Shown: positions 1 through 32,000 of the stretch, piece by piece
Layout of the letters: every line of letters starts with the position of its first letter
Numbering within the stretch: position 1 is the stretch's first letter
Assembly: GCF_000253055.1 (NCBI RefSeq)
Contig: NC_016070.1
Span: forward strand, 1,590,001 to 1,622,000
From: Thermoproteus tenax Kra 1
Lineage (GTDB): Archaea > Thermoproteota > Thermoprotei > Thermoproteales > Thermoproteaceae
Reading direction: 5' to 3'
Length of the DNA: 32,000 nucleotides
Notes under the pieces: generated by a model
Database searches by the model: none
Seen by the model: the letters and a program-made list of their open reading frames with translations, nothing else
What the model was told of the DNA's origin: nothing
Program-made: the position numbers and the translations under genes

Positions 1-1
1 C

Positions 2-460
2 AAGTACGACCTGCTGATAGTGGTGCCGCCCGCCCGTCTGCCGAAGCCGTTCCACGACACTCCGCTCGTCTCCAAGTTCCCGAACGGAGTATGGACTGCG
101 ATCAACGTAATGACTGGAAGAAGCGTGAAGTACGACGACGTGTATCTACCGGGCGAACACTCAATGCCTGCCATAGGCCTGCCGGTTGCAGGCGTCCCCG
201 TCCACTTCACAGCCATGGCGAGCGCGAACATGGTGGCTGGGGAGCTCTTGGGAGAGCCCGTCGATCCTGCGCAGATAAACTCGATGGTATGCGCAATGGA
301 CATGGGCAACTTCGGTACAGTGTTCATCTGCGACGTAAAGATCGATTTGGCCAACAACAAGGCCGCGTGGATGGGCAACTGCTACAACATCCTTAAGTCG
401 CCTGTAGGCAAGTTAATAAAGGACTTGTTCTACAAGACATGGTTGGCGACTACGATATGA
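2..460 (+). CDS. FAD-dependent pyridine nucleotide-disulfide oxidoreductase (sulfide:quinone reductase / NDH-II-like), C-terminal fragment; the 5' end is outside the window
   Basis: The frame stays open back to nt 2 (KYDLLIVVPPARLPKPF...). It is collinear with the C-terminal ~150 aa of the paralog at 8221..9399 ([17 protein letters not shown]..., PKYDD..AGD). A DUF1641 partner gene follows. Confidence 0.6.
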   Translation, partial: KYDLLIVVPPARLPKPFHDTPLVSKFPNGVWTAINVMTGRSVKYDDVYLPGEHSMPAIGLPVAGVPVHFTAMASANMVAGELLGEPVDPAQINSMVCAMDMGNFGTVFICDVKIDLANNKAAWMGNCYNILKSPVGKLIKDLFYKTWLATTI

Positions 461-906
461 GCGCGCAACAGAACGTCGATCAGAAGGTGGCAGAGTTGCT
501 CAAGACGCTCGCAGAACACGCAGATGAGCTCCAGGCCCTTGTGGAGCAGCTGATCGAGCTCAAGAGGACTGGCGTACTTGACGCCTTGATGATCGTAGTC
601 AATAGATTCGAAGAACTTATACACTACGTGTTCCAGGATCCCGCCATAATGAGGCTGGCGTCTCTGGGGGTCGATGGAACGCTGGGGGGTCTCTCAAAGC
701 TTGAGACGCAAGATGTTATCAATATGAAGGCGTCGCTCCAAGAGCTTATAGTTCGGCTCGGGAAGGGCCTCACGCCTGATGCGTTGATCAATCCTAAGCC
801 CGTCAAGGGAATCTGGGGCCTCTTGAGCGCCCTAAATGATCCAGACGTGCAGAGGGGATTGGGAGTCGCCTTCGCACTGTTGAAGGCCCTAGGGAAAACT
901 CAGTAG
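439..906 (+). CDS. DUF1641-like protein (usual partner of SQR/NDH-II-like flavoproteins)
   Basis: 155-aa ORF with a helical N-terminus and a C-terminal LNDPDVQRGLG block. The internal ATG at 457 overlaps the upstream stop (ATGA) and is the more likely start. A T6 run follows the stop. Confidence 0.55.
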   Translation: MVGDYDMSAQQNVDQKVAELLKTLAEHADELQALVEQLIELKRTGVLDALMIVVNRFEELIHYVFQDPAIMRLASLGVDGTLGGLSKLETQDVINMKASLQELIVRLGKGLTPDALINPKPVKGIWGLLSALNDPDVQRGLGVAFALLKALGKTQ

Positions 907-934
907 TTTTTTCGTCCGACGTTTGACCGCGTAA

Positions 935-972
935 ACGACTCCTCCTCACTCCAAGGGGCGAGGAGGAGTCGT
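935..972. repeat. Perfect 13-bp stem-loop in the spacer between the DUF1641 gene and tRNA-Thr (terminator-like or small RNA)
   Basis: ACGACTCCTCCTC (935-947) is the exact reverse complement of GAGGAGGAGTCGT (960-972), with a 12-nt loop. Confidence 0.5.
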
Positions 973-1109
973 CTCCTTCTCCCAGCGCCTATCTCGGCTG
1001 CGTCGATCGTCCCAGCCTCCCTCTCAACGCCATAGGAGCGCCTAGCGGCGGCGTCCGTGTTAAGGTCGTTTGGAATCCCACGAGTTGAGTTTGAATGAGG
1101 CCTTGTTAG

Positions 1110-1222
1110 AGCCCCGGCCGGGATTCGAACCCGGGACCTCCCGCTCTCTTGGTGCTATGGCTTACGAGGCTCACGCGGAGCTAAGCTCCTGGGCGCTCCG
1201 GACCGGGCTGAGCTACCGGGGC
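1110..1222 (-). tRNA. tRNA-Thr(CGU) with two inferred introns (113 nt = 76 + 20 + 17)
   Basis: Minus-strand read: acceptor GCCCCGG/CCGGGGC, D arm GCUC-AGCCCGGUCCG-GAGC, T arm CCGGG-UUCGAAU-CCCGG, discriminator U. Removing AGGAGCUUAGCUCCGCGUGA (after position 29) and a 17-nt insert at 37/38 gives the anticodon arm CCCGC-CUCGUAA-GCGGG. A TATA-like AAATTTTTAAGG sits ~25-30 nt upstream (1241-1253). The tRNA call is strong; the anticodon and intron assignment is inferred. Confidence 0.8.
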
Positions 1223-1462
1223 GGTGGAAAACATGGCAAGACCTTAAAAATTTTGTCTCTCCCGCCTCTGCGGCCAGCCAAGCGCCCCCTTCCGACAACG
1301 GGCTGAGTTGGCTTCAGCATAAATTTTTTATTTTAATAGAGCACAGATATACATATCTTAATCACTATAATCGTCGAGATATTTGTATTTTTTACAATTT
1401 TTCAGTCCTCTCTATTAATCTTTTACTATGATTGCTTTTTTATATCGTATGGATTTCAGCCA

Positions 1463-2839
1463 ATGTCCATTCCGCGTCTTATGTGTACACAACACCCCGA
1501 CTCAACGATCAAGGTATCGGTGGAGGAGGAAGTCGAGGAGGCAGTATCGGCGTATTCCATATACGGGTGCGATGAAGTTATGTCGGACTTTGAGGGCAAG
1601 GGAACTCCCTATATTCAGCCCAGAGATATTGTCGTAAGGGCCCTTAAGGCCGGCATCCCGCTTGGGGAGAGCTTCTTTATAACTCCGAGGATACCGAACC
1701 CCAGCCTCGAGGACTTCGAAAGGAGCGTGCTGGCTATGGAGGCCGCAGTTCTCGCAGACTTAAGGGCGCACAGAGAGGCGGGGGTTCACGCCGTGAGGTG
1801 GATTATACTGCCCATGTCGGAGAGCCCTGAGGACGTGAGATTTGCGGCCGAGCTCTTGCTCAAGAAGATCTCTGCGTATTCTGGCGGAGCCGACATACAG
1901 CTTGTGCCCCTTGTTGAGAACGCCGGCAAGCACTTGAGGATACTGGATTTCGTGAGAGTTATAATCGACGAATATCTCAGAAAGGGCATCTTTCTAGACA
2001 GCATTAGAATATTCCTGGGCAAAAGCGACTCTGCAGTGACGCACGGCCATATAGCATCAGCGTTGGCCATTAGGGCGGCGCTGAAGGCGCTCTACGACTT
2101 CAGCTCTGAGAGCGACCACAAGATATACCCCATTCTGGGAATGGGGTCTCCGCCGTTCAGAGGCGGCCTAAACAACCCTGAGCTTGCCCCACGCGAGGCG
2201 GCCCAGTATTCCGGCTATTACACGGCGACTATACAATCGGCAGTGCGCTACGATGTCCCATATCAACAGTACTTAGGCGTCAAAGAGGCGATCCTGTCCA
2301 ACATTGGGGGACGCCCCGACCCGGCCTTCGATGTCGAATGGGCTGCTAGAGCCGTCGAAGAGGCGGCGAAGCTCTATAGAGGGCTAGTATTCAAATACGG
2401 AGAGAGGATCTCGGAGGTCTCCTCGTTGGTTCCCTCTACGCGCGACAGAGTCGCTTGGCGCGTCTACGGGCGGAGTATAATAAACGGCGATGCGATATTG
2501 AACGTGCCGCGCGCTATAGTCTTTACAGCAACGTGGTATGCTCTCGGCGTGCCGCCGACGTTGCTAGATGCTCCATTCATGCTTGAGCTGAACAAACGCG
2601 ATGAACTTGACTATCTATTCCGCCTTTTGCCCGCGCTACCTGCCGAGCTCAGCTTCGACTCAAGGTTCTACGATAGGCGTAGAGCCGAGAGGCTGCTCGA
2701 CGAAAGGATCGTCCGAGAGATAGACGGACTGTTAGATGTGTTGGGCATAAAGCCCGAGCCGGCGCATGAGATGCCGCCGTTTACTCCATCTTCCGCGTAT
2801 ATCTTAGCAGAGGCCAGAGCCAGGGGGTTCCTCGGCTAG
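1463..2839 (+). CDS. ppcA: Archaeal-type phosphoenolpyruvate carboxylase
   Basis: The N-terminus MSIPRLMCTQHPD is the hallmark start of archaeal-type PEPC. 458 aa. TATA-like TTTTTTATATC lies ~22 nt upstream of the ATG. Confidence 0.8.
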   Translation: MSIPRLMCTQHPDSTIKVSVEEEVEEAVSAYSIYGCDEVMSDFEGKGTPYIQPRDIVVRALKAGIPLGESFFITPRIPNPSLEDFERSVLAMEAAVLADLRAHREAGVHAVRWIILPMSESPEDVRFAAELLLKKISAYSGGADIQLVPLVENAGKHLRILDFVRVIIDEYLRKGIFLDSIRIFLGKSDSAVTHGHIASALAIRAALKALYDFSSESDHKIYPILGMGSPPFRGGLNNPELAPREAAQYSGYYTATIQSAVRYDVPYQQYLGVKEAILSNIGGRPDPAFDVEWAARAVEEAAKLYRGLVFKYGERISEVSSLVPSTRDRVAWRVYGRSIINGDAILNVPRAIVFTATWYALGVPPTLLDAPFMLELNKRDELDYLFRLLPALPAELSFDSRFYDRRRAERLLDERIVREIDGLLDVLGIKPEPAHEMPPFTPSSAYILAEARARGFLG

Positions 2840-3684
2840 GCCTCCTCGAGGGCAACCACGGCGACTCCGGTCAATACTAGAGCCATTCCAACTACGGTGA
2901 ACGGCGTAGGTATCTGCCCGAAGATGGGGATGGCCAACAAGGTGGCTCCGACGGGCTCCCCAAGAGCGCTGACGGCTATCGTTATAGCTCTATATTTCCC
3001 TAACAGATAGTTGAAGATACTGTGGCCTAACAACATGGGGACTATTGCAATTAGGGCGAAGAGGAGGTATACCTCCAGGCTGTAGCCGAACAGCGGCGAG
3101 CCCTCGGCGAGCGCCACTAAGAGCGTGAAAAACGTAGCGAAGCCGTACGCGACAGCTGTATAGCTCAACGTATCGGCCCTAGCCCTCACTATTCTGCCGA
3201 CGGCCAAATAGCCCGTGAACGCCAACGCGCCTGTCAGCGCCAGGATGGCACCAAAGAGGTTGGAGCCGCCCAAGATCGCGGCAGATTGGAACATGGAGAT
3301 GGCGCCTGCTATTGAGATCAATACTCCTGCGACCGTCCTCCTCGAAACTCTCTCGGACAGTCCGTACCTGCTGACGCCAAGCATAAGAAGAGGGTGCACA
3401 TTAACAAGAGTCGTGCTTATCGCAATAGTAGTATAAAATAGAGAGGCGATCCACGTCGTGAAATGTACAGACAAAAAGGCGCCGGCGAGGGCGGCCAGCG
3501 GCCACCAGCCTCCGATTTTTATTCCTCTTCCGGAGACGCGCGCCGCCGACAGAGTCAGTAGAGTGGCTATGAGGAGTCTCCAGAAGGTGATCGCAAGCGG
3601 ATCCGCCTCTGTGAGCCTTATCAAGATCGATGCGCTCGATATGGCAATAATGGCGACCGGTATTAGTGCTATATCCCTATTCAT
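2836..3684 (-). CDS. EamA/DMT-family transporter
   Basis: 282 aa, about 10 hydrophobic helices with a two-fold internal repeat typical of DMT/EamA permeases. The stop overlaps the ppcA stop region. Confidence 0.7.
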   Translation of the reverse strand: MNRDIALIPVAIIAISSASILIRLTEADPLAITFWRLLIATLLTLSAARVSGRGIKIGGWWPLAALAGAFLSVHFTTWIASLFYTTIAISTTLVNVHPLLMLGVSRYGLSERVSRRTVAGVLISIAGAISMFQSAAILGGSNLFGAILALTGALAFTGYLAVGRIVRARADTLSYTAVAYGFATFFTLLVALAEGSPLFGYSLEVYLLFALIAIVPMLLGHSIFNYLLGKYRAITIAVSALGEPVGATLLAIPIFGQIPTPFTVVGMALVLTGVAVVALEEA

Positions 3685-4112
3685 TCAAAGATGTAAAGCC
3701 CGTGGTATTCGCTATATCTCCTCACAAGGGGCCTCGGCGATGGAATCGCCATAATCTCTAGGTGGAACGATGTCCCCTCCACCAGATGACCGGCATAGGC
3801 TCTCCCCTCCTTATCTCCCAAAACTATATGGATGTGGACAAAGGGAGAGTTATCCTTGATGGATATATTACCAATCATGGATGCGACCTCCAAGCCTCCA
3901 TCGAGGTTCTTCTCAAAATACCTCTTGGAAACTTGATCGTACCAGGCTATCGTGGCCCTCTTCAACGATCCCAGGCCGATCAAAAATCCGCTGGATATGC
4001 CCGCCTCGGCCAACTTACTTTTGAGATAGGACACAACCTCTACATCAGGTGGCACTCTGAACACTGCGGCCATGAGACAGTATCTGTTTTTTATATTTAG
4101 TGCGCCGCCCAT
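3681..4112 (-). CDS. PPC (DUF296) domain protein
   Basis: The block PFVHIHIVLGDKEGRAYAGHLVEG...LEI is typical of PPC/DUF296. The start may be the internal Met (MAAVFRVPP). It overlaps the downstream gene start by 4 nt. Confidence 0.6.
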   Translation of the reverse strand: MGGALNIKNRYCLMAAVFRVPPDVEVVSYLKSKLAEAGISSGFLIGLGSLKRATIAWYDQVSKRYFEKNLDGGLEVASMIGNISIKDNSPFVHIHIVLGDKEGRAYAGHLVEGTSFHLEIMAIPSPRPLVRRYSEYHGLYIFE

Positions 4113-4244
4113 ATTGATCCAAGGTCGATGAGGAGAGTCATGCCGAGTGATACGTGATCGGTCCAGGGGTAGCCGATTTAAGTAATTGTTTAAAATTTCA
4201 TGGGAGCTATCGCTCTATATTCCGAGAAATATTTAAAAAAATGA

Positions 4245-5714
4245 TTGAAGAGGTGCTCCATGAACCTCGATAAATTCTTCGGAATCTCCGAGCGCGGCTC
4301 GACGGTGGGAAGGGAGGTGCTCGCAGGCCTCACGACGTTTTTAGCGATGTCCTATATACTCTTCGTCAACCCGGCTATACTGACGGGGGGCTTCCAAGTC
4401 GCGCTCCAAGCCGCGTTCCACATGAGCGCTCAACAAGTACAACAGACCTATGGGCCCCTCTTATCCAGCGTTCAGCTCAGCTTCACGATAGCTACGGCGC
4501 TTGCTGCAGGCTTTGCGACGCTCGTCATGGCCCTCTACGCCCGTATGCCGTTCGGCCTCGCGCCGGGAATGGGCGAGAACGCCTTTATAGGCTATACTAT
4601 AATTCCTGCGTTCCTCTCAGTCTTGTTGCACCAGAAGCTTGTGCCGATAGCCGATGCGCCATTATTCGCAATATATCTGGCGTTGGTCTCAGTGTTCTTT
4701 AACGGCATCCTCTTCTTAATATTCTCAATAGGGGGTATTCGTGAGTTCATAATAAACTCTGTGCCTGAGTCCATCAAGTTGGGCATCTCCATAGGGATCG
4801 GCCTATTTATCTCCCTCATAGGTCTAGCAAATATAGGTCTAGTGACCGCCGGCCAGGGAACTCCCATAACTATCAACTGGCAGGCATTCACGTCGGCGAC
4901 GCTCTATCTGGGCATCGCCAGTGCCATCATCGCGGGCGCCCTCTTGGCGTTTAGAGTGCCCGGCGCATTCCTCATAGCGATTATTGCGACGACCCTAGCC
5001 GGCCTCCCGCTGGGCCTCGTCTCTCCGCCGCCCTATACTCCAACATACAATCTGACTACTTCTATATTGAACAACTTGCCCGGCTCCTTCTATCTCTACT
5101 TTGCGCTCTTCGGGATAGGCTTCCCCATAGCGTTTTCGTTGTTCCTAGTGGACTTCTTCGACGGTTTAGGCACTATAACAGGCTTGGCCATGAAGGCGGG
5201 GCTTGTGAGGAACGGCAAGATTGTCAACCTCAACAGAGCGTTGATCTCAGACTCTCTGGCCTCAATATTTGCGCCGTTCTTCGGCACATCGACTACAGTT
5301 GTCTATATTGAGAGCGCCACCGGCATAGAGCAGGGTGGGAGAACCGGCTTGACGGCGCTTGTAATATCTCTGCTCTTCTTCTCCTCCATAGCGCTGGCGC
5401 CGTTATTCGCGGCCGTGCCCGCCTACGCCACAGGCGGCGTGTTAACCCTCGTAGGCCTCCTCTTCTTGGGCATGGCCGGCAGACTGGTCGCCATTGACGA
5501 CTACACTGAGACTATACCTGCCTTTATGGCCATAATGGGCATACCCTTCACGTTCAGCATCACTGCCGGCATAGGGCTCGGCTTTATATTCTATGTATTA
5601 TTGAAGGCCGCCACCGGGAGGTTCAGAGATCTAAAGCCGGGCATTGTTCTCATCGCTATTCTGTTCGCAATATACTTCGGGCTTACTACATATTTTGAGA
5701 CGACGGGCTACTAG
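4245..5714 (+). CDS. AzgA/PbuG-type purine (adenine/guanine/hypoxanthine) permease, NCS2 family
   Basis: 489-aa polytopic membrane protein. LDKFFGISERGSTVGREVLAGLTTFLAMSYILFVNP is the characteristic N-terminus of this family. The likely true start is the MNLDKFF Met at ~4260. Confidence 0.8.
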   Translation: MKRCSMNLDKFFGISERGSTVGREVLAGLTTFLAMSYILFVNPAILTGGFQVALQAAFHMSAQQVQQTYGPLLSSVQLSFTIATALAAGFATLVMALYARMPFGLAPGMGENAFIGYTIIPAFLSVLLHQKLVPIADAPLFAIYLALVSVFFNGILFLIFSIGGIREFIINSVPESIKLGISIGIGLFISLIGLANIGLVTAGQGTPITINWQAFTSATLYLGIASAIIAGALLAFRVPGAFLIAIIATTLAGLPLGLVSPPPYTPTYNLTTSILNNLPGSFYLYFALFGIGFPIAFSLFLVDFFDGLGTITGLAMKAGLVRNGKIVNLNRALISDSLASIFAPFFGTSTTVVYIESATGIEQGGRTGLTALVISLLFFSSIALAPLFAAVPAYATGGVLTLVGLLFLGMAGRLVAIDDYTETIPAFMAIMGIPFTFSITAGIGLGFIFYVLLKAATGRFRDLKPGIVLIAILFAIYFGLTTYFETTGY

Positions 5715-5734
5715 CGCTTTAAAAGATCCCCCTT

Positions 5735-6625
5735 TTGAGCTACGTGCCCCAGAGGCCGTTGGGGGTTATACTCGCCGGCGGGAGGGGGTCTCGCTTCGGA
5801 GATCCTCAGAAGTGCCTCAGGCCGGTCTGTGGAGTCCCCATGATTATGAGAGTGGTCGCCTCGTTACAGCCCTATGTCTCACGGCTCGTGGTGGCTACGA
5901 CGCGCGGCCACGCCGCAGTGGCGTGGCTCGCACGCACTTGGGACATGGAGGTGATCTACACTGAGGGCGGGGGATACGAGCGCGATATATCGGCGCTCCT
6001 CAAGTTGGCCCCCGTCGTGATAGCCTCGTGCGATCTGCCCTTCCTAGAGCCCCACCATGTGGCCGAATTGATCGAGAACGATGTTTTCACAAGCGCAGTC
6101 AAGGACGGAGAATACATAGGGCTTACCTGGGCTCCCAACGGCGATCTCAGTAAGTGGACCAATATGGATCTGGACGTCGAGGATGTGGACGACCGGCGTA
6201 AGTGGCTCCAGTTGAGCTCATCGTGCCAGAAGCCGACGTATCCCATAGTCGTAGATCCGCGCACTCTTCTGCCCCATGAGGACGTCGAGGGGTTGTTGGA
6301 GATATCGTGGGCCGTGCGCCCCGTGGTAGTCGACGTTTGGACTTGCACTGTGCTTGACGGACACCACAGACTGGCCTCCCTCGCCGCCAGAGGGCTACCT
6401 GTCCCAGTCGTGCCCATGGACTACGCAAGCCTAGATGTGTTCACGCCTGACGGCCTATATTTCGACAAACTTGCGGTGATCTCATCGGCTTCGCGCGGAG
6501 AGAGACTGGGCCGTAGAGTCACCAGACACTTCTACGGCGGAAAACACGTCTCAAGCCTAAACCATGTGGAAATGAGCCTGGGGGAACTCGCCAATATTGC
6601 GCCGCTTAGGTGCGAGCCTCTATAG
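5735..6625 (+). CDS. cobY: Fusion protein: CobY-like adenosylcobinamide-phosphate guanylyltransferase (N-terminal) plus a ParB/Srx-fold domain with a DGHHR motif (C-terminal)
   Basis: The N-terminal GVILAGGRGSRFG...KCL...ASCDLPF matches the MobA/CobY NTP-transferase pattern. The C-terminal ~120 aa (IVVDPRTLLPHEDV...VVDVWTCTVLDGHHRLASLAARGLPVPVVPMDY) matches the ParB/sulfiredoxin-fold signature. TATA GCTTTAAAAG at ~5717 favours the GTG at 5744 as a leaderless start. Confidence 0.65.
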   Translation: MSYVPQRPLGVILAGGRGSRFGDPQKCLRPVCGVPMIMRVVASLQPYVSRLVVATTRGHAAVAWLARTWDMEVIYTEGGGYERDISALLKLAPVVIASCDLPFLEPHHVAELIENDVFTSAVKDGEYIGLTWAPNGDLSKWTNMDLDVEDVDDRRKWLQLSSSCQKPTYPIVVDPRTLLPHEDVEGLLEISWAVRPVVVDVWTCTVLDGHHRLASLAARGLPVPVVPMDYASLDVFTPDGLYFDKLAVISSASRGERLGRRVTRHFYGGKHVSSLNHVEMSLGELANIAPLRCEPL

Positions 6626-7113
6626 ATATAACTGGGACAGCTTCCGAGCTTGTGTTGTTAGCATACACCGGCGATGGAAAGGGGAAGACCACGGCGGCCT
6701 TGGGCGTCTTGCTCAGGGCTTGGGGACACGGCATGAGGACGTTGGCGGTCTTCTTGATGAAGACGCCTAGATATATGAACGACTACGTGGGCGAATATAA
6801 AGCGCTGAAGAGGTTGGGCATCGACGCGCTCTATCTAGAGGATCACAAAAGGCCCGAGGAGCTCCTCGAGGAGGCTTTGGCCAGAGCCTCCGACTACGAT
6901 CTAGTCATACTGGACGAATTCAATTACGCCGTCCGTCAAGGATTCATTAAGCCCTCGGAGGTGAGGAGGCTCCTAGGCCTCAAACCCCACGTTATAATTA
7001 CCGGCAACTACCTCTACGACGAACTCCTCTTGGCGGACCTCGTGTCAGAGGTGAAGTCTGTTAAACACTACTACAAAAGCGGCGTCGTCGGCGTAAGAGG
7101 CATTGATTGGTAA
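6610..7113 (+). CDS. cobA: Cob(I)yrinic acid a,c-diamide / corrinoid adenosyltransferase (CobA/CobO/BtuR type)
   Basis: P-loop YTGDGKGKTTAALG and the DEFNYA motif. GTG 6610 overlaps the cobY end; GTG 6652 is an alternative start. Confidence 0.8.
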   Translation: MRASIDITGTASELVLLAYTGDGKGKTTAALGVLLRAWGHGMRTLAVFLMKTPRYMNDYVGEYKALKRLGIDALYLEDHKRPEELLEEALARASDYDLVILDEFNYAVRQGFIKPSEVRRLLGLKPHVIITGNYLYDELLLADLVSEVKSVKHYYKSGVVGVRGIDW

Positions 7114-7122
7114 AGAATAAAT

Positions 7123-7140
7123 AAGGGATAAATATCCCTT
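7123..7140. promoter_or_regulatory. Perfect palindrome AAGGGATA-AA-TATCCCTT over the cobT promoter/start region (candidate operator)
   Basis: 8-bp arms are exact reverse complements. The palindrome contains the TATA-like ATAAATA and ends 2 nt before the cobT ATG (7143). Confidence 0.4.
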
Positions 7141-7142
7141 GC

Positions 7143-8135
7143 ATGAGTACGACGTTTGTAATAGTGGTGGGCACGACCGACATCTCGCTCATACCTGGCA
7201 TAACTGTGGCGGGCGCATCGCCGGAGCTTACACACTATACGCCGGCGGCAGACGTGGAGTACCTGTTGACGGGCAAGCCCAGGAGCATTTCGGCGATACC
7301 GGTCACGCCCGAGGGGATACCTACGCCCGCTCTAGTGACGAGGGCTCTGACGTACGATGTGGCTAAGCTGGTCGCCTTTGCGGGAGGCAGAGTCAAGCCC
7401 AAGGTGCCGTATATAGATCTTGGCGGAGAGCCCGGCGGAGATTTCAGGAGAGGTCCCGCGCTATCTATCGAGGCTGTTGAAAGGATCCTGGACAGTGGAA
7501 AGATTCTGGGGCGCGAGCTGGCCAGACTTGGCGAAGTCTTCATAGGAGAATCAATACCGGGGGGCACCACGACTGCAATGGCCATTCTAGTGGCGCTGGG
7601 CTACGACGCATGGGGCAAAACCTCCTCCGCAGGTCCCCACAATCCGAAGGATCTGAAAATATCTGTAGTACGCGAGGCTCTGGCGAGGGCGGGTAAAATC
7701 GATGGTCCTATAGAGGCGCTTGCGGAGGTGGGCGACCCAGTCCACGTGGGCGTGGCCGCTATCGCTCTGGGCGTCCTCGAGGGGGGCGGCTCGCCTGTGC
7801 TCGCAGGCGGTACCCAAATGGTGGCGGCCGCCGCCATAATTAAGGCTCTGGGGGGCGACATCGGCAGAATAACTATAGCAACTACCGGTTGGATAGCCGA
7901 CGATAAAAGCGCTGATTTCTTCGGCCTAGCCAAAGAGGTTGGCGTAGCCAACATAGTGGTAACTAGAGTGAGATTCTCCGATTCCAGATTCTCCGGCATC
8001 AGAGCATACGATGCAGGCTATGTAAAGGAGGGCGTGGGCATGGGCGGAGCACTATATATAGCACAGAGAAAGAATTTGCCTATAATTCAACTTATTGATA
8101 AAGAATATGAAAAACTAATTGGTAATAATAATTGA
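7143..8135 (+). CDS. cobT: Archaeal CobT-type nicotinate-nucleotide:dimethylbenzimidazole phosphoribosyltransferase (UPF0284-like)
   Basis: 330 aa. VVGTTDISLIPGITVAGASPE and GESIPGGTTTA are analogous to the CobT GIGNTT active-site loop. It lies within the cob cluster. Confidence 0.75.
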   Translation: MSTTFVIVVGTTDISLIPGITVAGASPELTHYTPAADVEYLLTGKPRSISAIPVTPEGIPTPALVTRALTYDVAKLVAFAGGRVKPKVPYIDLGGEPGGDFRRGPALSIEAVERILDSGKILGRELARLGEVFIGESIPGGTTTAMAILVALGYDAWGKTSSAGPHNPKDLKISVVREALARAGKIDGPIEALAEVGDPVHVGVAAIALGVLEGGGSPVLAGGTQMVAAAAIIKALGGDIGRITIATTGWIADDKSADFFGLAKEVGVANIVVTRVRFSDSRFSGIRAYDAGYVKEGVGMGGALYIAQRKNLPIIQLIDKEYEKLIGNNN

Positions 8136-8220
8136 TTTTTAGTTTATATTTTATATTGAGGATAATCACAGCTCCCAACATAGTAGGCGAAGTTTTCATC
8201 TTTAAAAATGGAATTCCGAA

Positions 8221-9399
8221 ATGACTTCCATGAAGAAAGTAGTAATCATAGGGGGCGGGATAGCGGGTATGACAGTAGCAAAGACGTTGATCGAGGGCAA
8301 AGCGAATGTGGAGATAACAGTGCTCAACTCTTCGCCGCACTACTTCTCGGGGCCTAGCAGGCCTCTGTTGCTCACGGGCGAGCAAAGCCTGGACAGAATA
8401 GTCAGAGGCTATGAGGAGGCCATGGTCCGCGGCGTTAGGGTTATAACTGGGACTGTGTTCTCGATAGACCCAGATAATAGAAAGGTGAAGTACGTTGGAG
8501 GATATGCCTCAAGCGGGGGAACGGGCGAGCTCGCCTACGACTATCTAGTGGTAGCGCCGGGCGTTGTGTTGGATGGCTCCAACATAGTGGGCTACGATAA
8601 ATACAGACACAAAGTGGCCAATGTCTACGACCCCGGCAGAGTGCATGTGTTGAAAAATAGAGTGTGGAGCGCGGAAAGAGGGCGCATTGTAGTCTATGCC
8701 CCCAAGGCGCCCTACCGTTGTGCGCCTGCGCCGACCGAGACGGCGCTGTTGATAGATGCTGTGCTCCGCAATAGGGGAGTTCGCAACAGGTTTGAGATTA
8801 TACATATAGATGCCAACGACAAGACTCAGCCGCCAGTTATAGCAGATGTAGTATCCCAGATCTACCAAAACCAGGGAATACAGCTGGTGACCAACCAAGA
8901 GATCGTCGAAATAACGGATACCGAGGTAGTGACTAAGTCTGGGGAGAGGTACAAATACGACATATTGGCCCTGTTAGAGCCTAACAGAGCCCCTAAGTTC
9001 ATCGAAGAGGCCGGCCTCGGCAAAGCCTTCGTAGACGTGAGGGGACCTCAAGATCTGAGACATCCAAAATACGACGACATACTTGCTGCGGGCGATGCAG
9101 CGGCTTTGCCGTTCCCCAAGAACCAGGAGATAGCCTTTGAGAGCGCTCTATTCGCCGCTAACAAGATACTCGAGATGGAGGGCTCCGCCTATAGGGCATC
9201 GGTCCAGTACGCCTTCGTTGGATGGGCTTACGTGGGCAACCCCGAGGGAAGGCTCGAGACCCTCTCGGTGAGATTCGGCCTGGACTTCACCAGCCAACCG
9301 CCGAAGCCGACCAAGGACCCACAACCTAAGAGAGAATATACGGCCGCCAAGGACTCTTGGGAGCAGAGCTATTTAGCCAACCTTTTCGGCTATAAGTAG
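8221..9399 (+). CDS. FAD-dependent oxidoreductase, sulfide:quinone reductase-like (paralog of the fragment at 2..460)
   Basis: N-terminal Rossmann motif [14 protein letters not shown] and an AAGDAA motif near the C-terminus. 392 aa. It has its own AT-rich promoter region with TATA CTTTAAAAATGG. Confidence 0.7.
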
Positions 9400-9553
9400 G
9401 ACTTTTCCCTCCACGATAGAGTATAGACAGCATCGCAAGGGCTCTTTTATGGCGTTCGAGCTTTCTCTGGACTCTGGCGCGATCTGCAGAAACGCCTCCC
9501 AGGCGACTGTTAGTTAAGGATAACGGCATAAATAGCGGCACTTTCTCTCCCTA

Positions 9554-10474
9554 GTGCACGGAGGCTCCTCTTGGGCTACGCCCAATCCTTTGGATTTCAG
9601 CGATAACCTCAACCCTTTGGGCCCTCCCCGGGCTCTGCTCGACCTAATCGCGGAGGCGGTGGAGAGGGGAGTCCACTTATGGTTCCCAGCACACTTGGCC
9701 GAAGAGACTCTATCTCAATACGAGGGCGTCGAAGTCACCGCGTTCAACGGGGCCACGGAGGCTCTGCTCGCCGTCCTCGTCTCGTTGAGGCCCAAGCGCT
9801 TGCTCCTTCCGTGGCCCACCTACGGCGATTACGAAAGGATCGGCCGCCATATAGGCGTTGACGTAGTGAAGGGCCCTCTATCCAGCTTAGTGGAGACGGC
9901 GGGCAACGGCGATGTCTTGATATTGTGTAACCCCAACAATCCTACCGGCAACCTAATGAGGCGCGACGAGCTCCTCGATCTGGACAGAGCCCTTAGGGCC
10001 CGGGGGGCCTACTTAGTCGTCGATGAGTCTTTCATCGACTTCGTTAAGGCCGAGAGCGCCGCGCCCGATGTACTCGTCGTTAAGTCCTATGGGAAGATAC
10101 TGGCCGTGCCCGGCCTAAGAATAGGCGCCGCGCTCGGCCGCATCAAGGGCGAGGTCAAGGCCCCCTGGCGCCTCAACTCGGTGGCCGACTACGCCCTATT
10201 TCATCTGGGCTCCGATGCGCTTAAACGACACAGAGAGGCCACTCGCGCCTATGTAGCCTCAGAGGCGCCTAGAGTTATGAGCCGGCTCGCCGCATGCGCC
10301 GAGGTTCACAGCTCAGCCCTCCACTTCTTTGTGGCGAAGCTCTCCGCCGAGCCCAGAGTTAAGGTTAGACCGCTCGACGATTTGGGTATGCGCGGATACT
10401 ACAGGATCTCTATAAAAGATAGGGAGAAGAACGAAGTCTTGATAAAATCGATATGCGCTGCCTCAGAGCGTTAG
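9554..10474 (+). CDS. cobD: L-threonine-O-3-phosphate decarboxylase (CobD; HisC-like class I/II aminotransferase fold)
   Basis: NPNNPTG and the PLP-lysine context SYGKILAVPGLRIG. GTG start with TATA CATAAATAG ~20 nt upstream. The functional call relies on cob-cluster context. Confidence 0.65.
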   Translation: MHGGSSWATPNPLDFSDNLNPLGPPRALLDLIAEAVERGVHLWFPAHLAEETLSQYEGVEVTAFNGATEALLAVLVSLRPKRLLLPWPTYGDYERIGRHIGVDVVKGPLSSLVETAGNGDVLILCNPNNPTGNLMRRDELLDLDRALRARGAYLVVDESFIDFVKAESAAPDVLVVKSYGKILAVPGLRIGAALGRIKGEVKAPWRLNSVADYALFHLGSDALKRHREATRAYVASEAPRVMSRLAACAEVHSSALHFFVAKLSAEPRVKVRPLDDLGMRGYYRISIKDREKNEVLIKSICAASER

Positions 10475-11103
10475 TGAGCTTCTTTACAATTTTCCCTGTC
10501 AAAGCTGAGCTGGACTTCTCTTGCGCTTGGGCTCTGCCCTACGTAGTTGCCCCTCTCACGGGCGGGCTTGCCGCCTTGGCATTTTTCTATTTAGGCCCTC
10601 TGCCCTCCTACCTCCTCCTACTCTTGCTCACGGGCCTCAATCACTTAGATGGGCTCGCCGATACGGCAGACGCCCTGATGGTGCGCGAGAGATCGAGGGC
10701 TAGGCAAGTTCTTGAAGATCCGAGGAGGGGCACTGCCGGCATCTTCGCAGTTGTGGCATCTGTGGCGTTGGCATTATTCTATCTTAAGAGCCCCTGGCAA
10801 CTGCTCTTCGCAGAGCTCTTCTCTAAGGCCGTCACAGTGATCCTAGCCTCGTTCTCCCGGCCATTCAAGGAGGGCCTCGGCTCGACCTTCATAGGCTCAG
10901 TGAAACGCAAGTGGCCTCTCGCTGTCCCCGCCCTCGCCGTAGTCTCCATTGAGTACCCGTGGGCCACTCTATGCTCCACGGCGCTTTCGTTGTTCTTCTA
11001 CTATATAGCGTATAAACACTTGGGCGGCGCAAACGGAGATGTGCTCGGCTATCTGTTGGAGCTGAGCAGAGTGTTCTTTATAGTCTCTAGCGCTCGACTT
11101 TAG
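10453..11103 (+). CDS. cobS: Adenosylcobinamide-GDP ribazoletransferase (cobalamin synthase)
   Basis: Polytopic membrane protein with the FFTIFPV and LNHLDGLADTADAL motifs of CobS/CobV. It overlaps the cobD end. Confidence 0.85.
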   Translation: MRCLRALVSFFTIFPVKAELDFSCAWALPYVVAPLTGGLAALAFFYLGPLPSYLLLLLLTGLNHLDGLADTADALMVRERSRARQVLEDPRRGTAGIFAVVASVALALFYLKSPWQLLFAELFSKAVTVILASFSRPFKEGLGSTFIGSVKRKWPLAVPALAVVSIEYPWATLCSTALSLFFYYIAYKHLGGANGDVLGYLLELSRVFFIVSSARL

Positions 11104-11386
11104 CTATCTTGCCCTCTATGGTCAACTCTTGGTCCATCCTTCTGTCTATCTTTATAATATAGTCTAGACGTTTGACGCCCATGGCCTCAAGCCTGGCCTC
11201 GATTCTCTTGAGTATCTCGGCCAACGTAGCGTAGTCGTCCAGCTCTATGTCGGTGAACCCCGCCGCGGTCCTGTACTTAACGCCGAGCTCCCTTAGGACC
11301 TCGGTCGCCGCCCTGACGTAGGACGAGAGGTGCGTCGAGCCGGTCCCCAGAGGCGTCACTGATAGGCTCACTACCATCTTGGCCAT
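11087..11386 (-). CDS. MTH1187/YkoF-like (DUF77/UPF0045) small protein
   Basis: Only the last 100 codons of the 264-aa track ORF look protein-like (MAKMVVSLSVTPLGTGSTHLSSYV...IKIDRR). The upstream part is antisense to 11457..11912. Confidence 0.65.
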   Translation of the reverse strand: MAKMVVSLSVTPLGTGSTHLSSYVRAATEVLRELGVKYRTAAGFTDIELDDYATLAEILKRIEARLEAMGVKRLDYIIKIDRRMDQELTIEGKIAKVER

Positions 11387-11456
11387 GTGATGAGAATAGT
11401 CCCCCTTTTTAGCGTTTATCCTCTCTAAAAATTTAAATAGATAAATAATTACTATT

Positions 11457-11912
11457 ATGAGCTGGAGACCTGTAGAAAACATAGAAAGGGACCTTGAAAA
11501 AGCGGAGGAAAACTCTGCATTGTACGGCGGAATATTAGTGAAAGGCGGCAACGTTGTTGAGATAAGTACGGGCGTCATAATTGCGGCGAGGTTCGCCGAC
11601 AAGCTACGCAGAGCCGCCTTTGCCGCGTTCAAAAATATGGTGAAACAAGAGGAGATACTGAAGTCTGTGGCGGATCTTAACAGGTCGTTATACGAAAAGC
11701 TAGTGGCAATGGGCATAGGGAAGCTCGACATAATCAGGATATCGGTCGAGGCAAAGGTCGAGGACGGCAGACTGACCTTCGGAGAGCCCCGCGTTGAACA
11801 CTTCGTGCCCAGCACTAGGGTGAAGGAGCTCCAAGACCAACTCGAGAGCTGTAAGGCTCTGTTGCAAGGCTTGAAGAGCAAGTTAGAGGACGTCCTAAAG
11901 GAGCTGGCCTAA
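11457..11912 (+). CDS. Conserved-looking hypothetical protein with a C-terminal coiled coil
   Basis: 151 aa with balanced K/E-rich composition. TATA TTTAAATAG lies ~25 nt upstream of the ATG (leaderless). It is divergent from the DUF77 gene. Confidence 0.5.
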   Translation: MSWRPVENIERDLEKAEENSALYGGILVKGGNVVEISTGVIIAARFADKLRRAAFAAFKNMVKQEEILKSVADLNRSLYEKLVAMGIGKLDIIRISVEAKVEDGRLTFGEPRVEHFVPSTRVKELQDQLESCKALLQGLKSKLEDVLKELA

Positions 11913-12631
11913 CAGCTTCGCAGAGCCTCTCTGAACTCTCTGGCTAGAGATGGGTTTTTCATCAACGCCGTGCCGATGAGAACGCCGCGTGCCCCCTTCC
12001 TGCACACGGCTCTCACTTGATGCGGCTCTGTTATTCCGCTCTCTACGATGAAGTCGGCCTTGCCCCGCACCCTCTCGGCGATCTCAAGAGCTCTCTCTAA
12101 TGAGACAGCCAAAGTGTTGAGGTCCCTCGAGTTTATTCCCAAGAGCACGTCGCCCAACTCTACGGCCTCTAGGGCCTCTTGAACTGACCCCACCTCAACC
12201 AACGGCGTAAGGCCGCGCGACTTTGTATATCCATAGAGCTCTGCTGTTCTCTCTCCCGCGAATTTATATATTATCAGAACTGCGTCTGCGCCGTAGCCGT
12301 AGGCCACGTCTATCTGCTCCCGATAGGCCACGAAGTCCTTGGCCAACACGGGCCTTAAGCTCTTAGCCAAGTGCACAAAGCGCCAGTCACCCAAAAACCA
12401 GAACGGCTCAGTTAACACTGAGAACGCTTGGACATATTGGGCCACTGAGCTGAAGTACTCCCACGGAGGTAGATCTAATCTGACGATGCCCGTGGGAGAT
12501 GCCCGTTTGTACTCGGCTATTATCCCGAAGTCTCCCAACGCCTTCCGGAAGTCTTGTACAGGCACCTCCCTTTCCACAATCCTCTCGCGCCTATACTTCA
12601 ACGAATCTCTGACCTTCTCCAAAAAACTCAT
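11909..12631 (-). CDS. trpC: Indole-3-glycerol-phosphate synthase
   Basis: [37 protein letters not shown] and ESGI motifs in the canonical order. Confidence 0.9.
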
Positions 12632-13206
12632 ATCTTGTCCAAGAAGTTCTTGATAATTTGTCTTCCGTAATCTGTCCCCACAGACTCTGGATGGAACTGT
12701 ACCCCGAACGTCTTGTACTCTACATGGCGCAAGCCCATTATCTCTCCATCGTCCAAGGACACGGCCTCCACAACTAGGGAACTAGGCACCTCGTCCACCA
12801 CGAGGCTGTGGTACCTCATGCCGTAGAACACTTCGGGCACTCCGTCGTAGAGCGCTCCTCCCATATGTTTTATCGGGCTCCTCTTTCCGTGTTTTATTGT
12901 CCTCGCATGCCTTATCCTTCCTCCGAACACCGAGCCTATTATCTGATGCCCTAGACATACCCCCAATATGGGAATTCTGGGCGCATATCTCTTGACAACC
13001 TCTCTGGATATCCCCACATCCCGCGGGTTCTCCGGATGTCCAGGGCCCGGCGAGATTATTATGCGGTCAGGCCTTATCCTCTCTATTGCCGATATTGTTA
13101 TCTCGTCGTTGCGGAGCACTATGGGCCGCGAGCCCAGCTCGCCTACGTACTGGGCTATATTGTAAGTGAATGAGTCGTAGTTGTCTATGATGAGCGTTAC
13201 GTCCAT
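12628..13206 (-). CDS. trpG: Anthranilate synthase component II (glutamine amidotransferase)
   Basis: GVCLGHQ nucleophile elbow and FHPES triad. 192 aa. 4-nt overlap with trpC. Confidence 0.9.
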
Positions 13207-14456
13207 ATCGCCTTCAAATGGGCCATCTTGTATTCAGTCTCTCTGAGCTCCCTCTCGGGCGTCGAGTCGTAGACTACTCCTGCGCCGGCCTGTATCTTTG
13301 CCTCGTTCCCTTTCACTATCAGCGTCCTGATAACTATGGCGAGCTCCCCGCCGGAAGGCGCCATCACACCGAACCCGCCCGCGTAGGGACCTCTGGGCCT
13401 ATCCTCCAGCTCTCCTATTATCTCCATAGCTCTCACCTTCGGCGCGCCCGATACAGTGCCCGCAGGATGTAGAGCCCATATGCCGTCAACTATGTTGTAC
13501 TTCGGCTCGAGCACCCCCGATACTCTGGAGACCAGATGTTGTACGTGGCTGTATTTCTCTATCGCGAGCAATTCGTTGACCTTAACAGTCCCGAATCTGC
13601 TTATCTTCCCTACATCGTTTCTAGCTAAATCTACTAGCATCATGTGCTCTGCCAGCTCCTTCTCGTCCGACAACATGTCCTCCTCAAGCTTGAGATCCTC
13701 GCGCTCAGTAGAGCCTCTGGGCCTCGTTCCTGCTATGGGGTGCGTCTCCACTATGTCGCCCTGCACCTTAACTAGAAGCTCCGGAGACGTCCCTATGAGC
13801 GCCATATCGTCTAACGCGAAGAAGTACATATACGGCGATGGATTAAGCGTCGCCAGCCTTTCATAGGCATTGAATAGGTTGCCAGATATCTCGAAGACCT
13901 CGCTTCTTGAAAGAACCACTTGGAAGATCTCACCGTCCTTAATACGCCGTAGCGCCTCGGCGACGCTCCTCTTGAAGTATTCGTCATCCGTTCTATACAA
14001 CGTTCTCCCCTGTCTGAGAGGCCTTCCCTCGCTCTGCATAGATATAGCCGGCGTTCTGCCTACCACATACGCCCTTTTGAGCAAGTTGTCGTAGATAACA
14101 ACGTTCTCGGGCACAACGAAGACGCCGAGAGGAAATGCGTTATCCGTCTTGATCTTGCCCGTTAAGCTCGGCTCGATCTCCACAACGACGTCGTAGGCGA
14201 CGAACCCTATTGCTAGATCGCCGCCGAAGGGTCCCTCGTATCTCTGTAGACCCCTATAGAGCCTTTGTAGCTCATCGTAAACGCGGGAAGATGCCCTGAC
14301 CTCCTCCCTGATGCCCCATGCTACAATTGTATAACGTGCTCTATCAGGAAAGCCAGGACCTGATTCCAACAATGCAACAAATTCCTCGCCAGATATATAG
14401 AGAGATTTCGCAAGAGATCTAGGGCTAGGCAATTCCGAGAGCGGGACCTTTACCAC
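13197..14456 (-). CDS. trpE: Anthranilate synthase component I
   Basis: Chorismate-binding C-terminal motifs ([22 protein letters not shown]). 419 aa. It overlaps the trpG start. Confidence 0.9.
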
Positions 14457-14501
14457 CCCGACGCCATCTACACTTATAATTCTCCGCTTTTTAAGTTTTC
14501 A

Positions 14502-14792
14502 GTGATAGCGCTATTGACTACTCTGGGCGGAAAAGAGAGGAGCGTCGCCCAAGACCTCTGCGACTGTCTCTATGGAAACGGCGATACACAAGTTCGATGC
14601 GAGCCGATCTACCCAGGGGTCCTCTTCGTGGAGTTCCAGAGGAGGGAGACTCTGGAGCTTTGTCTCTCCATGAAGTATTTTAGAGTATTAGTCAGGCGTA
14701 TCGAGATCTACGAGAAGGTCGTCAGATCGACCGAGACGCCTCCAGGAGCTAAGAAGGTGGGCGATTACATCTTTCTAGGTCGGTATATATAG
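14502..14792 (+). CDS. Hypothetical small protein
   Basis: 96-aa ORF with a GTG start and no family recognised. Its 3' end overlaps the convergent methyltransferase gene by 28 nt. Confidence 0.35.
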   Translation: MIALLTTLGGKERSVAQDLCDCLYGNGDTQVRCEPIYPGVLFVEFQRRETLELCLSMKYFRVLVRRIEIYEKVVRSTETPPGAKKVGDYIFLGRYI

Positions 14793-15352
14793 AGTTTGAC
14801 GTCGTCGAACTTCGCGACTAACTCCATATTGGGCACCTCCCAATAGTAGGATATGACCAGCGCATCCCTCCGTAGCTCTCTGTTGAACTTCTCAGCAAGT
14901 CTCTCGTTGACAGAGGGCCACTGAAAGATGTATACTATATCGGCGTCCTCAAGAGGCACATTGAACATATCGCCCCGAATCACCGTACAGCCTGGGCATC
15001 TGAGCTTACATATTAGAGCTCTGATGGGATCTATCTCGACGCCCACTGCCCGCGCGCCCGATCTATATGCGGCCACCAACACCGAGCCGTAGCCACAACC
15101 TAACTCGTACAATGTCTTCCCCCTTACGTTGATGGCCTTAAACGCAACCTCCACAGCCCTCCGAGCAGATTTGCCGTAGCCGGCGCCCTTGCCAGTAATG
15201 TGTGGCCAGAGTAAGTGTAAAGATAACACAAGCGCGAGTAACAGCGCTATTGCGTAGAACACTTTCTCACGAGGAGTTCGCCGTTCTTGAGCGATATAAT
15301 TGTCACACACTCGCCCACTTCCGCCGTGCAGCCATCGCAGACAGCGCGCCAA
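14765..15352 (-). CDS. Class I SAM-dependent methyltransferase with an N-terminal membrane anchor
   Basis: Motif I LYELGCGYG followed by VGVEID. The track start overlaps the upstream ORF by ~100 nt, so the true start is probably internal (GTG ~15262, VFYAIALLL). Confidence 0.7.
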   Translation of the reverse strand: MARCLRWLHGGSGRVCDNYIAQERRTPREKVFYAIALLLALVLSLHLLWPHITGKGAGYGKSARRAVEVAFKAINVRGKTLYELGCGYGSVLVAAYRSGARAVGVEIDPIRALICKLRCPGCTVIRGDMFNVPLEDADIVYIFQWPSVNERLAEKFNRELRRDALVISYYWEVPNMELVAKFDDVKLYIYRPRKM

Positions 15353-15627
15353 AGCTCGCCGTCTACTTTAACAATCCCGTAGGGTCTCAGCGGCTCAACT
15401 ACAGTTGCCCTCTCTCCCACAGGTATCGGGGATCTAACCAGTGGCTTCCTGAAGGTGAGCCGCGCGTAAAGAACGTAGGAGTACAGACCTATTAACGCCA
15501 GAGATGCCGGCACCCCCAAGAGGGGCGGGATGTAGCCGGCCACCGATAGCGCTATAAGTAAGACGCCGGCTATTAACAGAACCAAAGAGGAGATGTGGAG
15601 GACCCCTCTGAGATCGTGCTCAGACAT
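15247..15627 (-). CDS. NfeD-like membrane protein (two TM helices plus a C-terminal OB-like domain)
   Basis: Hydrophobic N-terminal half, then GIVKVDGELWRA...GECVTI, typical of the NfeD C-terminal domain. The ATG lies 1 nt after the end of repeat element B. Confidence 0.65.
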   Translation of the reverse strand: MSEHDLRGVLHISSLVLLIAGVLLIALSVAGYIPPLLGVPASLALIGLYSYVLYARLTFRKPLVRSPIPVGERATVVEPLRPYGIVKVDGELWRAVCDGCTAEVGECVTIISLKNGELLVRKCSTQ

Positions 15628-15628
15628 A

Positions 15629-15878
15629 ACGAGCCCCTCTCCGCCTTAGGCGGGGTCTGTGCTGTGGGAGTCTCGCCCGTTGCTCCTCGCCGGGACTAAT
15701 GGGCCGCTCCTGGCGAGCATCACGGCGGGGCGTCCCCTCGCCTGGGCCCTCGGCCGTTGACCCGCCCTCGCTGTATTGAACGCGCCACTGTTCAAATCTT
15801 TCTTCACTAACTCTGCCATGAGAGGATATAGATGCCGACTTAAATTCATCCCCGCCTTGAGGGATATGGCTTGTTGTT
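15629..15878 (-). mobile_element. Element B: protein-less, hairpin-bounded GC-rich element related to the IS200/IS605-type element at 26907..28251
   Basis: Read on the minus strand: degenerate left-end hairpin (CCCTCAAGGCGGGG), TTTAAG..ATCTATAT, a 15-nt block CAGAGTTAGTGAAGA identical to element C, GCAACGGGCGAGACTCCCAC (15664-15683), and right-end hairpin 15639-15655 followed by GGGGCTCGT. It is collinear with element A over its whole length. Confidence 0.55.
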
Positions 15879-15933
15879 CCCACATGTCGGTGGGGACATG
15901 GGCAAGGAGGGGCCACAAAGGGGTCAAACGGGG

Positions 15934-16347
15934 TCATGTAAGTCTCTTAAGCGCAAAGTTGGTTATAAGCCAAGGGTCGAAATCTCTCTCGGGATAGTAG
16001 GGGAGCCCTCGCGGCAGCGATTTCAAGGCCTTCTCTACCTCCTCCCTCTTTCCGTAGACTGCCACAACATATTCGCTGAGTCCCAACGGCGAGGTGGTAG
16101 CCACCGCGCTCTCTATTGAATCTTGTTGAGTCAAGTACATTAACGCAGATATACGGCTGTCTCTGGCCGGACCCTTCAGCGCATAGGCATACACAAGGGC
16201 TTGGAGCAGATATCTCCAGTCTCTGACGGCCTCGGGCCTCACCGCTATCGCCAACGCGCCGCTTCCCAAAGATGCCAAGATCTCCTTAGTCAAAGGCTCC
16301 GAGCTGACCAGGATCACCTCTATACACATATCGTTGCTACAAATCAC
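15934..16347 (-). CDS. Possible KEOPS subunit Cgi121-like protein
   Basis: 137 aa. The pattern VRPEAV..LLQALVYAYA...ARD..ISALMYLTQQDSIESAV...VVAVYG resembles the Cgi121 core. GTG start with TATA AATATAAAGG ~24 nt upstream. Confidence 0.4.
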   Translation of the reverse strand: MICSNDMCIEVILVSSEPLTKEILASLGSGALAIAVRPEAVRDWRYLLQALVYAYALKGPARDSRISALMYLTQQDSIESAVATTSPLGLSEYVVAVYGKREEVEKALKSLPRGLPYYPERDFDPWLITNFALKRLT

Positions 16348-16465
16348 GCGATTGTGGGACTAATCCCTTTATATTCTTAGAGTTAACCGAAACTTTTCAT
16401 TTACTGATTAATAGAAAGCACGTGGTTATCTGAAAATTTTATTAATCCTAGCAGGTAGAGGTCAT

Positions 16466-17623
16466 ATGAAGATTATCCTTAGGGAGGAGGTCTTCAACCC
16501 CGACTATGTGCCGCCCTCGTTGCCTCACCGCGAAGAGCAGATGAGGCAACTCCTCGCATATATGCGGAACTTTATAGAGAGCCCCGGCTCTTTCTATCCA
16601 CGCGTCGTTTTAGTGGGCAGACAGGGGAGTGGAAAGACGGTCACCTTGAGATCCTTCGGCAAATCCCTCAAACCCCCCGTCAAATTCGCCCACGTCTCCT
16701 GTTTCACCAACAGGACCTTCACGACAATAATCTACAGTCTGGCGCAACAACTGGGCATAGCTGTGCCCAAACGGGGCTTGGGCAGAGACGAACTTGTCAA
16801 TGTCTTTCTCGACCAAATTAAGGAGAAGGATATATATGCTATCATTGCGCTTGATGATGTCTTCAACTTGACGCCAGATATAATCTCAGTCTTCATACGT
16901 ATGGGGTTGGAGACGGACAAAATGGGCGCACACAGGATCGGGCTGGCCTTGGTGAGCCACACGCCCGACTTCATAGACGCCCTCGACCCCTCCACGCGCG
17001 GCATATTGGGAAAACCGCTGGTGAGGTTTCCGCCGTATACTAAGGAGCAGATATTCGACATATTGAAACAGAGGGCTGAGATGGCGCTGGCGCGCGGCTC
17101 CTACGATGAGGAGATACTCTATATGATAGCCGACATTACGGGCGCAGAGGAGGGGCAAAACAACAGGGGCGATGCCAGGTTGGCCCTAGATATATTGTAT
17201 CGTGCCGCCAACGGGGCTGAGGAGGAGGGCTTGAGCCGTATCACTGCCGAACACGTGCGTCGGGCCAGCAAGGAAGTGCTCGTGGGCGTCTCCTCGGACG
17301 TCTTACAAGGCCTTCCTCTACACGCTAAGCTGCTGCTCCTGGCCATAGTCAGAGCTCTTAAGAGGGGCAAGCCCTATGTGACCTTCGGCGAAGTCGAGGA
17401 TATGTACAAGATATTATGCGAGGAGTTCGGCCAGAGGCCCAGAGCCCACAGCCAGCTGTGGACGTATCTAAACGAGCTAAAGAGCAAGGGGATAGTCGAG
17501 ACTAGGCCCAATAAGCGCGGTGAAGGCCTGCGGGGACGCACGACTTTGATATCGATAGGCACAGAGCCTCTCGATGCCTTGGAGAGGACTATCTCGGCAA
17601 TGGCTATGAACGAGCTCAGATGA
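16466..17623 (+). CDS. orc1/cdc6: Orc1/Cdc6 replication initiator
   Basis: Walker A GRQGSGKT, Walker B IIALDDV, AAA+ lid and C-terminal winged helix. 385 aa. Confidence 0.9.
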   Translation: MKIILREEVFNPDYVPPSLPHREEQMRQLLAYMRNFIESPGSFYPRVVLVGRQGSGKTVTLRSFGKSLKPPVKFAHVSCFTNRTFTTIIYSLAQQLGIAVPKRGLGRDELVNVFLDQIKEKDIYAIIALDDVFNLTPDIISVFIRMGLETDKMGAHRIGLALVSHTPDFIDALDPSTRGILGKPLVRFPPYTKEQIFDILKQRAEMALARGSYDEEILYMIADITGAEEGQNNRGDARLALDILYRAANGAEEEGLSRITAEHVRRASKEVLVGVSSDVLQGLPLHAKLLLLAIVRALKRGKPYVTFGEVEDMYKILCEEFGQRPRAHSQLWTYLNELKSKGIVETRPNKRGEGLRGRTTLISIGTEPLDALERTISAMAMNELR

Positions 17624-17910
17624 CCGATGCAGATTTCGTGTTGGGGGCAAAAACTAGGATCAAGATAATACGCGAGCTATATAAATTGGCCGAGACCAAC
17701 ACCACCGATCTAGCGCGCAGGCTCGGCTTGAGCTACAACCAGTTGGAGGTACACTTGAGGATACTTAGGGAGGCTGGGATAATAGAGGAACACAGGATCG
17801 GGAGAGTCCGGTTGGTCTCTCTGAGGAGGGAGCCCGAGGTGTTGGAGCTGGCCAAGGCCATATCTAATCTGGCGCAGCTGTTAGAGCGCACCAAAAAGGC
17901 TAGCTCCTAG
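17620..17910 (+). CDS. ArsR-type winged-helix transcription regulator
   Basis: 96 aa. RIKIIRELYK..TTDLARRLGLSYNQLEVHLRILREAGII is a typical wHTH. The start overlaps the orc1 stop (ATGA). Confidence 0.65.
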   Translation: MTDADFVLGAKTRIKIIRELYKLAETNTTDLARRLGLSYNQLEVHLRILREAGIIEEHRIGRVRLVSLRREPEVLELAKAISNLAQLLERTKKASS

Positions 17911-19174
17911 GAAGGATATTCTTTATGTCTGTGGGAGATATAGATAGAGCTCTGCTAAGTTTGTCAAGTATTGTGGGATCCTTCTTAGATAAAACGGAGA
18001 GTATTTGTAGAATCTCCGAGGCCACATAACTGCTTGATAAATGAAGCTCCTTGGCCAAGTGTTGTACTACTAGGTCTTTCCTCTTCCTTGCCTCCTTAGA
18101 TTTAGCCAACAAGAGTATCCGTTGAGGGAATTGATATTTGAAGAACCTTGGAAGGCGCGGCTTCCCAGGCACCAGCGCGACGCCCGCCAACATAAGCTCC
18201 GTCATGTACGGCATGAGCTCCCACTCTCCCGTCCTCTTTATGTGGGACAGAATGATATCGGCCTTGCTTAGACGATCTAAGGCGGCCGCTGCCACATGGG
18301 GATCCTTGTACACTCTGGGCACATTCTCGGCGGCCCAAGCGAAGAACTGCTCCCAGTCGAACGAAGGCGAAAACGATATAGCCCTGGCCTCATCGAACCA
18401 GTTAGCTCTGAAGACTTTATCCAGCACCTCGAACATGGACAGCTGTGGATTCCGCTCTCCGATCCGCCTTATATCATCTATGGTGAGGACGCCTTTGCCC
18501 TCAGCGAATAGTTGGAGGTCGTTGATGGCGGCTCTAAGGTCTCCGTTTGACGAGCGCGCGAGAGCCCTCAGAGCGTCCTCCTCGCACTTGATCTTCTCCG
18601 TTGAGCATATCCTCCTCAACACCTCTACTACGTCCTCCTCGTCCAACTTCTTTAAGTTGACCACATAGCTTATTTCTCTCAGTGGGCGGAGCCTCTGATC
18701 GTAGGGATTGTTGGCAGTCATTATAATGGGCACACGGGCCGTCTCGATCATGTCCACGATAGAGTCTAGGCCTCCTAGGTCCTCCTTGGGGTTAAGCCCA
18801 TCTACCTCGTCGAATAACACAATTCTGCCCGAGTAGCCGAAGAGGGAGCCCTCCCTGAGCCCTCTACCCACCACCTCTTTTATCCTAGCCGAGGTACGGA
18901 CGTCGCTTGCGTTCAACTCTATTAGTTCATAGTTTATCTCGTTGGCTAGCGCGTGTACCAACGTGGTCTTGCCCACGCCGGGCGGACCTGCCAGAAGTAT
19001 CGATCTAGCCTCCAAGATCTCTTTGTCCTTGCTTCGGGCCCACTGTCTACAAAAGTGTTCAGATACCTTAAATTTGGCGCAGACCCAAGAGGCTAGGGCA
19101 TATTTGGCCTGCTCCTGGTCTACTATATCCTTGAAACTACGCGGACGATGCTTCTCGACCCACGGCAACATCAC
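17900..19174 (-). CDS. rfcL: Replication factor C large subunit
   Basis: [16 protein letters not shown] and FDEVD motifs. 424 aa. 4-nt overlap with rfcS. Confidence 0.9.
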
Positions 19175-20157
19175 CTCTTTTTCGTCTGTACCCTAGCTCT
19201 CGCCCCAAGGGCAGCCAGTTTGACTAACATGTAGGTCAATTGAAGCTCCTCGTCTGAGCCCTCGACCAATCTGAGGTCAACGTCAGCTAGGAGCTCCGCC
19301 ACAGCGGCCTTGGTCTCCTCGTCTATCTGTAGCCTGGGTAACTCCCTCTGTAGCGCCTTCAATATGTCGATGCCCGCGATGCCCCTCATGTACATGAGAT
19401 CCCTCAGCCTCTCCCTTGCCTTCTCCACATCGCCCGAGAAAGCGAGATTGAAAATCTCGAGGATCTCGCTCGGCTTCGCGGCGGAGGCCACTGCGGCGAC
19501 GCTTTCTTTATCTACCACGCCCGCCGAGGCTGCGGCCATCTGTAGTAAATTTATTGCTCTCCTCATGTCGCCCTGCGATATCTCGTAGATCGCGTCTATA
19601 CCGTCCTCAGTGAGCTTTATCCTCTCTTGACTTGCTATATATTGAAGGCGTTGGGCCATCAACGGCTTAGGCATGGGGGGGAACCTAAATACAGCGCATC
19701 TCGACAATATAGGATCTATGATCCTAGACACGTAGTTAGCCAACAGAACGAACCTGGTGGTCGCCGCGTACATCTCCATTATCCTCCTGAGCGCCTGCTG
19801 CGCGTCGGAGGTCATGTTGTCCGCCTCGTCCAATACGACCAGCTTGAAGGGGGCTCCGCCGGCCGGCGCAGTTCTGGCGAACTCCTTGACCCTCTCCCTT
19901 ATCACGTTTATCCCCCTCTCGTCGGACGCGTTGAGCTCCAGCGTGTTCTCGCGCCAGCGCTCCCCGTAGAGCTCCCTCGCGAGCACCAGGGCGGTCGTAG
20001 TCTTGCCCGTGCCGGGCGGGCCGTAGAAGAGGAGGTGGGGCATGTTGCCGGCCTTTATGAACTCCGCCAGCCTGGCCTTTATCTCCTCCAAGTCCACTAT
20101 CTCGGCGAAGGACTTGGGGCGGTACTTCTCGAACCAGAAGAGCTCGCCTAGAGACAT
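19171..20157 (-). CDS. rfcS: Replication factor C small subunit
   Basis: [25 protein letters not shown] and SRC motif ([10 protein letters not shown]). Closely resembles Pyrobaculum-type RfcS. No intein. Confidence 0.95.
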
Positions 20158-20197
20158 AGAGCAGATAACTGTGAGTAAATAAATGGACTAACGCGTA

Positions 20198-20875
20198 TTA
20201 TCTCGAGGCCGCAGCCAGGCGTTCTAGCTCGTCCTTATGCCTTATTGCGTAACTCTTGGGGTCGTTGGATGCCGCAGCTATTATCTCGTCAGCGAGACAT
20301 TCCTCAATAGGCTTTGGATTGTTAAACGAGCATGCGCGGGCGCCTTCGGCTATCCAGTGGAGCGCCAGATCTAGCCTTCGTTGGGGCGAGACGTCCACAG
20401 AGACGGAGTAGGCGATACCGCCCATTATAATGCGCGTTATTTCCTCGCGGGGGGCCGCGTTTATTATAGCATCGATGTACACTTGTAGAGGATTCCTCTT
20501 AGTTTTATAATAAATTATGTCGAATGCCCTTTTCACTATGTTGTACGCCTTATGCTTCTTGCCCGCGTTTCTTCCGGGCCTCATCATTAGGTTTATTAGA
20601 CGCTCCACTATGGGGATCTGCGTCTTGCCGAACCTCCTATTCTGGAATCTGCCCTCTGTGTGCGGAAGAAGCACCGGCTTTAGGCAAATATATCTCCTCA
20701 ATCCAGGATCTTTCACTACTATATCGTCGTAAGTCCATTTGCCGAACAACAAGATTTGGCCTCCATCGTAGGTCCTAATAGCGCGGGGACATTCCTCAAC
20801 TAAGGGGACGTCCCCCACGTACTCAACGTGAGATCCCTTAGGCAATTGCTCGCCGAATATGATCGGCGAAGACAT
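20198..20875 (-). CDS. rps7: 30S ribosomal protein S7 (uS7)
   Basis: The archaeal uS7 pattern (LFGKW..., [39 protein letters not shown]) is present. TATA GTTTAAATATAG lies upstream. Confidence 0.85.
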
Positions 20876-21170
20876 CAGTGACCAACTTACAACTATATTT
20901 AAACCTTAACGCCAAGTCTCGCCAAAGCCGGGGACCTCGCTCTTCAAGCGTTATCCGCCCGCCGTCTGTGCCACTGATAAACAAATTGATATCTAGTAGA
21001 AAAATGTAGTGGAATTACTCCTTTTCTATTAATCGTTGATCATTCTATAAAAAATACTTAAAGAAAAATAGGGAGCTATTCTTTTTATAATATACTAAAT
21101 AAATCAATAAAAAAATTCCAGCATTCTATTTTGCACGAAAAGCTTATAAATATCTGTTTTTATCTAGCAT

Positions 21171-21338
21171 ATGCCGCAGAAGCTGAAGTTCTACGACATA
21201 AAGGCCAAGCAGGCGTTCGAGACAGACAAATACGAGACCGTCGAGAAGAACACCGCCAGAGGCCCCATGATATTCGCGGTCGCCACTTCGCCGTACACCG
21301 GCATTAAGGTCTGGAGGCTGATCGGCAAGAAGAAATAA
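21171..21338 (+). CDS. 55-aa basic protein, candidate CC1-type crenarchaeal chromatin / DNA-binding protein (below the ORF-track size cutoff)
   Basis: ATG..TAA ORF encoding MPQKLKFYDIKAKQAFETDKYETVEKNTARGPMIFAVATSPYTGIKVWRLIGKKK. About 6 kDa, net basic, beta-rich composition. TATA CTTATAAATAT lies ~22 nt upstream of the ATG. Size, charge and taxon fit the CC1 protein described in Thermoproteales. Confidence 0.5.
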   Translation: MPQKLKFYDIKAKQAFETDKYETVEKNTARGPMIFAVATSPYTGIKVWRLIGKKK

Positions 21339-21341
21339 GAA

Positions 21342-21932
21342 TCAATACAAACTGTTTTTTCTCTCGCTTTCCCAAAATTCTCTTCCGGCGCTTGCCAATA
21401 TCTTGGCGACACGTAGCGGCTCGGGTTTGTTCCCGTACTTCCTCGTCAAAGCGGCCAGTCTGAAGGCGTCTCTGGGGCTTAGGCCCCAGGCTCTGACGAA
21501 GACCCTCCCGCCGTCGGGGTATCTAAACTCTACCGGATTGCCCATCTTAGAGATGTTCTGCCACCTGATCTCCCAGTCGTCGAATATCTTCATCAGCGCA
21601 CTTTTTATGTCGCCCTCGGGCTCCTCAAATACATAACATACGGTGGGAAGCCCCGTTTCTCTCCATACAATTTCGCCGTCTATCCAGTTATAGAAAGAGA
21701 CTATACATCCGTCCAACATTATTACGTGGACGTCGGGCCTTTTTATCCGCCTTATTACTTCGAGGGCGACTTGGGTCCCGTCGGTCCCGCCCAACTTGGC
21801 CCTCCCAAACGCCGCAGATTCTATATAGCCGTCTCTCCTGGCCAAGACGGCGGCGTATATCGAATATCCCTCATCTAATCTGAAGCTTTCCGCGACCGCT
21901 ATCGTTCTGAAGTTCTTCTGCAACCAACTCAT
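21342..21932 (-). CDS. DUF99 (UPF0215) family protein (endonuclease V-like fold)
   Basis: 196 aa. TIAVAESFR...GGTDGT...VHVIMLDGCIVSFYNWIDG...GLPTVCY matches the DUF99 pattern. Confidence 0.65.
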   Translation of the reverse strand: MSWLQKNFRTIAVAESFRLDEGYSIYAAVLARRDGYIESAAFGRAKLGGTDGTQVALEVIRRIKRPDVHVIMLDGCIVSFYNWIDGEIVWRETGLPTVCYVFEEPEGDIKSALMKIFDDWEIRWQNISKMGNPVEFRYPDGGRVFVRAWGLSPRDAFRLAALTRKYGNKPEPLRVAKILASAGREFWESERKNSLY

Positions 21933-22852
21933 CTGATGTATAGTTTGAAGGTATCGTTAACTCTTCTTATGGCCCTCCTCGTGCATAACAGAGCGCAGGC
22001 CCCGCAGCCTGTACAGCTCTCCAACAACTTGGGAGCTCCGCCTTTGTCCATAGCCAAGGCGTCGCACGAGGACAGAAAACAATCGCCGCATCTATCACAT
22101 AGGGACGGCTCCACTTCGAACTCACCCGCGAATAGCTTATAGTCGTAGCCAACGACTCTCTCTCTAAACAGCCTACACGGATCCCCCCTTCTATTGATAT
22201 CAACTATATAGCCTCCTAGCTCTATAAACCCATCGTCTGTGCCGCCCGTAGAGATGGCTATGACCGGGCCGGCCTTATAGCCGCCTATTAATATGCCCTT
22301 GGCTATCGCCACGGCCGGTATGGGCGGCATATGGACTGAAACAATTTCGCTTACGGCGTCCGGCATAAAGTACGTCGGAAGGACTTGATAGTCGGTCTTC
22401 TCCTCAACGGGGCTCTTCATGTATATATCGGACACAACTATTGGGACATCGTCCCTAAGCTTCAGCAAGTTATAGAGACAGGCAAAGAGGGGCAGATACT
22501 CCCTCCCGGCGCCCCCTGTGCGAACCCATCGCCGCGCCCTCAAATAGTTTTTATTGAACGTGGAGACTCTAAAGGGCCTGGGCAACGGCTCCTCTCCCTC
22601 GTATCCGATCGGGCTTTGGGTCTTTTCGGAGAGAGCTATTGCCTCCTCTAGGTCTCTAACGCAGGGGAGCTCCTGCGGGCACGGAGAGAGGAGCATGGCT
22701 CCCCAGATCCCCGATCTTCTCACGATGTCGATCCACTCATTGCGGAACTCTCCCAGCACCAATACCCTCCTAAATGTGATCGAGAGGCCGAGGGCTATGC
22801 CCAGAGCATGGAGGTTGCCCAGCTCCTTGCCCTTTATCACAAACTCTATCAT
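21929..22852 (-). CDS. Hypothetical protein with a C-terminal 2x[4Fe-4S] ferredoxin-like domain
   Basis: Two cysteine motifs, CDRCGDCFLSSC and CTGCGACALLC, in the last 60 aa. The N-terminal ~240 aa are not recognised. Overlaps both neighbours by 4 nt (operon). Confidence 0.6.
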   Translation of the reverse strand: MIEFVIKGKELGNLHALGIALGLSITFRRVLVLGEFRNEWIDIVRRSGIWGAMLLSPCPQELPCVRDLEEAIALSEKTQSPIGYEGEEPLPRPFRVSTFNKNYLRARRWVRTGGAGREYLPLFACLYNLLKLRDDVPIVVSDIYMKSPVEEKTDYQVLPTYFMPDAVSEIVSVHMPPIPAVAIAKGILIGGYKAGPVIAISTGGTDDGFIELGGYIVDINRRGDPCRLFRERVVGYDYKLFAGEFEVEPSLCDRCGDCFLSSCDALAMDKGGAPKLLESCTGCGACALLCTRRAIRRVNDTFKLYIR

Positions 22853-23349
22853 GGAACTAGCCGCAGCCTAACGACGACCTTCATCAGCGCCTTTTTCTCC
22901 GCCGGAAAGTCATCTAAGGGCCTTGGACCGTTCTGTCTCACCCAGAGGCAGTTCTCAGACAAGAATACGTTGCCCGTCTTTACGTCGAGCACGAGGGGGA
23001 ACATCTTGCAAGCCAGAGGCTTTTTCTCGTGTATCGTGCATTTTCTACTCTTTCTGTCGAAAAAGGGGCACCACCCATCGATTATCCATCTGTAGATCTC
23101 TACTCCGTTAACTTCGCCGAGCCTCTTGAAGCTCAACTTGAGCCCCCTCCGCTCGGCCTCCTCCTTAAGTCTAACCATCTCCTCATGGAAGATGGTAGGC
23201 ATCTCCTCCTCTGATTCAAAACGGCAACAGTCCGCGGGACACCCGATGGGACATTCAAACGGCACTGCACAGTTTTTAAAGCTGTTTATAACCGTAAGCC
23301 TCGCCCTTAGGGCGGAGTGGGGGTTACAACAGAAAGCCCCGCCCTTCAA
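22849..23349 (-). CDS. YkgJ-family (UPF0153/COG0727) Cys-cluster protein
   Basis: CPIGCPADCC plus CPFF..KCTIHEKKPLACKMFP motifs. The track start (TTG 23349) lies inside the left-end hairpin of element A. The alternative start GTG 23265 (MPFECPIG...) has TATA TTATAAA ~22 nt upstream. Confidence 0.7.
   Translation of the reverse strand: MKGGAFCCNPHSALRARLTVINSFKNCAVPFECPIGCPADCCRFESEEEMPTIFHEEMVRLKEEAERRGLKLSFKRLGEVNGVEIYRWIIDGWCPFFDRKSRKCTIHEKKPLACKMFPLVLDVKTGNVFLSENCLWVRQNGPRPLDDFPAEKKALMKVVVRLRLVP
23290..23323 (+). repeat. Solo left-end remnant (second tandem copy of the element end)
   Basis: TTTAT-AACCGTAAGCCTCGCCCTTAGGGCGGAG parallels TTAC-AACAGAAAGCCCCGCCCTTCAAGCGGGG immediately downstream and the left ends of element C and the TnpB IS. 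Confidence 0.5.
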
Positions 23350-23580
23350 GCGGGGATGGATTTAAGCTATATTTTTTCATGGCGGAGCGGTGAAGAGAGC
23401 TGAGGAAGGCTTAAATAGCGGTGCGCGCCATAAGACGGGGCGGGCCAACTTGCATCAACTCGTAAGATGGCCCTGGCGGGGGGACACCACAATGCCTGCT
23501 CCGTCGCGGCCCATAACCCCGGGCAACGGGCGAGACCCCCACGGTGGAGACCCCGCCCTTTAGGGCGGGGAGGGGGTCAC
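23328..23580 (+). mobile_element. Element A: protein-less, hairpin-bounded GC-rich element of the same family
   Basis: Starts after TTAC (23324-23327). It contains a left hairpin (23337-23355), TTTAAGC-TATATTTTTT, CATGGCGGAGCGGTGAAGA, GGGCAACGGGCGAGACCCCCAC (23521-23542), and a right hairpin CCCCGCCC-TTTA-GGGCGGGG (23551-23570). It ends GGGGGTCAC, as the TnpB IS ends GAGGGTCAC. Confidence 0.6.
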
Positions 23581-23930
23581 ATGCTTCCCGTCCGCCCTTG
23601 GGCACTCGCCCCAATAAATATGAGGGGGGCGCGGGAGCCCTAATGGGGCGCCATCGTTGCTTTCAATTACTGCATGCGCCTTTGCTCTAGATATAAACTG
23701 GCTTGAGGCCTAAGTAGTGCTAAATTCCTGTTATTATAGATCTTTGTAAAATATATTATTTACTTTTGTTTCTATATCTATATCTAAGACCATTTACCTA
23801 TTCCGCCTTCTCTGTAATTTTTTGAATATAATAATTAATTTTTTAAGTTTCATAATCTCTCGTTACGTATATAAATATTACTTTATAAAAGGTTGGAGAA
23901 AAGTTTAAATCTAAGCTAAATCGTTAACTC

Positions 23931-23981
23931 ATGCCCAAGAAAGAGCAGAAGAAGGAGGAGAAAAAAGAGCAGAAGAAGTGA
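23931..23981 (+). CDS. Candidate 16-codon leaderless micro-ORF (MPKKEQKKEEKKEQKK)
   Basis: ATG..TGA with TATA-like AAGTTTAAAT (23901-23910) centred ~25 nt upstream, the same spacing as bona fide genes in this window. It lies in a ~470-bp gene-free gap. No homology recognised. Confidence 0.25.
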   Translation: MPKKEQKKEEKKEQKK

Positions 23982-24030
23982 AGGCCTAGGCTATATAAAA
24001 ACGGAACTCTCTTCTTTTAACCTCCTTTTT

Positions 24031-24083
24031 GGGCGGGCCAGCCGCGTGTCAATAGCTGACACAGGCGAGGGGGTGTCGGGCTC
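24031..24083 (+). ncRNA. Candidate small structured RNA between two TATA boxes upstream of rpl14e
   Basis: A GC-rich 53-nt block sits in AT-rich surroundings. TATA CTATATAAAA (23991-24000) lies ~30 nt upstream. It has a hairpin GTGTCA-ATAGC-TGACAC (24046-24062) extended by GCC/GGC. rpl14e has its own TATA downstream at ~24087-24097. Confidence 0.2.
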
Positions 24084-24116
24084 TAAATTTTAAAAACACT
24101 GCCCTTTGCCCCATGT

Positions 24117-24422
24117 ATGCCTAAGGTGATCGAGGTGGGCAGAATAGTTGTGAAGGTCTCTGGCAGAGAGGCCGGGAGAAAGGCCGTAGTCGTGGATCTA
24201 GTTGATGAGAACTATGTCGTAATCACAGGCCCGCGCAGCGTAAGCGGCGTAAAAAGAAGAAGGGTGAACATAAACCATATAGAGCCGACGGACAAGAAGA
24301 TAGATATAAAGAGGGGGGCGAGCGATGAGGACGTAGTAAAGGCGCTTGAGGCTGCCAACTTAATCGAATACATGAAAGAGAAGATAAAGCCAAAATTCGA
24401 GGGGGTTTTATCGGAGATTTAA
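24117..24422 (+). CDS. rpl14e: 50S ribosomal protein L14e
   Basis: KOW-like VGRIVVKVSGREAGRKAVVVD. 101 aa. Leaderless spacing to TATA ATTTTAAAAA. Confidence 0.9.
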   Translation: MPKVIEVGRIVVKVSGREAGRKAVVVDLVDENYVVITGPRSVSGVKRRRVNINHIEPTDKKIDIKRGASDEDVVKALEAANLIEYMKEKIKPKFEGVLSEI

Positions 24423-24430
24423 GGTGCTTT

Positions 24431-25122
24431 ATGACCGCGCTCCCCGCCCTAAAGGGCGGGGTTTCCCCTCGCCCACGCCTTCATCGGCATCCAGGATACC
24501 TCCGGCGCGGGCTCATCGGGCATGGGGCCGGGCGGCGCTCGGCCCTCCTCGGGGCAGAGCACCTCATTTGGTGAGGCGTGTGCGCATATTGGGTCTTCCG
24601 CCTGCATCTGCGACGACCCCCGCTCATGCGGGATCCGCACCGTGGGGGTCTCGGCCGTTGCCCTCCTCGGGGTTAATCCGCTCGACATCGGATAACGGGC
24701 CTCTATCCTCCCCGGCGCTCTGAGGCCGGCCCTCGCGGCGTTCAGCGCGACGTTGAGCCTCCTGCGGAGCACGAGCCCTCTACAGCCCCGTACGTCGACT
24801 ACGTGCTCGCTCTGCCGCCCGTGCGCTACGTCCTCGGGTATCCTGCGTATACCTCAGAGACCCCCGATTCCCGCAACATCCCGGCGAGCCCTCTGACCGC
24901 CGTATTTCGATAGTGCCTCAACCTCTACCATCCTCCAGAGCGCCTTTAGGTAGAGGCGGCGCCACCCCGCTCATTGCCGATGCCGCTCTTCGTTTTGCCC
25001 CCGCGTGGCGCCCGCCCTTGCCCCTCCCTCTCCTTTCCTCGGTCCTCTTCACTAACTCTGTCATAGAAAAAATATAGATGTTCGGCTTAAAACCTACCCC
25101 GTGAAGGGCGAGGCTTTCGGTT
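24431..25122 (-). mobile_element. Element C: 692-nt composite protein-less element filling the whole rpl14e-cbf5 spacer
   Basis: On the minus strand it starts after TTTAC (25127-25123). It has a left-end hairpin remnant, TTTTAAG..ATCTATAT, and CAGAGTTAGTGAAGA (25046-25060, identical to B). An internal right-end-like block GGGCAACGGCCGAGACCCCCAC (24642-24663) plus a hairpin follows. The last 182 nt resemble the tnpB 3' end and right end of the intact IS. The terminal hairpin is 24442-24461 and the element ends GGTCAT (24436-24431). All ORFs inside are R/P/G/A-rich and not protein-like. Confidence 0.6.
25067..25077 (+). promoter_or_regulatory. TATA box (AAAAAATATAG) inside element C, facing outward and driving cbf5
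   Basis: It is centred ~25-30 nt upstream of the cbf5 GTG (25101). The same box in the same position relative to the element end is found at 23367-23377 (minus strand) upstream of the ykgJ TTG. Confidence 0.6.
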
Positions 25123-26117
25123 GTAAACGAGATATTTATGTAAAGACGCCAAATGAGACAACCGACCCTCAATGGGGCAGGCCGCCCGCCGATAGGCCGA
25201 TCGAAGAATACATAAGATATTCTTTTGTAGTACTGGACAAACCGCGCGGCCCCTCGAGCCACGAGACAGTCGCTTGGCTCAAAAGAATCTTGAACGTGGA
25301 GGTCGCAGGCCACTCGGGCACTTTAGATCCCAACGTGTCTGGGGTCTTGCCTGTCGCCATCGCCGAGGGCACCAAGGCGCTAATGGCCCTCTCTAGAGCC
25401 GACAAAACCTATGTCGCCGTCGCCAAGTTTCACGGAGACGTCGACGAGGCTAAGCTGAGGGAGGTTCTCGCCTACTTCACAGGCGCCATTTATCAGAGAC
25501 CGCCTCTAAGGTCTGCGGTCAAAAGACAACTCCGCGTGAGGCATGTGTACTCCTTGGAGCTACTGGAGCTGGACGGCAGATACGCGCTCCTCAGAATGCA
25601 TGTAGAGGCGGGGACCTACGCCAGGAAGCTCATCCACGATATAGGCGAAGTGCTGGGCGTGAGCGCCAACATGAGAGAGCTGAGGAGGGTCGGAGTCGGG
25701 TGTTTTACAGAGGAAGAGGCCTTCACGCTACAGGATATAGCAGATGCAGTATACATATGGAGGAACTACGGCGATGACACTGTACTGAGGCAGATAGTGA
25801 AGCCCATAGAGGAGATAGCAAGAGGGGTCGCCAAGATCTGGATAAAGGACGGCGCCGTAGATGCTGTGTGTCATGGCGCTCCTCTGGCGGCCCCCGGCGT
25901 CGTCAAGTTCGAGGAGCCCTTCCAGAGGGGCGACCTTGTTGCATATTTCACGCTCAAGGGCGAGCTAGTCGCCCTGGGGAGGGCCTTGATGTCCAGCGAT
26001 GAACTGAAAAGAGCGGACAAAGGGCTTGTGGCTAGAACAGACCGCGTTGTCATGCGGCCCGGCACCTATCCCTCAATATGGAGGAGAAAACCTAATAAAT
26101 TAGAGGGAAGATCCTAG
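25101..26117 (+). CDS. cbf5: H/ACA RNP pseudouridine synthase Cbf5 (TruB family) with C-terminal PUA domain
   Basis: [11 protein letters not shown] catalytic Asp motif. [19 protein letters not shown] is collinear with archaeal Cbf5 N-termini. PUA-like C-terminus. The GTG start and first 7 codons lie inside the left end of element C. Confidence 0.9.
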
Positions 26118-26119
26118 AG

Positions 26120-26413
26120 GTGGATCTGCCGGTCAGACGCGTGGTTATAGACGCGGCGATCCCAACGAAGAACGTATCTATTGTGGACGTAGCCAAGTCG
26201 CTCTATGAGACCAGAGGCGTCAAGGCCGTGAGAGTTATCGTGGACGATGTCGACGTAGATGTCTTGGGGCTGATAGTGGTGGTCGAAGGCGAGGGAGTCG
26301 ACGTTAAGGAGATACAAGACGCCATAGAGAAAGTGGGCGGCGTCGTGCACTCATTGGACGAAGTTGTAGTGGGAGAATACATCCCAGAGGTGCACGCACA
26401 AGAGGGCGCTTGA
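26120..26413 (+). CDS. DUF211 family protein
   Basis: 97 aa. RRVVIDAAIPT...IVDVAKSL...GVKAVRVIVDDVDVDV..L.IVVEGEGVD matches the DUF211 pattern. GTG start 2 nt after the cbf5 stop. Confidence 0.65.
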   Translation: MDLPVRRVVIDAAIPTKNVSIVDVAKSLYETRGVKAVRVIVDDVDVDVLGLIVVVEGEGVDVKEIQDAIEKVGGVVHSLDEVVVGEYIPEVHAQEGA

Positions 26414-26910
26414 GAAGATACGTAGTACTAGGGCTACTAGATGGAATTATCACCGCCGTCAGCTTGACCTCGGGCCTGCTAGTAAGAGGCCACGCGTTGC
26501 GCATCAGCGAGGCGCTATCGATTGCAGTGGTCGTGGCTACGATAAATTCGCTCACGAGCTTTATAGCCGAGTACTCCCATCAAAGGGATCTGCTCAGAGA
26601 CCTTGAATACAAAGTGTATCTAAAATCAACTGGACATATTTTTAAAACGCTGGTACATAGGAGGGCTCTGTTCAACTCAGCCCGCTCGTCTCTGTATAAC
26701 TTCCTCTCGTCGGCTGCGGGCGCTCTATCGGTGTTGGTGCCCGCCTCGGTCAAAAGCGAATACGGCCTGTATGCCCTAGCCGCAGTGGCTTTTCTAGTAT
26801 CAGTTGTATTGTCTAAGAACCTAGTCGAGTTCGGGGAATGGCTTCTGATGGTGTGCGTCTCTGCGCTGATAGGGCTGGCGGTAGGTCTCCTCTTCCCCTT
26901 AGCTGTGTGA
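26410..26910 (+). CDS. Short VIT1/CCC1-like membrane protein
   Basis: VVLGLLDGIITAVSLTSGLLV N-terminal motif and hydrophobic C-terminal helices. Its TGA stop (26908-26910) lies in the terminal nucleotides of the TnpB IS. Confidence 0.5.
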   Translation: MRRYVVLGLLDGIITAVSLTSGLLVRGHALRISEALSIAVVVATINSLTSFIAEYSHQRDLLRDLEYKVYLKSTGHIFKTLVHRRALFNSARSSLYNFLSSAAGALSVLVPASVKSEYGLYALAAVAFLVSVVLSKNLVEFGEWLLMVCVSALIGLAVGLLFPLAV

Positions 26911-27100
26911 CCCTCTCCCCGCCCTAAAGGGCGGGGCTTCCCCCGTTCACCCGGCCTTTGCGGCTCGGGCTCATGTGGGGGTTCTGGGCGGGGTCACGGC
27001 GCCCCATCCCCGGCCTCTCGTTAAGGCCAGGGCTATGTTGATCGCCGCGTTTAAGTCTCTGTTGTATCTAAGTCCACATCTTGGGCACCTAAACTCTCTA
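26891..27100 (-). ncRNA. Predicted omega (right-end) RNA of the TnpB element, including ~16 nt of flanking guide
   Basis: Inferred by analogy with characterised TnpB systems, where the RNA spans the tnpB 3' end, the right-end hairpin and the flank. Here that covers the GC-rich tnpB 3' end, hairpin 26917-26936 and flank 26906-26891. The 5' limit is arbitrary. Confidence 0.3.
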
Positions 27101-28251
27101 CCTTTCACCTCATCAACGGTGAATCCGCACCTATGGCATGTTCTACTGGTGTTCTTCGGCTTTACGTACACAATCGGTATTCCGCTGAGGAGCGCTTTGT
27201 ACTCAATGTACTTCTGGAGCTTCCTAAAGCTCCACGAGTGCAACCTCCTATTCAGTAGTTTGTTGTCTCCACTCATCCTATCTCTAATCCCCTCTAAGTC
27301 CTCCATGACGATGACTGGTTTGGGGAACTGCTTGGCATACTCAACAACCCCCTTAGCTATTTCGTGGAGCATCTGATTGACTGTTCTGCCCTCCTTACTG
27401 CCAATCCTCTTAACCAGGTCAAGTCTCTTCTTTCTCTGCAGGCTACGCCTAATGTGAGCGTATTTGCCGCGCACAAACCTAATCCTCTGCCCACCCCAGA
27501 ACTGCCCCCTCATTGGCCTGCTCGGGCTGTCCCTAGATATGGCCGCGGCCGCAACTGCGTTCCACTCGCCGAGGTCTACGCCTATGAGCGTCTTCGCCTC
27601 CTCAGCACCGTAGGTGACAACGTTCTTCTTAATCTTGAAGTGAGCGAACCAAACGCCGTCTCTCTTAACCAGCTCCACACTGTCGAGCTCCCACAGCCCC
27701 TGCAGGGTCTCCTCAATGAACTGCTTCTGTCTGCTACCGAAAGCTAGTGGTAGCGCTATCCTAACACCTCTTCTCAAGCTAACGACAAGCCAGTAAGGAG
27801 TTAGCTTAGTGCTGGACTTATCGAGCTTGAACGCCCTCCTATCTAGACGAATAGATACCCTCTTAACCGCTGGCCTATCAGCCTTGGCTCTGCCCTCTGC
27901 CTTACGCTCACTAAAGCTCTTGAGAATCTCAACGGCCTTGTCCCTCGCAGTCTGTATCAGCGCAGTGTTTAGGCTAAACCTCTTTTTGGCTTCCTCATAC
28001 GTTAGCTCGTGAAGCTTCGTCTTCGACGTGATGCCGAAGCCCACATACCATCTAACCAACTTGAGGTACTCTTCAAGAGCTCTGTTGAGCTCAAGGGTCT
28101 TGCCCTTGTTAGGCTCAATCACCTTTCCAACAACCGTGAGAACGACCGAGGTCATAGGGGAACATCCCCTCATAGATCGAGTTCAACGGTCAACCTAAAA
28201 GCTTAACGCCGCATAGTGCCATCCCCGCCCTAAAGGGCGAGGTTTTCAGAT
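26907..28251 (-). mobile_element. IS200/IS605-family insertion sequence carrying only tnpB (IS1341-like), 1345 bp
   Basis: Left-end hairpin at 28223-28242, preceded on the minus strand by TTAT (28255-28252). Right-end hairpin CCCCGCCC-TAAA-GGGCGGGG at 26917-26936, followed by the terminal GGTCAC (26912-26907). No tnpA and no terminal inverted repeats or target duplication, as expected for this family. Confidence 0.8.
26971..28173 (-). CDS. tnpB: TnpB (IS605 OrfB-type RNA-guided endonuclease), apparently intact
   Basis: RuvC-I D (IGVDLGEWN), RuvC-II E (VIVMEDLEG), Zn ribbon CHRCG..(x13)..CPRCG, RuvC-III D (YNRDLNAAINIA). The probable true start is the second Met (MTSVVLTV, 28155). Confidence 0.9.
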   Translation of the reverse strand: MRGCSPMTSVVLTVVGKVIEPNKGKTLELNRALEEYLKLVRWYVGFGITSKTKLHELTYEEAKKRFSLNTALIQTARDKAVEILKSFSERKAEGRAKADRPAVKRVSIRLDRRAFKLDKSSTKLTPYWLVVSLRRGVRIALPLAFGSRQKQFIEETLQGLWELDSVELVKRDGVWFAHFKIKKNVVTYGAEEAKTLIGVDLGEWNAVAAAAISRDSPSRPMRGQFWGGQRIRFVRGKYAHIRRSLQRKKRLDLVKRIGSKEGRTVNQMLHEIAKGVVEYAKQFPKPVIVMEDLEGIRDRMSGDNKLLNRRLHSWSFRKLQKYIEYKALLSGIPIVYVKPKNTSRTCHRCGFTVDEVKGREFRCPRCGLRYNRDLNAAINIALALTRGRGWGAVTPPRTPT

Positions 28252-28255
28252 ATAA

Positions 28256-28650
28256 CGAAGACGGCGCGGGAAAGAGGAACTAACGCCAGAGCCCAAGCAG
28301 TCGTTAAGAGGGGCAGGTCTCGCCCGACTTCCGGCACCGAAACTCTAGTGAGACTAATTCCAGCGAGGTGGCTCACCTTTGGATTTCTATTCTCGCACCA
28401 CATCTGACTTTCAGGGCCGAGATAGGCCGGATGGGGCGCGAAAAAGCGCGGGACAATTGAGAGAGCCGCGGACGGGGGAGGTAATGAAGAGGGAGTATTT
28501 ATCCGTCCGCTCCGGCGCGACCGGTCTCCCTCGCCTCTGCTACGTCCGTTGAGGCGTCCAGCGGGGATAGGCTCGGGGCCCTCAGAGGGGCCGAGCGCCG
28601 CGAGGGCTCCAGAGGCACGCTGTCTTTTTAAACATCCCCGAGGGCAGTTC
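28256..28650. other. GC-rich, highly structured non-coding island of unknown function (candidate ncRNA gene or fourth decayed family member)
   Basis: About 390 nt with no credible ORF. It contains many local hairpins, e.g. GCGGACGG..27 nt AU-rich loop..CCGTCCGC (28468-28510) and GCTCGG..CCGAGC (28571-28596). On the minus strand it has a TTTAAAAAG TATA box at ~28626-28634 next to CCCTCGGGGATG, which resembles the left end of element B. Confidence 0.3.
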
Positions 28651-28652
28651 CT

Positions 28653-29111
28653 ATGTCTACTCTGCCAATAGAGTATATCCGCATGTCGAGGATGTTTAGG
28701 GAGGTCGTTGAGGGCAAAGAAATAGTATCGTTTGAGGTGCCCACCCATAAGTTCTTCGCCAGGAACGAGATCCCCTACCTCTCCATGGTGTTAGACTACG
28801 ATGTGAGAAAGCTGGAGAACATGATATCTGACATGAAGTATGGAAGAGTCGTCGTCGAGAAAATGTGGGCGATACGCCTCGACTCGGAGCTCTTTAGAGA
28901 GAACAAAAAGGTTTTACTGCCAGACTTAGGCTCGAACCATATAGATGGAAACATAGAGAGCGTCGAAAACGGACATGTGATAAATATAGACGTAAATGGA
29001 ATAAAGAGCTTAGTGAGAGTGGCCGTCTTCGATAGACAGAGCTTCAAGGAGGTGATAATAATAAGAAGGCCTCCTCTGCCGGCTCTCGTAAGGTACGCCG
29101 CGTTTATTTAG
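28653..29111 (+). CDS. Hypothetical protein
   Basis: 152 aa with AT-richer codon usage than its neighbours. TATA TTTTTAAAC lies ~22 nt upstream of the ATG. No family recognised. Confidence 0.45.
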   Translation: MSTLPIEYIRMSRMFREVVEGKEIVSFEVPTHKFFARNEIPYLSMVLDYDVRKLENMISDMKYGRVVVEKMWAIRLDSELFRENKKVLLPDLGSNHIDGNIESVENGHVINIDVNGIKSLVRVAVFDRQSFKEVIIIRRPPLPALVRYAAFI

Positions 29112-29644
29112 ATTATCTCTACCTCTACTATTTGGCCAAGAGAGGCCAACCCGAGCAGGCCTAAGGGCAGTTTTCGCCGTGCCTCGCCCGGTTTGAAGTT
29201 CATTTTGATAGGTATTCCGTCCCCGAGGATCTTCGCCAAGTGCTCTACTGCGCCCTCTCTGGCCGCTACAGCTCTCACCTTCTCCCTAATAGAGCCCACG
29301 AAGCCCTCGTAGAGCCTCGGGTACTCTGCGACGAGCTCCGCATCGTCGAGCAGAATGGCGTCGTGTTCTCTCGGAGCCGGATAGCCCACAAGCTTCAGAT
29401 GGCCGTCCAAATGCCTCGTTATATAATCGTCTAGGCTCCAACCGTATTTAACCCACTCAAGTTTCACATATAACGGGCTCATCCCAGCCTTGTAGAGCAT
29501 GACTGCCAATGCCCTTAAGGCGGCGGTCTTACCGCCGGGTCCCAGGAGGTAGACCAACCGGTTCGACATGATGTTGGATAGAGCCAGGGAGACCTCGGGC
29601 GCGTCATACGGCAGTTTTTCTATTGGAATCTCTTCGCCCAACAT
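29108..29644 (-). CDS. Small P-loop NTPase-like protein with a one-residue-short Walker A
   Basis: LVYLLGPGGKTAAL (GPGGKT instead of GxxxxGKT) and a Walker-B-like AILLDDAE. 178 aa. Convergent 4-nt overlap with 28653..29111. Confidence 0.4.
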   Translation of the reverse strand: MLGEEIPIEKLPYDAPEVSLALSNIMSNRLVYLLGPGGKTAALRALAVMLYKAGMSPLYVKLEWVKYGWSLDDYITRHLDGHLKLVGYPAPREHDAILLDDAELVAEYPRLYEGFVGSIREKVRAVAAREGAVEHLAKILGDGIPIKMNFKPGEARRKLPLGLLGLASLGQIVEVEII

Positions 29645-29672
29645 GAAATTCCAATCTCTTTAAATTAAAATC

Positions 29673-30623
29673 TTACTGAATAAAATTATCAAGCTCCTCT
29701 ACGTATACTTCTCTTCTGCTTTTTATAGATATCTCAGCTGCGTCGCAGAACTTGATGGTATATAGTATTTCCTCGGGAGATACCACGTGGCCCGAGCCCT
29801 CTGCGACAGCTTTGAGGAACTCCCTGTCTTGAGCCAAGAGCGGCTCCTCCCCCGCGAGCCTCGGGCTCCACGTCTGCCCCTTCTCGAAGAACGTAATAGT
29901 ATCTGTGGAGAAGTCTATGGCGGCCATGCCTTCTACCCCCATTACTTCGAACCTTCTGAACTTGTATGAGGGAGTCCAACTGGATTCAAAGAAGGACGAA
30001 GTGCCCTCGCCCAAGGCGAAGATCTGGGCATGAATAACGTAGTCTCCCTCCAGGAGCCCGTAGGCTACCACGGCCTCCGGCTTAACGTTGGCCGCAAAAA
30101 TCGCCAGATCGATGTCGTGTATTGTGAGATCCTTTATTACTCCCACGTCGCCCGCCCTCTGAGGCTTCGGCGAAGTTCTGCGGCTGTATATAGAGACCAC
30201 GCCGCCTAGTTTGCCCAAATTATCCCTCATGAACTTGACTGCTGGGTGGTGGCGGAGCACATACCCTGTAGTTACGACCTTGACGCCGCGCCTCAGATCC
30301 ATTAGCTCCAGCGCCTGTCTGTAATTTTCAGTAAACGGCTTCTCGACCAGAAGCGATATGCCCGACTCCATCAAGGCCTTGGCGTGTTGATAGTGGAGCT
30401 TAGTCGGCGTTGCCACCACGGCGGCATCTATATCGGCCTTTATCGCTTCATCTATAGTTCTGAGGGGGCTCGCTCCGTACGCTTTACTGGCCCATTTCAA
30501 TCTGTCCTCATCTATATCTACCACGTAGAGCTCGTCCACCATCCCCTCGGCCGACAACAGCCTCAAGACTCTCACGTGGTTCTTGCCCCAGCCTCCCGCG
30601 CCAACGACCGCGACCCTAAGCAT
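29673..30623 (-). CDS. Gfo/Idh/MocA-family NAD(P)-dependent oxidoreductase
   Basis: N-terminal Rossmann LRVAVVGAGGWGKNH, and EKP in the VEKPF motif. 316 aa. Confidence 0.8.
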   Translation of the reverse strand: MLRVAVVGAGGWGKNHVRVLRLLSAEGMVDELYVVDIDEDRLKWASKAYGASPLRTIDEAIKADIDAAVVATPTKLHYQHAKALMESGISLLVEKPFTENYRQALELMDLRRGVKVVTTGYVLRHHPAVKFMRDNLGKLGGVVSIYSRRTSPKPQRAGDVGVIKDLTIHDIDLAIFAANVKPEAVVAYGLLEGDYVIHAQIFALGEGTSSFFESSWTPSYKFRRFEVMGVEGMAAIDFSTDTITFFEKGQTWSPRLAGEEPLLAQDREFLKAVAEGSGHVVSPEEILYTIKFCDAAEISIKSRREVYVEELDNFIQ

Positions 30624-30645
30624 CGTCAGCCGGTGGGCCGACCTT

Positions 30646-31431
30646 TTAATCTATTCTGGCTTGGGGGAACCTCGTCGATATCTCCCGAATCAGGGCGCTC
30701 TTGACCAATTCCACCAACCTCCTGGCCTCCTCGCAGTTTTCAGCGCTTCCATATATATGTATCTCCTCCAGAGGGGCCCCCGTCTCGTGCCCCTTGGGAT
30801 GACTTTTTACATATATCCTAGGATCTAGTTTTAGGGCGTCTCTTATGAGCGGGGCCAAGTCGGCCTCAGGCACTCCGGCTAGACGGAAGAGGTCCTCGGC
30901 GAAGCAACGCCCTGGCGCCCTCGCCTTCAGTAACGGCTCCACTTGTTCTTCAAATATGGCCTCCATCTCCCTCGGCACTCCGGGCAAGGCAACTATTATC
31001 CTCCCTGCCACCTCGGCCCAGATGCCCGGAGCTACGCCCGCCGAATTGTACAGAGGCCTTGAGCCGCGCGGTATCTGGGCCATTTTCAGACGCTCTGGAG
31101 TCATGGGGTAGCCCCTCTGTCTATACTTCTCGGAGACCCACCTCTCTGCGTCTGGATCCACAACGAGCTCAGCGCCTATGGCCTTTGCTATGGCCGCGTT
31201 GGTCATGTCGTCGGGCGTCGGGCCCAGCCCTCCCGTGGTAATAATCACATCGGCCTTGTCCAGACCCTCGCGCAACACTGATACTATCTCCTCCTCAACG
31301 TCTGGAACTACCACTATCCTCTTGACGGCTATGCCCAAGTATGTAAGCTTTTTGGCCAGCCAGGCCGCGTTGGTGTTGACGACTCTGCCTATCAACAGCT
31401 CGTTTCCTATCGAGATAATCCAGGCGTCCAC
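30646..31431 (-). CDS. CinA-like / MoCF-biosynthesis (molybdopterin-binding) domain protein
   Basis: IISIGNELLIGRVVNTN and TTGGLGPTPDD motifs. 261 aa. Confidence 0.75.
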   Translation of the reverse strand: MDAWIISIGNELLIGRVVNTNAAWLAKKLTYLGIAVKRIVVVPDVEEEIVSVLREGLDKADVIITTGGLGPTPDDMTNAAIAKAIGAELVVDPDAERWVSEKYRQRGYPMTPERLKMAQIPRGSRPLYNSAGVAPGIWAEVAGRIIVALPGVPREMEAIFEEQVEPLLKARAPGRCFAEDLFRLAGVPEADLAPLIRDALKLDPRIYVKSHPKGHETGAPLEEIHIYGSAENCEEARRLVELVKSALIREISTRFPQARID

Positions 31432-31472
31432 TTATATAACGGACTGTTTTATTAAGAAGATTCGGAGGTGTC

Positions 31473-31919
31473 ATGGAGTTCCCCGATATAGAGCTGAGGG
31501 CCCACACAGGTGAGACCGTGAGGCCTAGGTCCTTTGAAAGGGCTGTAGTATATTTTTTCCCAAAGGCGTTCACATCGGGATGCACGCGCGAGGCCATACG
31601 ATTCAACGAGCTCTACGATGAGTTTAAGGCCTTGGGCGTGGAGATCTTCGGGATCTCTACAGATAAAATAGACACTTTAAGAAAGTTCGCCGAAAAGTAC
31701 CAGTTGAAGTTCAGATTGTTGAGCGATGAGGGAGGAAATCTGGCGAGACAGTTAGGCATACAGAGGCCCAGCGGCTCGGCCGAGAGGGTCACTTATATCT
31801 TGGAGAGAGGGCGCGTGGTGGAGGTTCTTCGCAATCTCAGAAGCGCCGATCAACACGCAGATAGAGCACTGGAGGTCGCCAGAAGGGCGTTCAAGGCAGG
31901 CGGACCCGGTGGGATTTGA
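31473..31919 (+). CDS. bcp: Peroxiredoxin, Bcp type
   Basis: FPKAFTSGCTRE peroxidatic-Cys context in a thioredoxin fold. The last 19 nt overlap the convergent tRNA-Arg. Confidence 0.85.
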   Translation: MEFPDIELRAHTGETVRPRSFERAVVYFFPKAFTSGCTREAIRFNELYDEFKALGVEIFGISTDKIDTLRKFAEKYQLKFRLLSDEGGNLARQLGIQRPSGSAERVTYILERGRVVEVLRNLRSADQHADRALEVARRAFKAGGPGGI

Positions 31920-31993
31920 ACCCACGACCTACGGCTCTCGGCGGCGCCGGCCACCGCAGGCCGCCGCTCTGATCCAGGCTGAGCTACGGGTCC
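31901..31993 (-). tRNA. tRNA-Arg(GCG) with a 17-nt canonical (37/38) intron
   Basis: Minus strand: GGACCCG-UA-GCUC-AGCCUGGAUCA-GAGC-G-GCGGC-CUGCGG[UGGCCGGCGCCGCCGAG]A-GCCGU-AGGUC-GUGGG-UUCAAAU-CCCAC-CGGGUCC-G. 93 nt = 76 + 17. Confidence 0.85.
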
Positions 31994-32000
31994 CGCTAGT

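Follow-up and report, generated by a model that had tools for sequence, protein, structure and literature searches.

A CobY-type nucleotidyltransferase fused to a minimal SerK-like domain is a candidate L-threonine kinase for cobamide synthesis in Thermoproteus and Pyrobaculum

We describe here, within the 32-kb stretch of DNA analyzed (the window), a gene that joins a CobY-type nucleotidyltransferase to a minimal relative of the free serine kinase SerK (mini-SerK), and we propose that its product is a bifunctional CobY/L-Thr kinase feeding CobD, a reading to which we give about an even chance of being right. The phosphorylated aminopropanol linker of B12 requires L-threonine phosphate, and, as judged from sequence, fold, and gene context, the mini-SerK domain is the best available candidate for the L-Thr kinase that Thermoproteus and Pyrobaculum appear to be without. 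For these two genera, the proposal thereby points to a specific protein whose catalytic residues can be named. No prior description of a CobY/mini-SerK fusion was found in the searchable literature, the apparent matches for CobY in Thermoproteales being to the word "cobyrinic" (PMC3189178 and, probably, PMC10504309). The gene and its parts are as follows.

5735..6625, + strand: CobY-type nucleotidyltransferase and mini-SerK fusion gene, 296 amino acids from TTG 5735
5717..5723, + strand: TATA-box-like TTTAAAA, about 24 nucleotides 5' of GTG 5744, read from the sequence
5735..6229, + strand: MobA/CobY-like nucleotidyltransferase domain, residues ~1 to 165 (PF12804; PDB relative CobY 3rsb)
5771..5800, + strand: glycine-rich NTP loop LAGGRGSRFG, residues 13 to 22
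6230..6622, + strand: mini-SerK domain, residues 166 to 296 (131 amino acids), ParB/Srx fold, free-serine-kinase branch
6272..6286, + strand: PHEDV motif, placed by HMM alignment with SerK, with Glu182 at nucleotides 6278 to 6280
6350..6382, + strand: VLDGHHRLASL motif, in which Asp208 to Arg212 align with SerK Asp69 to Arg73
6467..6535, + strand: K245...V..A..G...TRH(265).Y block, aligned with SerK 204 to 226 (TKEEV...KTTRHV)

The open reading frame and the positions of PHEDV (residues 180 to 184) and VLDGHHRLASL (residues 206 to 216) are as recorded in the initial annotation. The database form of the protein has 293 amino acids, and because this form fits GTG 5744, that codon is likely the true start. 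The TTTAAAA element upstream suggests a separate promoter for the fusion gene and a transcript without a leader. The protein comprises two domains, a MobA/CobY-type nucleotidyltransferase at residues ~10 to 165 followed by the mini-SerK domain at ~166 to 296, and its full-length AF2 model has a pLDDT of 93.7 and a pTM of 0.92.

The CobY/MobA pattern previously noted at residues ~1 to 165 is borne out by a match to PF12804 (NTP_transf_3) over residues 10 to 115 (E 1.4e-19; 71 bits against a cutoff of 27), and the best solved relative of this domain is M. jannaschii CobY (3rsb; profile E 4e-11; Foldseek TM 0.67, target normalized). The glycine-rich loop and a cob context (cobS, cobD, and cobA) are common to the fused domain and CobY (MJ1117; 3rsb and 2mzb), whereas canonical CobY is a single domain of ~196 amino acids and the N-terminal domain of the fusion is divergent. 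It reaches 30 bits on the CobY equivalog model NF045495, for which the cutoff is 250, and 43.8 bits on the MobA model TIGR02665, a score higher than that for CobY yet under the cutoff of that model. As the NF045495 score is so far under its cutoff, the assignment depends on the best PDB match and the gene context, on which basis GTP:adenosylcobinamide-phosphate guanylyltransferase (CobY) is the best reading of the domain.

Within the ParB/Srx fold, the C-terminal domain belongs with the kinases SerK and SbnI and is not a DNA-binding ParB. Its kinship with SerK is visible only by family profile or structure and not by Pfam, which gave no match for the C-terminal half alone even at E ≤ 10. A profile of 14 C-terminal halves, compared with 177,635 PDB sequences, matched only the free serine kinase (5x0b, 5x0e, and 5x0j; E 7.7e-5) and its P. 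furiosus homolog (1vk1). Among NCBIfam models, SerK NF053625 was the sole recurrent match (9 of the 14 members, best E 1.1e-5), with the window protein at 13.1 bits and thus under the equivalog cutoff of 380, and no match of the fused domain was to the SbnI model NF033589. Because Foldseek searches with the full-length model were dominated by nucleotidyltransferases, the domain was modeled separately (AF2 pLDDT 95.9). The Foldseek comparison called for by the initial annotation then placed SerK, 1vk1, and SbnI in the top nine PDB matches (probability 1.00, query-normalized TM 0.55 to 0.70). A DNA-binding ParB, the outcome that had been named as fatal to the proposal, did not emerge: canonical ParB and Noc appeared only at E ~0.3 and TM ~0.33, and none of the 48 matches with E ≤ 10 was a sulfiredoxin. 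The ParB/sulfiredoxin-type core first described is upheld as a fold, within the SerK/SbnI branch.

Several assignments were rejected along the way. Canonical ParB was set aside because no helix-turn-helix or C-terminal dimerization domain was detected, the motif is DGHHR, and the TM is ~0.33, and a ParB-like nuclease was set aside on motifs and structural ranking. Sulfiredoxin was rejected because DGHHR stands in place of GCHR, with no Cys there, and because of the lack of a structural match.

The kinship with ParB/Srx kinases holds for the fold branch but not for full size. The domain shares its fold with SerK (T. kodakarensis TK0378, ADP dependent; 5x0b) and 1vk1, but the SerK insert (residues ~99 to 203, ~105 amino acids) is missing, with 8 profile positions facing 105 SerK residues. 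Given the missing insert and a total of 131 amino acids, against 242 in SerK, the domain is therefore a truncated SerK relative and not a canonical SerK; identity between the two in structural alignments is ~14%. The ATP-dependent SbnI of Staphylococcus (5uje, 5ujd, and 6nr6; probability 1.00, query-normalized TM 0.55 to 0.67) occupies the same fold branch, although it is bacterial, is longer, and has an additional regulatory role.

The PHE glutamate, DGHHR...DY, and K...TTRH of SerK are collinear with the mini-SerK domain, including its C-terminal block, in which K245 and H265 are conserved. Glu182 aligns with the catalytic Glu30 of SerK, the residue mutated in 5x0e and 5x0g (E30A) and in 5x0j and 5x0k (E30Q); this glutamate occurs in all 14 fused sequences compared and is 99% conserved among 242 stand-alone relatives. 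DGHHR likewise does not vary within the fused clade, and its conservation in the stand-alone family is at least 99%. The core common to 18 fused and 242 stand-alone domains consists of L..HE, P..VD..T, LDGHHR, DY, K..V..A..G, and H. Just three positions are peculiar to the fusion clade, and the active site has therefore not been remodeled. At the position matching SerK Arg224, Thermoproteus has Arg and Pyrobaculum has Trp, and the otherwise conserved Thr preceding it is often replaced by Ala or Val. These replacements would be odd if the residues bind the amino acid substrate, and they count against an L-Thr kinase.

The fused proteins make up a monophyletic clade restricted to Thermoproteus and Pyrobaculum; being confined to two genera, the fusion cannot fill the L-Thr kinase gap for archaea at large. 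A separate branch and two loop deletions set the fused clade apart from the stand-alone mini-SerKs, and changes around the PPKTTRH motif are peculiar to it. The stand-alone proteins (for example, P0021, P0201, and P0171) are numerous, with ~1,200 representatives at 50% identity, and are uncharacterized and mostly unannotated; they have the ~130-amino-acid architecture and the conserved core of the fused domain, and an H.Y.G.HVS tail is common to the fused domain and three of them (P0021, P0025, and P0026). Their occurrence in DPANN, Bathyarchaeia, and other lineages carries the SerK family well past the Thermococcales and Desulfurococcales of its original description.

Unlike the fused domain, the stand-alone mini-SerKs are without CobY, and their contexts are those of O-phosphoserine consumers. 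One immediately precedes the gene of a CysK/CysM-type synthase, and genes for cystathionine gamma-synthase and CysS are close by (locus L004). Another is upstream of a TrpB-like (TrpB2-type) PLP enzyme (L006), a third adjoins a probable SepRS/SepCysS pair, and a fourth shares its polypeptide with a CysK/M domain (P0022). TrpB2 enzymes use O-phosphoserine as a substrate. The contexts of two haloarchaeal stand-alone homologs, next to an MFS transporter, are uninformative. The pattern in the stand-alone contexts, as read from gene order, is that of a kinase, an O-phospho-amino acid, and its consumer, and because the sampled stand-alone proteins adjoin or are fused to O-phosphoserine-using enzymes, the mini-SerK domain probably functions as a hydroxy-amino-acid kinase. 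In the cob pathway, the PLP enzyme with an O-phospho-amino acid as its substrate is CobD. SbnI feeds O-phosphoserine to the PLP enzyme of a dedicated cluster, and the logic proposed here for the kinase and CobD would be identical. The context of SerK itself is cysteine and serine metabolism, whereas that of the fused domain, with CobY attached, is cobamide synthesis.

All four cob genes that the initial annotation had placed with the fusion were confirmed by Pfam and NCBIfam.

6610..7113, + strand: cobA, ATP:corrinoid adenosyltransferase (PF02572, E 2.4e-35)
7143..8135, + strand: archaeal-type cobT (NF003368, 454.9 bits, cutoff 423; TIGR00303, 324 bits, cutoff 240)
9554..10474, + strand: cobD, L-threonine-phosphate decarboxylase (TIGR01140, E 5.8e-45, residues 8 to 297 of 306)
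10453..11103, + strand: cobS, adenosylcobinamide-GDP ribazoletransferase (PF02654, E 8e-38; TIGR00317, 110.5 bits, cutoff 110)

The cobA open reading frame as listed overlaps the fusion gene by 16 nucleotides, and cobA adjoins the fusion both in the window and in 12 of 15 related loci compared (±10 kb around the gene). CobD (9554 to 10474), which presumably uses the kinase product, is a short form of 306 amino acids without an extra domain and is short wherever seen (290 to 306 amino acids); CobS would use the product of the CobY domain. A cob/cbi cluster surrounds the fusion in every lineage sampled, so that the co-occurrence with cobamide genes on which the original proposal hinged is found throughout. 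Clustering with cobS, cobD, cobA, and cbiB is conserved, and the cluster contains no second CobY or CobU candidate. The reported absence of cbiB and cbiZ is upheld for the 32-kb window by tblastn with CbiZ and CbiB queries from relatives, but it does not extend to the relatives themselves, as cbiZ lies within the cluster in 11 of the 15 loci. The fullest cluster among those compared is at locus L008, where cobA, the fusion, cbiZ-pgpA, cobD, cbiG, cobS, cbiB, and a cobT-like gene occur together. With this gene set, the L-Thr kinase is the sole step of linker and nucleotide loop synthesis without a candidate gene, and the mini-SerK is the sole unassigned domain.

We observe the fold, the conservation of motifs, and the gene context; that the domain acts as a kinase, what its phosphate donor is, and that threonine is the acceptor are inferred. 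The C-terminal domain would be a catalytically competent, though minimal, representative of the SerK/SbnI family, recruited in this lineage for the phosphorylation of free L-threonine, with ADP or ATP sitting in the DGHHR pocket and with Glu182 as the base that acts on the beta-hydroxyl. The resulting L-threonine-O-3-phosphate would be converted to aminopropanol phosphate by the neighboring short CobD, CbiB would join aminopropanol phosphate to adenosylcobyric acid, and the CobY half of the fusion would activate adenosylcobinamide phosphate with GMP. In archaeal cobinamide salvage through CbiZ and CbiB, aminopropanol phosphate is needed but cobinamide kinase is not (PMC3541065), and with cbiZ present in most relatives this route supports the L-Thr kinase reading. 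Against it, CobY is not the next enzyme after an L-Thr kinase; fusions of nonconsecutive cob steps do exist, as in CbiZ-PgpA (L008) and the CobBC model NF053748.

The only characterized L-Thr kinases named in the reviews covered are the bacterial PduX, a GHMP kinase, and BluE (PMC7242693), to which titles cited in PMC9986279 add the bifunctional CobD of M. mazei; EC 2.7.1.177 was listed as a gap of the haloarchaeal pathway in a 2021 review (PMC8305020). These enzymes share with the fused domain the proposed reaction and the pathway role, but in M. mazei the kinase is joined to CobD and here the fusion partner is CobY. Pfam and NCBIfam scans, the sole means by which BluE and M. mazei CobD were compared, found no GHMP or other kinase family in the fusion protein. 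If the L-Thr kinase reading is true, the mini-SerK domain would be a nonhomologous replacement of PduX, of BluE, and of the kinase activity that the bifunctional CobD of Methanosarcina contains. L-Thr kinases would also gain another class with an unrelated structure, and the ParB/Srx kinases their first member specific for threonine.

The attachment to CobY invites a different assignment, in which the mini-SerK domain would phosphorylate the aminopropanol hydroxyl of adenosylcobinamide and pass the product to the fused CobY, recreating the pairing of CobU/CobP from two unrelated folds. Consecutive steps are often catalyzed by fused domains, with the bacterial cobinamide kinase/guanylyltransferase CobU/CobP, to which CobY is described as nonhomologous, as a direct precedent for what could be the same pair of activities (PMC7242693). 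The target hydroxyl is chemically identical to that of L-threonine, the pTM of the full-length model suggests a fixed domain arrangement, the window is without cbiZ, and another mini-SerK has a cytidylyltransferase-like domain as its fusion partner (P0122). We nevertheless consider an adenosylcobinamide kinase unlikely: cbiZ, the archaeal alternative to cobinamide kinase, is in the cluster at most loci, the core is near identical to that of small-substrate stand-alone proteins with no remodeling for a corrinoid of >1 kDa, and the L-Thr kinase gap would be left. Were it true, it would represent a convergent archaeal analogue of CobU, add a corrinoid substrate to the ParB/Srx fold, and contradict the view of archaea as being without cobinamide kinase and reliant on CbiZ for salvage. 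A noncatalytic role, in which the domain binds nucleotide or mediates oligomerization or regulation of CobY and its kinase likeness is ancestral, appears to us similarly improbable. ParB-CTPase folds are widespread NTP-binding switches with many lineage-specific fusions (PMC12704722), the large SerK insert is missing, and degenerate fragments occur in some Pyrobaculum (P0024 and P0029). However, every residue that the kinase family conserves, the catalytic glutamate included, is unchanged throughout the fused clade, although overall identity is only 42 to 61%, and stand-alone proteins of the same architecture occur in contexts of the metabolic-kinase type.

The remaining alternatives retain a small-molecule kinase with another acceptor. 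A CobD homolog of Sulfurospirillum decarboxylates L-Ser-P in norcobamide synthesis, which lends something to the idea that the ancestral substrate has been kept and that O-phosphoserine would be converted by a CobD homolog to ethanolamine phosphate for norcobamides or would feed cysteine metabolism. The characterized SerK and SbnI and the stand-alone contexts all indicate serine, the active-site core is unchanged, and T. kodakarensis SerK rejects threonine (PMC5120207), so that an L-Thr kinase must assume a change of specificity. Even so, an L-serine kinase seems very unlikely, as norcobamides are rare and aminopropanol linkers the rule, a general function in cysteine synthesis fits poorly with the strict cob context and with the CobY fusion, and the loop deletions and PPKTTRH-region changes of this monophyletic clade are compatible with altered specificity. 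It could also be speculated that the acceptor is another small alcohol, either (R)-1-amino-2-propanol released by CbiZ, giving aminopropanol phosphate, or alpha-ribazole in a CblS-like salvage. CbiZ, which releases aminopropanol, is a neighbor at most loci, cobT and cobS are adjacent, and the nucleotide loop requires alpha-ribazole phosphate. Such an activity is without precedent in the family, its substrates are without an amino acid carboxylate, salvage would make CobD superfluous although it is kept, and the domain is still intact in the window where cbiZ is missing; we regard this as the most doubtful of the readings.

An Rfam scan for riboswitches found none, a tRNA being the sole match. 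An SQR-like gene interrupts the cob cluster of the window, and TATA-like elements lie 5' of the fusion gene and of cobD. Because of this interruption and the position of these elements, the cluster may comprise more than one transcription unit.

In the window, the open reading frame lies exactly where the initial annotation had placed it. It and the neighboring features are as follows (window coordinates).

5735-6625, forward strand: fusion gene, 296 aa counted from TTG
5717-5723, forward strand: TTTAAAA element, about 24 nt 5' of GTG 5744
4245-5714, forward strand: NCS2/xanthine-uracil-type permease gene, upstream of the fusion and 20 nt away
8221-9399, forward strand: SQR-like flavoprotein gene, Pyr_redox_2 and FCSD_central

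The database form of the fusion protein has 293 aa, which agrees with a start at GTG 5744, and from sequence we infer that TTTAAAA is an archaeal TATA box and the transcript leaderless. The N-terminal half was read at the outset as a CobY/MobA-type nucleotidyltransferase, and it is one: PF12804 (MobA-like NTP transferase) covers residues 10-115 (E 1.4e-19), and the closest solved structure is M. jannaschii CobY (3rsb/2mzb), matched at E ~1e-3 from the single sequence, at 4e-11 from the family profile, and with a TM of 0.67, normalised to target, in Foldseek. Public annotations of the protein are limited to this domain.

The C-terminal half has no match in Pfam, even at E<=10. The PHEDV and VLDGHHRLASL motifs quoted for it are present at residues 180-184 and 206-216, and it is strongly conserved (YP..V, L.PHE, P..V..T..VLDGHHR, DY, K..V..A, T.H.Y..HVS) among 14 full-length homologs, all of 260-297 aa, whose source-named members all come from Thermoproteus or Pyrobaculum. 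Three independent lines identify it as a relative of the free-serine kinase SerK of Thermococcus. A search of 177,635 PDB sequences with the C-half profile matched only four distinct sequences: SerK as wild type (5x0b, E 7.7e-5) and as the mutants E30A and E30Q, plus 1vk1, its homolog in P. furiosus. The profile aligns to SerK as three collinear blocks. Among 18,950 NCBIfam models, the SerK model NF053625 alone recurs (9 of 14 members, best E 1.1e-5), with scores that fall far short of its equivalog cut-off. An AF2 model of the isolated domain (pLDDT 95.9) places SerK, 1vk1, and the staphylococcal SbnI in the top nine ranks of a Foldseek PDB search (probability 1.00, query-normalised TM 0.55-0.70), with canonical ParB and Noc lower (E~0.3, TM~0.33) and no sulfiredoxin among the matches. 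The ParB/sulfiredoxin-type core first proposed for this half stands as a fold, with SerK and SbnI as its closest relatives. SerK residues ~99-203 have no counterpart in it, and we accordingly refer to the domain as a "mini-SerK." Glu182 aligns with SerK Glu30, and comparison of the E30Q entry (KPHQQ) with the wild type (KPHEQ) places Glu30 in the PHE motif; Asp208-Arg212 align with SerK Asp69-Arg73, and Lys245 and His265 with Lys205 and His225.

An exhaustive HMMER search with the C-domain profile yielded 1,190 representatives (50% identity) at E<=1e-3 and just four at E<=1e-30, three of which are full-length CobY fusions; the fourth, P0015, is apparently such a fusion truncated at its N terminus. 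Most of the remaining matches stand alone, at 120-180 aa, and keep the motifs of the fused domain. Such stand-alone proteins occur in Micrarchaeota, Bathyarchaeia, Thermoplasmatota, Halobacteriales, and Deltaproteobacteria, and a few of them carry the JGI label "L-serine kinase (ADP)." When 18 fused and 242 stand-alone domains are placed in an HMM-anchored alignment, the entire conserved core is common to both, and the only fusion-specific positions are Y169, P170, and Y267. A neighbour-joining tree recovers the fused domains as a monophyletic clade. Two loop deletions set this clade apart, as do changes around PPKTTRH: the Thermoproteus sequence there is G[VR]R[AV]TRH, the Pyrobaculum one PPKTTWH. 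Nearest to the Pyrobaculum forms are two degenerate C-domain fragments (P0024, 97 aa; P0029, 136 aa) with mutated catalytic motifs (DGRYR, DGRHG, SIHEE) and internal deletions, a pattern that suggests pseudogenisation of the fused C-domain in some lineages.

The surroundings of stand-alone mini-SerKs were sampled at six loci, two of which are uninformative. At L004 (5001-5390) the gene lies directly upstream of the gene for a CysK/CysM-family synthase, with those for cystathionine gamma-synthase and CysS nearby, and at L006 (5001-5453) directly upstream of that for a TrpB-like (TrpB2-type) PLP enzyme; TrpB2 enzymes use O-phosphoserine as substrate. Elsewhere a mini-SerK adjoins gcvH/gcvP or, at the P0171 locus, a 530-aa class-II aaRS and a SepSecS/Aminotran_5 protein, tentatively SepRS/SepCysS. 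Together with a fusion to a CysK/M-type PLP enzyme (P0022), these contexts point to the minimal domain being functional, as a free-serine kinase whose product goes to enzymes that consume O-phospho-amino acids. The placement of mini-SerKs beside probable O-phosphoserine consumers, or fused to them, also suggests that free-serine kinases range far beyond the Thermococcales/Desulfurococcales of the original report.

Other mini-SerK fusions involve a cytidylyltransferase-like domain (P0122, a second pairing of kinase and nucleotidyltransferase), a pyrimidine-dimer glycosylase domain (Pyr_excise; P0105), and SAM methyltransferases (P0034, P0138). Five proteins of 333-649 aa (P0018, P0019, P0020, P0023, P0027) contain at least two mini-SerK domains in tandem, with a conserved DPTSYF[FY][KR][YF][RH] motif ahead of each; their linkers are of low complexity, and the proteins may be eukaryotic (protist-like).

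The CobY fusion was found in at least 11 genomes, with one genome per species scanned (six Thermoproteus/Thermoproteaceae, five Pyrobaculum), a lower bound because the scan relies on peptide patterns. Cobamide genes surround it in every locus, and in the window the reported neighbors cobA, cobT (archaeal type), cobD (short), and cobS are all present; CobD is of the short form wherever it occurs at the fusion loci examined (290-306 aa). The Thermoproteus-type order is permease, fusion, cobA, (cobT), (cbiZ), SQR-like gene, cobD, cobS, whereas in the Pyrobaculum type the fusion lies within a cbi/cob cluster (cobA, cbiZ-pgpA, cobD, cbiG, cobS, cbiB) or after cbiG. Neither CbiZ nor CbiB was found within the window by tblastn with the relatives' proteins, in line with the earlier reading. 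The most complete cluster, the Pyrobaculum-type locus L008, has a candidate gene for each linker and nucleotide-loop step (adenosylation, CbiZ, CobD, CbiB, guanylyltransfer, CobS, CobT, PgpA-type phosphatase) except L-Thr kinase, and the mini-SerK is its sole domain without an assigned function.

From the observed fold, motifs, and context we infer catalysis, phosphate donor, and acceptor, and regard it as about an even call that the protein is a bifunctional CobY/L-Thr kinase. Its CobY half would activate adenosylcobinamide phosphate with GMP, while the mini-SerK half would phosphorylate free L-threonine: Glu182 would serve as the base and the DGHHR pocket would bind the nucleotide. The resulting L-Thr-3-phosphate would pass to CobD. 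Alternatively, the domain could be an adenosylcobinamide kinase in a CobU-like arrangement; the logic of fusing consecutive steps and a confident two-domain model (full-length AF2, pTM 0.92) speak for this, but most clusters carry cbiZ and the small-substrate active site is unremodelled, which makes it unlikely. A non-catalytic nucleotide-binding or regulatory module is similarly improbable given the invariant catalytic residues, although ParB-CTPase folds are often NTP-binding switches, and lineage-specific fusions that contain them are numerous (PMC12704722).

As SerK does not accept Thr (PMC5120207), it is also conceivable, if rather remote, that the ancestral substrate is kept and that an L-serine kinase here feeds a norcobamide linker or cysteine metabolism. 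About as remote would be a kinase for aminopropanol or alpha-ribazole. Because the fusion clade is limited to two genera, it cannot fill the L-Thr kinase gap of haloarchaea, still an open one in a 2021 review (PMC8305020).

The fused domain shares the fold, catalytic Glu, DGHHR, and TRH block of SerK/SbnI but lacks their second subdomain and does not reach the curated score cut-off; it may be likened to them in its working, yet as a non-canonical member. It is unrelated to PduX. A 2025 survey of ParB-CTPase fusions defined multidomain proteins by PF02195, which the fused C-domain does not reach in a Pfam scan, and nucleotidyltransferase or cobamide partners go unmentioned there (PMC12704722). 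Outside subscription journals, we found no report in which CobY or L-Thr kinase is linked to a domain of the ParB/Srx or SerK type. The kinase family is already known; the minimal architecture and the fusion partner are new, and the substrate is probably new as well.

Within the cluster, the permease upstream of the fusion is kept in 8 of 9 related Thermoproteus-type loci (71-77% identity); its substrate could be a purine or benzimidazole base imported as lower ligand. The SQR-like gene comes closest, among NCBIfam models, to type III SQR (sulfide:quinone reductase), though below the cut-off. It is found within the cob cluster at six of these nine loci and, at 82-84% identity, is more conserved than the flanking cob genes (54-77%). 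In the window it follows cobT after 85 nt (gap 8136-8220) with no cbiZ between, and Thermoproteus relatives have cobT-cbiZ (L012, L014, L015) or cbiZ without cobT (L001, L017, L019) in the same slot, which is evidently in flux. In Pyrobaculum-type CbiZ-PgpA genes (L008 9005-10036, L022 10849-11826, L023 1054-2040), a PgpA-type phosphatase domain is attached to adenosylcobinamide amidohydrolase, a further case in which cobamide steps that do not follow one another are fused.

Further features of the window are listed here.

11087-11881, reverse strand: listed 264-aa ORF, Thiamine_BP match at residues 171-263 only
11457-11912, forward strand: ThermoDBP-related gene, overlapped by the preceding ORF on the opposite strand
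31899-31993, reverse strand: tRNA gene of about 95 nt, matched end to end by a 71-position Rfam model
26971-28173, reverse strand: 400-aa ORF, Cas12f1-like/TnpB TNB domain (E 2e-24)

The restricted match of the 264-aa ORF and the ~100-aa gene at its place in relatives mark it as over-extended. The tRNA gene, whose anticodon is not named by ARAGORN, probably has an intron; tRNA introns are common in Thermoproteales. The 400-aa ORF is, judging from its domain, probably an IS200/IS605-family TnpB element.

Follow-up and report, generated by a model that had tools for sequence, protein, structure and literature searches.

Palindrome-associated transposable elements (PATEs) of the IS200/IS605 family (Dyall-Smith et al. 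2011, PMC3119063) are gene-less units whose bounds are the hairpins at the left and right ends of a tnpB/tnpA element. They insert 3' of a tetranucleotide, leaving no target duplication, retain as their right part the region encoding the TnpB guide RNA, and often encode omega-RNAs that are acted on in trans (Meers et al. 2023, PMC10055086). From Halobacterium, Gomes-Filho et al. (2015, PMC4615843) described sotRNAs, the RE-like tetraloop and the PATE-derived ncRNA VNG_R0052. These RNAs originate from the 3' end of IS1341-type tnpB genes and from left and right ends fused in intergenic regions. A further family, HgcC (Rfam RF00062), comprises high-GC ncRNAs of hyperthermophilic archaea, in which AGGAGGUCAG and then an unpaired 3' tail come after a terminal hairpin; HgcC itself bears the IS1341 right-end hairpin (PMC4615843). 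Finally, in ISDra2-type systems (Karvelis et al. 2021, PMC8612924; cryo-EM, PMC10097598) a TnpB with intact RuvC and zinc-finger parts is accompanied by a structured RNA, which overlaps the 3' end of the gene and stops at the right end, and by a conserved tetranucleotide target at the left end.

Here we compare these systems with a window of 32,000 nt from the genome of Thermoproteus tenax Kra1. The Cbf5 protein encoded in the window is 100% identical to that of T. tenax Kra1, and the 1.84-Mb T. tenax record carries both the TnpB and the neighbouring 137-aa protein of the window. Only five transposase ORFs or fragments are listed in the T. tenax genome paper. The window holds one intact tnpB-only IS200/IS605 element (T). 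Alongside it are relatives that are older and either gene-less or fragmentary, at least five in number (A, B, C1, C2 and D; Table 1). The relics are a small family of IS1341 type, previously unannotated in T. tenax.

The gene-less units share with PATEs the lack of genes, the bounding hairpins, the insertion 3' of a tetranucleotide with no duplication of the target, and the origin of the retained right part; unlike PATEs, they are old, degenerate and present in small number, with a scaffold that can no longer be recognised, and neither a tnpA nor a matching tnpB is seen in their vicinity. The first-pass annotation had regarded the module as undescribed, which is wrong at the level of kind: the design of A, B and C is real but already published, as PATEs with omega-RNAs (PMC10055086) and as PATE-derived archaeal ncRNAs and the RE-like tetraloop/HgcC and sotRNA families (PMC4615843). 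The T. tenax region shows the same hairpin as the sotRNAs (CCCCGCCCTTTAGGGCGGGG, against the consensus CccCGCCCUUcAGGGCGggG of sot0042, Rfam RF02656) and the same derivation from a tnpB 3' end and from end fusions. By contrast, the host belongs to another phylum, and the sot0042 model matches the hairpin only (14.7 bits against a threshold of 88). Similarly, the T. tenax right ends carry the HgcC arrangement of hairpin, AGGAGGUCAG and tail, and A, B and C1 also possess its extra small hairpin just 5' of the terminal one. HgcC scores of 31.7 bits for A (E ~1e-5 locally), 23.9 for C (right end of C2) and 21.7 for T all lie below the gathering threshold of 50, so that none of these units, nor B, which has no Rfam match, can be assigned to HgcC; unlike the model, the T. 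tenax matches lack a middle part of 44-48 nt. T shares the listed traits of ISDra2, but belongs to an archaeal TTAT clade and is distant in sequence (E ~6e-9 to the ISDra2 TnpB).

Table 1. Elements, fragments and component features in the window (positions are those of the window)
Feature	Position	Strand	Basis
Element T, intact tnpB-only IS200/IS605-family (IS1341-type) IS	26907..28251	-	hairpins 28223-28242 and 26917-26936; ends from relatives
tnpB gene of T	26971..28155	-	394 aa from ATG 28155; longest ORF, from 28173, 400 aa
TTAT target/TAM tetranucleotide, 5' of T left end	28252..28255	-	aligned position in related loci
Omega-RNA scaffold of T	26907..27057	-	overlaps last ~29 tnpB codons and right end; covariation, R1, fold
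Predicted guide of T omega-RNA, ACAGCTAAGGGGAAGA	26891..26906	-	flank 3' of right end; position only
Element A, gene-less PATE-like derivative, 253 nt	23328..23580	+	left- and right-end homology
Fragment D, solo left end	23290..23327	+	similarity to left ends of C, L075 and L056
Element C1, larger deletion derivative	~24598-25122	-	left end, N-terminal remnant, weak TnpB C-terminal remnant, decayed right end
Fragment C2, outer right end of composite C	24431..24597	-	perfect hairpin 24442-24461
Element B, gene-less derivative, 250 nt	15629..15878	-	internal layout as in A

The intact element T and its omega-RNA

The ends of T were fixed by its relatives, the right end as the point where conservation ceases across 54 related elements, and the left end as the start of a 97.7% identical copy in Pyrobaculum neutrophilum. 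Its protein, annotated in T. tenax as CCC82480.1 / WP_167828122.1, matches Pfam PF07282 (Cas12f1-like_TNB, E=2.2e-24) and can be aligned to solved TnpB/Cas12f chains; among 595 homologues gathered, the closest beyond T. tenax-like samples are 66% identical. The motifs GVDLGE, MEDL, NRDLNA and CxxC..CxxC are all intact and occupy invariant columns of the family alignment, so that the RuvC-like D-E-D triad and the zinc finger of a tnpB-only IS200/IS605 element are in place, and the initial reading of this unit as encoding an intact TnpB holds. T has subterminal hairpins at both ends and lies 3' of a conserved tetranucleotide, TTAT, which 54 of the 71 related loci have in the aligned position and which also stands ahead of the P. 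neutrophilum copy. The left and right flanks of T are unrelated to each other. Neither T nor the related loci, whose left end is situated ~100-150 nt upstream of tnpB, have a tnpA adjoining this gene, and mobilisation of T would need a Y1 (HUH) TnpA from elsewhere. Since T is single-copy in the T. tenax genome (one cluster at 90%), and since the P. neutrophilum copy is nearly identical in DNA whereas the Cbf5 proteins of the two hosts share only 73% identity, T appears to be a recent and independent arrival, unrelated in age to the old relics. A TGA triplet at 26908-26910 falls within T.

The last ~150 nt of T encode an omega-RNA, which is well supported. From 80 related loci retrieved, 54 relatives of the T clade entered a covariation alignment and the resulting covariance model (R1), in which 22 of 31 pairs display compensatory changes. 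T scores 123.9 bits against R1 (E=1.5e-37), and its minimum-free-energy fold reproduces the consensus structure (z=-4.98). The related loci, aligned at their 3' side, are conserved through ...TCAC and divergent beyond; the conserved structure thus overlaps the tnpB 3' end and terminates together with the element at its right end. In TnpB systems, the flank 3' of the right end acts as the guide of the omega-RNA. By analogy, the T transcript would run ~16 nt past the right end into the flank, and TnpB guided by this stretch would cut the empty site, whereupon T would be restored.

R1 also recognises orphan gene-less elements consisting of a left end and an omega-RNA with intact scaffold in other archaeal contigs (L011, L016 and L037; 255-280 nt, 108-116 bits). 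For a widespread clade of archaeal TnpB, the analysis thereby provides a covariation-backed model of the omega-RNA as well as a target motif, TTAT; according to the model, gene-less elements of ~270 nt with this design recur in the clade. The model is useful for annotation and for the choice of TnpB/omega-RNA pairs, and leaves the current picture of TnpB function unchanged.

Structure of the gene-less relatives

The 20-nt palindrome CCCCGCCCTWWAGGGCGGGG occurs in perfect copies at 23551-23570, 24442-24461 and 26917-26936, and with one mismatch at 28223-28242, where 100 shuffles give an expectation of 0 matches. Decayed versions are visible at 15639-15655, 23300-23317 and 23337-23355, some of them as weak local covariance-model matches, and the hairpin series of the first-pass annotation is thereby confirmed. 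Two shared blocks it had reported proved equally real: the 20-nt core GCAACGGNCGAGACNCCCAC of the three-copy block is present exactly three times, once each in A, B and C, and the 15-nt CAGAGTTAGTGAAGA is identical letter for letter between B and C. Its pairing of palindromes into the ends of four units stands insofar as four bounded units exist, but the hairpin at 23300-23317 belongs to fragment D and not to A, and C is a composite. Counted within the window, the copies amount to three gene-less units and two fragments. Their termini read GGTCAC in A and T, GGTCAT in C and GCTCGT in B. Left ends had been said to follow TTAC- or TTAT-like tetranucleotides, which is the case for A and C (TTAC) and T (TTAT) but not for B, which is preceded by TGGG. 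A family-specific 20-nt pattern was not found in GTDB representative genomes.

Element A comprises a left-end hairpin (23337-23355), a TTTAAG/TATAT box, a remnant ATG (23380), a 22-nt block (23521-23542) and a right-end hairpin (23551-23570), and its left end matches the left-end profile at E=6e-4. Directly ahead of it, TTAC occupies 23324-23327. Fragment D, itself preceded by TTAT (23286-23289), shows 92% identity to the left end of C and 90% to those of L075 and L056, and is a solo left-end fragment into which A inserted after TTAC. The region of A and D is missing from two relatives (L087/L089), with boundaries less exact than those of C. B, the most decayed copy, shares ~70% identity with A across 125 nt, and its left end reaches only E=0.12 against the profile. 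It lies within a ~305-nt insertion relative to L091, in which the flanking genes overlap by 4 nt, and its right end is 1 nt from the ATG of an NfeD-like gene.

The composite C is made up of C1, which has its own decayed right-end hairpin (~24603-24620) and a 22-nt block at 24640-24661, and of the T-like right-end fragment C2. TTAC is found ahead of the left end of C1 (as the reverse complement of 25123-25126). C2 scores 9.2 bits against R1, and a P3-like helix is visible in its fold. In relatives the L14e and cbf5 genes adjoin, and this empty site fixes the ends of C at 24431 and 25122; exact removal of 24431-25122 yields an in-frame cbf5 start, GTG CTT TGT AAA CGA. The cbf5 ORF of T. tenax starts instead at GTG 25101, inside the left end of C, with the TATA-like AAAAAATATAG ~25 nt upstream.

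A, B and C have been claimed to lack credible ORFs. Their internal ORFs have indeed no Pfam match, but C retains a weak remnant of the TnpB C-terminus and B a 57-codon in-frame remnant; C1 is the best match of the TnpB HMM outside T in the whole window, yet at E ~1.2, and protein-remnant signals in the relics are weak throughout (E ~0.04-1).

Origin and possible roles of the relics

The left and right ends of A, B and C are similar to those of T and to one another, and their left ends match those of the L075/L056 type. Together with the weak TnpB traces, the missing Pfam domains, and the lack of the units at the corresponding loci of sister Thermoproteus genomes (exactly for C, as part of a larger insertion relative to L091 for B, less exactly for A and D), this identifies them as PATE-like, non-autonomous IS200/IS605 derivatives, as had been proposed. 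A, B and C1 are insertions relative to these genomes, placed after TTAC in the case of A and C1 and sometimes nested in each other, and thus did transpose. They are probably internal-deletion derivatives (PATE/MITE-like) of related elements, in which the left end with the former tnpB promoter and first codons became joined to the tnpB 3' end and the right end, i.e. the omega-RNA region. T itself inserts 3' of TTAT, with its subterminal hairpins as bounds. The scaffold presumably decayed later, leaving the terminal hairpin, the short core motif AACGGGCGAGACC and the termini, and this decay makes A, B and C1 most likely relics and not working guide-RNA genes. As T appears recent and independent, the cluster would represent a transposon graveyard at favoured target sites and not a system of one nuclease with many guides. 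We consider this combination of an intact T with decayed deletion relics the likely explanation overall. Further copies of the A/B/C family, an intact parent or a tnpA may be present elsewhere in the T. tenax genome.

It had also been suggested that A, B and C are stand-alone omega-RNA genes, read from a left-end promoter and used in trans by the single TnpB as a primitive multi-guide arrangement; at the least, TnpB homing would keep them. The architecture is right, with a promoter-like left end, a box and first codons fused to the omega-RNA region at the right end; other genomes have intact orphans of this design, omega-RNAs acted on in trans are often encoded by PATEs (Meers et al., PMC10055086), the units retain the terminal hairpin, the GGTCAC terminus and the core motif AACGGGCGAGACC, and A combines a stable fold (z=-3.2) with its sub-threshold HgcC match. 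The scaffold that such a role presupposes, however, is not recognisable: R1, a model of the T clade only, finds nothing but the terminal hairpin in A, B and C (7-9 bits; A 8.5), which keep 9-15 of its 31 pairs; the clade keeps 29.9 and shuffled sequences 9-12, so that pairing outside the hairpin is at chance level. The folds of B (z=0.23) and C1 (z=-0.97) are no better than shuffled sequence. A covariance model over the copies, put forward as a check for compensatory changes, gave no covariation (term 0.02), the putative guides have no secondary targets in the window, and the RNA of T, apparently a recent import, differs strongly from A, B and C. A multi-guide arrangement is thus not borne out, and we regard retention of A, B and C as functional guide-RNA genes as unlikely. 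A, B and C1 do have ~15 extra nt beside the hairpin, as HgcC-type RNAs have, and may descend from a sister lineage whose different scaffold R1 tests unfairly. Conservation is also higher in the 22-nt block and the left-end block than elsewhere in the units, which hints at some constraint. There is a slim chance that the left-end promoter of at least A, and perhaps that of C with its T-like right end, still drives transcription of a short HgcC-like RNA loadable by the TnpB of T or another TnpB in the genome. If so, RNA-guided homing in trans would maintain gene-less crenarchaeal elements, or their RNAs would have been co-opted, with the L14e/cbf5 or NfeD junctions as targets.

Two other readings were considered. 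The relics could persist as co-opted cis-acting expression parts and not as guide RNAs, with cbf5 taking its start codon, and probably its promoter, from the left end of C, B standing directly in front of the NfeD-like gene, and the right end of T supplying a stop codon (TGA 26908-26910). The separation by C of genes that adjoin in relatives, the GTG and TATA-like AAAAAATATAG within C, and the 1-nt distance between B and the NfeD ATG fit this proposal; yet these are effects of the landing site, promoter use is read from sequence only, A and D are unaccounted for and the family as such is left unexplained, so that we hold it to be a minority possibility, though a tangible one. Far less probable is an origin of the GC-rich units as independent small-RNA genes or REP-like repeats unrelated to transposition, e.g. 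HgcC-type ncRNAs with a cellular function. High G+C content, stable hairpins and sub-threshold HgcC matches are in line with it, as is the better growth of Halobacterium upon overexpression of a PATE-derived RNA (PMC4615843), but the ends are transposon ends homologous to the tnpB element, target sites are TTAC/TTAT, the units are nested in each other and are lineage-specific insertions, and HgcC itself has the IS1341 right-end hairpin.

An intact tnpB element and its covarying 3' RNA

Element T, the only unit of the family in the window with an intact gene (see table), is a tnpB element whose 3' RNA shows covariation and whose target is TTAT. Its TnpB retains the GVDLGE, MEDL and NRDLNA motifs as well as the zinc-finger cysteines, and was compared with relatives (54-65% identical) encoded by 80 fetched metagenomic loci. 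The 3' ends of these relatives align well through ...GCTCAC and diverge immediately beyond, which places the right end of T at 26907, while on the left side 54 of 71 loci show conservation starting after TTAT. The last ~150 nt share a common structure, which consists of a coding-region hairpin, a long-range helix pairing GTGAnC with the terminal GnTCAC, two more helices and a terminal hairpin. Compensatory changes occur at 22 of its 31 pairs (54 non-redundant sequences), as would be expected of a TnpB omega-RNA. T scores 123.9 bits with R1, the covariance model of the omega-RNA of this clade, and its free-energy fold reproduces the R1 structure (z=-4.98). A TnpB protein search of viral contigs found nothing.

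The first 1161 nt of T recur in Pyrobaculum neutrophilum, where the copy starts exactly after TTAT and thereby fixes the left end of T at 28251. In this copy a frameshift splits tnpB (125 + 242 aa); the copy also lacks the omega-RNA and right end (3' end) and adjoins a type III CRISPR-Cas module. Its 97.7% identity points to recent horizontal spread of this element. Cbf5 shares just 73% identity between the two hosts and the 90% cluster of T has no other member in T. tenax, so that T is probably a recent horizontal arrival. At 26905-26910, the right end of T contains the TGA stop of the upstream ORF 26410..26910, the protein of which terminates in ...PLAV, compared with ...PLGI in the relative L089, which indicates that the insertion hit the final codons of this ORF. 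Between the left end of T and the next gene lie about 390 nt of GC-rich DNA (28252-28640), where relatives have a 28 nt spacer; a further relic was suspected here, but the stretch has no significant similarity to any fetched element or locus.

Elements of the T family in T. tenax, P. neutrophilum and metagenomic contigs
Feature	Location	Strand	Description
T	26907-28251	minus	TnpB of 394 aa, TNB domain
A	23328-23580	plus	gene-less
B	15629-15878	minus	gene-less
C	24431-25122	minus	gene-less, composite of C1 and C2
C1	about 24598-25122	minus	own decayed right-end hairpin CCCGC-ATGA-GCGGG, then GGTCGT
C2	24431-24597	minus	T-like right-end fragment, now the outer end of C
D	23290-23327	plus	solo left end, hosts A
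P. neutrophilum copy of T	L095 9556-10716 = CP001014 about 1047643-1048803		97.7% identity
L011 orphan element	about 45-321		R1 match 178-321, 116 bits; TTAT before
L016 orphan element	4225-4479		R1 match 4332-4479, 108.7 bits; starts directly after neighbour's right end; left end partial
L037 orphan element	1549-about 1830	minus	R1 match 1549-1693, 116 bits; TTAT before

Gene-less relatives inserted in the T. tenax lineage

The palindrome, its decayed versions and the shared blocks described in the first-pass annotation are all present in the window. Perfect copies of the palindrome CCCCGCCCTWWAGGGCGGGG occur at 23551, 24442 and 26917 and a one-mismatch copy at 28223, with none expected in shuffled sequence; the 20-nt core GCAACGGNCGAGACNCCCAC has exactly three sites in the window, one each in A, B and C, and CAGAGTTAGTGAAGA is identical between B and C. 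The elements terminate with GGTCAC (A, T), GGTCAT (C) or GCTCGT (B). T. tenax-like Logan assemblies break exactly within the 20-nt hairpins (L001 at 1-20 and 880-906; L093 at its start), as would fit a hairpin that is repeated at dispersed sites in that genome. A pattern specific to A, B and C gave only five chance matches in the genome collection, from GC-rich bacteria, and no additional copies. Cbf5 encoded in the window is 100% identical to that of T. tenax Kra1, and both the TnpB and a neighbouring protein are on record for the 1.84-Mb T. tenax chromosome. For this genome, the published description gives just five transposase ORFs or fragments, and it reports no repeats of the MITE or PATE (palindrome-associated transposable element) type (PMC3189178).

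Comparison with relatives reveals that A, B and C are gene-less elements inserted in the T. tenax lineage. The genes for L14e and cbf5 are adjacent in four Thermoproteus contigs and 678 nt apart in T. tenax. Exact removal of 24431-25122 fuses GGTGCTT with TGTAAACG, and the fused sequence GTG CTT TGT AAA CGA GAT ATT TAT GTA AAG provides an in-frame cbf5 start (cf. VSICSREIYVK in relatives), which verifies where C begins and ends as well as the TTAC rule. Similarly, B is located in an insert of about 305 nt, and the two genes on either side of this insert have a 4-nt overlap in the relative L091. The region comprising D, A and about 145 nt beyond is absent from relatives; the latter T. tenax-specific stretch (23581-23725) is probably the remainder of the older D. 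B abuts the start of an NfeD-like gene, and 55 nt of T. tenax-specific DNA (15879-15933) separate it from the upstream gene. At cbf5 (25068-25126), the present ORF starts with the GTG at 25101 inside the left end of C, seven of its codons are element-derived, and on the plus strand a TATA-like AAAAAATATAG is situated about 25 nt before this GTG. Since cbf5 directly abuts L14e in the Thermoproteus relatives, the insertion of C seems to have replaced the start of cbf5 and probably its promoter.

The left ends of A, B and C show the order TTAC followed by AAC(A/C)GAAAGCC, hairpin, TTTAAG, TATAT and ATGGCRGAG..GTGAAGA, and they are homologous to that of T and, more closely still, to the left ends of L075, L056 and similar relatives. 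In relatives the equivalent region holds a TATA-like box and the tnpB start, so that the 'promoter-like box' of A, B and C corresponds to a former tnpB promoter and the ATG to a former start codon. The right parts finish with the same hairpin and terminus. The pairing of hairpins into units and their coordinates, as initially annotated, stand with four corrections. The hairpin at 23300-23317 is not an end of A and belongs to D, which has TTAT just before it and is 90-92% identical to the other left ends; A inserted within D, right after TTAC. C is a composite of C1 and C2. A TTAC/TTAT-like site precedes A and C as had been proposed, but B is preceded by TGGG.

The fourth correction is that the bodies do carry some coding traces. 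The stretch HVVDVRGCRGLVLRRRLNVALNAARAGLRAPG of C aligns with the zinc-finger/RuvC-III end of TnpB in the correct position and on the correct strand, and is the top non-T match of the TnpB profile in a six-frame translation of the window, with weak statistics (E 0.04-1.2). B harbours a 57-codon in-frame remnant (MAELVK joined to KDLNSGAFNTARAG...), which resembles, suggestively only, the first six tnpB codons fused to the RDLNSAINIA motif, and A shows the same layout in frameshifted form; at the protein level the likeness of DLNSGAFNTARAG to RDLNSAINIA is anecdotal, with no significant match for A or B. Internally A and B are laid out alike, with indels and at about 70% identity, and they are probably descendants of one deletion derivative that later transposed. 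The possibility that C is an IS200-type element with tnpA was rejected, as the translations contain no such protein and no Pfam match was obtained.

Guide-RNA scaffolds and gene-less elements elsewhere

End homology and insertion evidence uphold the first-pass view of A, B and C as non-autonomous IS200/IS605 derivatives centred on the guide-RNA region. The same annotation further proposed that they retain the right-end RNA scaffold and, as possible stand-alone omega-RNA-like genes next to a single tnpB, would resemble a primitive multi-guide arrangement. They do retain the hairpin, the terminus and the motif AACGGGCGAGACC, whose counterpart AACGGGAGAAGCC is nearly invariant in the clade. With filters off, R1 matched the terminal hairpin alone in A, B and C (7-9 bits, E 0.08-0.4), and a sequence profile gave the same outcome. 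After forced alignment to the clade, A keeps 13, B 9, C1 14 and C2 15 of the 31 pairs, values that depend on the alignment and compare with a clade mean of 29.9 and with 9-12 for shuffled A, B, C1 and C2; the sole survivor is the terminal hairpin. The covariation term of a three-sequence consensus fold is 0.02, and single-sequence folds have z values of -3.2 (A), 0.23 (B), -0.97 (C1) and -2.6 (C2). The hairpin-only R1 matches, the near-shuffle pair counts and the covariation term do not support a retained scaffold. With the scaffolds decayed and the 16-nt flanks of A, B and C lacking any other match in the window at <=3 mismatches, the multi-guide arrangement is left unsupported. The copies are most likely relics, which, to judge from this decay, would no longer provide working scaffolds.

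Some of this failure could lie with the model. A, B and C1 have about 15 extra nt beside the hairpin in common, which pair with the terminal GGGGGTC in A and C1, and the HgcC family (Rfam RF00062) has a small hairpin at this position. HgcC scores 31.7 bits on the right end of A, 23.9 on that of C and 21.7 on that of T, each short of the gathering score of 50, and does not match B. The origin of A, B and C1 may thus lie in a sister lineage that R1 models poorly. Against HgcC, the only model available for that lineage, they lack the middle 44-48 nt and are hence incomplete by this measure too.

Intact counterparts exist elsewhere. Away from any tnpB, the fetched loci contain three strong R1 matches (L011, L016 and L037, from hydrothermal and sediment metagenome contigs) plus weaker relics in L025, L036, L086 and L057. 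The three units are 255-280 nt long and gene-less, with a left end, a TATA-like box, a start codon followed by about ten codons, and the full scaffold to ...TCAC, which indicates that gene-less 'left end + omega-RNA' elements recur as a product of the TnpB clade of T. The junction sequence is nearly the same in L011 and L016. A and B are built like these elements but are decayed.

The first-pass annotation pointed to no described Thermoproteales element with this module, but elements of this kind are already known: PATEs often encode omega-RNAs, which have to be acted on in trans by the TnpB of other elements (Meers et al., PMC10055086). A, B and C are further members of this kind, built around the guide-RNA region. 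Gomes-Filho et al. (PMC4615843) reported that IS1341-type tnpB genes give rise to RNAs at their 3' ends and that an intergenic RNA derived from a PATE, in which left and right ends are fused, is expressed. They also described the same 'RE-like tetraloop' for the HgcC family; Pyrococcus abyssi intergenic repeat RNAs likewise resemble tnpB 3' ends (cited in PMC4615843). The hairpin consensus of sot0042 (Rfam RF02656) is essentially the hairpin of the T. tenax window.

Possible mode of insertion and neighbouring sequences

By analogy with characterised TnpB systems, the RNA of T would carry the flank ACAGCTAAGGGGAAGA as a guide and could direct cleavage of the TTAT-flanked empty site, and movement of T would require a Y1 TnpA, none of which was seen. 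The nesting of A in D and of C1 beside C2, together with the proximity of T, suggests repeated insertion at TTAC/TTAT sites, some of which may have been made by earlier elements.

Several further matches were set aside. An R1 match at 2126-2201 on the minus strand (11.9 bits, E about 0.01) is treated as chance because it falls within a 458-aa plus-strand ORF, and exact matches to the left-end block in L027 and to the left-end start in L084, both inside unrelated coding sequence, are likewise chance. An H/ACA or other known RNA beside cbf5 lacks Rfam support. A tRNA gene at 31899-31993 on the minus strand (Rfam 56.8 bits), to which ARAGORN assigned no anticodon, has a 20-nt intron in the anticodon loop. 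Upstream of L14e, a 16-codon Lys/Glu-rich micro-ORF (MPKKEQKKEEKKEQKK and a stop, 23932-23982) has conserved counterparts in L087 and L089, alike in position and composition.

Follow-up and report, generated by a model that had tools for sequence, protein, structure and literature searches.

The rpl14e-cbf5 Locus

The window analyzed here, a stretch of 32,000 nt from Thermoproteus tenax Kra 1 (1,590,001-1,622,000 of the genome), contains rpl14e and cbf5 on the plus strand, separated by a present-day spacer of 678 nt (24423-25100). The gene rpl14e (TTX_1857) is recognized from the ORF list, weak Pfam matches to Ribosomal_L14e and KOW, and the published annotation. The cbf5 ORF (TTX_1861) is identified by Pfam and by its identity to Thermoproteus orthologues (80-83%); it encodes the complete domain set DKCLD, TruB_N, TruB_C_2, and PUA (E 6e-16 to 5e-25, residues 11-316) and the catalytic GTLDP motif. 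At the spacer lies element C, assigned to the IS200/IS605 family and delimited by its absence from six orthologous loci, by its GC content (0.65-0.70, vs. 0.52-0.55 in the flanks), and by ends that it shares with other elements of the window. The features of the junction are:

24117..24422, plus strand: rpl14e, intact, with stop codon TAA at 24420-24422
24424..24430, plus strand: orphaned 5′ end of cbf5 (the first two codons, GTG and CTT, with the T that opens the third), recognized from the cbf5 starts of relatives
24424..24723, plus strand: nonsense ORF of 99 aa, from the orphaned GTG into the element (ORF list)
24431..25122, minus strand: element C, a non-autonomous IS200/IS605-family derivative of 692 nt
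25101..26117, plus strand: present cbf5 ORF, 338 aa, GTG start
25101..25122, plus strand: element-derived GTG, six codons, and 1 nt (MKGEAFG and the T of the Cys codon), containing the sole in-frame start before codon 63

The original prediction equated the whole spacer with element C. The element of 692 nt stands, while the two boundaries differ at both sides: the element leaves 8 original nucleotides on the left (24423-24430) and reaches 22 nt into the present cbf5 ORF. The predicted ORF opened by the orphaned GTG at 24424 has the coordinates given for it, and its 99-aa product matched no Pfam family.

The Ancestral Junction

In five Thermoproteus loci (L001-L005), the cbf5 GTG lies exactly 1 nt past the rpl14e stop codon, and in Pyrobaculum aerophilum rpl14e and cbf5 have 4 nt in common; all six loci were searched for copies of the element repeat, which is absent from each. 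Removal of 24431..25122 in silico yields ...TAA G GTG CTT TGT AAA CGA GAT, in which an ORF reading (M)LCKRDIYVK opens 1 nt beyond the rpl14e stop, so the predicted in-frame empty site is reproduced. The 12-mer spanning the junction, GCTTTGTAAACG, is uninterrupted in the relative L001 (GCTTT/GTAAACG; here and below, a slash marks an element boundary). The boundaries were chosen by the IS608 rule; deletion of 24429..25120 or 24430..25121 gives the same product, as the flanking T residues make three choices equivalent. The empty-site sequence expected for a T. tenax locus lacking the element is GTGCTTTGTAAACG.

Comparison of Cbf5 N-termini gives a consistent picture. The approximately 40 orthologues inspected begin MS(L/I/V)C(S/K)R.. 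or M(K/R)C.., with two to three residues preceding the conserved Cys in every one, and none begins MKGEAFG. The reconstructed T. tenax N-terminus, MLC, is one codon shorter than the MSLC of other Thermoproteus. The check on relatives proposed with the original prediction, which looked for a long spacer or an MKGEAFG start, has thus found neither, in six tight loci and about 40 N-termini. Judged by these comparisons, the ancestral state of the insertion site is kept base for base in relatives, and the proposal that element C inserted within cbf5 codon 3, splitting cbf5 from rpl14e, is strongly supported by the relatives' empty sites and by the contiguous 12-mer in L001.

Ends and Family of Element C

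The top strand of element C, in the IS608 sense, is the minus strand of the window. Its ends comprise:

25123..25126, minus strand: TTAC, the tetranucleotide of target and left cleavage (plus-strand GTAA), retained beside the left end
25114..25117, minus strand: guide tetranucleotide AAAG, directly 5′ of the left-end hairpin foot
25095..25113, minus strand: left-end subterminal hairpin, decayed (top strand CCTCGCCCTTCACGGGGTA)
24442..24461, minus strand: right-end subterminal hairpin CCCCGCCC-TTTA-GGGCGGGG, intact, 8 bp
24431..24434, minus strand: right-end terminal tetranucleotide TCAT (ATGA on the plus strand)

These ends are common to three other elements of the window, located at 15629, 23328, and 26907. 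The first two are short copies, A (~15629-15878, 250 nt) and B (~23328-23580, 253 nt), and the third is the neighboring tnpB insertion sequence (tnpB IS). At the left end, identified from the sequence, the deletion, and the IS608 rule, element C reads TTAC/AACCG-AAAG-hairpin, element B TTAC/AACAG-AAAG-hairpin, and the tnpB IS TTAT/ATCTG-AAAA-hairpin; guide and target co-vary (AAAG with TTAC, AAAA with TTAT) as the IS608 rule predicts. A 24-mer from this end of C (25103-25126) recurs with at most three mismatches at 23324-23347 and 23286-23309, where shuffled sequences lead one to expect none. The right end, ..GGGCGGGG-AGCGCGG-TCAT/, was placed by comparison of tips, which are ..GGTCAT/ in C and in copies from Caldivirga and ..GGTCAC/ in element B and the tnpB IS. 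Its hairpin is supported by fold and by recurrence: CTCCCCGCCCTAAAGGGCGGGG is found at 24440, 26915, and 28221, and its reverse complement at 23546.

The left-end hairpin, recognized as homologous to those of B and the tnpB IS, has decayed. Its 5′ arm, CCTCGCCC, faces a 3′ arm that is shortened and mismatched, and the DNA fold has a z of -0.24, compared with a 6-bp stem in B and an 8-bp stem in the tnpB IS. Because of this decay, the copy at cbf5 is probably immobile.

In IS608, TTAC stays beside the left end as the target, the element joins its flanks seamlessly, GL (AAAG) serves as guide and pairs with TTAC, and TCAA stands at the right-end cleavage position (PMC3201880). Element C follows this published behavior. 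The joint is seamless, with no target duplication; precise deletion restores the arrangement of the relatives while TTAC is retained; subterminal hairpins stand at both ends, the left one decayed; the guide is the same as that of IS608; and a right-end TCAN is found in C, in B, and in the tnpB IS. The boundary rule on which the original prediction relied also performs well on the tnpB IS, where deletion of 26907..28251 gives ...GCT GTA TAA and preserves the C-terminus of TTX_1863. No tnpA was found in the 32-kb window by ORF list or Pfam, and the listed entries of the published T. tenax gene table show tnpB genes and fragments but nothing under COG1943 or IS200. We regard element C as a dead derivative of an archaeal tnpB-only (IS1341) type IS200/IS605 element, a probable assignment that forms part of the full explanation given below.

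The evidence from both ends also bears on whether anything was inserted at all, since a long spacer could have been ancestral and deleted in the relatives. Support for such a history was looked for and none was found. It would have to accommodate a tight junction in six loci of two genera, a segment bounded exactly by IS608-type ends beside TTAC, both of which occur in other repeats of the window, and a GC content 10-15 points above that of the flanks; we consider it already effectively refuted.

Composite Structure and Related Copies

Element C is composite by alignment, as had been proposed: a right end with a tnpB 3′ remnant is joined to a short-element copy, and the two segments align with different relatives. 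The features concerned are:

24431..24613, minus strand: segment C2, an extra right end with a tnpB 3′ remnant of another lineage
24614..25122, minus strand: segment C1, a short-element copy of the A/B type with ~250 nt of extra internal sequence
24606..24650, minus strand: inner, decayed right-end-like hairpin
24449..24772, minus strand: TTX_1858, an ORF of 107 aa, probably a degenerate tnpB C-terminal remnant
24423..24502, minus strand: HgcC-like (omega-RNA/sotRNA-type) motif, reading outward to rpl14e

Segment C1 was defined by alignment with 15620-15885 and 23310-23600, so that A and B can both be aligned with the inner 509 nt of C. Its conserved core, CACCGTGGGGGTCTCG.CCGTTGC, is also present in copies from Caldivirga sp. 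MU80. The alignment of A and B with C begins at the inner hairpin, whose DNA fold is -12.3 kcal/mol (z -2.3), and the predicted internal right-end-like hairpin is accordingly real, near 24606-24650.

Segment C2 was defined by its matches to P. islandicum. The original prediction likened the last 182 nt of the element to the tnpB 3′ end and right end, and for the window's tnpB IS this is true of the first ~52 nt only: the alignment with the adjacent tnpB IS is limited to hairpin and tip, while the remainder matches a different tnpB lineage. Across the 88 nt of 24462-24549, identity to a P. islandicum sequence (L215) is 91%, and the peptide of the segment is identical to Pisl_1681 at 26 of 33 residues. 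TTX_1858 has a P. islandicum IS605 OrfB as its best hit in the published genome annotation (E = 1e-09). A protein search with TTX_1858 returned the protein itself, a short P. islandicum ORF, and nothing else; the tblastn match between its RRLNVALNAA and the RDLNAAINI of the window's TnpB is weak (E 0.12), and no ORF in element C gave a Pfam match to a tnpB domain. With this other evidence weak or absent, the tnpB-remnant reading draws mainly on the published TTX_1858 hit and the 88-nt P. islandicum match.

The right end of C also resembles a structured RNA. Rfam RF00062 (HgcC), whose gathering score is 50, matches it with 23.9 bits at E about 0.013-0.02, and on the same relative strand scores 31.7 bits at the right end of element B and 21.7 bits at that of the tnpB IS. 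All three fall below the 50-bit gathering threshold, with E from 1e-4 to 0.08, and most of the resemblance lies in the terminal hairpin and tip; at Rfam gathering thresholds, the rpl14e-cbf5 spacer holds no known structured RNA.

Short, non-coding, multi-copy, and provided with two parent-IS ends, the copies have the character of PATEs or MITEs, C being longer and composite. Beyond the window, a scan of genome contigs (T. tenax not included) with the core GTGGGNGTCTCGNCCGTTG found three real copies, all in Caldivirga sp. MU80; the other matches were mostly bacterial and attributed to chance. The right-end hairpin CCCCGCCCTAAAGGGCGRGG occurs in more than 120 metagenome stretches, many adjoining tnpB genes, and no close sibling of element C was found in that scan. 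A protein search with the ORF spanning element B, seeking annotated ORFs on other copies, returned nothing.

The Probable Present Start of cbf5

The left end of element C runs into cbf5 in frame, as ..CCCC GTG AAG GGC GAG GCT TTC GGT T/. Read in this frame, cbf5 stays open, the terminal T restores the Cys codon, and Cbf5 as now encoded starts (M)KGEAFGCK instead of (M)LCKRDIYVK. As read from the reconstructed junction, the N-terminal codons of cbf5 have been replaced by element sequence. Translation probably begins at GTG 25101, which falls within the decayed left-end hairpin: no other ATG, GTG, or TTG lies in frame from the stop codon at 25089-25091 to codon 63, and the published annotation of TTX_1861 begins there.

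An in-frame TTG at the left end of element B was considered as a second donated start codon and rejected. The CxxCxxCC gene downstream still has its native GTG (VPFECP, matching orthologues) and a native TATA box at the usual distance. This case indicates that a start codon may fall in frame at a left end by chance.

Inactivation of cbf5 by the insertion would leave the gene silent, or yield a truncated protein from the TTG/GTG codons 63/65, with the intact ORF reflecting a recent event. The published annotation merely takes the first start codon, and the database offers no T. tenax-like empty-site sequence by which the event could be dated. The cbf5 gene is reportedly dispensable in Haloferax volcanii. 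A recent event is, however, hard to reconcile with an element that is old, decayed, and composite, with its left-end hairpin lost, a tnpB remnant devoid of any Pfam domain, and no tnpA among the listed entries of the published gene table. The ORF of 338 aa contains no frameshift or stop, and its domains are full length, with DKCLD from residue 11 and GTLDP present; a protein truncated at residue 63 would lack both the DKCLD segment and a conserved 11-residue motif. We consider inactivation improbable.

Candidate Signals for cbf5 Expression

Two AT-rich boxes precede GTG 25101:

25066..25078, plus strand: AGAAAAAATATAG, an outward BRE/TATA-like box and candidate cbf5 promoter
25087..25094, minus strand: GTTTTAAG, the probable inward TATA box of the parent element

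The outward box was proposed on its distance to the start codon: its 3′ end lies about 22-23 nt before GTG 25101, and the corresponding distance for other genes of the window is 16-20 nt. The box AAATATAG stands 17 nt ahead of the rps7 start, and at the same distance before TTG 23349 in element B the same box as AGAAAAAATATAG is found. In element C, AGAAAAAATATAG is a candidate outward promoter at a distance just beyond that range. The second box corresponds to an AT-rich box at this position in left ends of the family located by tnpB N-termini, and it lies 19 nt upstream of a vestigial ATG (MTELVKR...). Its plus-strand reading, CTTAAAAC (25087-25094), was rejected as a cbf5 promoter: it is 6 nt from the GTG, it is a family-conserved inward TATA box, and in firing outward it would start transcripts downstream of GTG 25101.

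The same insertion could also have left cbf5 with no promoter from the element, the gene being transcribed by read-through from the rpl14e promoter and translated by internal initiation at GTG 25101. The tight rpl14e-cbf5 operon is ancestral, the TATA-like box is slightly too distant from the GTG, and a reading of the plus strand of element C found no run of five or more T, such as an archaeal terminator would have, so that read-through is possible and an element promoter is not required. Against this reading, no Shine-Dalgarno-like sequence precedes the GTG (..cttaaaacctacccc GTG), and coupling is lost: a ribosome from rpl14e would resume at GTG 24424 and terminate at 24723, which is 378 nt short of the cbf5 start. 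A structured leader of 65-70% GC would hinder scanning-free internal initiation, and start codons in the window lie at leaderless distance from TATA boxes. Read-through is possible, though we doubt it.

The reading that we prefer, with a probability of roughly 0.8 for the whole explanation including the family assignment, is that a dead IS-derived element inserted next to TTAC and that its end now provides the cbf5 start and possibly the promoter. On this reading, element C moved as a DNA single strand into the minus strand, directly 3′ of a TTAC that corresponds to the plus-strand GTAA spanning cbf5 codons 3-4 (..CTT T/GT AAA..), with no base gained or lost. The insertion parted cbf5 from the GTG at which it once began, and whose translation was probably coupled to that of rpl14e. 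The most likely source of mRNA would be the AT-rich, BRE/TATA-like box of the left end, a part of the parent element's own promoter region that is here read outward. A nearly leaderless transcript would begin a few nucleotides before GTG 25101, and the same transcript would carry the downstream DUF211 gene and TTX_1863.

More speculatively, the left end of this Thermoproteales element subfamily may be a portable cassette for leaderless expression, in which a BRE/TATA-like box is combined with a TTG/GTG that the transposase-binding hairpin carries in its loop and from which the frame is open to the tip. Were this tentative idea correct, cbf5, the DUF211 gene, and TTX_1863 of T. tenax would be transcribed from transposon-derived signals, and Cbf5 would carry seven transposon-encoded N-terminal residues. 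The hairpin decay, a loss of 2-3 nt relative to A and B, would have turned a TTG into the GTG and broken the stem, both fixing the element in place and freeing the start codon. By extension, neighboring genes in gene-dense archaeal genomes could be routinely re-wired by either end of such elements, by the right one through an omega-RNA-type outward transcript and by the left one through a symmetric TATA box.

Comparison With Known Systems

The insertion explains the odd 678-nt gap and the atypical Cbf5 N-terminus in the genome of the T. tenax type strain. The genome paper describes IS elements as rare, only counts transposase ORFs, and comments on neither the spacer nor the Cbf5 N-terminus; short non-autonomous IS200/IS605 derivatives, of which the 32-kb window holds three, were previously unreported in T. 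tenax. A single-strand transposon derivative hit the coding sequence of a conserved RNP enzyme, and the gene appears to have been kept by taking the transposon end as its 5′ end. This makes the locus a compact natural case for outward promoters of archaeal IS200/IS605 elements and for leaderless starts in a former transposase-binding hairpin. Element C is a new case of an already known kind of event, and it leaves existing knowledge of the transposition mechanism unchanged.

Expression signals borrowed from mobile elements are familiar from IS10 pOUT and from ISAba1 upstream of bla genes, where outward or hybrid promoters activate neighboring genes. Similarly, the end of element C would supply such signals to an adjacent gene. 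Unlike those elements, it would also give a conserved RNP enzyme its start codon and seven residues of its N-terminus, and the predicted signals are an archaeal BRE/TATA box for leaderless mRNA.

HgcC, sotRNA, IS1341-type tnpB, and PATEs have been linked in published work, PATEs being palindrome-associated transposable elements, short non-autonomous haloarchaeal derivatives of IS200/IS605 (PMC4615843). Element C shares with PATEs its non-coding nature, an IS1341-type left end fused to a right end, several copies, and an HgcC/sotRNA-type right-end motif. It departs from them in its Thermoproteales lineage, its different hairpin, its unusual length (692 nt) and composite make-up with a second right end and tnpB debris, and the position of this one copy inside a coding sequence, whose start codon it would supply. 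The 3′ end of the HgcC consensus, CCccCGcccUUuAgggCGggGAGGAGGUCAG, equals the right-end hairpin and tip of C, B, and the tnpB IS, and, as for omega-RNA, the right-end matches lie on the tnpB-sense strand and extend into the flank. In contrast to HgcC and omega-RNA, they score 22-32 bits against a threshold of 50 and are known here from sequence, with no cognate intact TnpB identified; the scaffold common to C and the neighboring tnpB is only ~52 nt.

The closest parallels are IS608 and ISDra2, members of the IS200/IS605 family that move by single-strand "peel and paste" transposition. As in these elements, insertion is 3′ of TTAC, seamless, and free of target duplication, subterminal imperfect hairpins take the place of terminal inverted repeats, AAAG stands 5′ of the left-end hairpin foot, and TCAN lies ~10 nt 3′ of the right-end hairpin foot. 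Element C differs in having no tnpA, no intact tnpB, an archaeal host, and a decayed left-end hairpin, and the distance from TTAC to the hairpin foot is 9 nt, compared with 19 nt in IS608.

Insertion at the rpl14e-cbf5 junction

In T. tenax, rpl14e and cbf5 are separated by element C, a 692-nt segment (24431..25122) that was originally predicted to interrupt codon 3 of cbf5. The finding is real and its interpretation correct. Window coordinates equal genome coordinates minus 1,590,000, and a database fragment of T. tenax Kra 1 Cbf5 is 100% identical to the cbf5 ORF of the window.

Features of the locus, from ORF reading and the published gene table
24117..24422, plus strand, rpl14e by ORF reading (TTX_1857, L14e; genome 1,614,117-1,614,422 in the published table)
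24424..24723, plus strand, 99-aa ORF opened by GTG 24424, without family match
24449..24772, minus strand, TTX_1858, an ORF in element C
25101..26117, plus strand, cbf5 by ORF reading, start GTG (TTX_1861, Cbf5; genome 1,615,101-1,616,117 in the published table)
26120..26413, plus strand, DUF211 gene
26410..26910, plus strand, TTX_1863, membrane protein gene (ORF and published table)
26971..28173, minus strand, tnpB (Pfam Cas12f1-like_TNB)

Loci of collected Cbf5 orthologues were compared, comprising five Thermoproteus contigs (L001-L005) and Pyrobaculum aerophilum (L094). The cbf5 GTG lies exactly 1 nt past the rpl14e stop in all five Thermoproteus loci, and in P. aerophilum rpl14e and cbf5 share a 4-nt overlap; searches for the hairpin, left-end tip and core motif of the element found none of them in any of the six. 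Removing 24431..25122 from the window yields ..gagatttaag GTG CTT TGT AAA CGA GAT ATT.., where L001 reads ..gagctttgat GTG TCG CTT TGT AAA CGG GAG ATA..; the 12 bases across the proposed joint, GCTTTGTAAACG, are uninterrupted in L001, and the relatives thus show the empty site. Among the Cbf5 orthologues inspected, those of Thermoproteus open with MS(L/I/V)C(S/K)R(D/E).. and those of Pyrobaculum with M(K/R)C..; MKGEAFG opens none of them. The reconstructed protein, MLCKRD.., lacks a Ser codon present in the other Thermoproteus sequences, which we regard as a lineage difference unrelated to the insertion. The six tight, repeat-free loci and the lack of any MKGEAFG orthologue are the opposite of what would have refuted an insertion, and the polarity is clear: the T. 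tenax lineage gained element C by insertion.

The repeats reported for this region were also borne out by a window scan. The hairpin CTCCCCGCCCTAAAGGGCGGGG occurs at 24440, 26915 and 28221, with its reverse complement at 23546, and the cbf5-side terminal 24-mer (25103-25126) recurs with 2-3 mismatches at 23324-23347 and 23286-23309, where chance would give none. GC content is 65-70% in element C, compared with 52-55% in the flanking genes.

Composite build and relatives of element C

Element C had been described as composite, with an outer part resembling the adjacent tnpB; the composite build stands, but the parent is a tnpB lineage other than the neighbour. Two short copies, element A (about 15629-15878) and element B (253 nt), align to C only over about 24614-25122. 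The alignment sets in at an inner hairpin that has decayed, and about 250 nt of the internal sequence are extra in C. The outer 183 nt of C (24431-24613) bear a second, intact right-end hairpin and match the adjacent tnpB IS over only ~52 nt. The best published match of TTX_1858 is the IS605 OrfB of P. islandicum (E = 1e-09, gene table), which is also the best match of the other T. tenax transposase fragments (gene table), and 24462-24549 shares 91% identity over 88 nt with P. islandicum sequence (L215 3190-3277, CP000504). The P. islandicum matches and the short match to the neighbour together indicate a different parent lineage. The 91% identity of this 88-nt part of the tnpB 3′ remnant across two genera far exceeds that of the surrounding genes, which points either to constraint on an RNA scaffold or to a recent horizontal spread of the IS lineage. 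Caldivirga sp. MU80 carries three ~285-nt non-autonomous elements (L031, L041, L064) with the same core and ends, sharing with T. tenax the right-end tip ATGACCCCCTCCCC.., the core ..GTGGGGGTCTCGTCCGTTGCCCC.. and the left-end hairpin; the short-element family therefore extends across Thermoproteales genera. The right-end hairpin itself is very common beside tnpB genes in metagenomes.

Present-day start and transcription of cbf5

The transposon end now probably supplies the start codon of cbf5, and perhaps also its promoter. The cbf5 frame is closed by a stop at 25089-25091 and then opens with GTG 25101, the start also chosen by the genome authors (published annotation). No ATG, GTG or TTG occurs in frame between this GTG and codon 63, and a start at codon 63 would remove the DKCLD segment and a conserved 11-residue motif from an ORF that shows no other damage and has the full set of Cbf5 domains. 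GTG 25101 sits where the left-end hairpin once had its loop and 5′ arm; between it and the element tip, 22 nt read through without a stop in the cbf5 frame, and the final T restores the Cys codon (GGT T/GT). TTG stands at the corresponding position of elements A and B, so a start codon is native to the hairpin loop of this subfamily; in C, a loss of 2-3 nt gave GTG instead.

Genes of the window with their own upstream region have an 8-10-nt TATA-like box 16-20 nt ahead of the start codon, the geometry of leaderless mRNAs. Boxes at the element ends and ahead of rps7 compare as follows.

Candidate TATA-like boxes and distance to the start codon
Element C left end, AGAAAAAATATAG, 3′ end 25078, 22 nt to GTG 25101
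Element B left end, AAAAAATATAG, 17 nt to TTG 23349
rps7, AAATATAG, 17 nt to start

The candidate box of C falls within the promoter region of the parent element itself; the top strand there carries GTTTTAAG 19 nt ahead of a vestigial ATG (MTELVKR..). Archaeal TATA boxes are near-symmetric, and outward initiation from this site would depend on that property. Its 22-nt spacing is slightly long against 16-20 nt, which leaves some room for transcription of cbf5 by read-through from rpl14e, as does the absence of a T5 tract on the plus strand of element C. Read-through is nevertheless less likely: no Shine-Dalgarno-like sequence precedes GTG 25101, and coupling is broken because the orphaned GTG 24424 runs into a 99-codon dead end. 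A putative outward promoter in the left end of element C is the reading we favor.

Other copies and neighboring genes

Element B sits in the divergent promoter region between a CxxCxxCC gene and rpl14e, and adds an in-frame 28-codon extension to the former. Use of this extension as a start was rejected, since the gene retains the GTG of its orthologues (VPFECP..) with a TATA box 16 nt upstream; a left-end in-frame start can thus exist without being used. The TTAC target of B directly adjoins a 34-nt solo left-end remnant (23290-23323; TTAT at 23286-23289), and it is the junction of this remnant, GGTT/ATAAAC, that makes up the TATA-like box 16 nt ahead of the gene's native GTG. For TTX_1856 (22849-23349, minus strand), the published start, ATG 23202 (117 aa), would lose the FECPIGCPADCC motif, orthologues begin at the GTG equivalent to 23265-23263 (VPFECP..), and by sequence the annotation seems to place the start too far downstream.

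Element A, the third short copy (region 15625-15878), has a degenerate left end. TTX_1846, on the minus strand, encodes a membrane protein of NfeD-like type; its ATG (15627-15625) is preceded at 1 nt by the right-end tip of A, leaving no space between them for a TTX_1846 promoter; the outward direction here is that of an omega-RNA-type transcript. Between the left end of the tnpB IS and TTX_1865, about 400 nt (28252-28652, GC 0.56-0.66) stand where relatives have a gap of only 20-30 nt; this stretch resembles neither the fetched loci nor other parts of the window, and Rfam gives no match. A tRNA gene at 31899-31993 (minus strand; Rfam 56.8 bits), to which ARAGORN assigned no anticodon, probably contains an intron; 13 T. 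tenax tRNAs have introns (genome paper).

Mobility and comparison with IS608

The left-end hairpin of C folds no better than shuffled sequence (z -0.24), while stems of 6 bp and 8 bp are retained in B and the tnpB IS, respectively. The published gene table entries listed include tnpB genes and fragments, and no IS200-type tnpA. Most probably, element C is a fossil fixed in place.

In a permissive Rfam scan, the right ends of B, C and the tnpB IS each matched HgcC (RF00062), with 31.7, 23.9 and 21.7 bits, respectively (gathering score 50), on the tnpB-sense strand and extending into the flank. The HgcC consensus terminus is the same hairpin and tip, and published work ties HgcC both to PATEs and to transcripts from the 3′ ends of tnpB genes of the IS1341 type (PMC4615843). 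We take these matches to support a putative right end of omega-RNA type, without assigning it to the family.

IS608 inserts 3′ of TTAC, which is also its left cleavage site, and its donor joint is seamless; guide tetranucleotides that precede the hairpin feet on their 5′ side (GL = AAAG) recognize the cleavage sites, and the right end terminates in TCAA about 10 nt 3′ of the hairpin (PMC3201880). On the minus strand, which is its top strand in IS608 terms, the left end of element C reads ..ATCTCGTTTAC / AACCG AAAG CCTCGCCC.. and its right end ..CCCCGCCCTTTAGGGCGGGG AGCGCGG TCAT / AAAGCACC.., with slashes at the boundaries. Element B (23328..23580, top strand plus) has TTAC/AACAG-AAAG-hairpin and ends ..GGTCAC/. 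In the tnpB IS, the left end is TTAT/ATCTG-AAAA-hairpin, the guide and target co-varying as the IS608 rule predicts. As originally proposed, the same rule also resolves the tnpB IS cleanly: removal of 26907..28251 gives ..GCT GTA TAA and keeps the ..PLAV C-terminus of TTX_1863, whose present TGA stop, within 26905-26910, comes from the right-end tip, GTGACC... The genome paper reports five transposase ORFs only and mentions neither cbf5 nor the small repeats. Element C follows each published IS608 rule and is a non-autonomous IS200/IS605 derivative; its insertion, not remarked on before in the T. tenax type strain, is a new example of a type of event that is already known.

Follow-up and report, generated by a model that had tools for sequence, protein, structure and literature searches.

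The window analyzed here, a 32,000-nt stretch of the Thermoproteus tenax Kra 1 genome (NC_016070.1, positions 1,590,001 to 1,622,000), contains the genes rpl14e and cbf5, with a 692-bp transposase-less element, which we named element B, lying between rpl14e and the cbf5 body (Table 1). Cbf5 is the catalytic subunit of the H/ACA pseudouridylation complex. The Pfam models DKCLD, TruB_N, TruB_C_2, and PUA all matched the cbf5 product above cutoff, together spanning residues 11 to 316. The match to P. furiosus Cbf5 (2hvy) had an E value of 1.5e-106, and homology to solved Cbf5 structures starts at residue 8. Both architecture and homology are those of a TruB-family H/ACA pseudouridine synthase.

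Table 1. Features of the window (position 1 is its first nucleotide)
Feature	Position	Strand	Basis
Element C, third short copy, degenerate LE facing the 3' end of a convergent gene	15631..15878	-	
ykgJ-like CxxCxxCC gene, 138 aa, homology-supported start GTG 23265	22849..23265	-	Orthologues of 138-139 aa start MPFECP
TTATAAAC box, 26 nt upstream of GTG 23265	23284..23291	-	Spans the junction of old LE terminus (TT) and TTTAT target (ATAAAC)
GGGCGRGGYTTWCNGWTRTAAM copies	23285-23306, 23323-23344, 25106-25127, 28235-28256	-, -, +, +	Motif search of the window
Older LE remnant AACCGTAAGCCTCGCCCTTAGGGCGGAGTGGGGGTTAC, beside the ykgJ promoter	23290..23327	+	Motif search, alignment
Element A, 253-bp PATE, intact LE hairpin CCCCGC/GCGGGG, RE ending ...GGGGGTCAC	23328..23580	+	Self-BLAST, alignment, fold
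rpl14e, formerly directly upstream of cbf5 in one operon	24117..24422	+	Weak Pfam Ribosomal_L14e and KOW matches; synteny with L001-L004
Ancestral cbf5 start, now orphaned: GTG CTT T, 1 nt past the rpl14e stop codon (TAA, 24420-24422)	24424..24430	+	Relatives, alignment
Element B, 692 bp, transposase-less IS200/IS605 type (PATE/MITE-like), between rpl14e and cbf5 body	24431..25122	-	Self-BLAST, alignment of relatives
Outward-facing TATA-like box AAAAAATATAGA, preceded by purine-rich AGAAAA	25067..25078	+	Read from sequence; putative promoter
Element B LE, read on the cbf5 strand	25084..25122	+	Alignment
cbf5, 338 aa	25101..26117	+	Pfam; GenBank CCC82477 and RefSeq WP_014127730 (same 338 aa)
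Target site GTAAA (TTTAC on the element strand), directly 5' of the LE	25123..25127	+	
TnpB-only IS (IS1341 type), full length, tnpB at 26971-28173	26907..28251	-	Pfam, repeats, empty-site reconstruction

Upstream of the cbf5 body, an in-frame TAA is located at position 25053. The first canonical start codon after it is GTG 25101, and the next one in frame, TTG 25290, corresponds to codon 64. GTG 25101, situated in the loop of a degenerate hairpin in the left end (LE) of element B, is thus the only canonical in-frame start that preserves the conserved N terminus. Codons 1 to 7 (MKGEAFG) and the first base of codon 8 belong to the element, while ancestral sequence resumes with the GT of codon 8 (25123). 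Since the present 338-codon ORF can begin only at GTG 25101, its first seven residues are transposon derived. They stand in place of an ancestral ML before the conserved C-[KS]-R-[DE]-I-Y; orthologues without the element begin with MS[LVI]C.. or M[RK]C.., read from a GTG that follows the rpl14e stop after a single base. In line with this, MKGEAF was absent from the N termini of all 117 full-length orthologues.

Two Thermoproteus relatives were compared at four loci, and in all four cbf5 begins with a GTG separated from the rpl14e stop by 1 nt, with the junctions TGA-T-GTG TCT ATT TGT AGC... and TAG-T-GTG TCT ATT TGT.... T. tenax positions 24420-24430 still read TAA-G-GTGCTTT, and 692 bp now separate this GTG from the rest of the gene. 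Removing 24431-25122 in silico restored GTG CTT TGT AAA CGA GAT ATT TAT GTA AAG, in frame and contiguous with the relatives and with no target duplication; the empty site as a whole reads GGTGCTTTGTAAACGAG. The junction between rpl14e and the element recurs in an independent, slightly diverged assembly from another sequencing run (Logan contig L182), one of the short Logan contigs found for this region; the runs behind these contigs include SRR28178316 and SRR2760423. The reconstructed empty site shows that element B inserted 3' of TTTAC, 7 nt into the old cbf5 ORF, and parted the gene body from its original start. Before the insertion, cbf5 was presumably cotranscribed with rpl14e. The initial annotation of the window had proposed that the element end supplies the cbf5 start. 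This holds: the one usable start codon and the first seven residues come from the element, and the ancestral GTG is stranded 692 bp upstream.

Two other routes to a Cbf5 protein were considered and rejected. A 99-codon ORF now starts at the orphaned GTG 24424 and extends into element B, and translation from there through the element into cbf5 would fail because this ORF stops at 24723 in another frame. Removal of element B at the RNA level, as a bulge-helix-bulge intron or as an IStron/group I intron, was dismissed, since no Rfam intron family was detected at any threshold and the ORF needs no splicing. An archaeal bulge-helix-bulge intron is known in cbf5 of other Crenarchaeota.

At the LE of element B lies the motif GGGCGRGGYTTWCNGWTRTAAM, which occurs four times in the window; 0.01 copies were expected from shuffled sequences, and none of 100 shuffles reached four. 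This motif is the LE of IS200/IS605-type elements, which in the window comprise one TnpB-only IS and several transposase-less derivatives resembling PATEs or MITEs. The fourth copy (28235-28256, plus strand) lies upstream of the gene for a 400-aa TnpB protein (Pfam Cas12f1-like_TNB, E value 2e-24), in agreement with the earlier statement that the TnpB IS carries the same LE sequence. According to self-BLAST and alignment, LE and right end (RE) hairpins are common to the short elements and the TnpB IS, and self-BLAST tied the LE and RE of element B to elements A and C and the TnpB IS. The ORFs in elements A (253 bp), C (about 250 bp), and B had no Pfam match. Short or degenerate as they are, these elements cannot encode a transposase, and their ends match those of the full-length IS at 26907-28251. 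No tnpA, the gene for the Y1 transposase that would mobilize such elements in trans on single-stranded DNA, was found within the window.

Palindrome-associated transposable elements (PATEs) are transposase-less derivatives of IS200/IS605 elements (IS1341 type, TnpB only) described in the archaea Haloquadratum walsbyi (PMC3119063) and Halobacterium, where VNG_R0052 is an example (PMC4615843). In elements A and B and the TnpB IS, near-terminal palindromes are present at both ends in direct, not inverted, orientation, as expected for PATEs; read on the same strand, the LE has the form ..CCTCGCCC-TTn-AGGGCGGGG.. and the RE the form ..CCCCGCCC-TTT-AGGGCGGGG.... The termini of element B are ...CGCGGTCAT for the RE (24431 on the plus strand) and AACCGAAAGCC... 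for the LE (25122). TTAC or TTAT adjoins all four LE copies of the window. A TTAC flank was also seen on LE copies from other archaea, where the search pattern itself demanded TRTAA. Together with the empty-site reconstructions, the LE flanks in the window show that the elements insert on the 3' side of a conserved motif of four or five nucleotides and duplicate no target sequence. Applying the same boundary rules (RE ends TCAY, target TTAY, no duplication) also rebuilt the insertion site of the TnpB IS in frame. The end sequences are the same as those in published descriptions of PATEs and OrfB elements (PMC3119063; PMC4615843, primer GAAGGGCGAGGCTTTC; PMC3839810, CTGACCTCCTCCCCGCCCTAAAGGGCGAGG).

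Two further features of these elements were evaluated. The ORF just inside the LE (MTELVKR/MAELVKK) was rejected as a real protein, since only six of its codons are conserved and a frameshift disrupts it in copy A. The RE halves of elements A and B matched HgcC (RF00062), which we compared along with sotRNAs and the 3' regions of TnpB omega-RNAs, in the orientation of the element and below threshold (31.7 and 23.9 bits, respectively, versus a gathering threshold of 50 bits); at the gathering threshold, the Rfam search found nothing. This likeness concerns the RE and not the LE, and an RE-like tetraloop within HgcC has been described (PMC4615843).

The initial annotation had compared the cbf5 start region with a stretch upstream of ykgJ, and both homologous stretches indeed exist (25067-25128 on the plus strand and 23377-23322 on the minus strand). 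Their shared sequence is, as proposed, derived from a mobile element and ancestral to neither protein. The first codons are identical at 24 of 30 nt, not 26 as reported. As longest ORFs, both reading frames do open inside the hairpin, at GTG 25101 (MKGEAFGC) and TTG 23349 (MKGGAFCC), but the homology-supported start of ykgJ lies 28 codons downstream of the latter, at GTG 23265. From there, the protein would begin (M)PFECPIGCPADCCR. The 28-codon extension from TTG 23349 proved unique to T. tenax when orthologues were compared, and the Pfam CxxCxxCC match begins at residue 35 of the 166-aa ORF. We conclude that the TTG-initiated extension is an accidental open frame and that ykgJ, as the orthologues show, keeps its ancestral start; the element end does not provide it.

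Between element A and ykgJ, a partial, older LE (23290-23327) that was missing from the initial annotation was detected. Element A sits at a TTAC within this older LE, a nested insertion. In the relatives, the ykgJ box is TTTTAAA or TTTTAATA at -24/-25. The comparison of the two arrangements shows that the older LE landed in the ykgJ TATA box and that the junction between LE and target, ..GTT/ATAAAC, rebuilt a TATA-like box, TTATAAAC, at -26.

Read on the cbf5 strand, the LE of element B consists of GGCTTAAAAC (the inward TATA), the degenerate hairpin CCTACCCC-GTGAA-GGGCGAGG, and the terminal CTTTCGGTT. Upstream of GTG 25101, a BRE/TATA-like core was found inside element B at a suitable distance from the cbf5 start: the TATA-like box AAAAAATATAG begins 30 to 34 nt and AATATAGA 30 nt before the GTG. 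The first base of AATATAG is 30 nt from the start of cbf5 and 24 nt from that of the ykgJ extension, which bears out the previously noted spacing of roughly 20 to 30 nt, except that the real ykgJ start has a different TATA box. In other first-in-operon genes of the window, TATA 8-mers start about 24 to 29 nt upstream, and similar boxes were found at -28 of the minus-strand gene 15934-16347 (AATATAAA) and of rps7 (20198-20875, minus strand; TTTAAATATAG). Based on sequence and spacing, it is plausible that the AAAAAATATAG box acts as a promoter. This box is A-rich, whereas most genes of the window have T-rich boxes of the TTTAWA type, and its spacing is at the far edge of the observed range. Moreover, another TATA-like box (CTTAAAAC) lies 15 nt upstream of the GTG; it is part of the inward promoter of the element and could compete with the outward box.

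Alternatively, element B could give cbf5 its start codon only, with transcripts reading through from rpl14e or arising at another promoter and with internal initiation at GTG 25101. The plus strand of element B has no run of five or more T residues that would make a strong terminator and a single TTTT at 24993, the ancestral 1-nt gap between rpl14e and cbf5 suggests one operon, and on such an RNA the GTG would fall in the loop of a weak hairpin. However, no Shine-Dalgarno-like motif (GGAGG, GAGG, or GGTG) is present within 40 nt upstream of GTG 25101, and ribosomes starting at the orphaned GTG 24424 would stop 378 nt before it and in another frame. A correctly spaced TATA-like box at cbf5 also speaks against read-through, which we regard as unlikely.

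The explanation that we favor, and consider probable from the sequence comparisons, is a single rescue, in which the insertion cut cbf5 off from its own start and the gene now begins in the transposon end, downstream of a putative element-borne promoter. Transcription would start at or a few bases before GTG 25101, driven by AAAAAATATAGA inside the element, and the resulting cbf5 mRNA would be leaderless or nearly so. RNA folding predicted an unstructured mRNA 5' end, provided that transcription begins at the GTG. The GTG itself would be a copy-specific variant; CTG or CTA is the consensus of the family here, and TTG is found in sister copy A. A 2- to 3-nt deletion in the 5' arm of the hairpin may have created it. 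The LE hairpin of element B is predicted to retain only 3+3 bp (z score, -0.3), in comparison to an intact 8-bp stem in element A. The deletion would have weakened it too, so that the element was probably immobilized and the mRNA 5' end left unstructured. In the proposed sequence of events, the insertion came first and the deletion later.

The insertion could also have inactivated cbf5, leaving a pseudogene that has not yet decayed and a GTG-initiated ORF that is fortuitous. Native start and operon context were indeed lost, and at least one archaeon, Haloferax volcanii, can do without Cbf5. Yet the ORF of 338 codons is uninterrupted and retains all four Cbf5 domains, and an in-frame start is present exactly where the TATA-like box predicts the transcription start. 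Identity to Pyrobaculum Cbf5 was 71% for the T. tenax protein versus 72 to 76% for those of the relatives, and identity to distant outgroups (62 to 64%) equaled that of the relatives, indicating no rate acceleration. Furthermore, the LE region of element B shares only 74 to 79% identity with copies A and C and its hairpin is degraded, which argues against a very recent insertion, and the same insertion is found in the second, slightly diverged data set (L182). A pseudogene is highly improbable on these grounds; the intact domains and unraised divergence suggest that cbf5 is still under constraint.

The initial annotation went further and saw in the element end a mobile, ready-made outward promoter and start-codon cassette serving several genes, ykgJ included. 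AAAAAATATAG and an identically placed NTG do occur in both copy A and copy B, each with a frame that stays open into the downstream gene, and the 24-nt spacing in copy A is promoter-like. Against this, ykgJ orthologues start with MPFECP at the position of GTG 23265 and have their own TATA box at -24 to -26, in copy A the TTG lies hidden within an intact GC stem of 8 bp, and the LEs of copy C and the TnpB IS face no gene start.

How general the cbf5 arrangement is was assessed with related LE copies from other genomes. The LE pattern search of genome contigs returned at least 120 loci, from other archaea and with some chance bacterial matches; T. tenax was not among the matches listed. At the position of the cbf5 start, 86 related archaeal LE copies among these listed matches carried CTA (33 copies) or CTG (31), hence one or the other in 64 of 86, and TTG once, with no GTG or ATG. 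An ORF of at least 100 aa was opened by the LE in none of the 72 usable copies among the matches listed. Within the same set, LE copies faced gene starts and gene ends equally often (23:22, P = 1.0). An apparent 4.5-fold excess of ORF starts within 80 nt downstream of the listed LE copies, relative to random positions, was discarded as an artifact that arises because the elements are intergenic; the comparison of starts with ends gives the 23:22 ratio. In metagenomes, the subfamily module TTCAC..CTCYGYCAT..ATATAG yielded 56 matches, all of them chance matches without the hairpin and in unrelated contexts. A cassette serving several genes is hardly credible in view of these data, and cbf5 is a well-documented single exaptation rather than one instance of a general mobile promoter cassette.

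A further idea is that the T. tenax PATE subfamily is preadapted to insert at the 5' ends of leaderless genes without destroying them. Its LE would carry a genuine outward or bidirectional TATA/BRE module and an NTG in the hairpin loop at leaderless spacing, and landing at TTAC or TTAT in a TATA box or in first codons would regenerate promoter and start. We consider this very doubtful; if it were true, several T. tenax genes beyond cbf5 would owe their present 5' ends to the subfamily.

Outward or hybrid promoters are known from bacterial IS elements (IS1, IS2, IS5, IS10 pOUT, IS256, and ISAba1). As in those cases, an upstream element end is predicted here to take over the transcription of a gene. 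The bacterial promoters are of the sigma-70 type with -35 and -10 boxes, and the genes normally keep their own ribosome-binding site and start; in T. tenax, by contrast, the signals are a putative archaeal TATA box and BRE, the predicted mRNA is leaderless, and a start codon plus seven residues come from the element as well. Neisseria Correia elements and other bacterial MITEs carry promoters or alter the coding ends of neighboring genes, and they resemble the T. tenax elements as small nonautonomous repeats at gene boundaries that contribute expression signals. These repeats, however, are bacterial, belong to a different superfamily (TA duplicating, with inverted repeats), and are documented at many loci per genome, whereas one locus was demonstrated in T. 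tenax. The left-end hairpin of Salmonella IS200 is a terminator against impinging transcription. It is a subterminal LE hairpin of the same IS family, but in Salmonella it insulates the element, while the T. tenax hairpin has decayed and its loop probably serves as an outward-reading translation start.

The closest likeness in structure is that to PATEs. The T. tenax elements share with them near-terminal palindromes at both ends, the lack of inverted terminal repeats and target duplications, insertion beside a short conserved oligonucleotide, ends common to genomic TnpB IS elements, and nested insertions. Hairpin and tail are nearly the same, with GAAGGGCGAGGCTTTC contained in the Halobacterium primer (PMC4615843). 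PATEs have been described as expressed noncoding RNAs or agents of genome plasticity, unlike the case in T. tenax, and here the host is a crenarchaeote with leaderless mRNAs. We found no report in the literature of a conserved host gene that takes its start codon and N-terminal residues from a PATE end.

Only five transposase ORFs are mentioned in the T. tenax genome paper (PMC3189178). That paper does not cover the present repeat family, whose ends, TTAY target, and boundary rule (TCAY at the end of the RE) are now defined. For annotation, the odd N terminus of WP_014127730 is explained, and the results argue against extending ykgJ. The cbf5 locus is a base-by-base case of a conserved housekeeping gene that survived transposon insertion inside its first codons. 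If the element-borne promoter is indeed used, Cbf5 expression in T. tenax would be uncoupled from rpl14e and driven by transposon DNA, providing an archaeal, leaderless-mRNA counterpart of the bacterial IS-borne promoters.

Both stretches quoted in the initial annotation, upstream of cbf5 and of ykgJ, were found exactly as given, and the longest ORFs of both genes indeed open within the hairpin loop (MKGEAFGC and MKGGAFCC). The repeat itself was thus confirmed, but the identity over the first 30 nt, claimed as 26/30, was 24/30 upon recount, and one motif copy had been missed. Four copies of the degenerate motif GGGCGRGGYTTWCNGWTRTAAM are present in the window versus 0.01 expected (dinucleotide-preserving shuffles; at least four copies in 0/100), one of them being located upstream of tnpB. 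The motif corresponds to the left end (LE) of IS200/IS605-type elements. Element ends were defined by self-comparison of the window: those of the full-length TnpB IS (LE ATCTGAAAACCTCGCCCTTTAGGGCGGGGATGG... directly after TTAT; right end [RE] ...GAAGCCCCGCCCTTTAGGGCGGGGAGAGGGTCAC) are common to three short, transposase-less elements, A, B, and C.

Genes and repeat copies in the window
Feature	Position	Strand	Basis or remark
cbf5 (H/ACA pseudouridine synthase)	25101-26117	+	Pfam DKCLD, TruB_N, TruB_C_2, PUA
CxxCxxCC (YkgJ-like) protein	22849-23349	-	Pfam
rpl14e	24117-24422	+	Pfam
TnpB, 400 aa	26971-28173	-	Pfam
GGGCGRGGYTTWCNGWTRTAAM copy	25106-25127	+	motif search
GGGCGRGGYTTWCNGWTRTAAM copy	23323-23344	-	motif search
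GGGCGRGGYTTWCNGWTRTAAM copy	23285-23306	-	motif search
GGGCGRGGYTTWCNGWTRTAAM copy	28235-28256	+	motif search
Full TnpB IS	26907-28251	-	LE and RE defined
Element A	23328-23580	+	short, transposase-less
Element B	24431-25122	-	short, transposase-less
Element C	~15631-15878	-	short, transposase-less
Truncated LE (fourth)	23290-23327		struck by element A at internal TTAC

Every LE copy adjoins TTAC or TTAT, and every RE terminates in TCAC or TCAT. Palindrome-associated transposable elements (PATEs), the IS200/IS605-derived elements of haloarchaea, are defined by these properties (PMC3119063, PMC4615843). The element belongs to the PATE/IS200-IS605 (IS1341-type) group; all defining features that were tested were found. 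The same hairpin and tail sequence is carried by a Halobacterium primer, GAAGGGCGAGGCTTTC (PMC4615843), and by a CRISPR spacer discussed with the mobile OrfB elements of the Sulfolobus plasmid pMGB1 (PMC3839810). Furthermore, the REs of elements A and B gave HgcC (RF00062) matches in element orientation (A, 23506-23593, plus strand, 31.7 bits; B, 24423-24502, minus strand, 23.9 bits), both below the gathering threshold of 50, and weak sot0042 hairpin matches, which suggests a resemblance to the 3' regions of TnpB-associated RNAs. The region 23290-23580 is a nested insertion of element A at a TTAC within an older, truncated LE, reminiscent of the "mobile elements target mobile elements" pattern of PATEs (PMC3119063). 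The T. tenax genome paper lists five transposase ORFs only and does not mention the short elements (PMC3189178).

Two Thermoproteus relatives, represented by four loci, share the gene order of the window, with Endo_dU, Fer4, and CxxCxxCC on one strand and rpl14e, cbf5, and DUF211 on the other. The cbf5 gene of the relatives starts with a GTG one base past the rpl14e stop codon (TGA-T-GTG TCT ATT TGT AGC AGA GAG ATC TAT GTA AAA, encoding MSICSREIYVK). In T. tenax, positions 24420-24430 read TAA-G-GTG CTT T and run directly into the RE of element B (ATGACCGCGCTCCCCGCCC...), and the sequence past the LE terminus (...GGCTTTCGGTT, 25122) is GT AAA CGA GAT ATT TAT GTA AAG. Without element B, the flanks join in frame and with zero duplicated bases to GTG CTT TGT AAA CGA GAT ATT TAT GTA AAG, and they align to the relatives without a break across the junction. 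This in-frame, duplication-free restoration shows that element B was inserted after the first 7 nt of the cbf5 ORF, on the 3' side of TTTAC. We consider the insertion and the replacement of the cbf5 start codon near certain.

The element B junction is also present in an independent Logan assembly (contig L182, SRR28178316), and therefore the insertion is not an assembly artifact of the reference. L182 is near-identical to window positions 23550-24456, with a handful of single-base differences as judged by inspection; two of them fall in the element A RE (loop and terminus), and both contig ends break within hairpin repeats. L182 represents another T. tenax-like sequence that has diverged slightly, and elements A and B are not confined to the reference strain. 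The boundary calls are supported by the TnpB IS, whose site is rebuilt in frame by the same rules (GCT GT/A TAA). At this site (26902-26910 and 28252-28255), the TnpB IS RE provides the upstream 166-aa membrane-protein gene with its stop codon, TGA (26908-26910), and with the last base of its final Val codon. The joined flanks read ...GCT GTA TAA, the ancestral sequence; hence, the old stop codon lay partly within the TTAT target. The protein is as long as that of the relatives.

Which start codon is left to cbf5? Its frame is closed by a TAA at 25053, and the first canonical start is GTG 25101; the next, TTG 25290, is codon 64, and its use would remove the conserved DKCLD region. MKGEAF was found at none of the 117 full-length orthologue N termini, which read MS[LVI]C[SK]R.. 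or M[RK]C.., and homology to solved Cbf5 structures starts at residue 8, a conserved Cys. Judged from the sequence, the start codon and the first seven Cbf5 residues are therefore those of a transposon end, unless the gene is dead. For cbf5, the proposal that start and peptide derive from the element was thus borne out. The gene does not look dead, because all domains are intact and the distance to outgroups is like that of the relatives. The ORF is 100% identical to the deposited Kra1 protein (CCC82477/WP_014127730), whose length of 338 aa implies the same GTG start.

Element B is old and degenerate (LE region 74 to 79% identical to the sister copies; hairpin of 3+3 bp, z -0.3). Its 5' arm is 2 to 3 nt shorter (CCCCG-TGAAGGG versus CCCCGCTTGAAGGG), and this difference gives the GTG and weakens the hairpin. 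The insertion of an element whose loop carried TTG or CTG would have come first, and a later small deletion would have provided a better start and immobilized the element; this order is likely.

No Shine-Dalgarno-like motif was found upstream of GTG 25101. AGAAAA-AATATAGA begins 30 nt 5' of this codon, and the TATA 8-mers of other first-in-operon genes in the window start 24 to 29 nt before the start codon (e.g., AATATAAA and TTTAAATATAG, both at -28). An mRNA that begins with the GTG would be missing the hairpin's 5' arm, and such an RNA is predicted to be unstructured. We lean slightly toward the use of this element-borne promoter for cbf5. Read-through from rpl14e is possible, in line with the absence of a T5 run on the plus strand of element B. 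The orphaned GTG opens a 99-codon Pro/Arg/Ala-rich ORF (24424-24723, plus strand) that stops within element B in a frame other than that of cbf5; were rpl14e transcription to continue this far, the ORF could yield a junk peptide.

For ykgJ, a start within the element had also been proposed, and this did not hold. The orthologues have 138 to 139 aa and start with MPFECP, corresponding to residue 29 of the 166-codon T. tenax ORF, i.e., to GTG 23265. The 28-codon extension from TTG 23349 exists in T. tenax only, and this TTG lies within an intact 8-bp GC stem. TTATAAAC is located 26 nt 5' of GTG 23265, and the relatives harbor TTTTAAA or TTTTAATA at -24/-25. The T. tenax box straddles the boundary between the old LE terminus (..GTT) and the TTTAT target (ATAAAC): an older LE inserted into the ykgJ TATA box, the junction rebuilding a TATA-like sequence.

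Other features of the window were also recorded. In an AT-rich spacer (~23690-23990), a Lys/Glu-rich micro-ORF of 16 codons (23931-23981, plus strand; MPKKEQKKEEKKEQKK) lies ~28 nt 3' of a GTTTAAAT box. Two Thermoproteus relatives conserve this micro-ORF in length and character (locus L001, 3568-3618; locus L003, ~2487-2537; MPKKKEEKKEQQQQKK and MAKKKKEEKKEQQQKK), and it may be a real small protein gene upstream of rpl14e. The TnpB IS target site is separated from the next gene (28653-29111) by ~394 bp (28256-28652), compared with a spacer of 30 bp in the relatives; no repeat matching this stretch was found within the window, and the 172-aa ORF that overlaps it has no Pfam match. The tRNA gene at 31899-31993 (minus strand; Rfam, 56.8 bits), for which ARAGORN gives an odd 4-base anticodon, is probably an intron-containing archaeal tRNA gene.

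An LE scan with one genome per species, in which all counts refer to the matches listed, revealed a near-invariant LE in many hyperthermophilic archaea (Desulfurococcales, Archaeoglobi, Caldisphaera, Caldivirga, Sulfolobales, and others). Frequently, it is a ~43-nt single-hairpin unit, CTGACCTCCTCCCCGCCCTRAAGGGCGAGGCTTTCAGTTGTAA (e.g., loci L017, L028, L032, L047, and L071 of L005-L124), which looks like an RE tail, a hairpin, and an LE tail in succession; the 52-bp "terminal-only" PATEs of Haloquadratum are comparable. The near constancy of this unit over several archaeal orders is striking for a noncoding mobile repeat. At the start position, the 86 archaeal LE copies listed from other genomes have CTA (33 copies), CTG (31 copies), or TTG (1 copy) but never GTG or ATG, so the "ready-made" start codon is not a property of the family. 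In the window, this codon is TTG in copy A, TTG in a degenerate context in copy C, and CTA in the TnpB IS. The element C LE points at the 3' end of a convergent gene; between that of the TnpB IS and the next gene, which is equipped with a TATA box of its own, are ~400 nt.

Nor did the idea of a general promoter and start cassette find support: none of the 72 related copies listed from other archaea opens an ORF of at least 100 aa, and a gene boundary within 400 nt downstream, present for 45 listed copies, is a gene start in 23 and a gene end in 22 (P = 1.0). An apparent ORF-start enrichment of LE copies over random positions was an artifact of their intergenic location. A metagenome scan for a subfamily-specific module gave chance matches only. 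A mobile cassette is conceivable solely for this T. tenax subfamily, where we regard it as very unlikely.

In bacteria, IS elements and MITEs are well known for ends that take over the expression of a neighboring gene. The cbf5 case differs in being archaeal and in a setting that appears leaderless from the sequence, and it involves an IS family better known for insulating hairpins. Moreover, a conserved housekeeping enzyme owes its start codon and N-terminal residues to the element, and its ancestral start codon can still be recognized at a distance of 692 bp.
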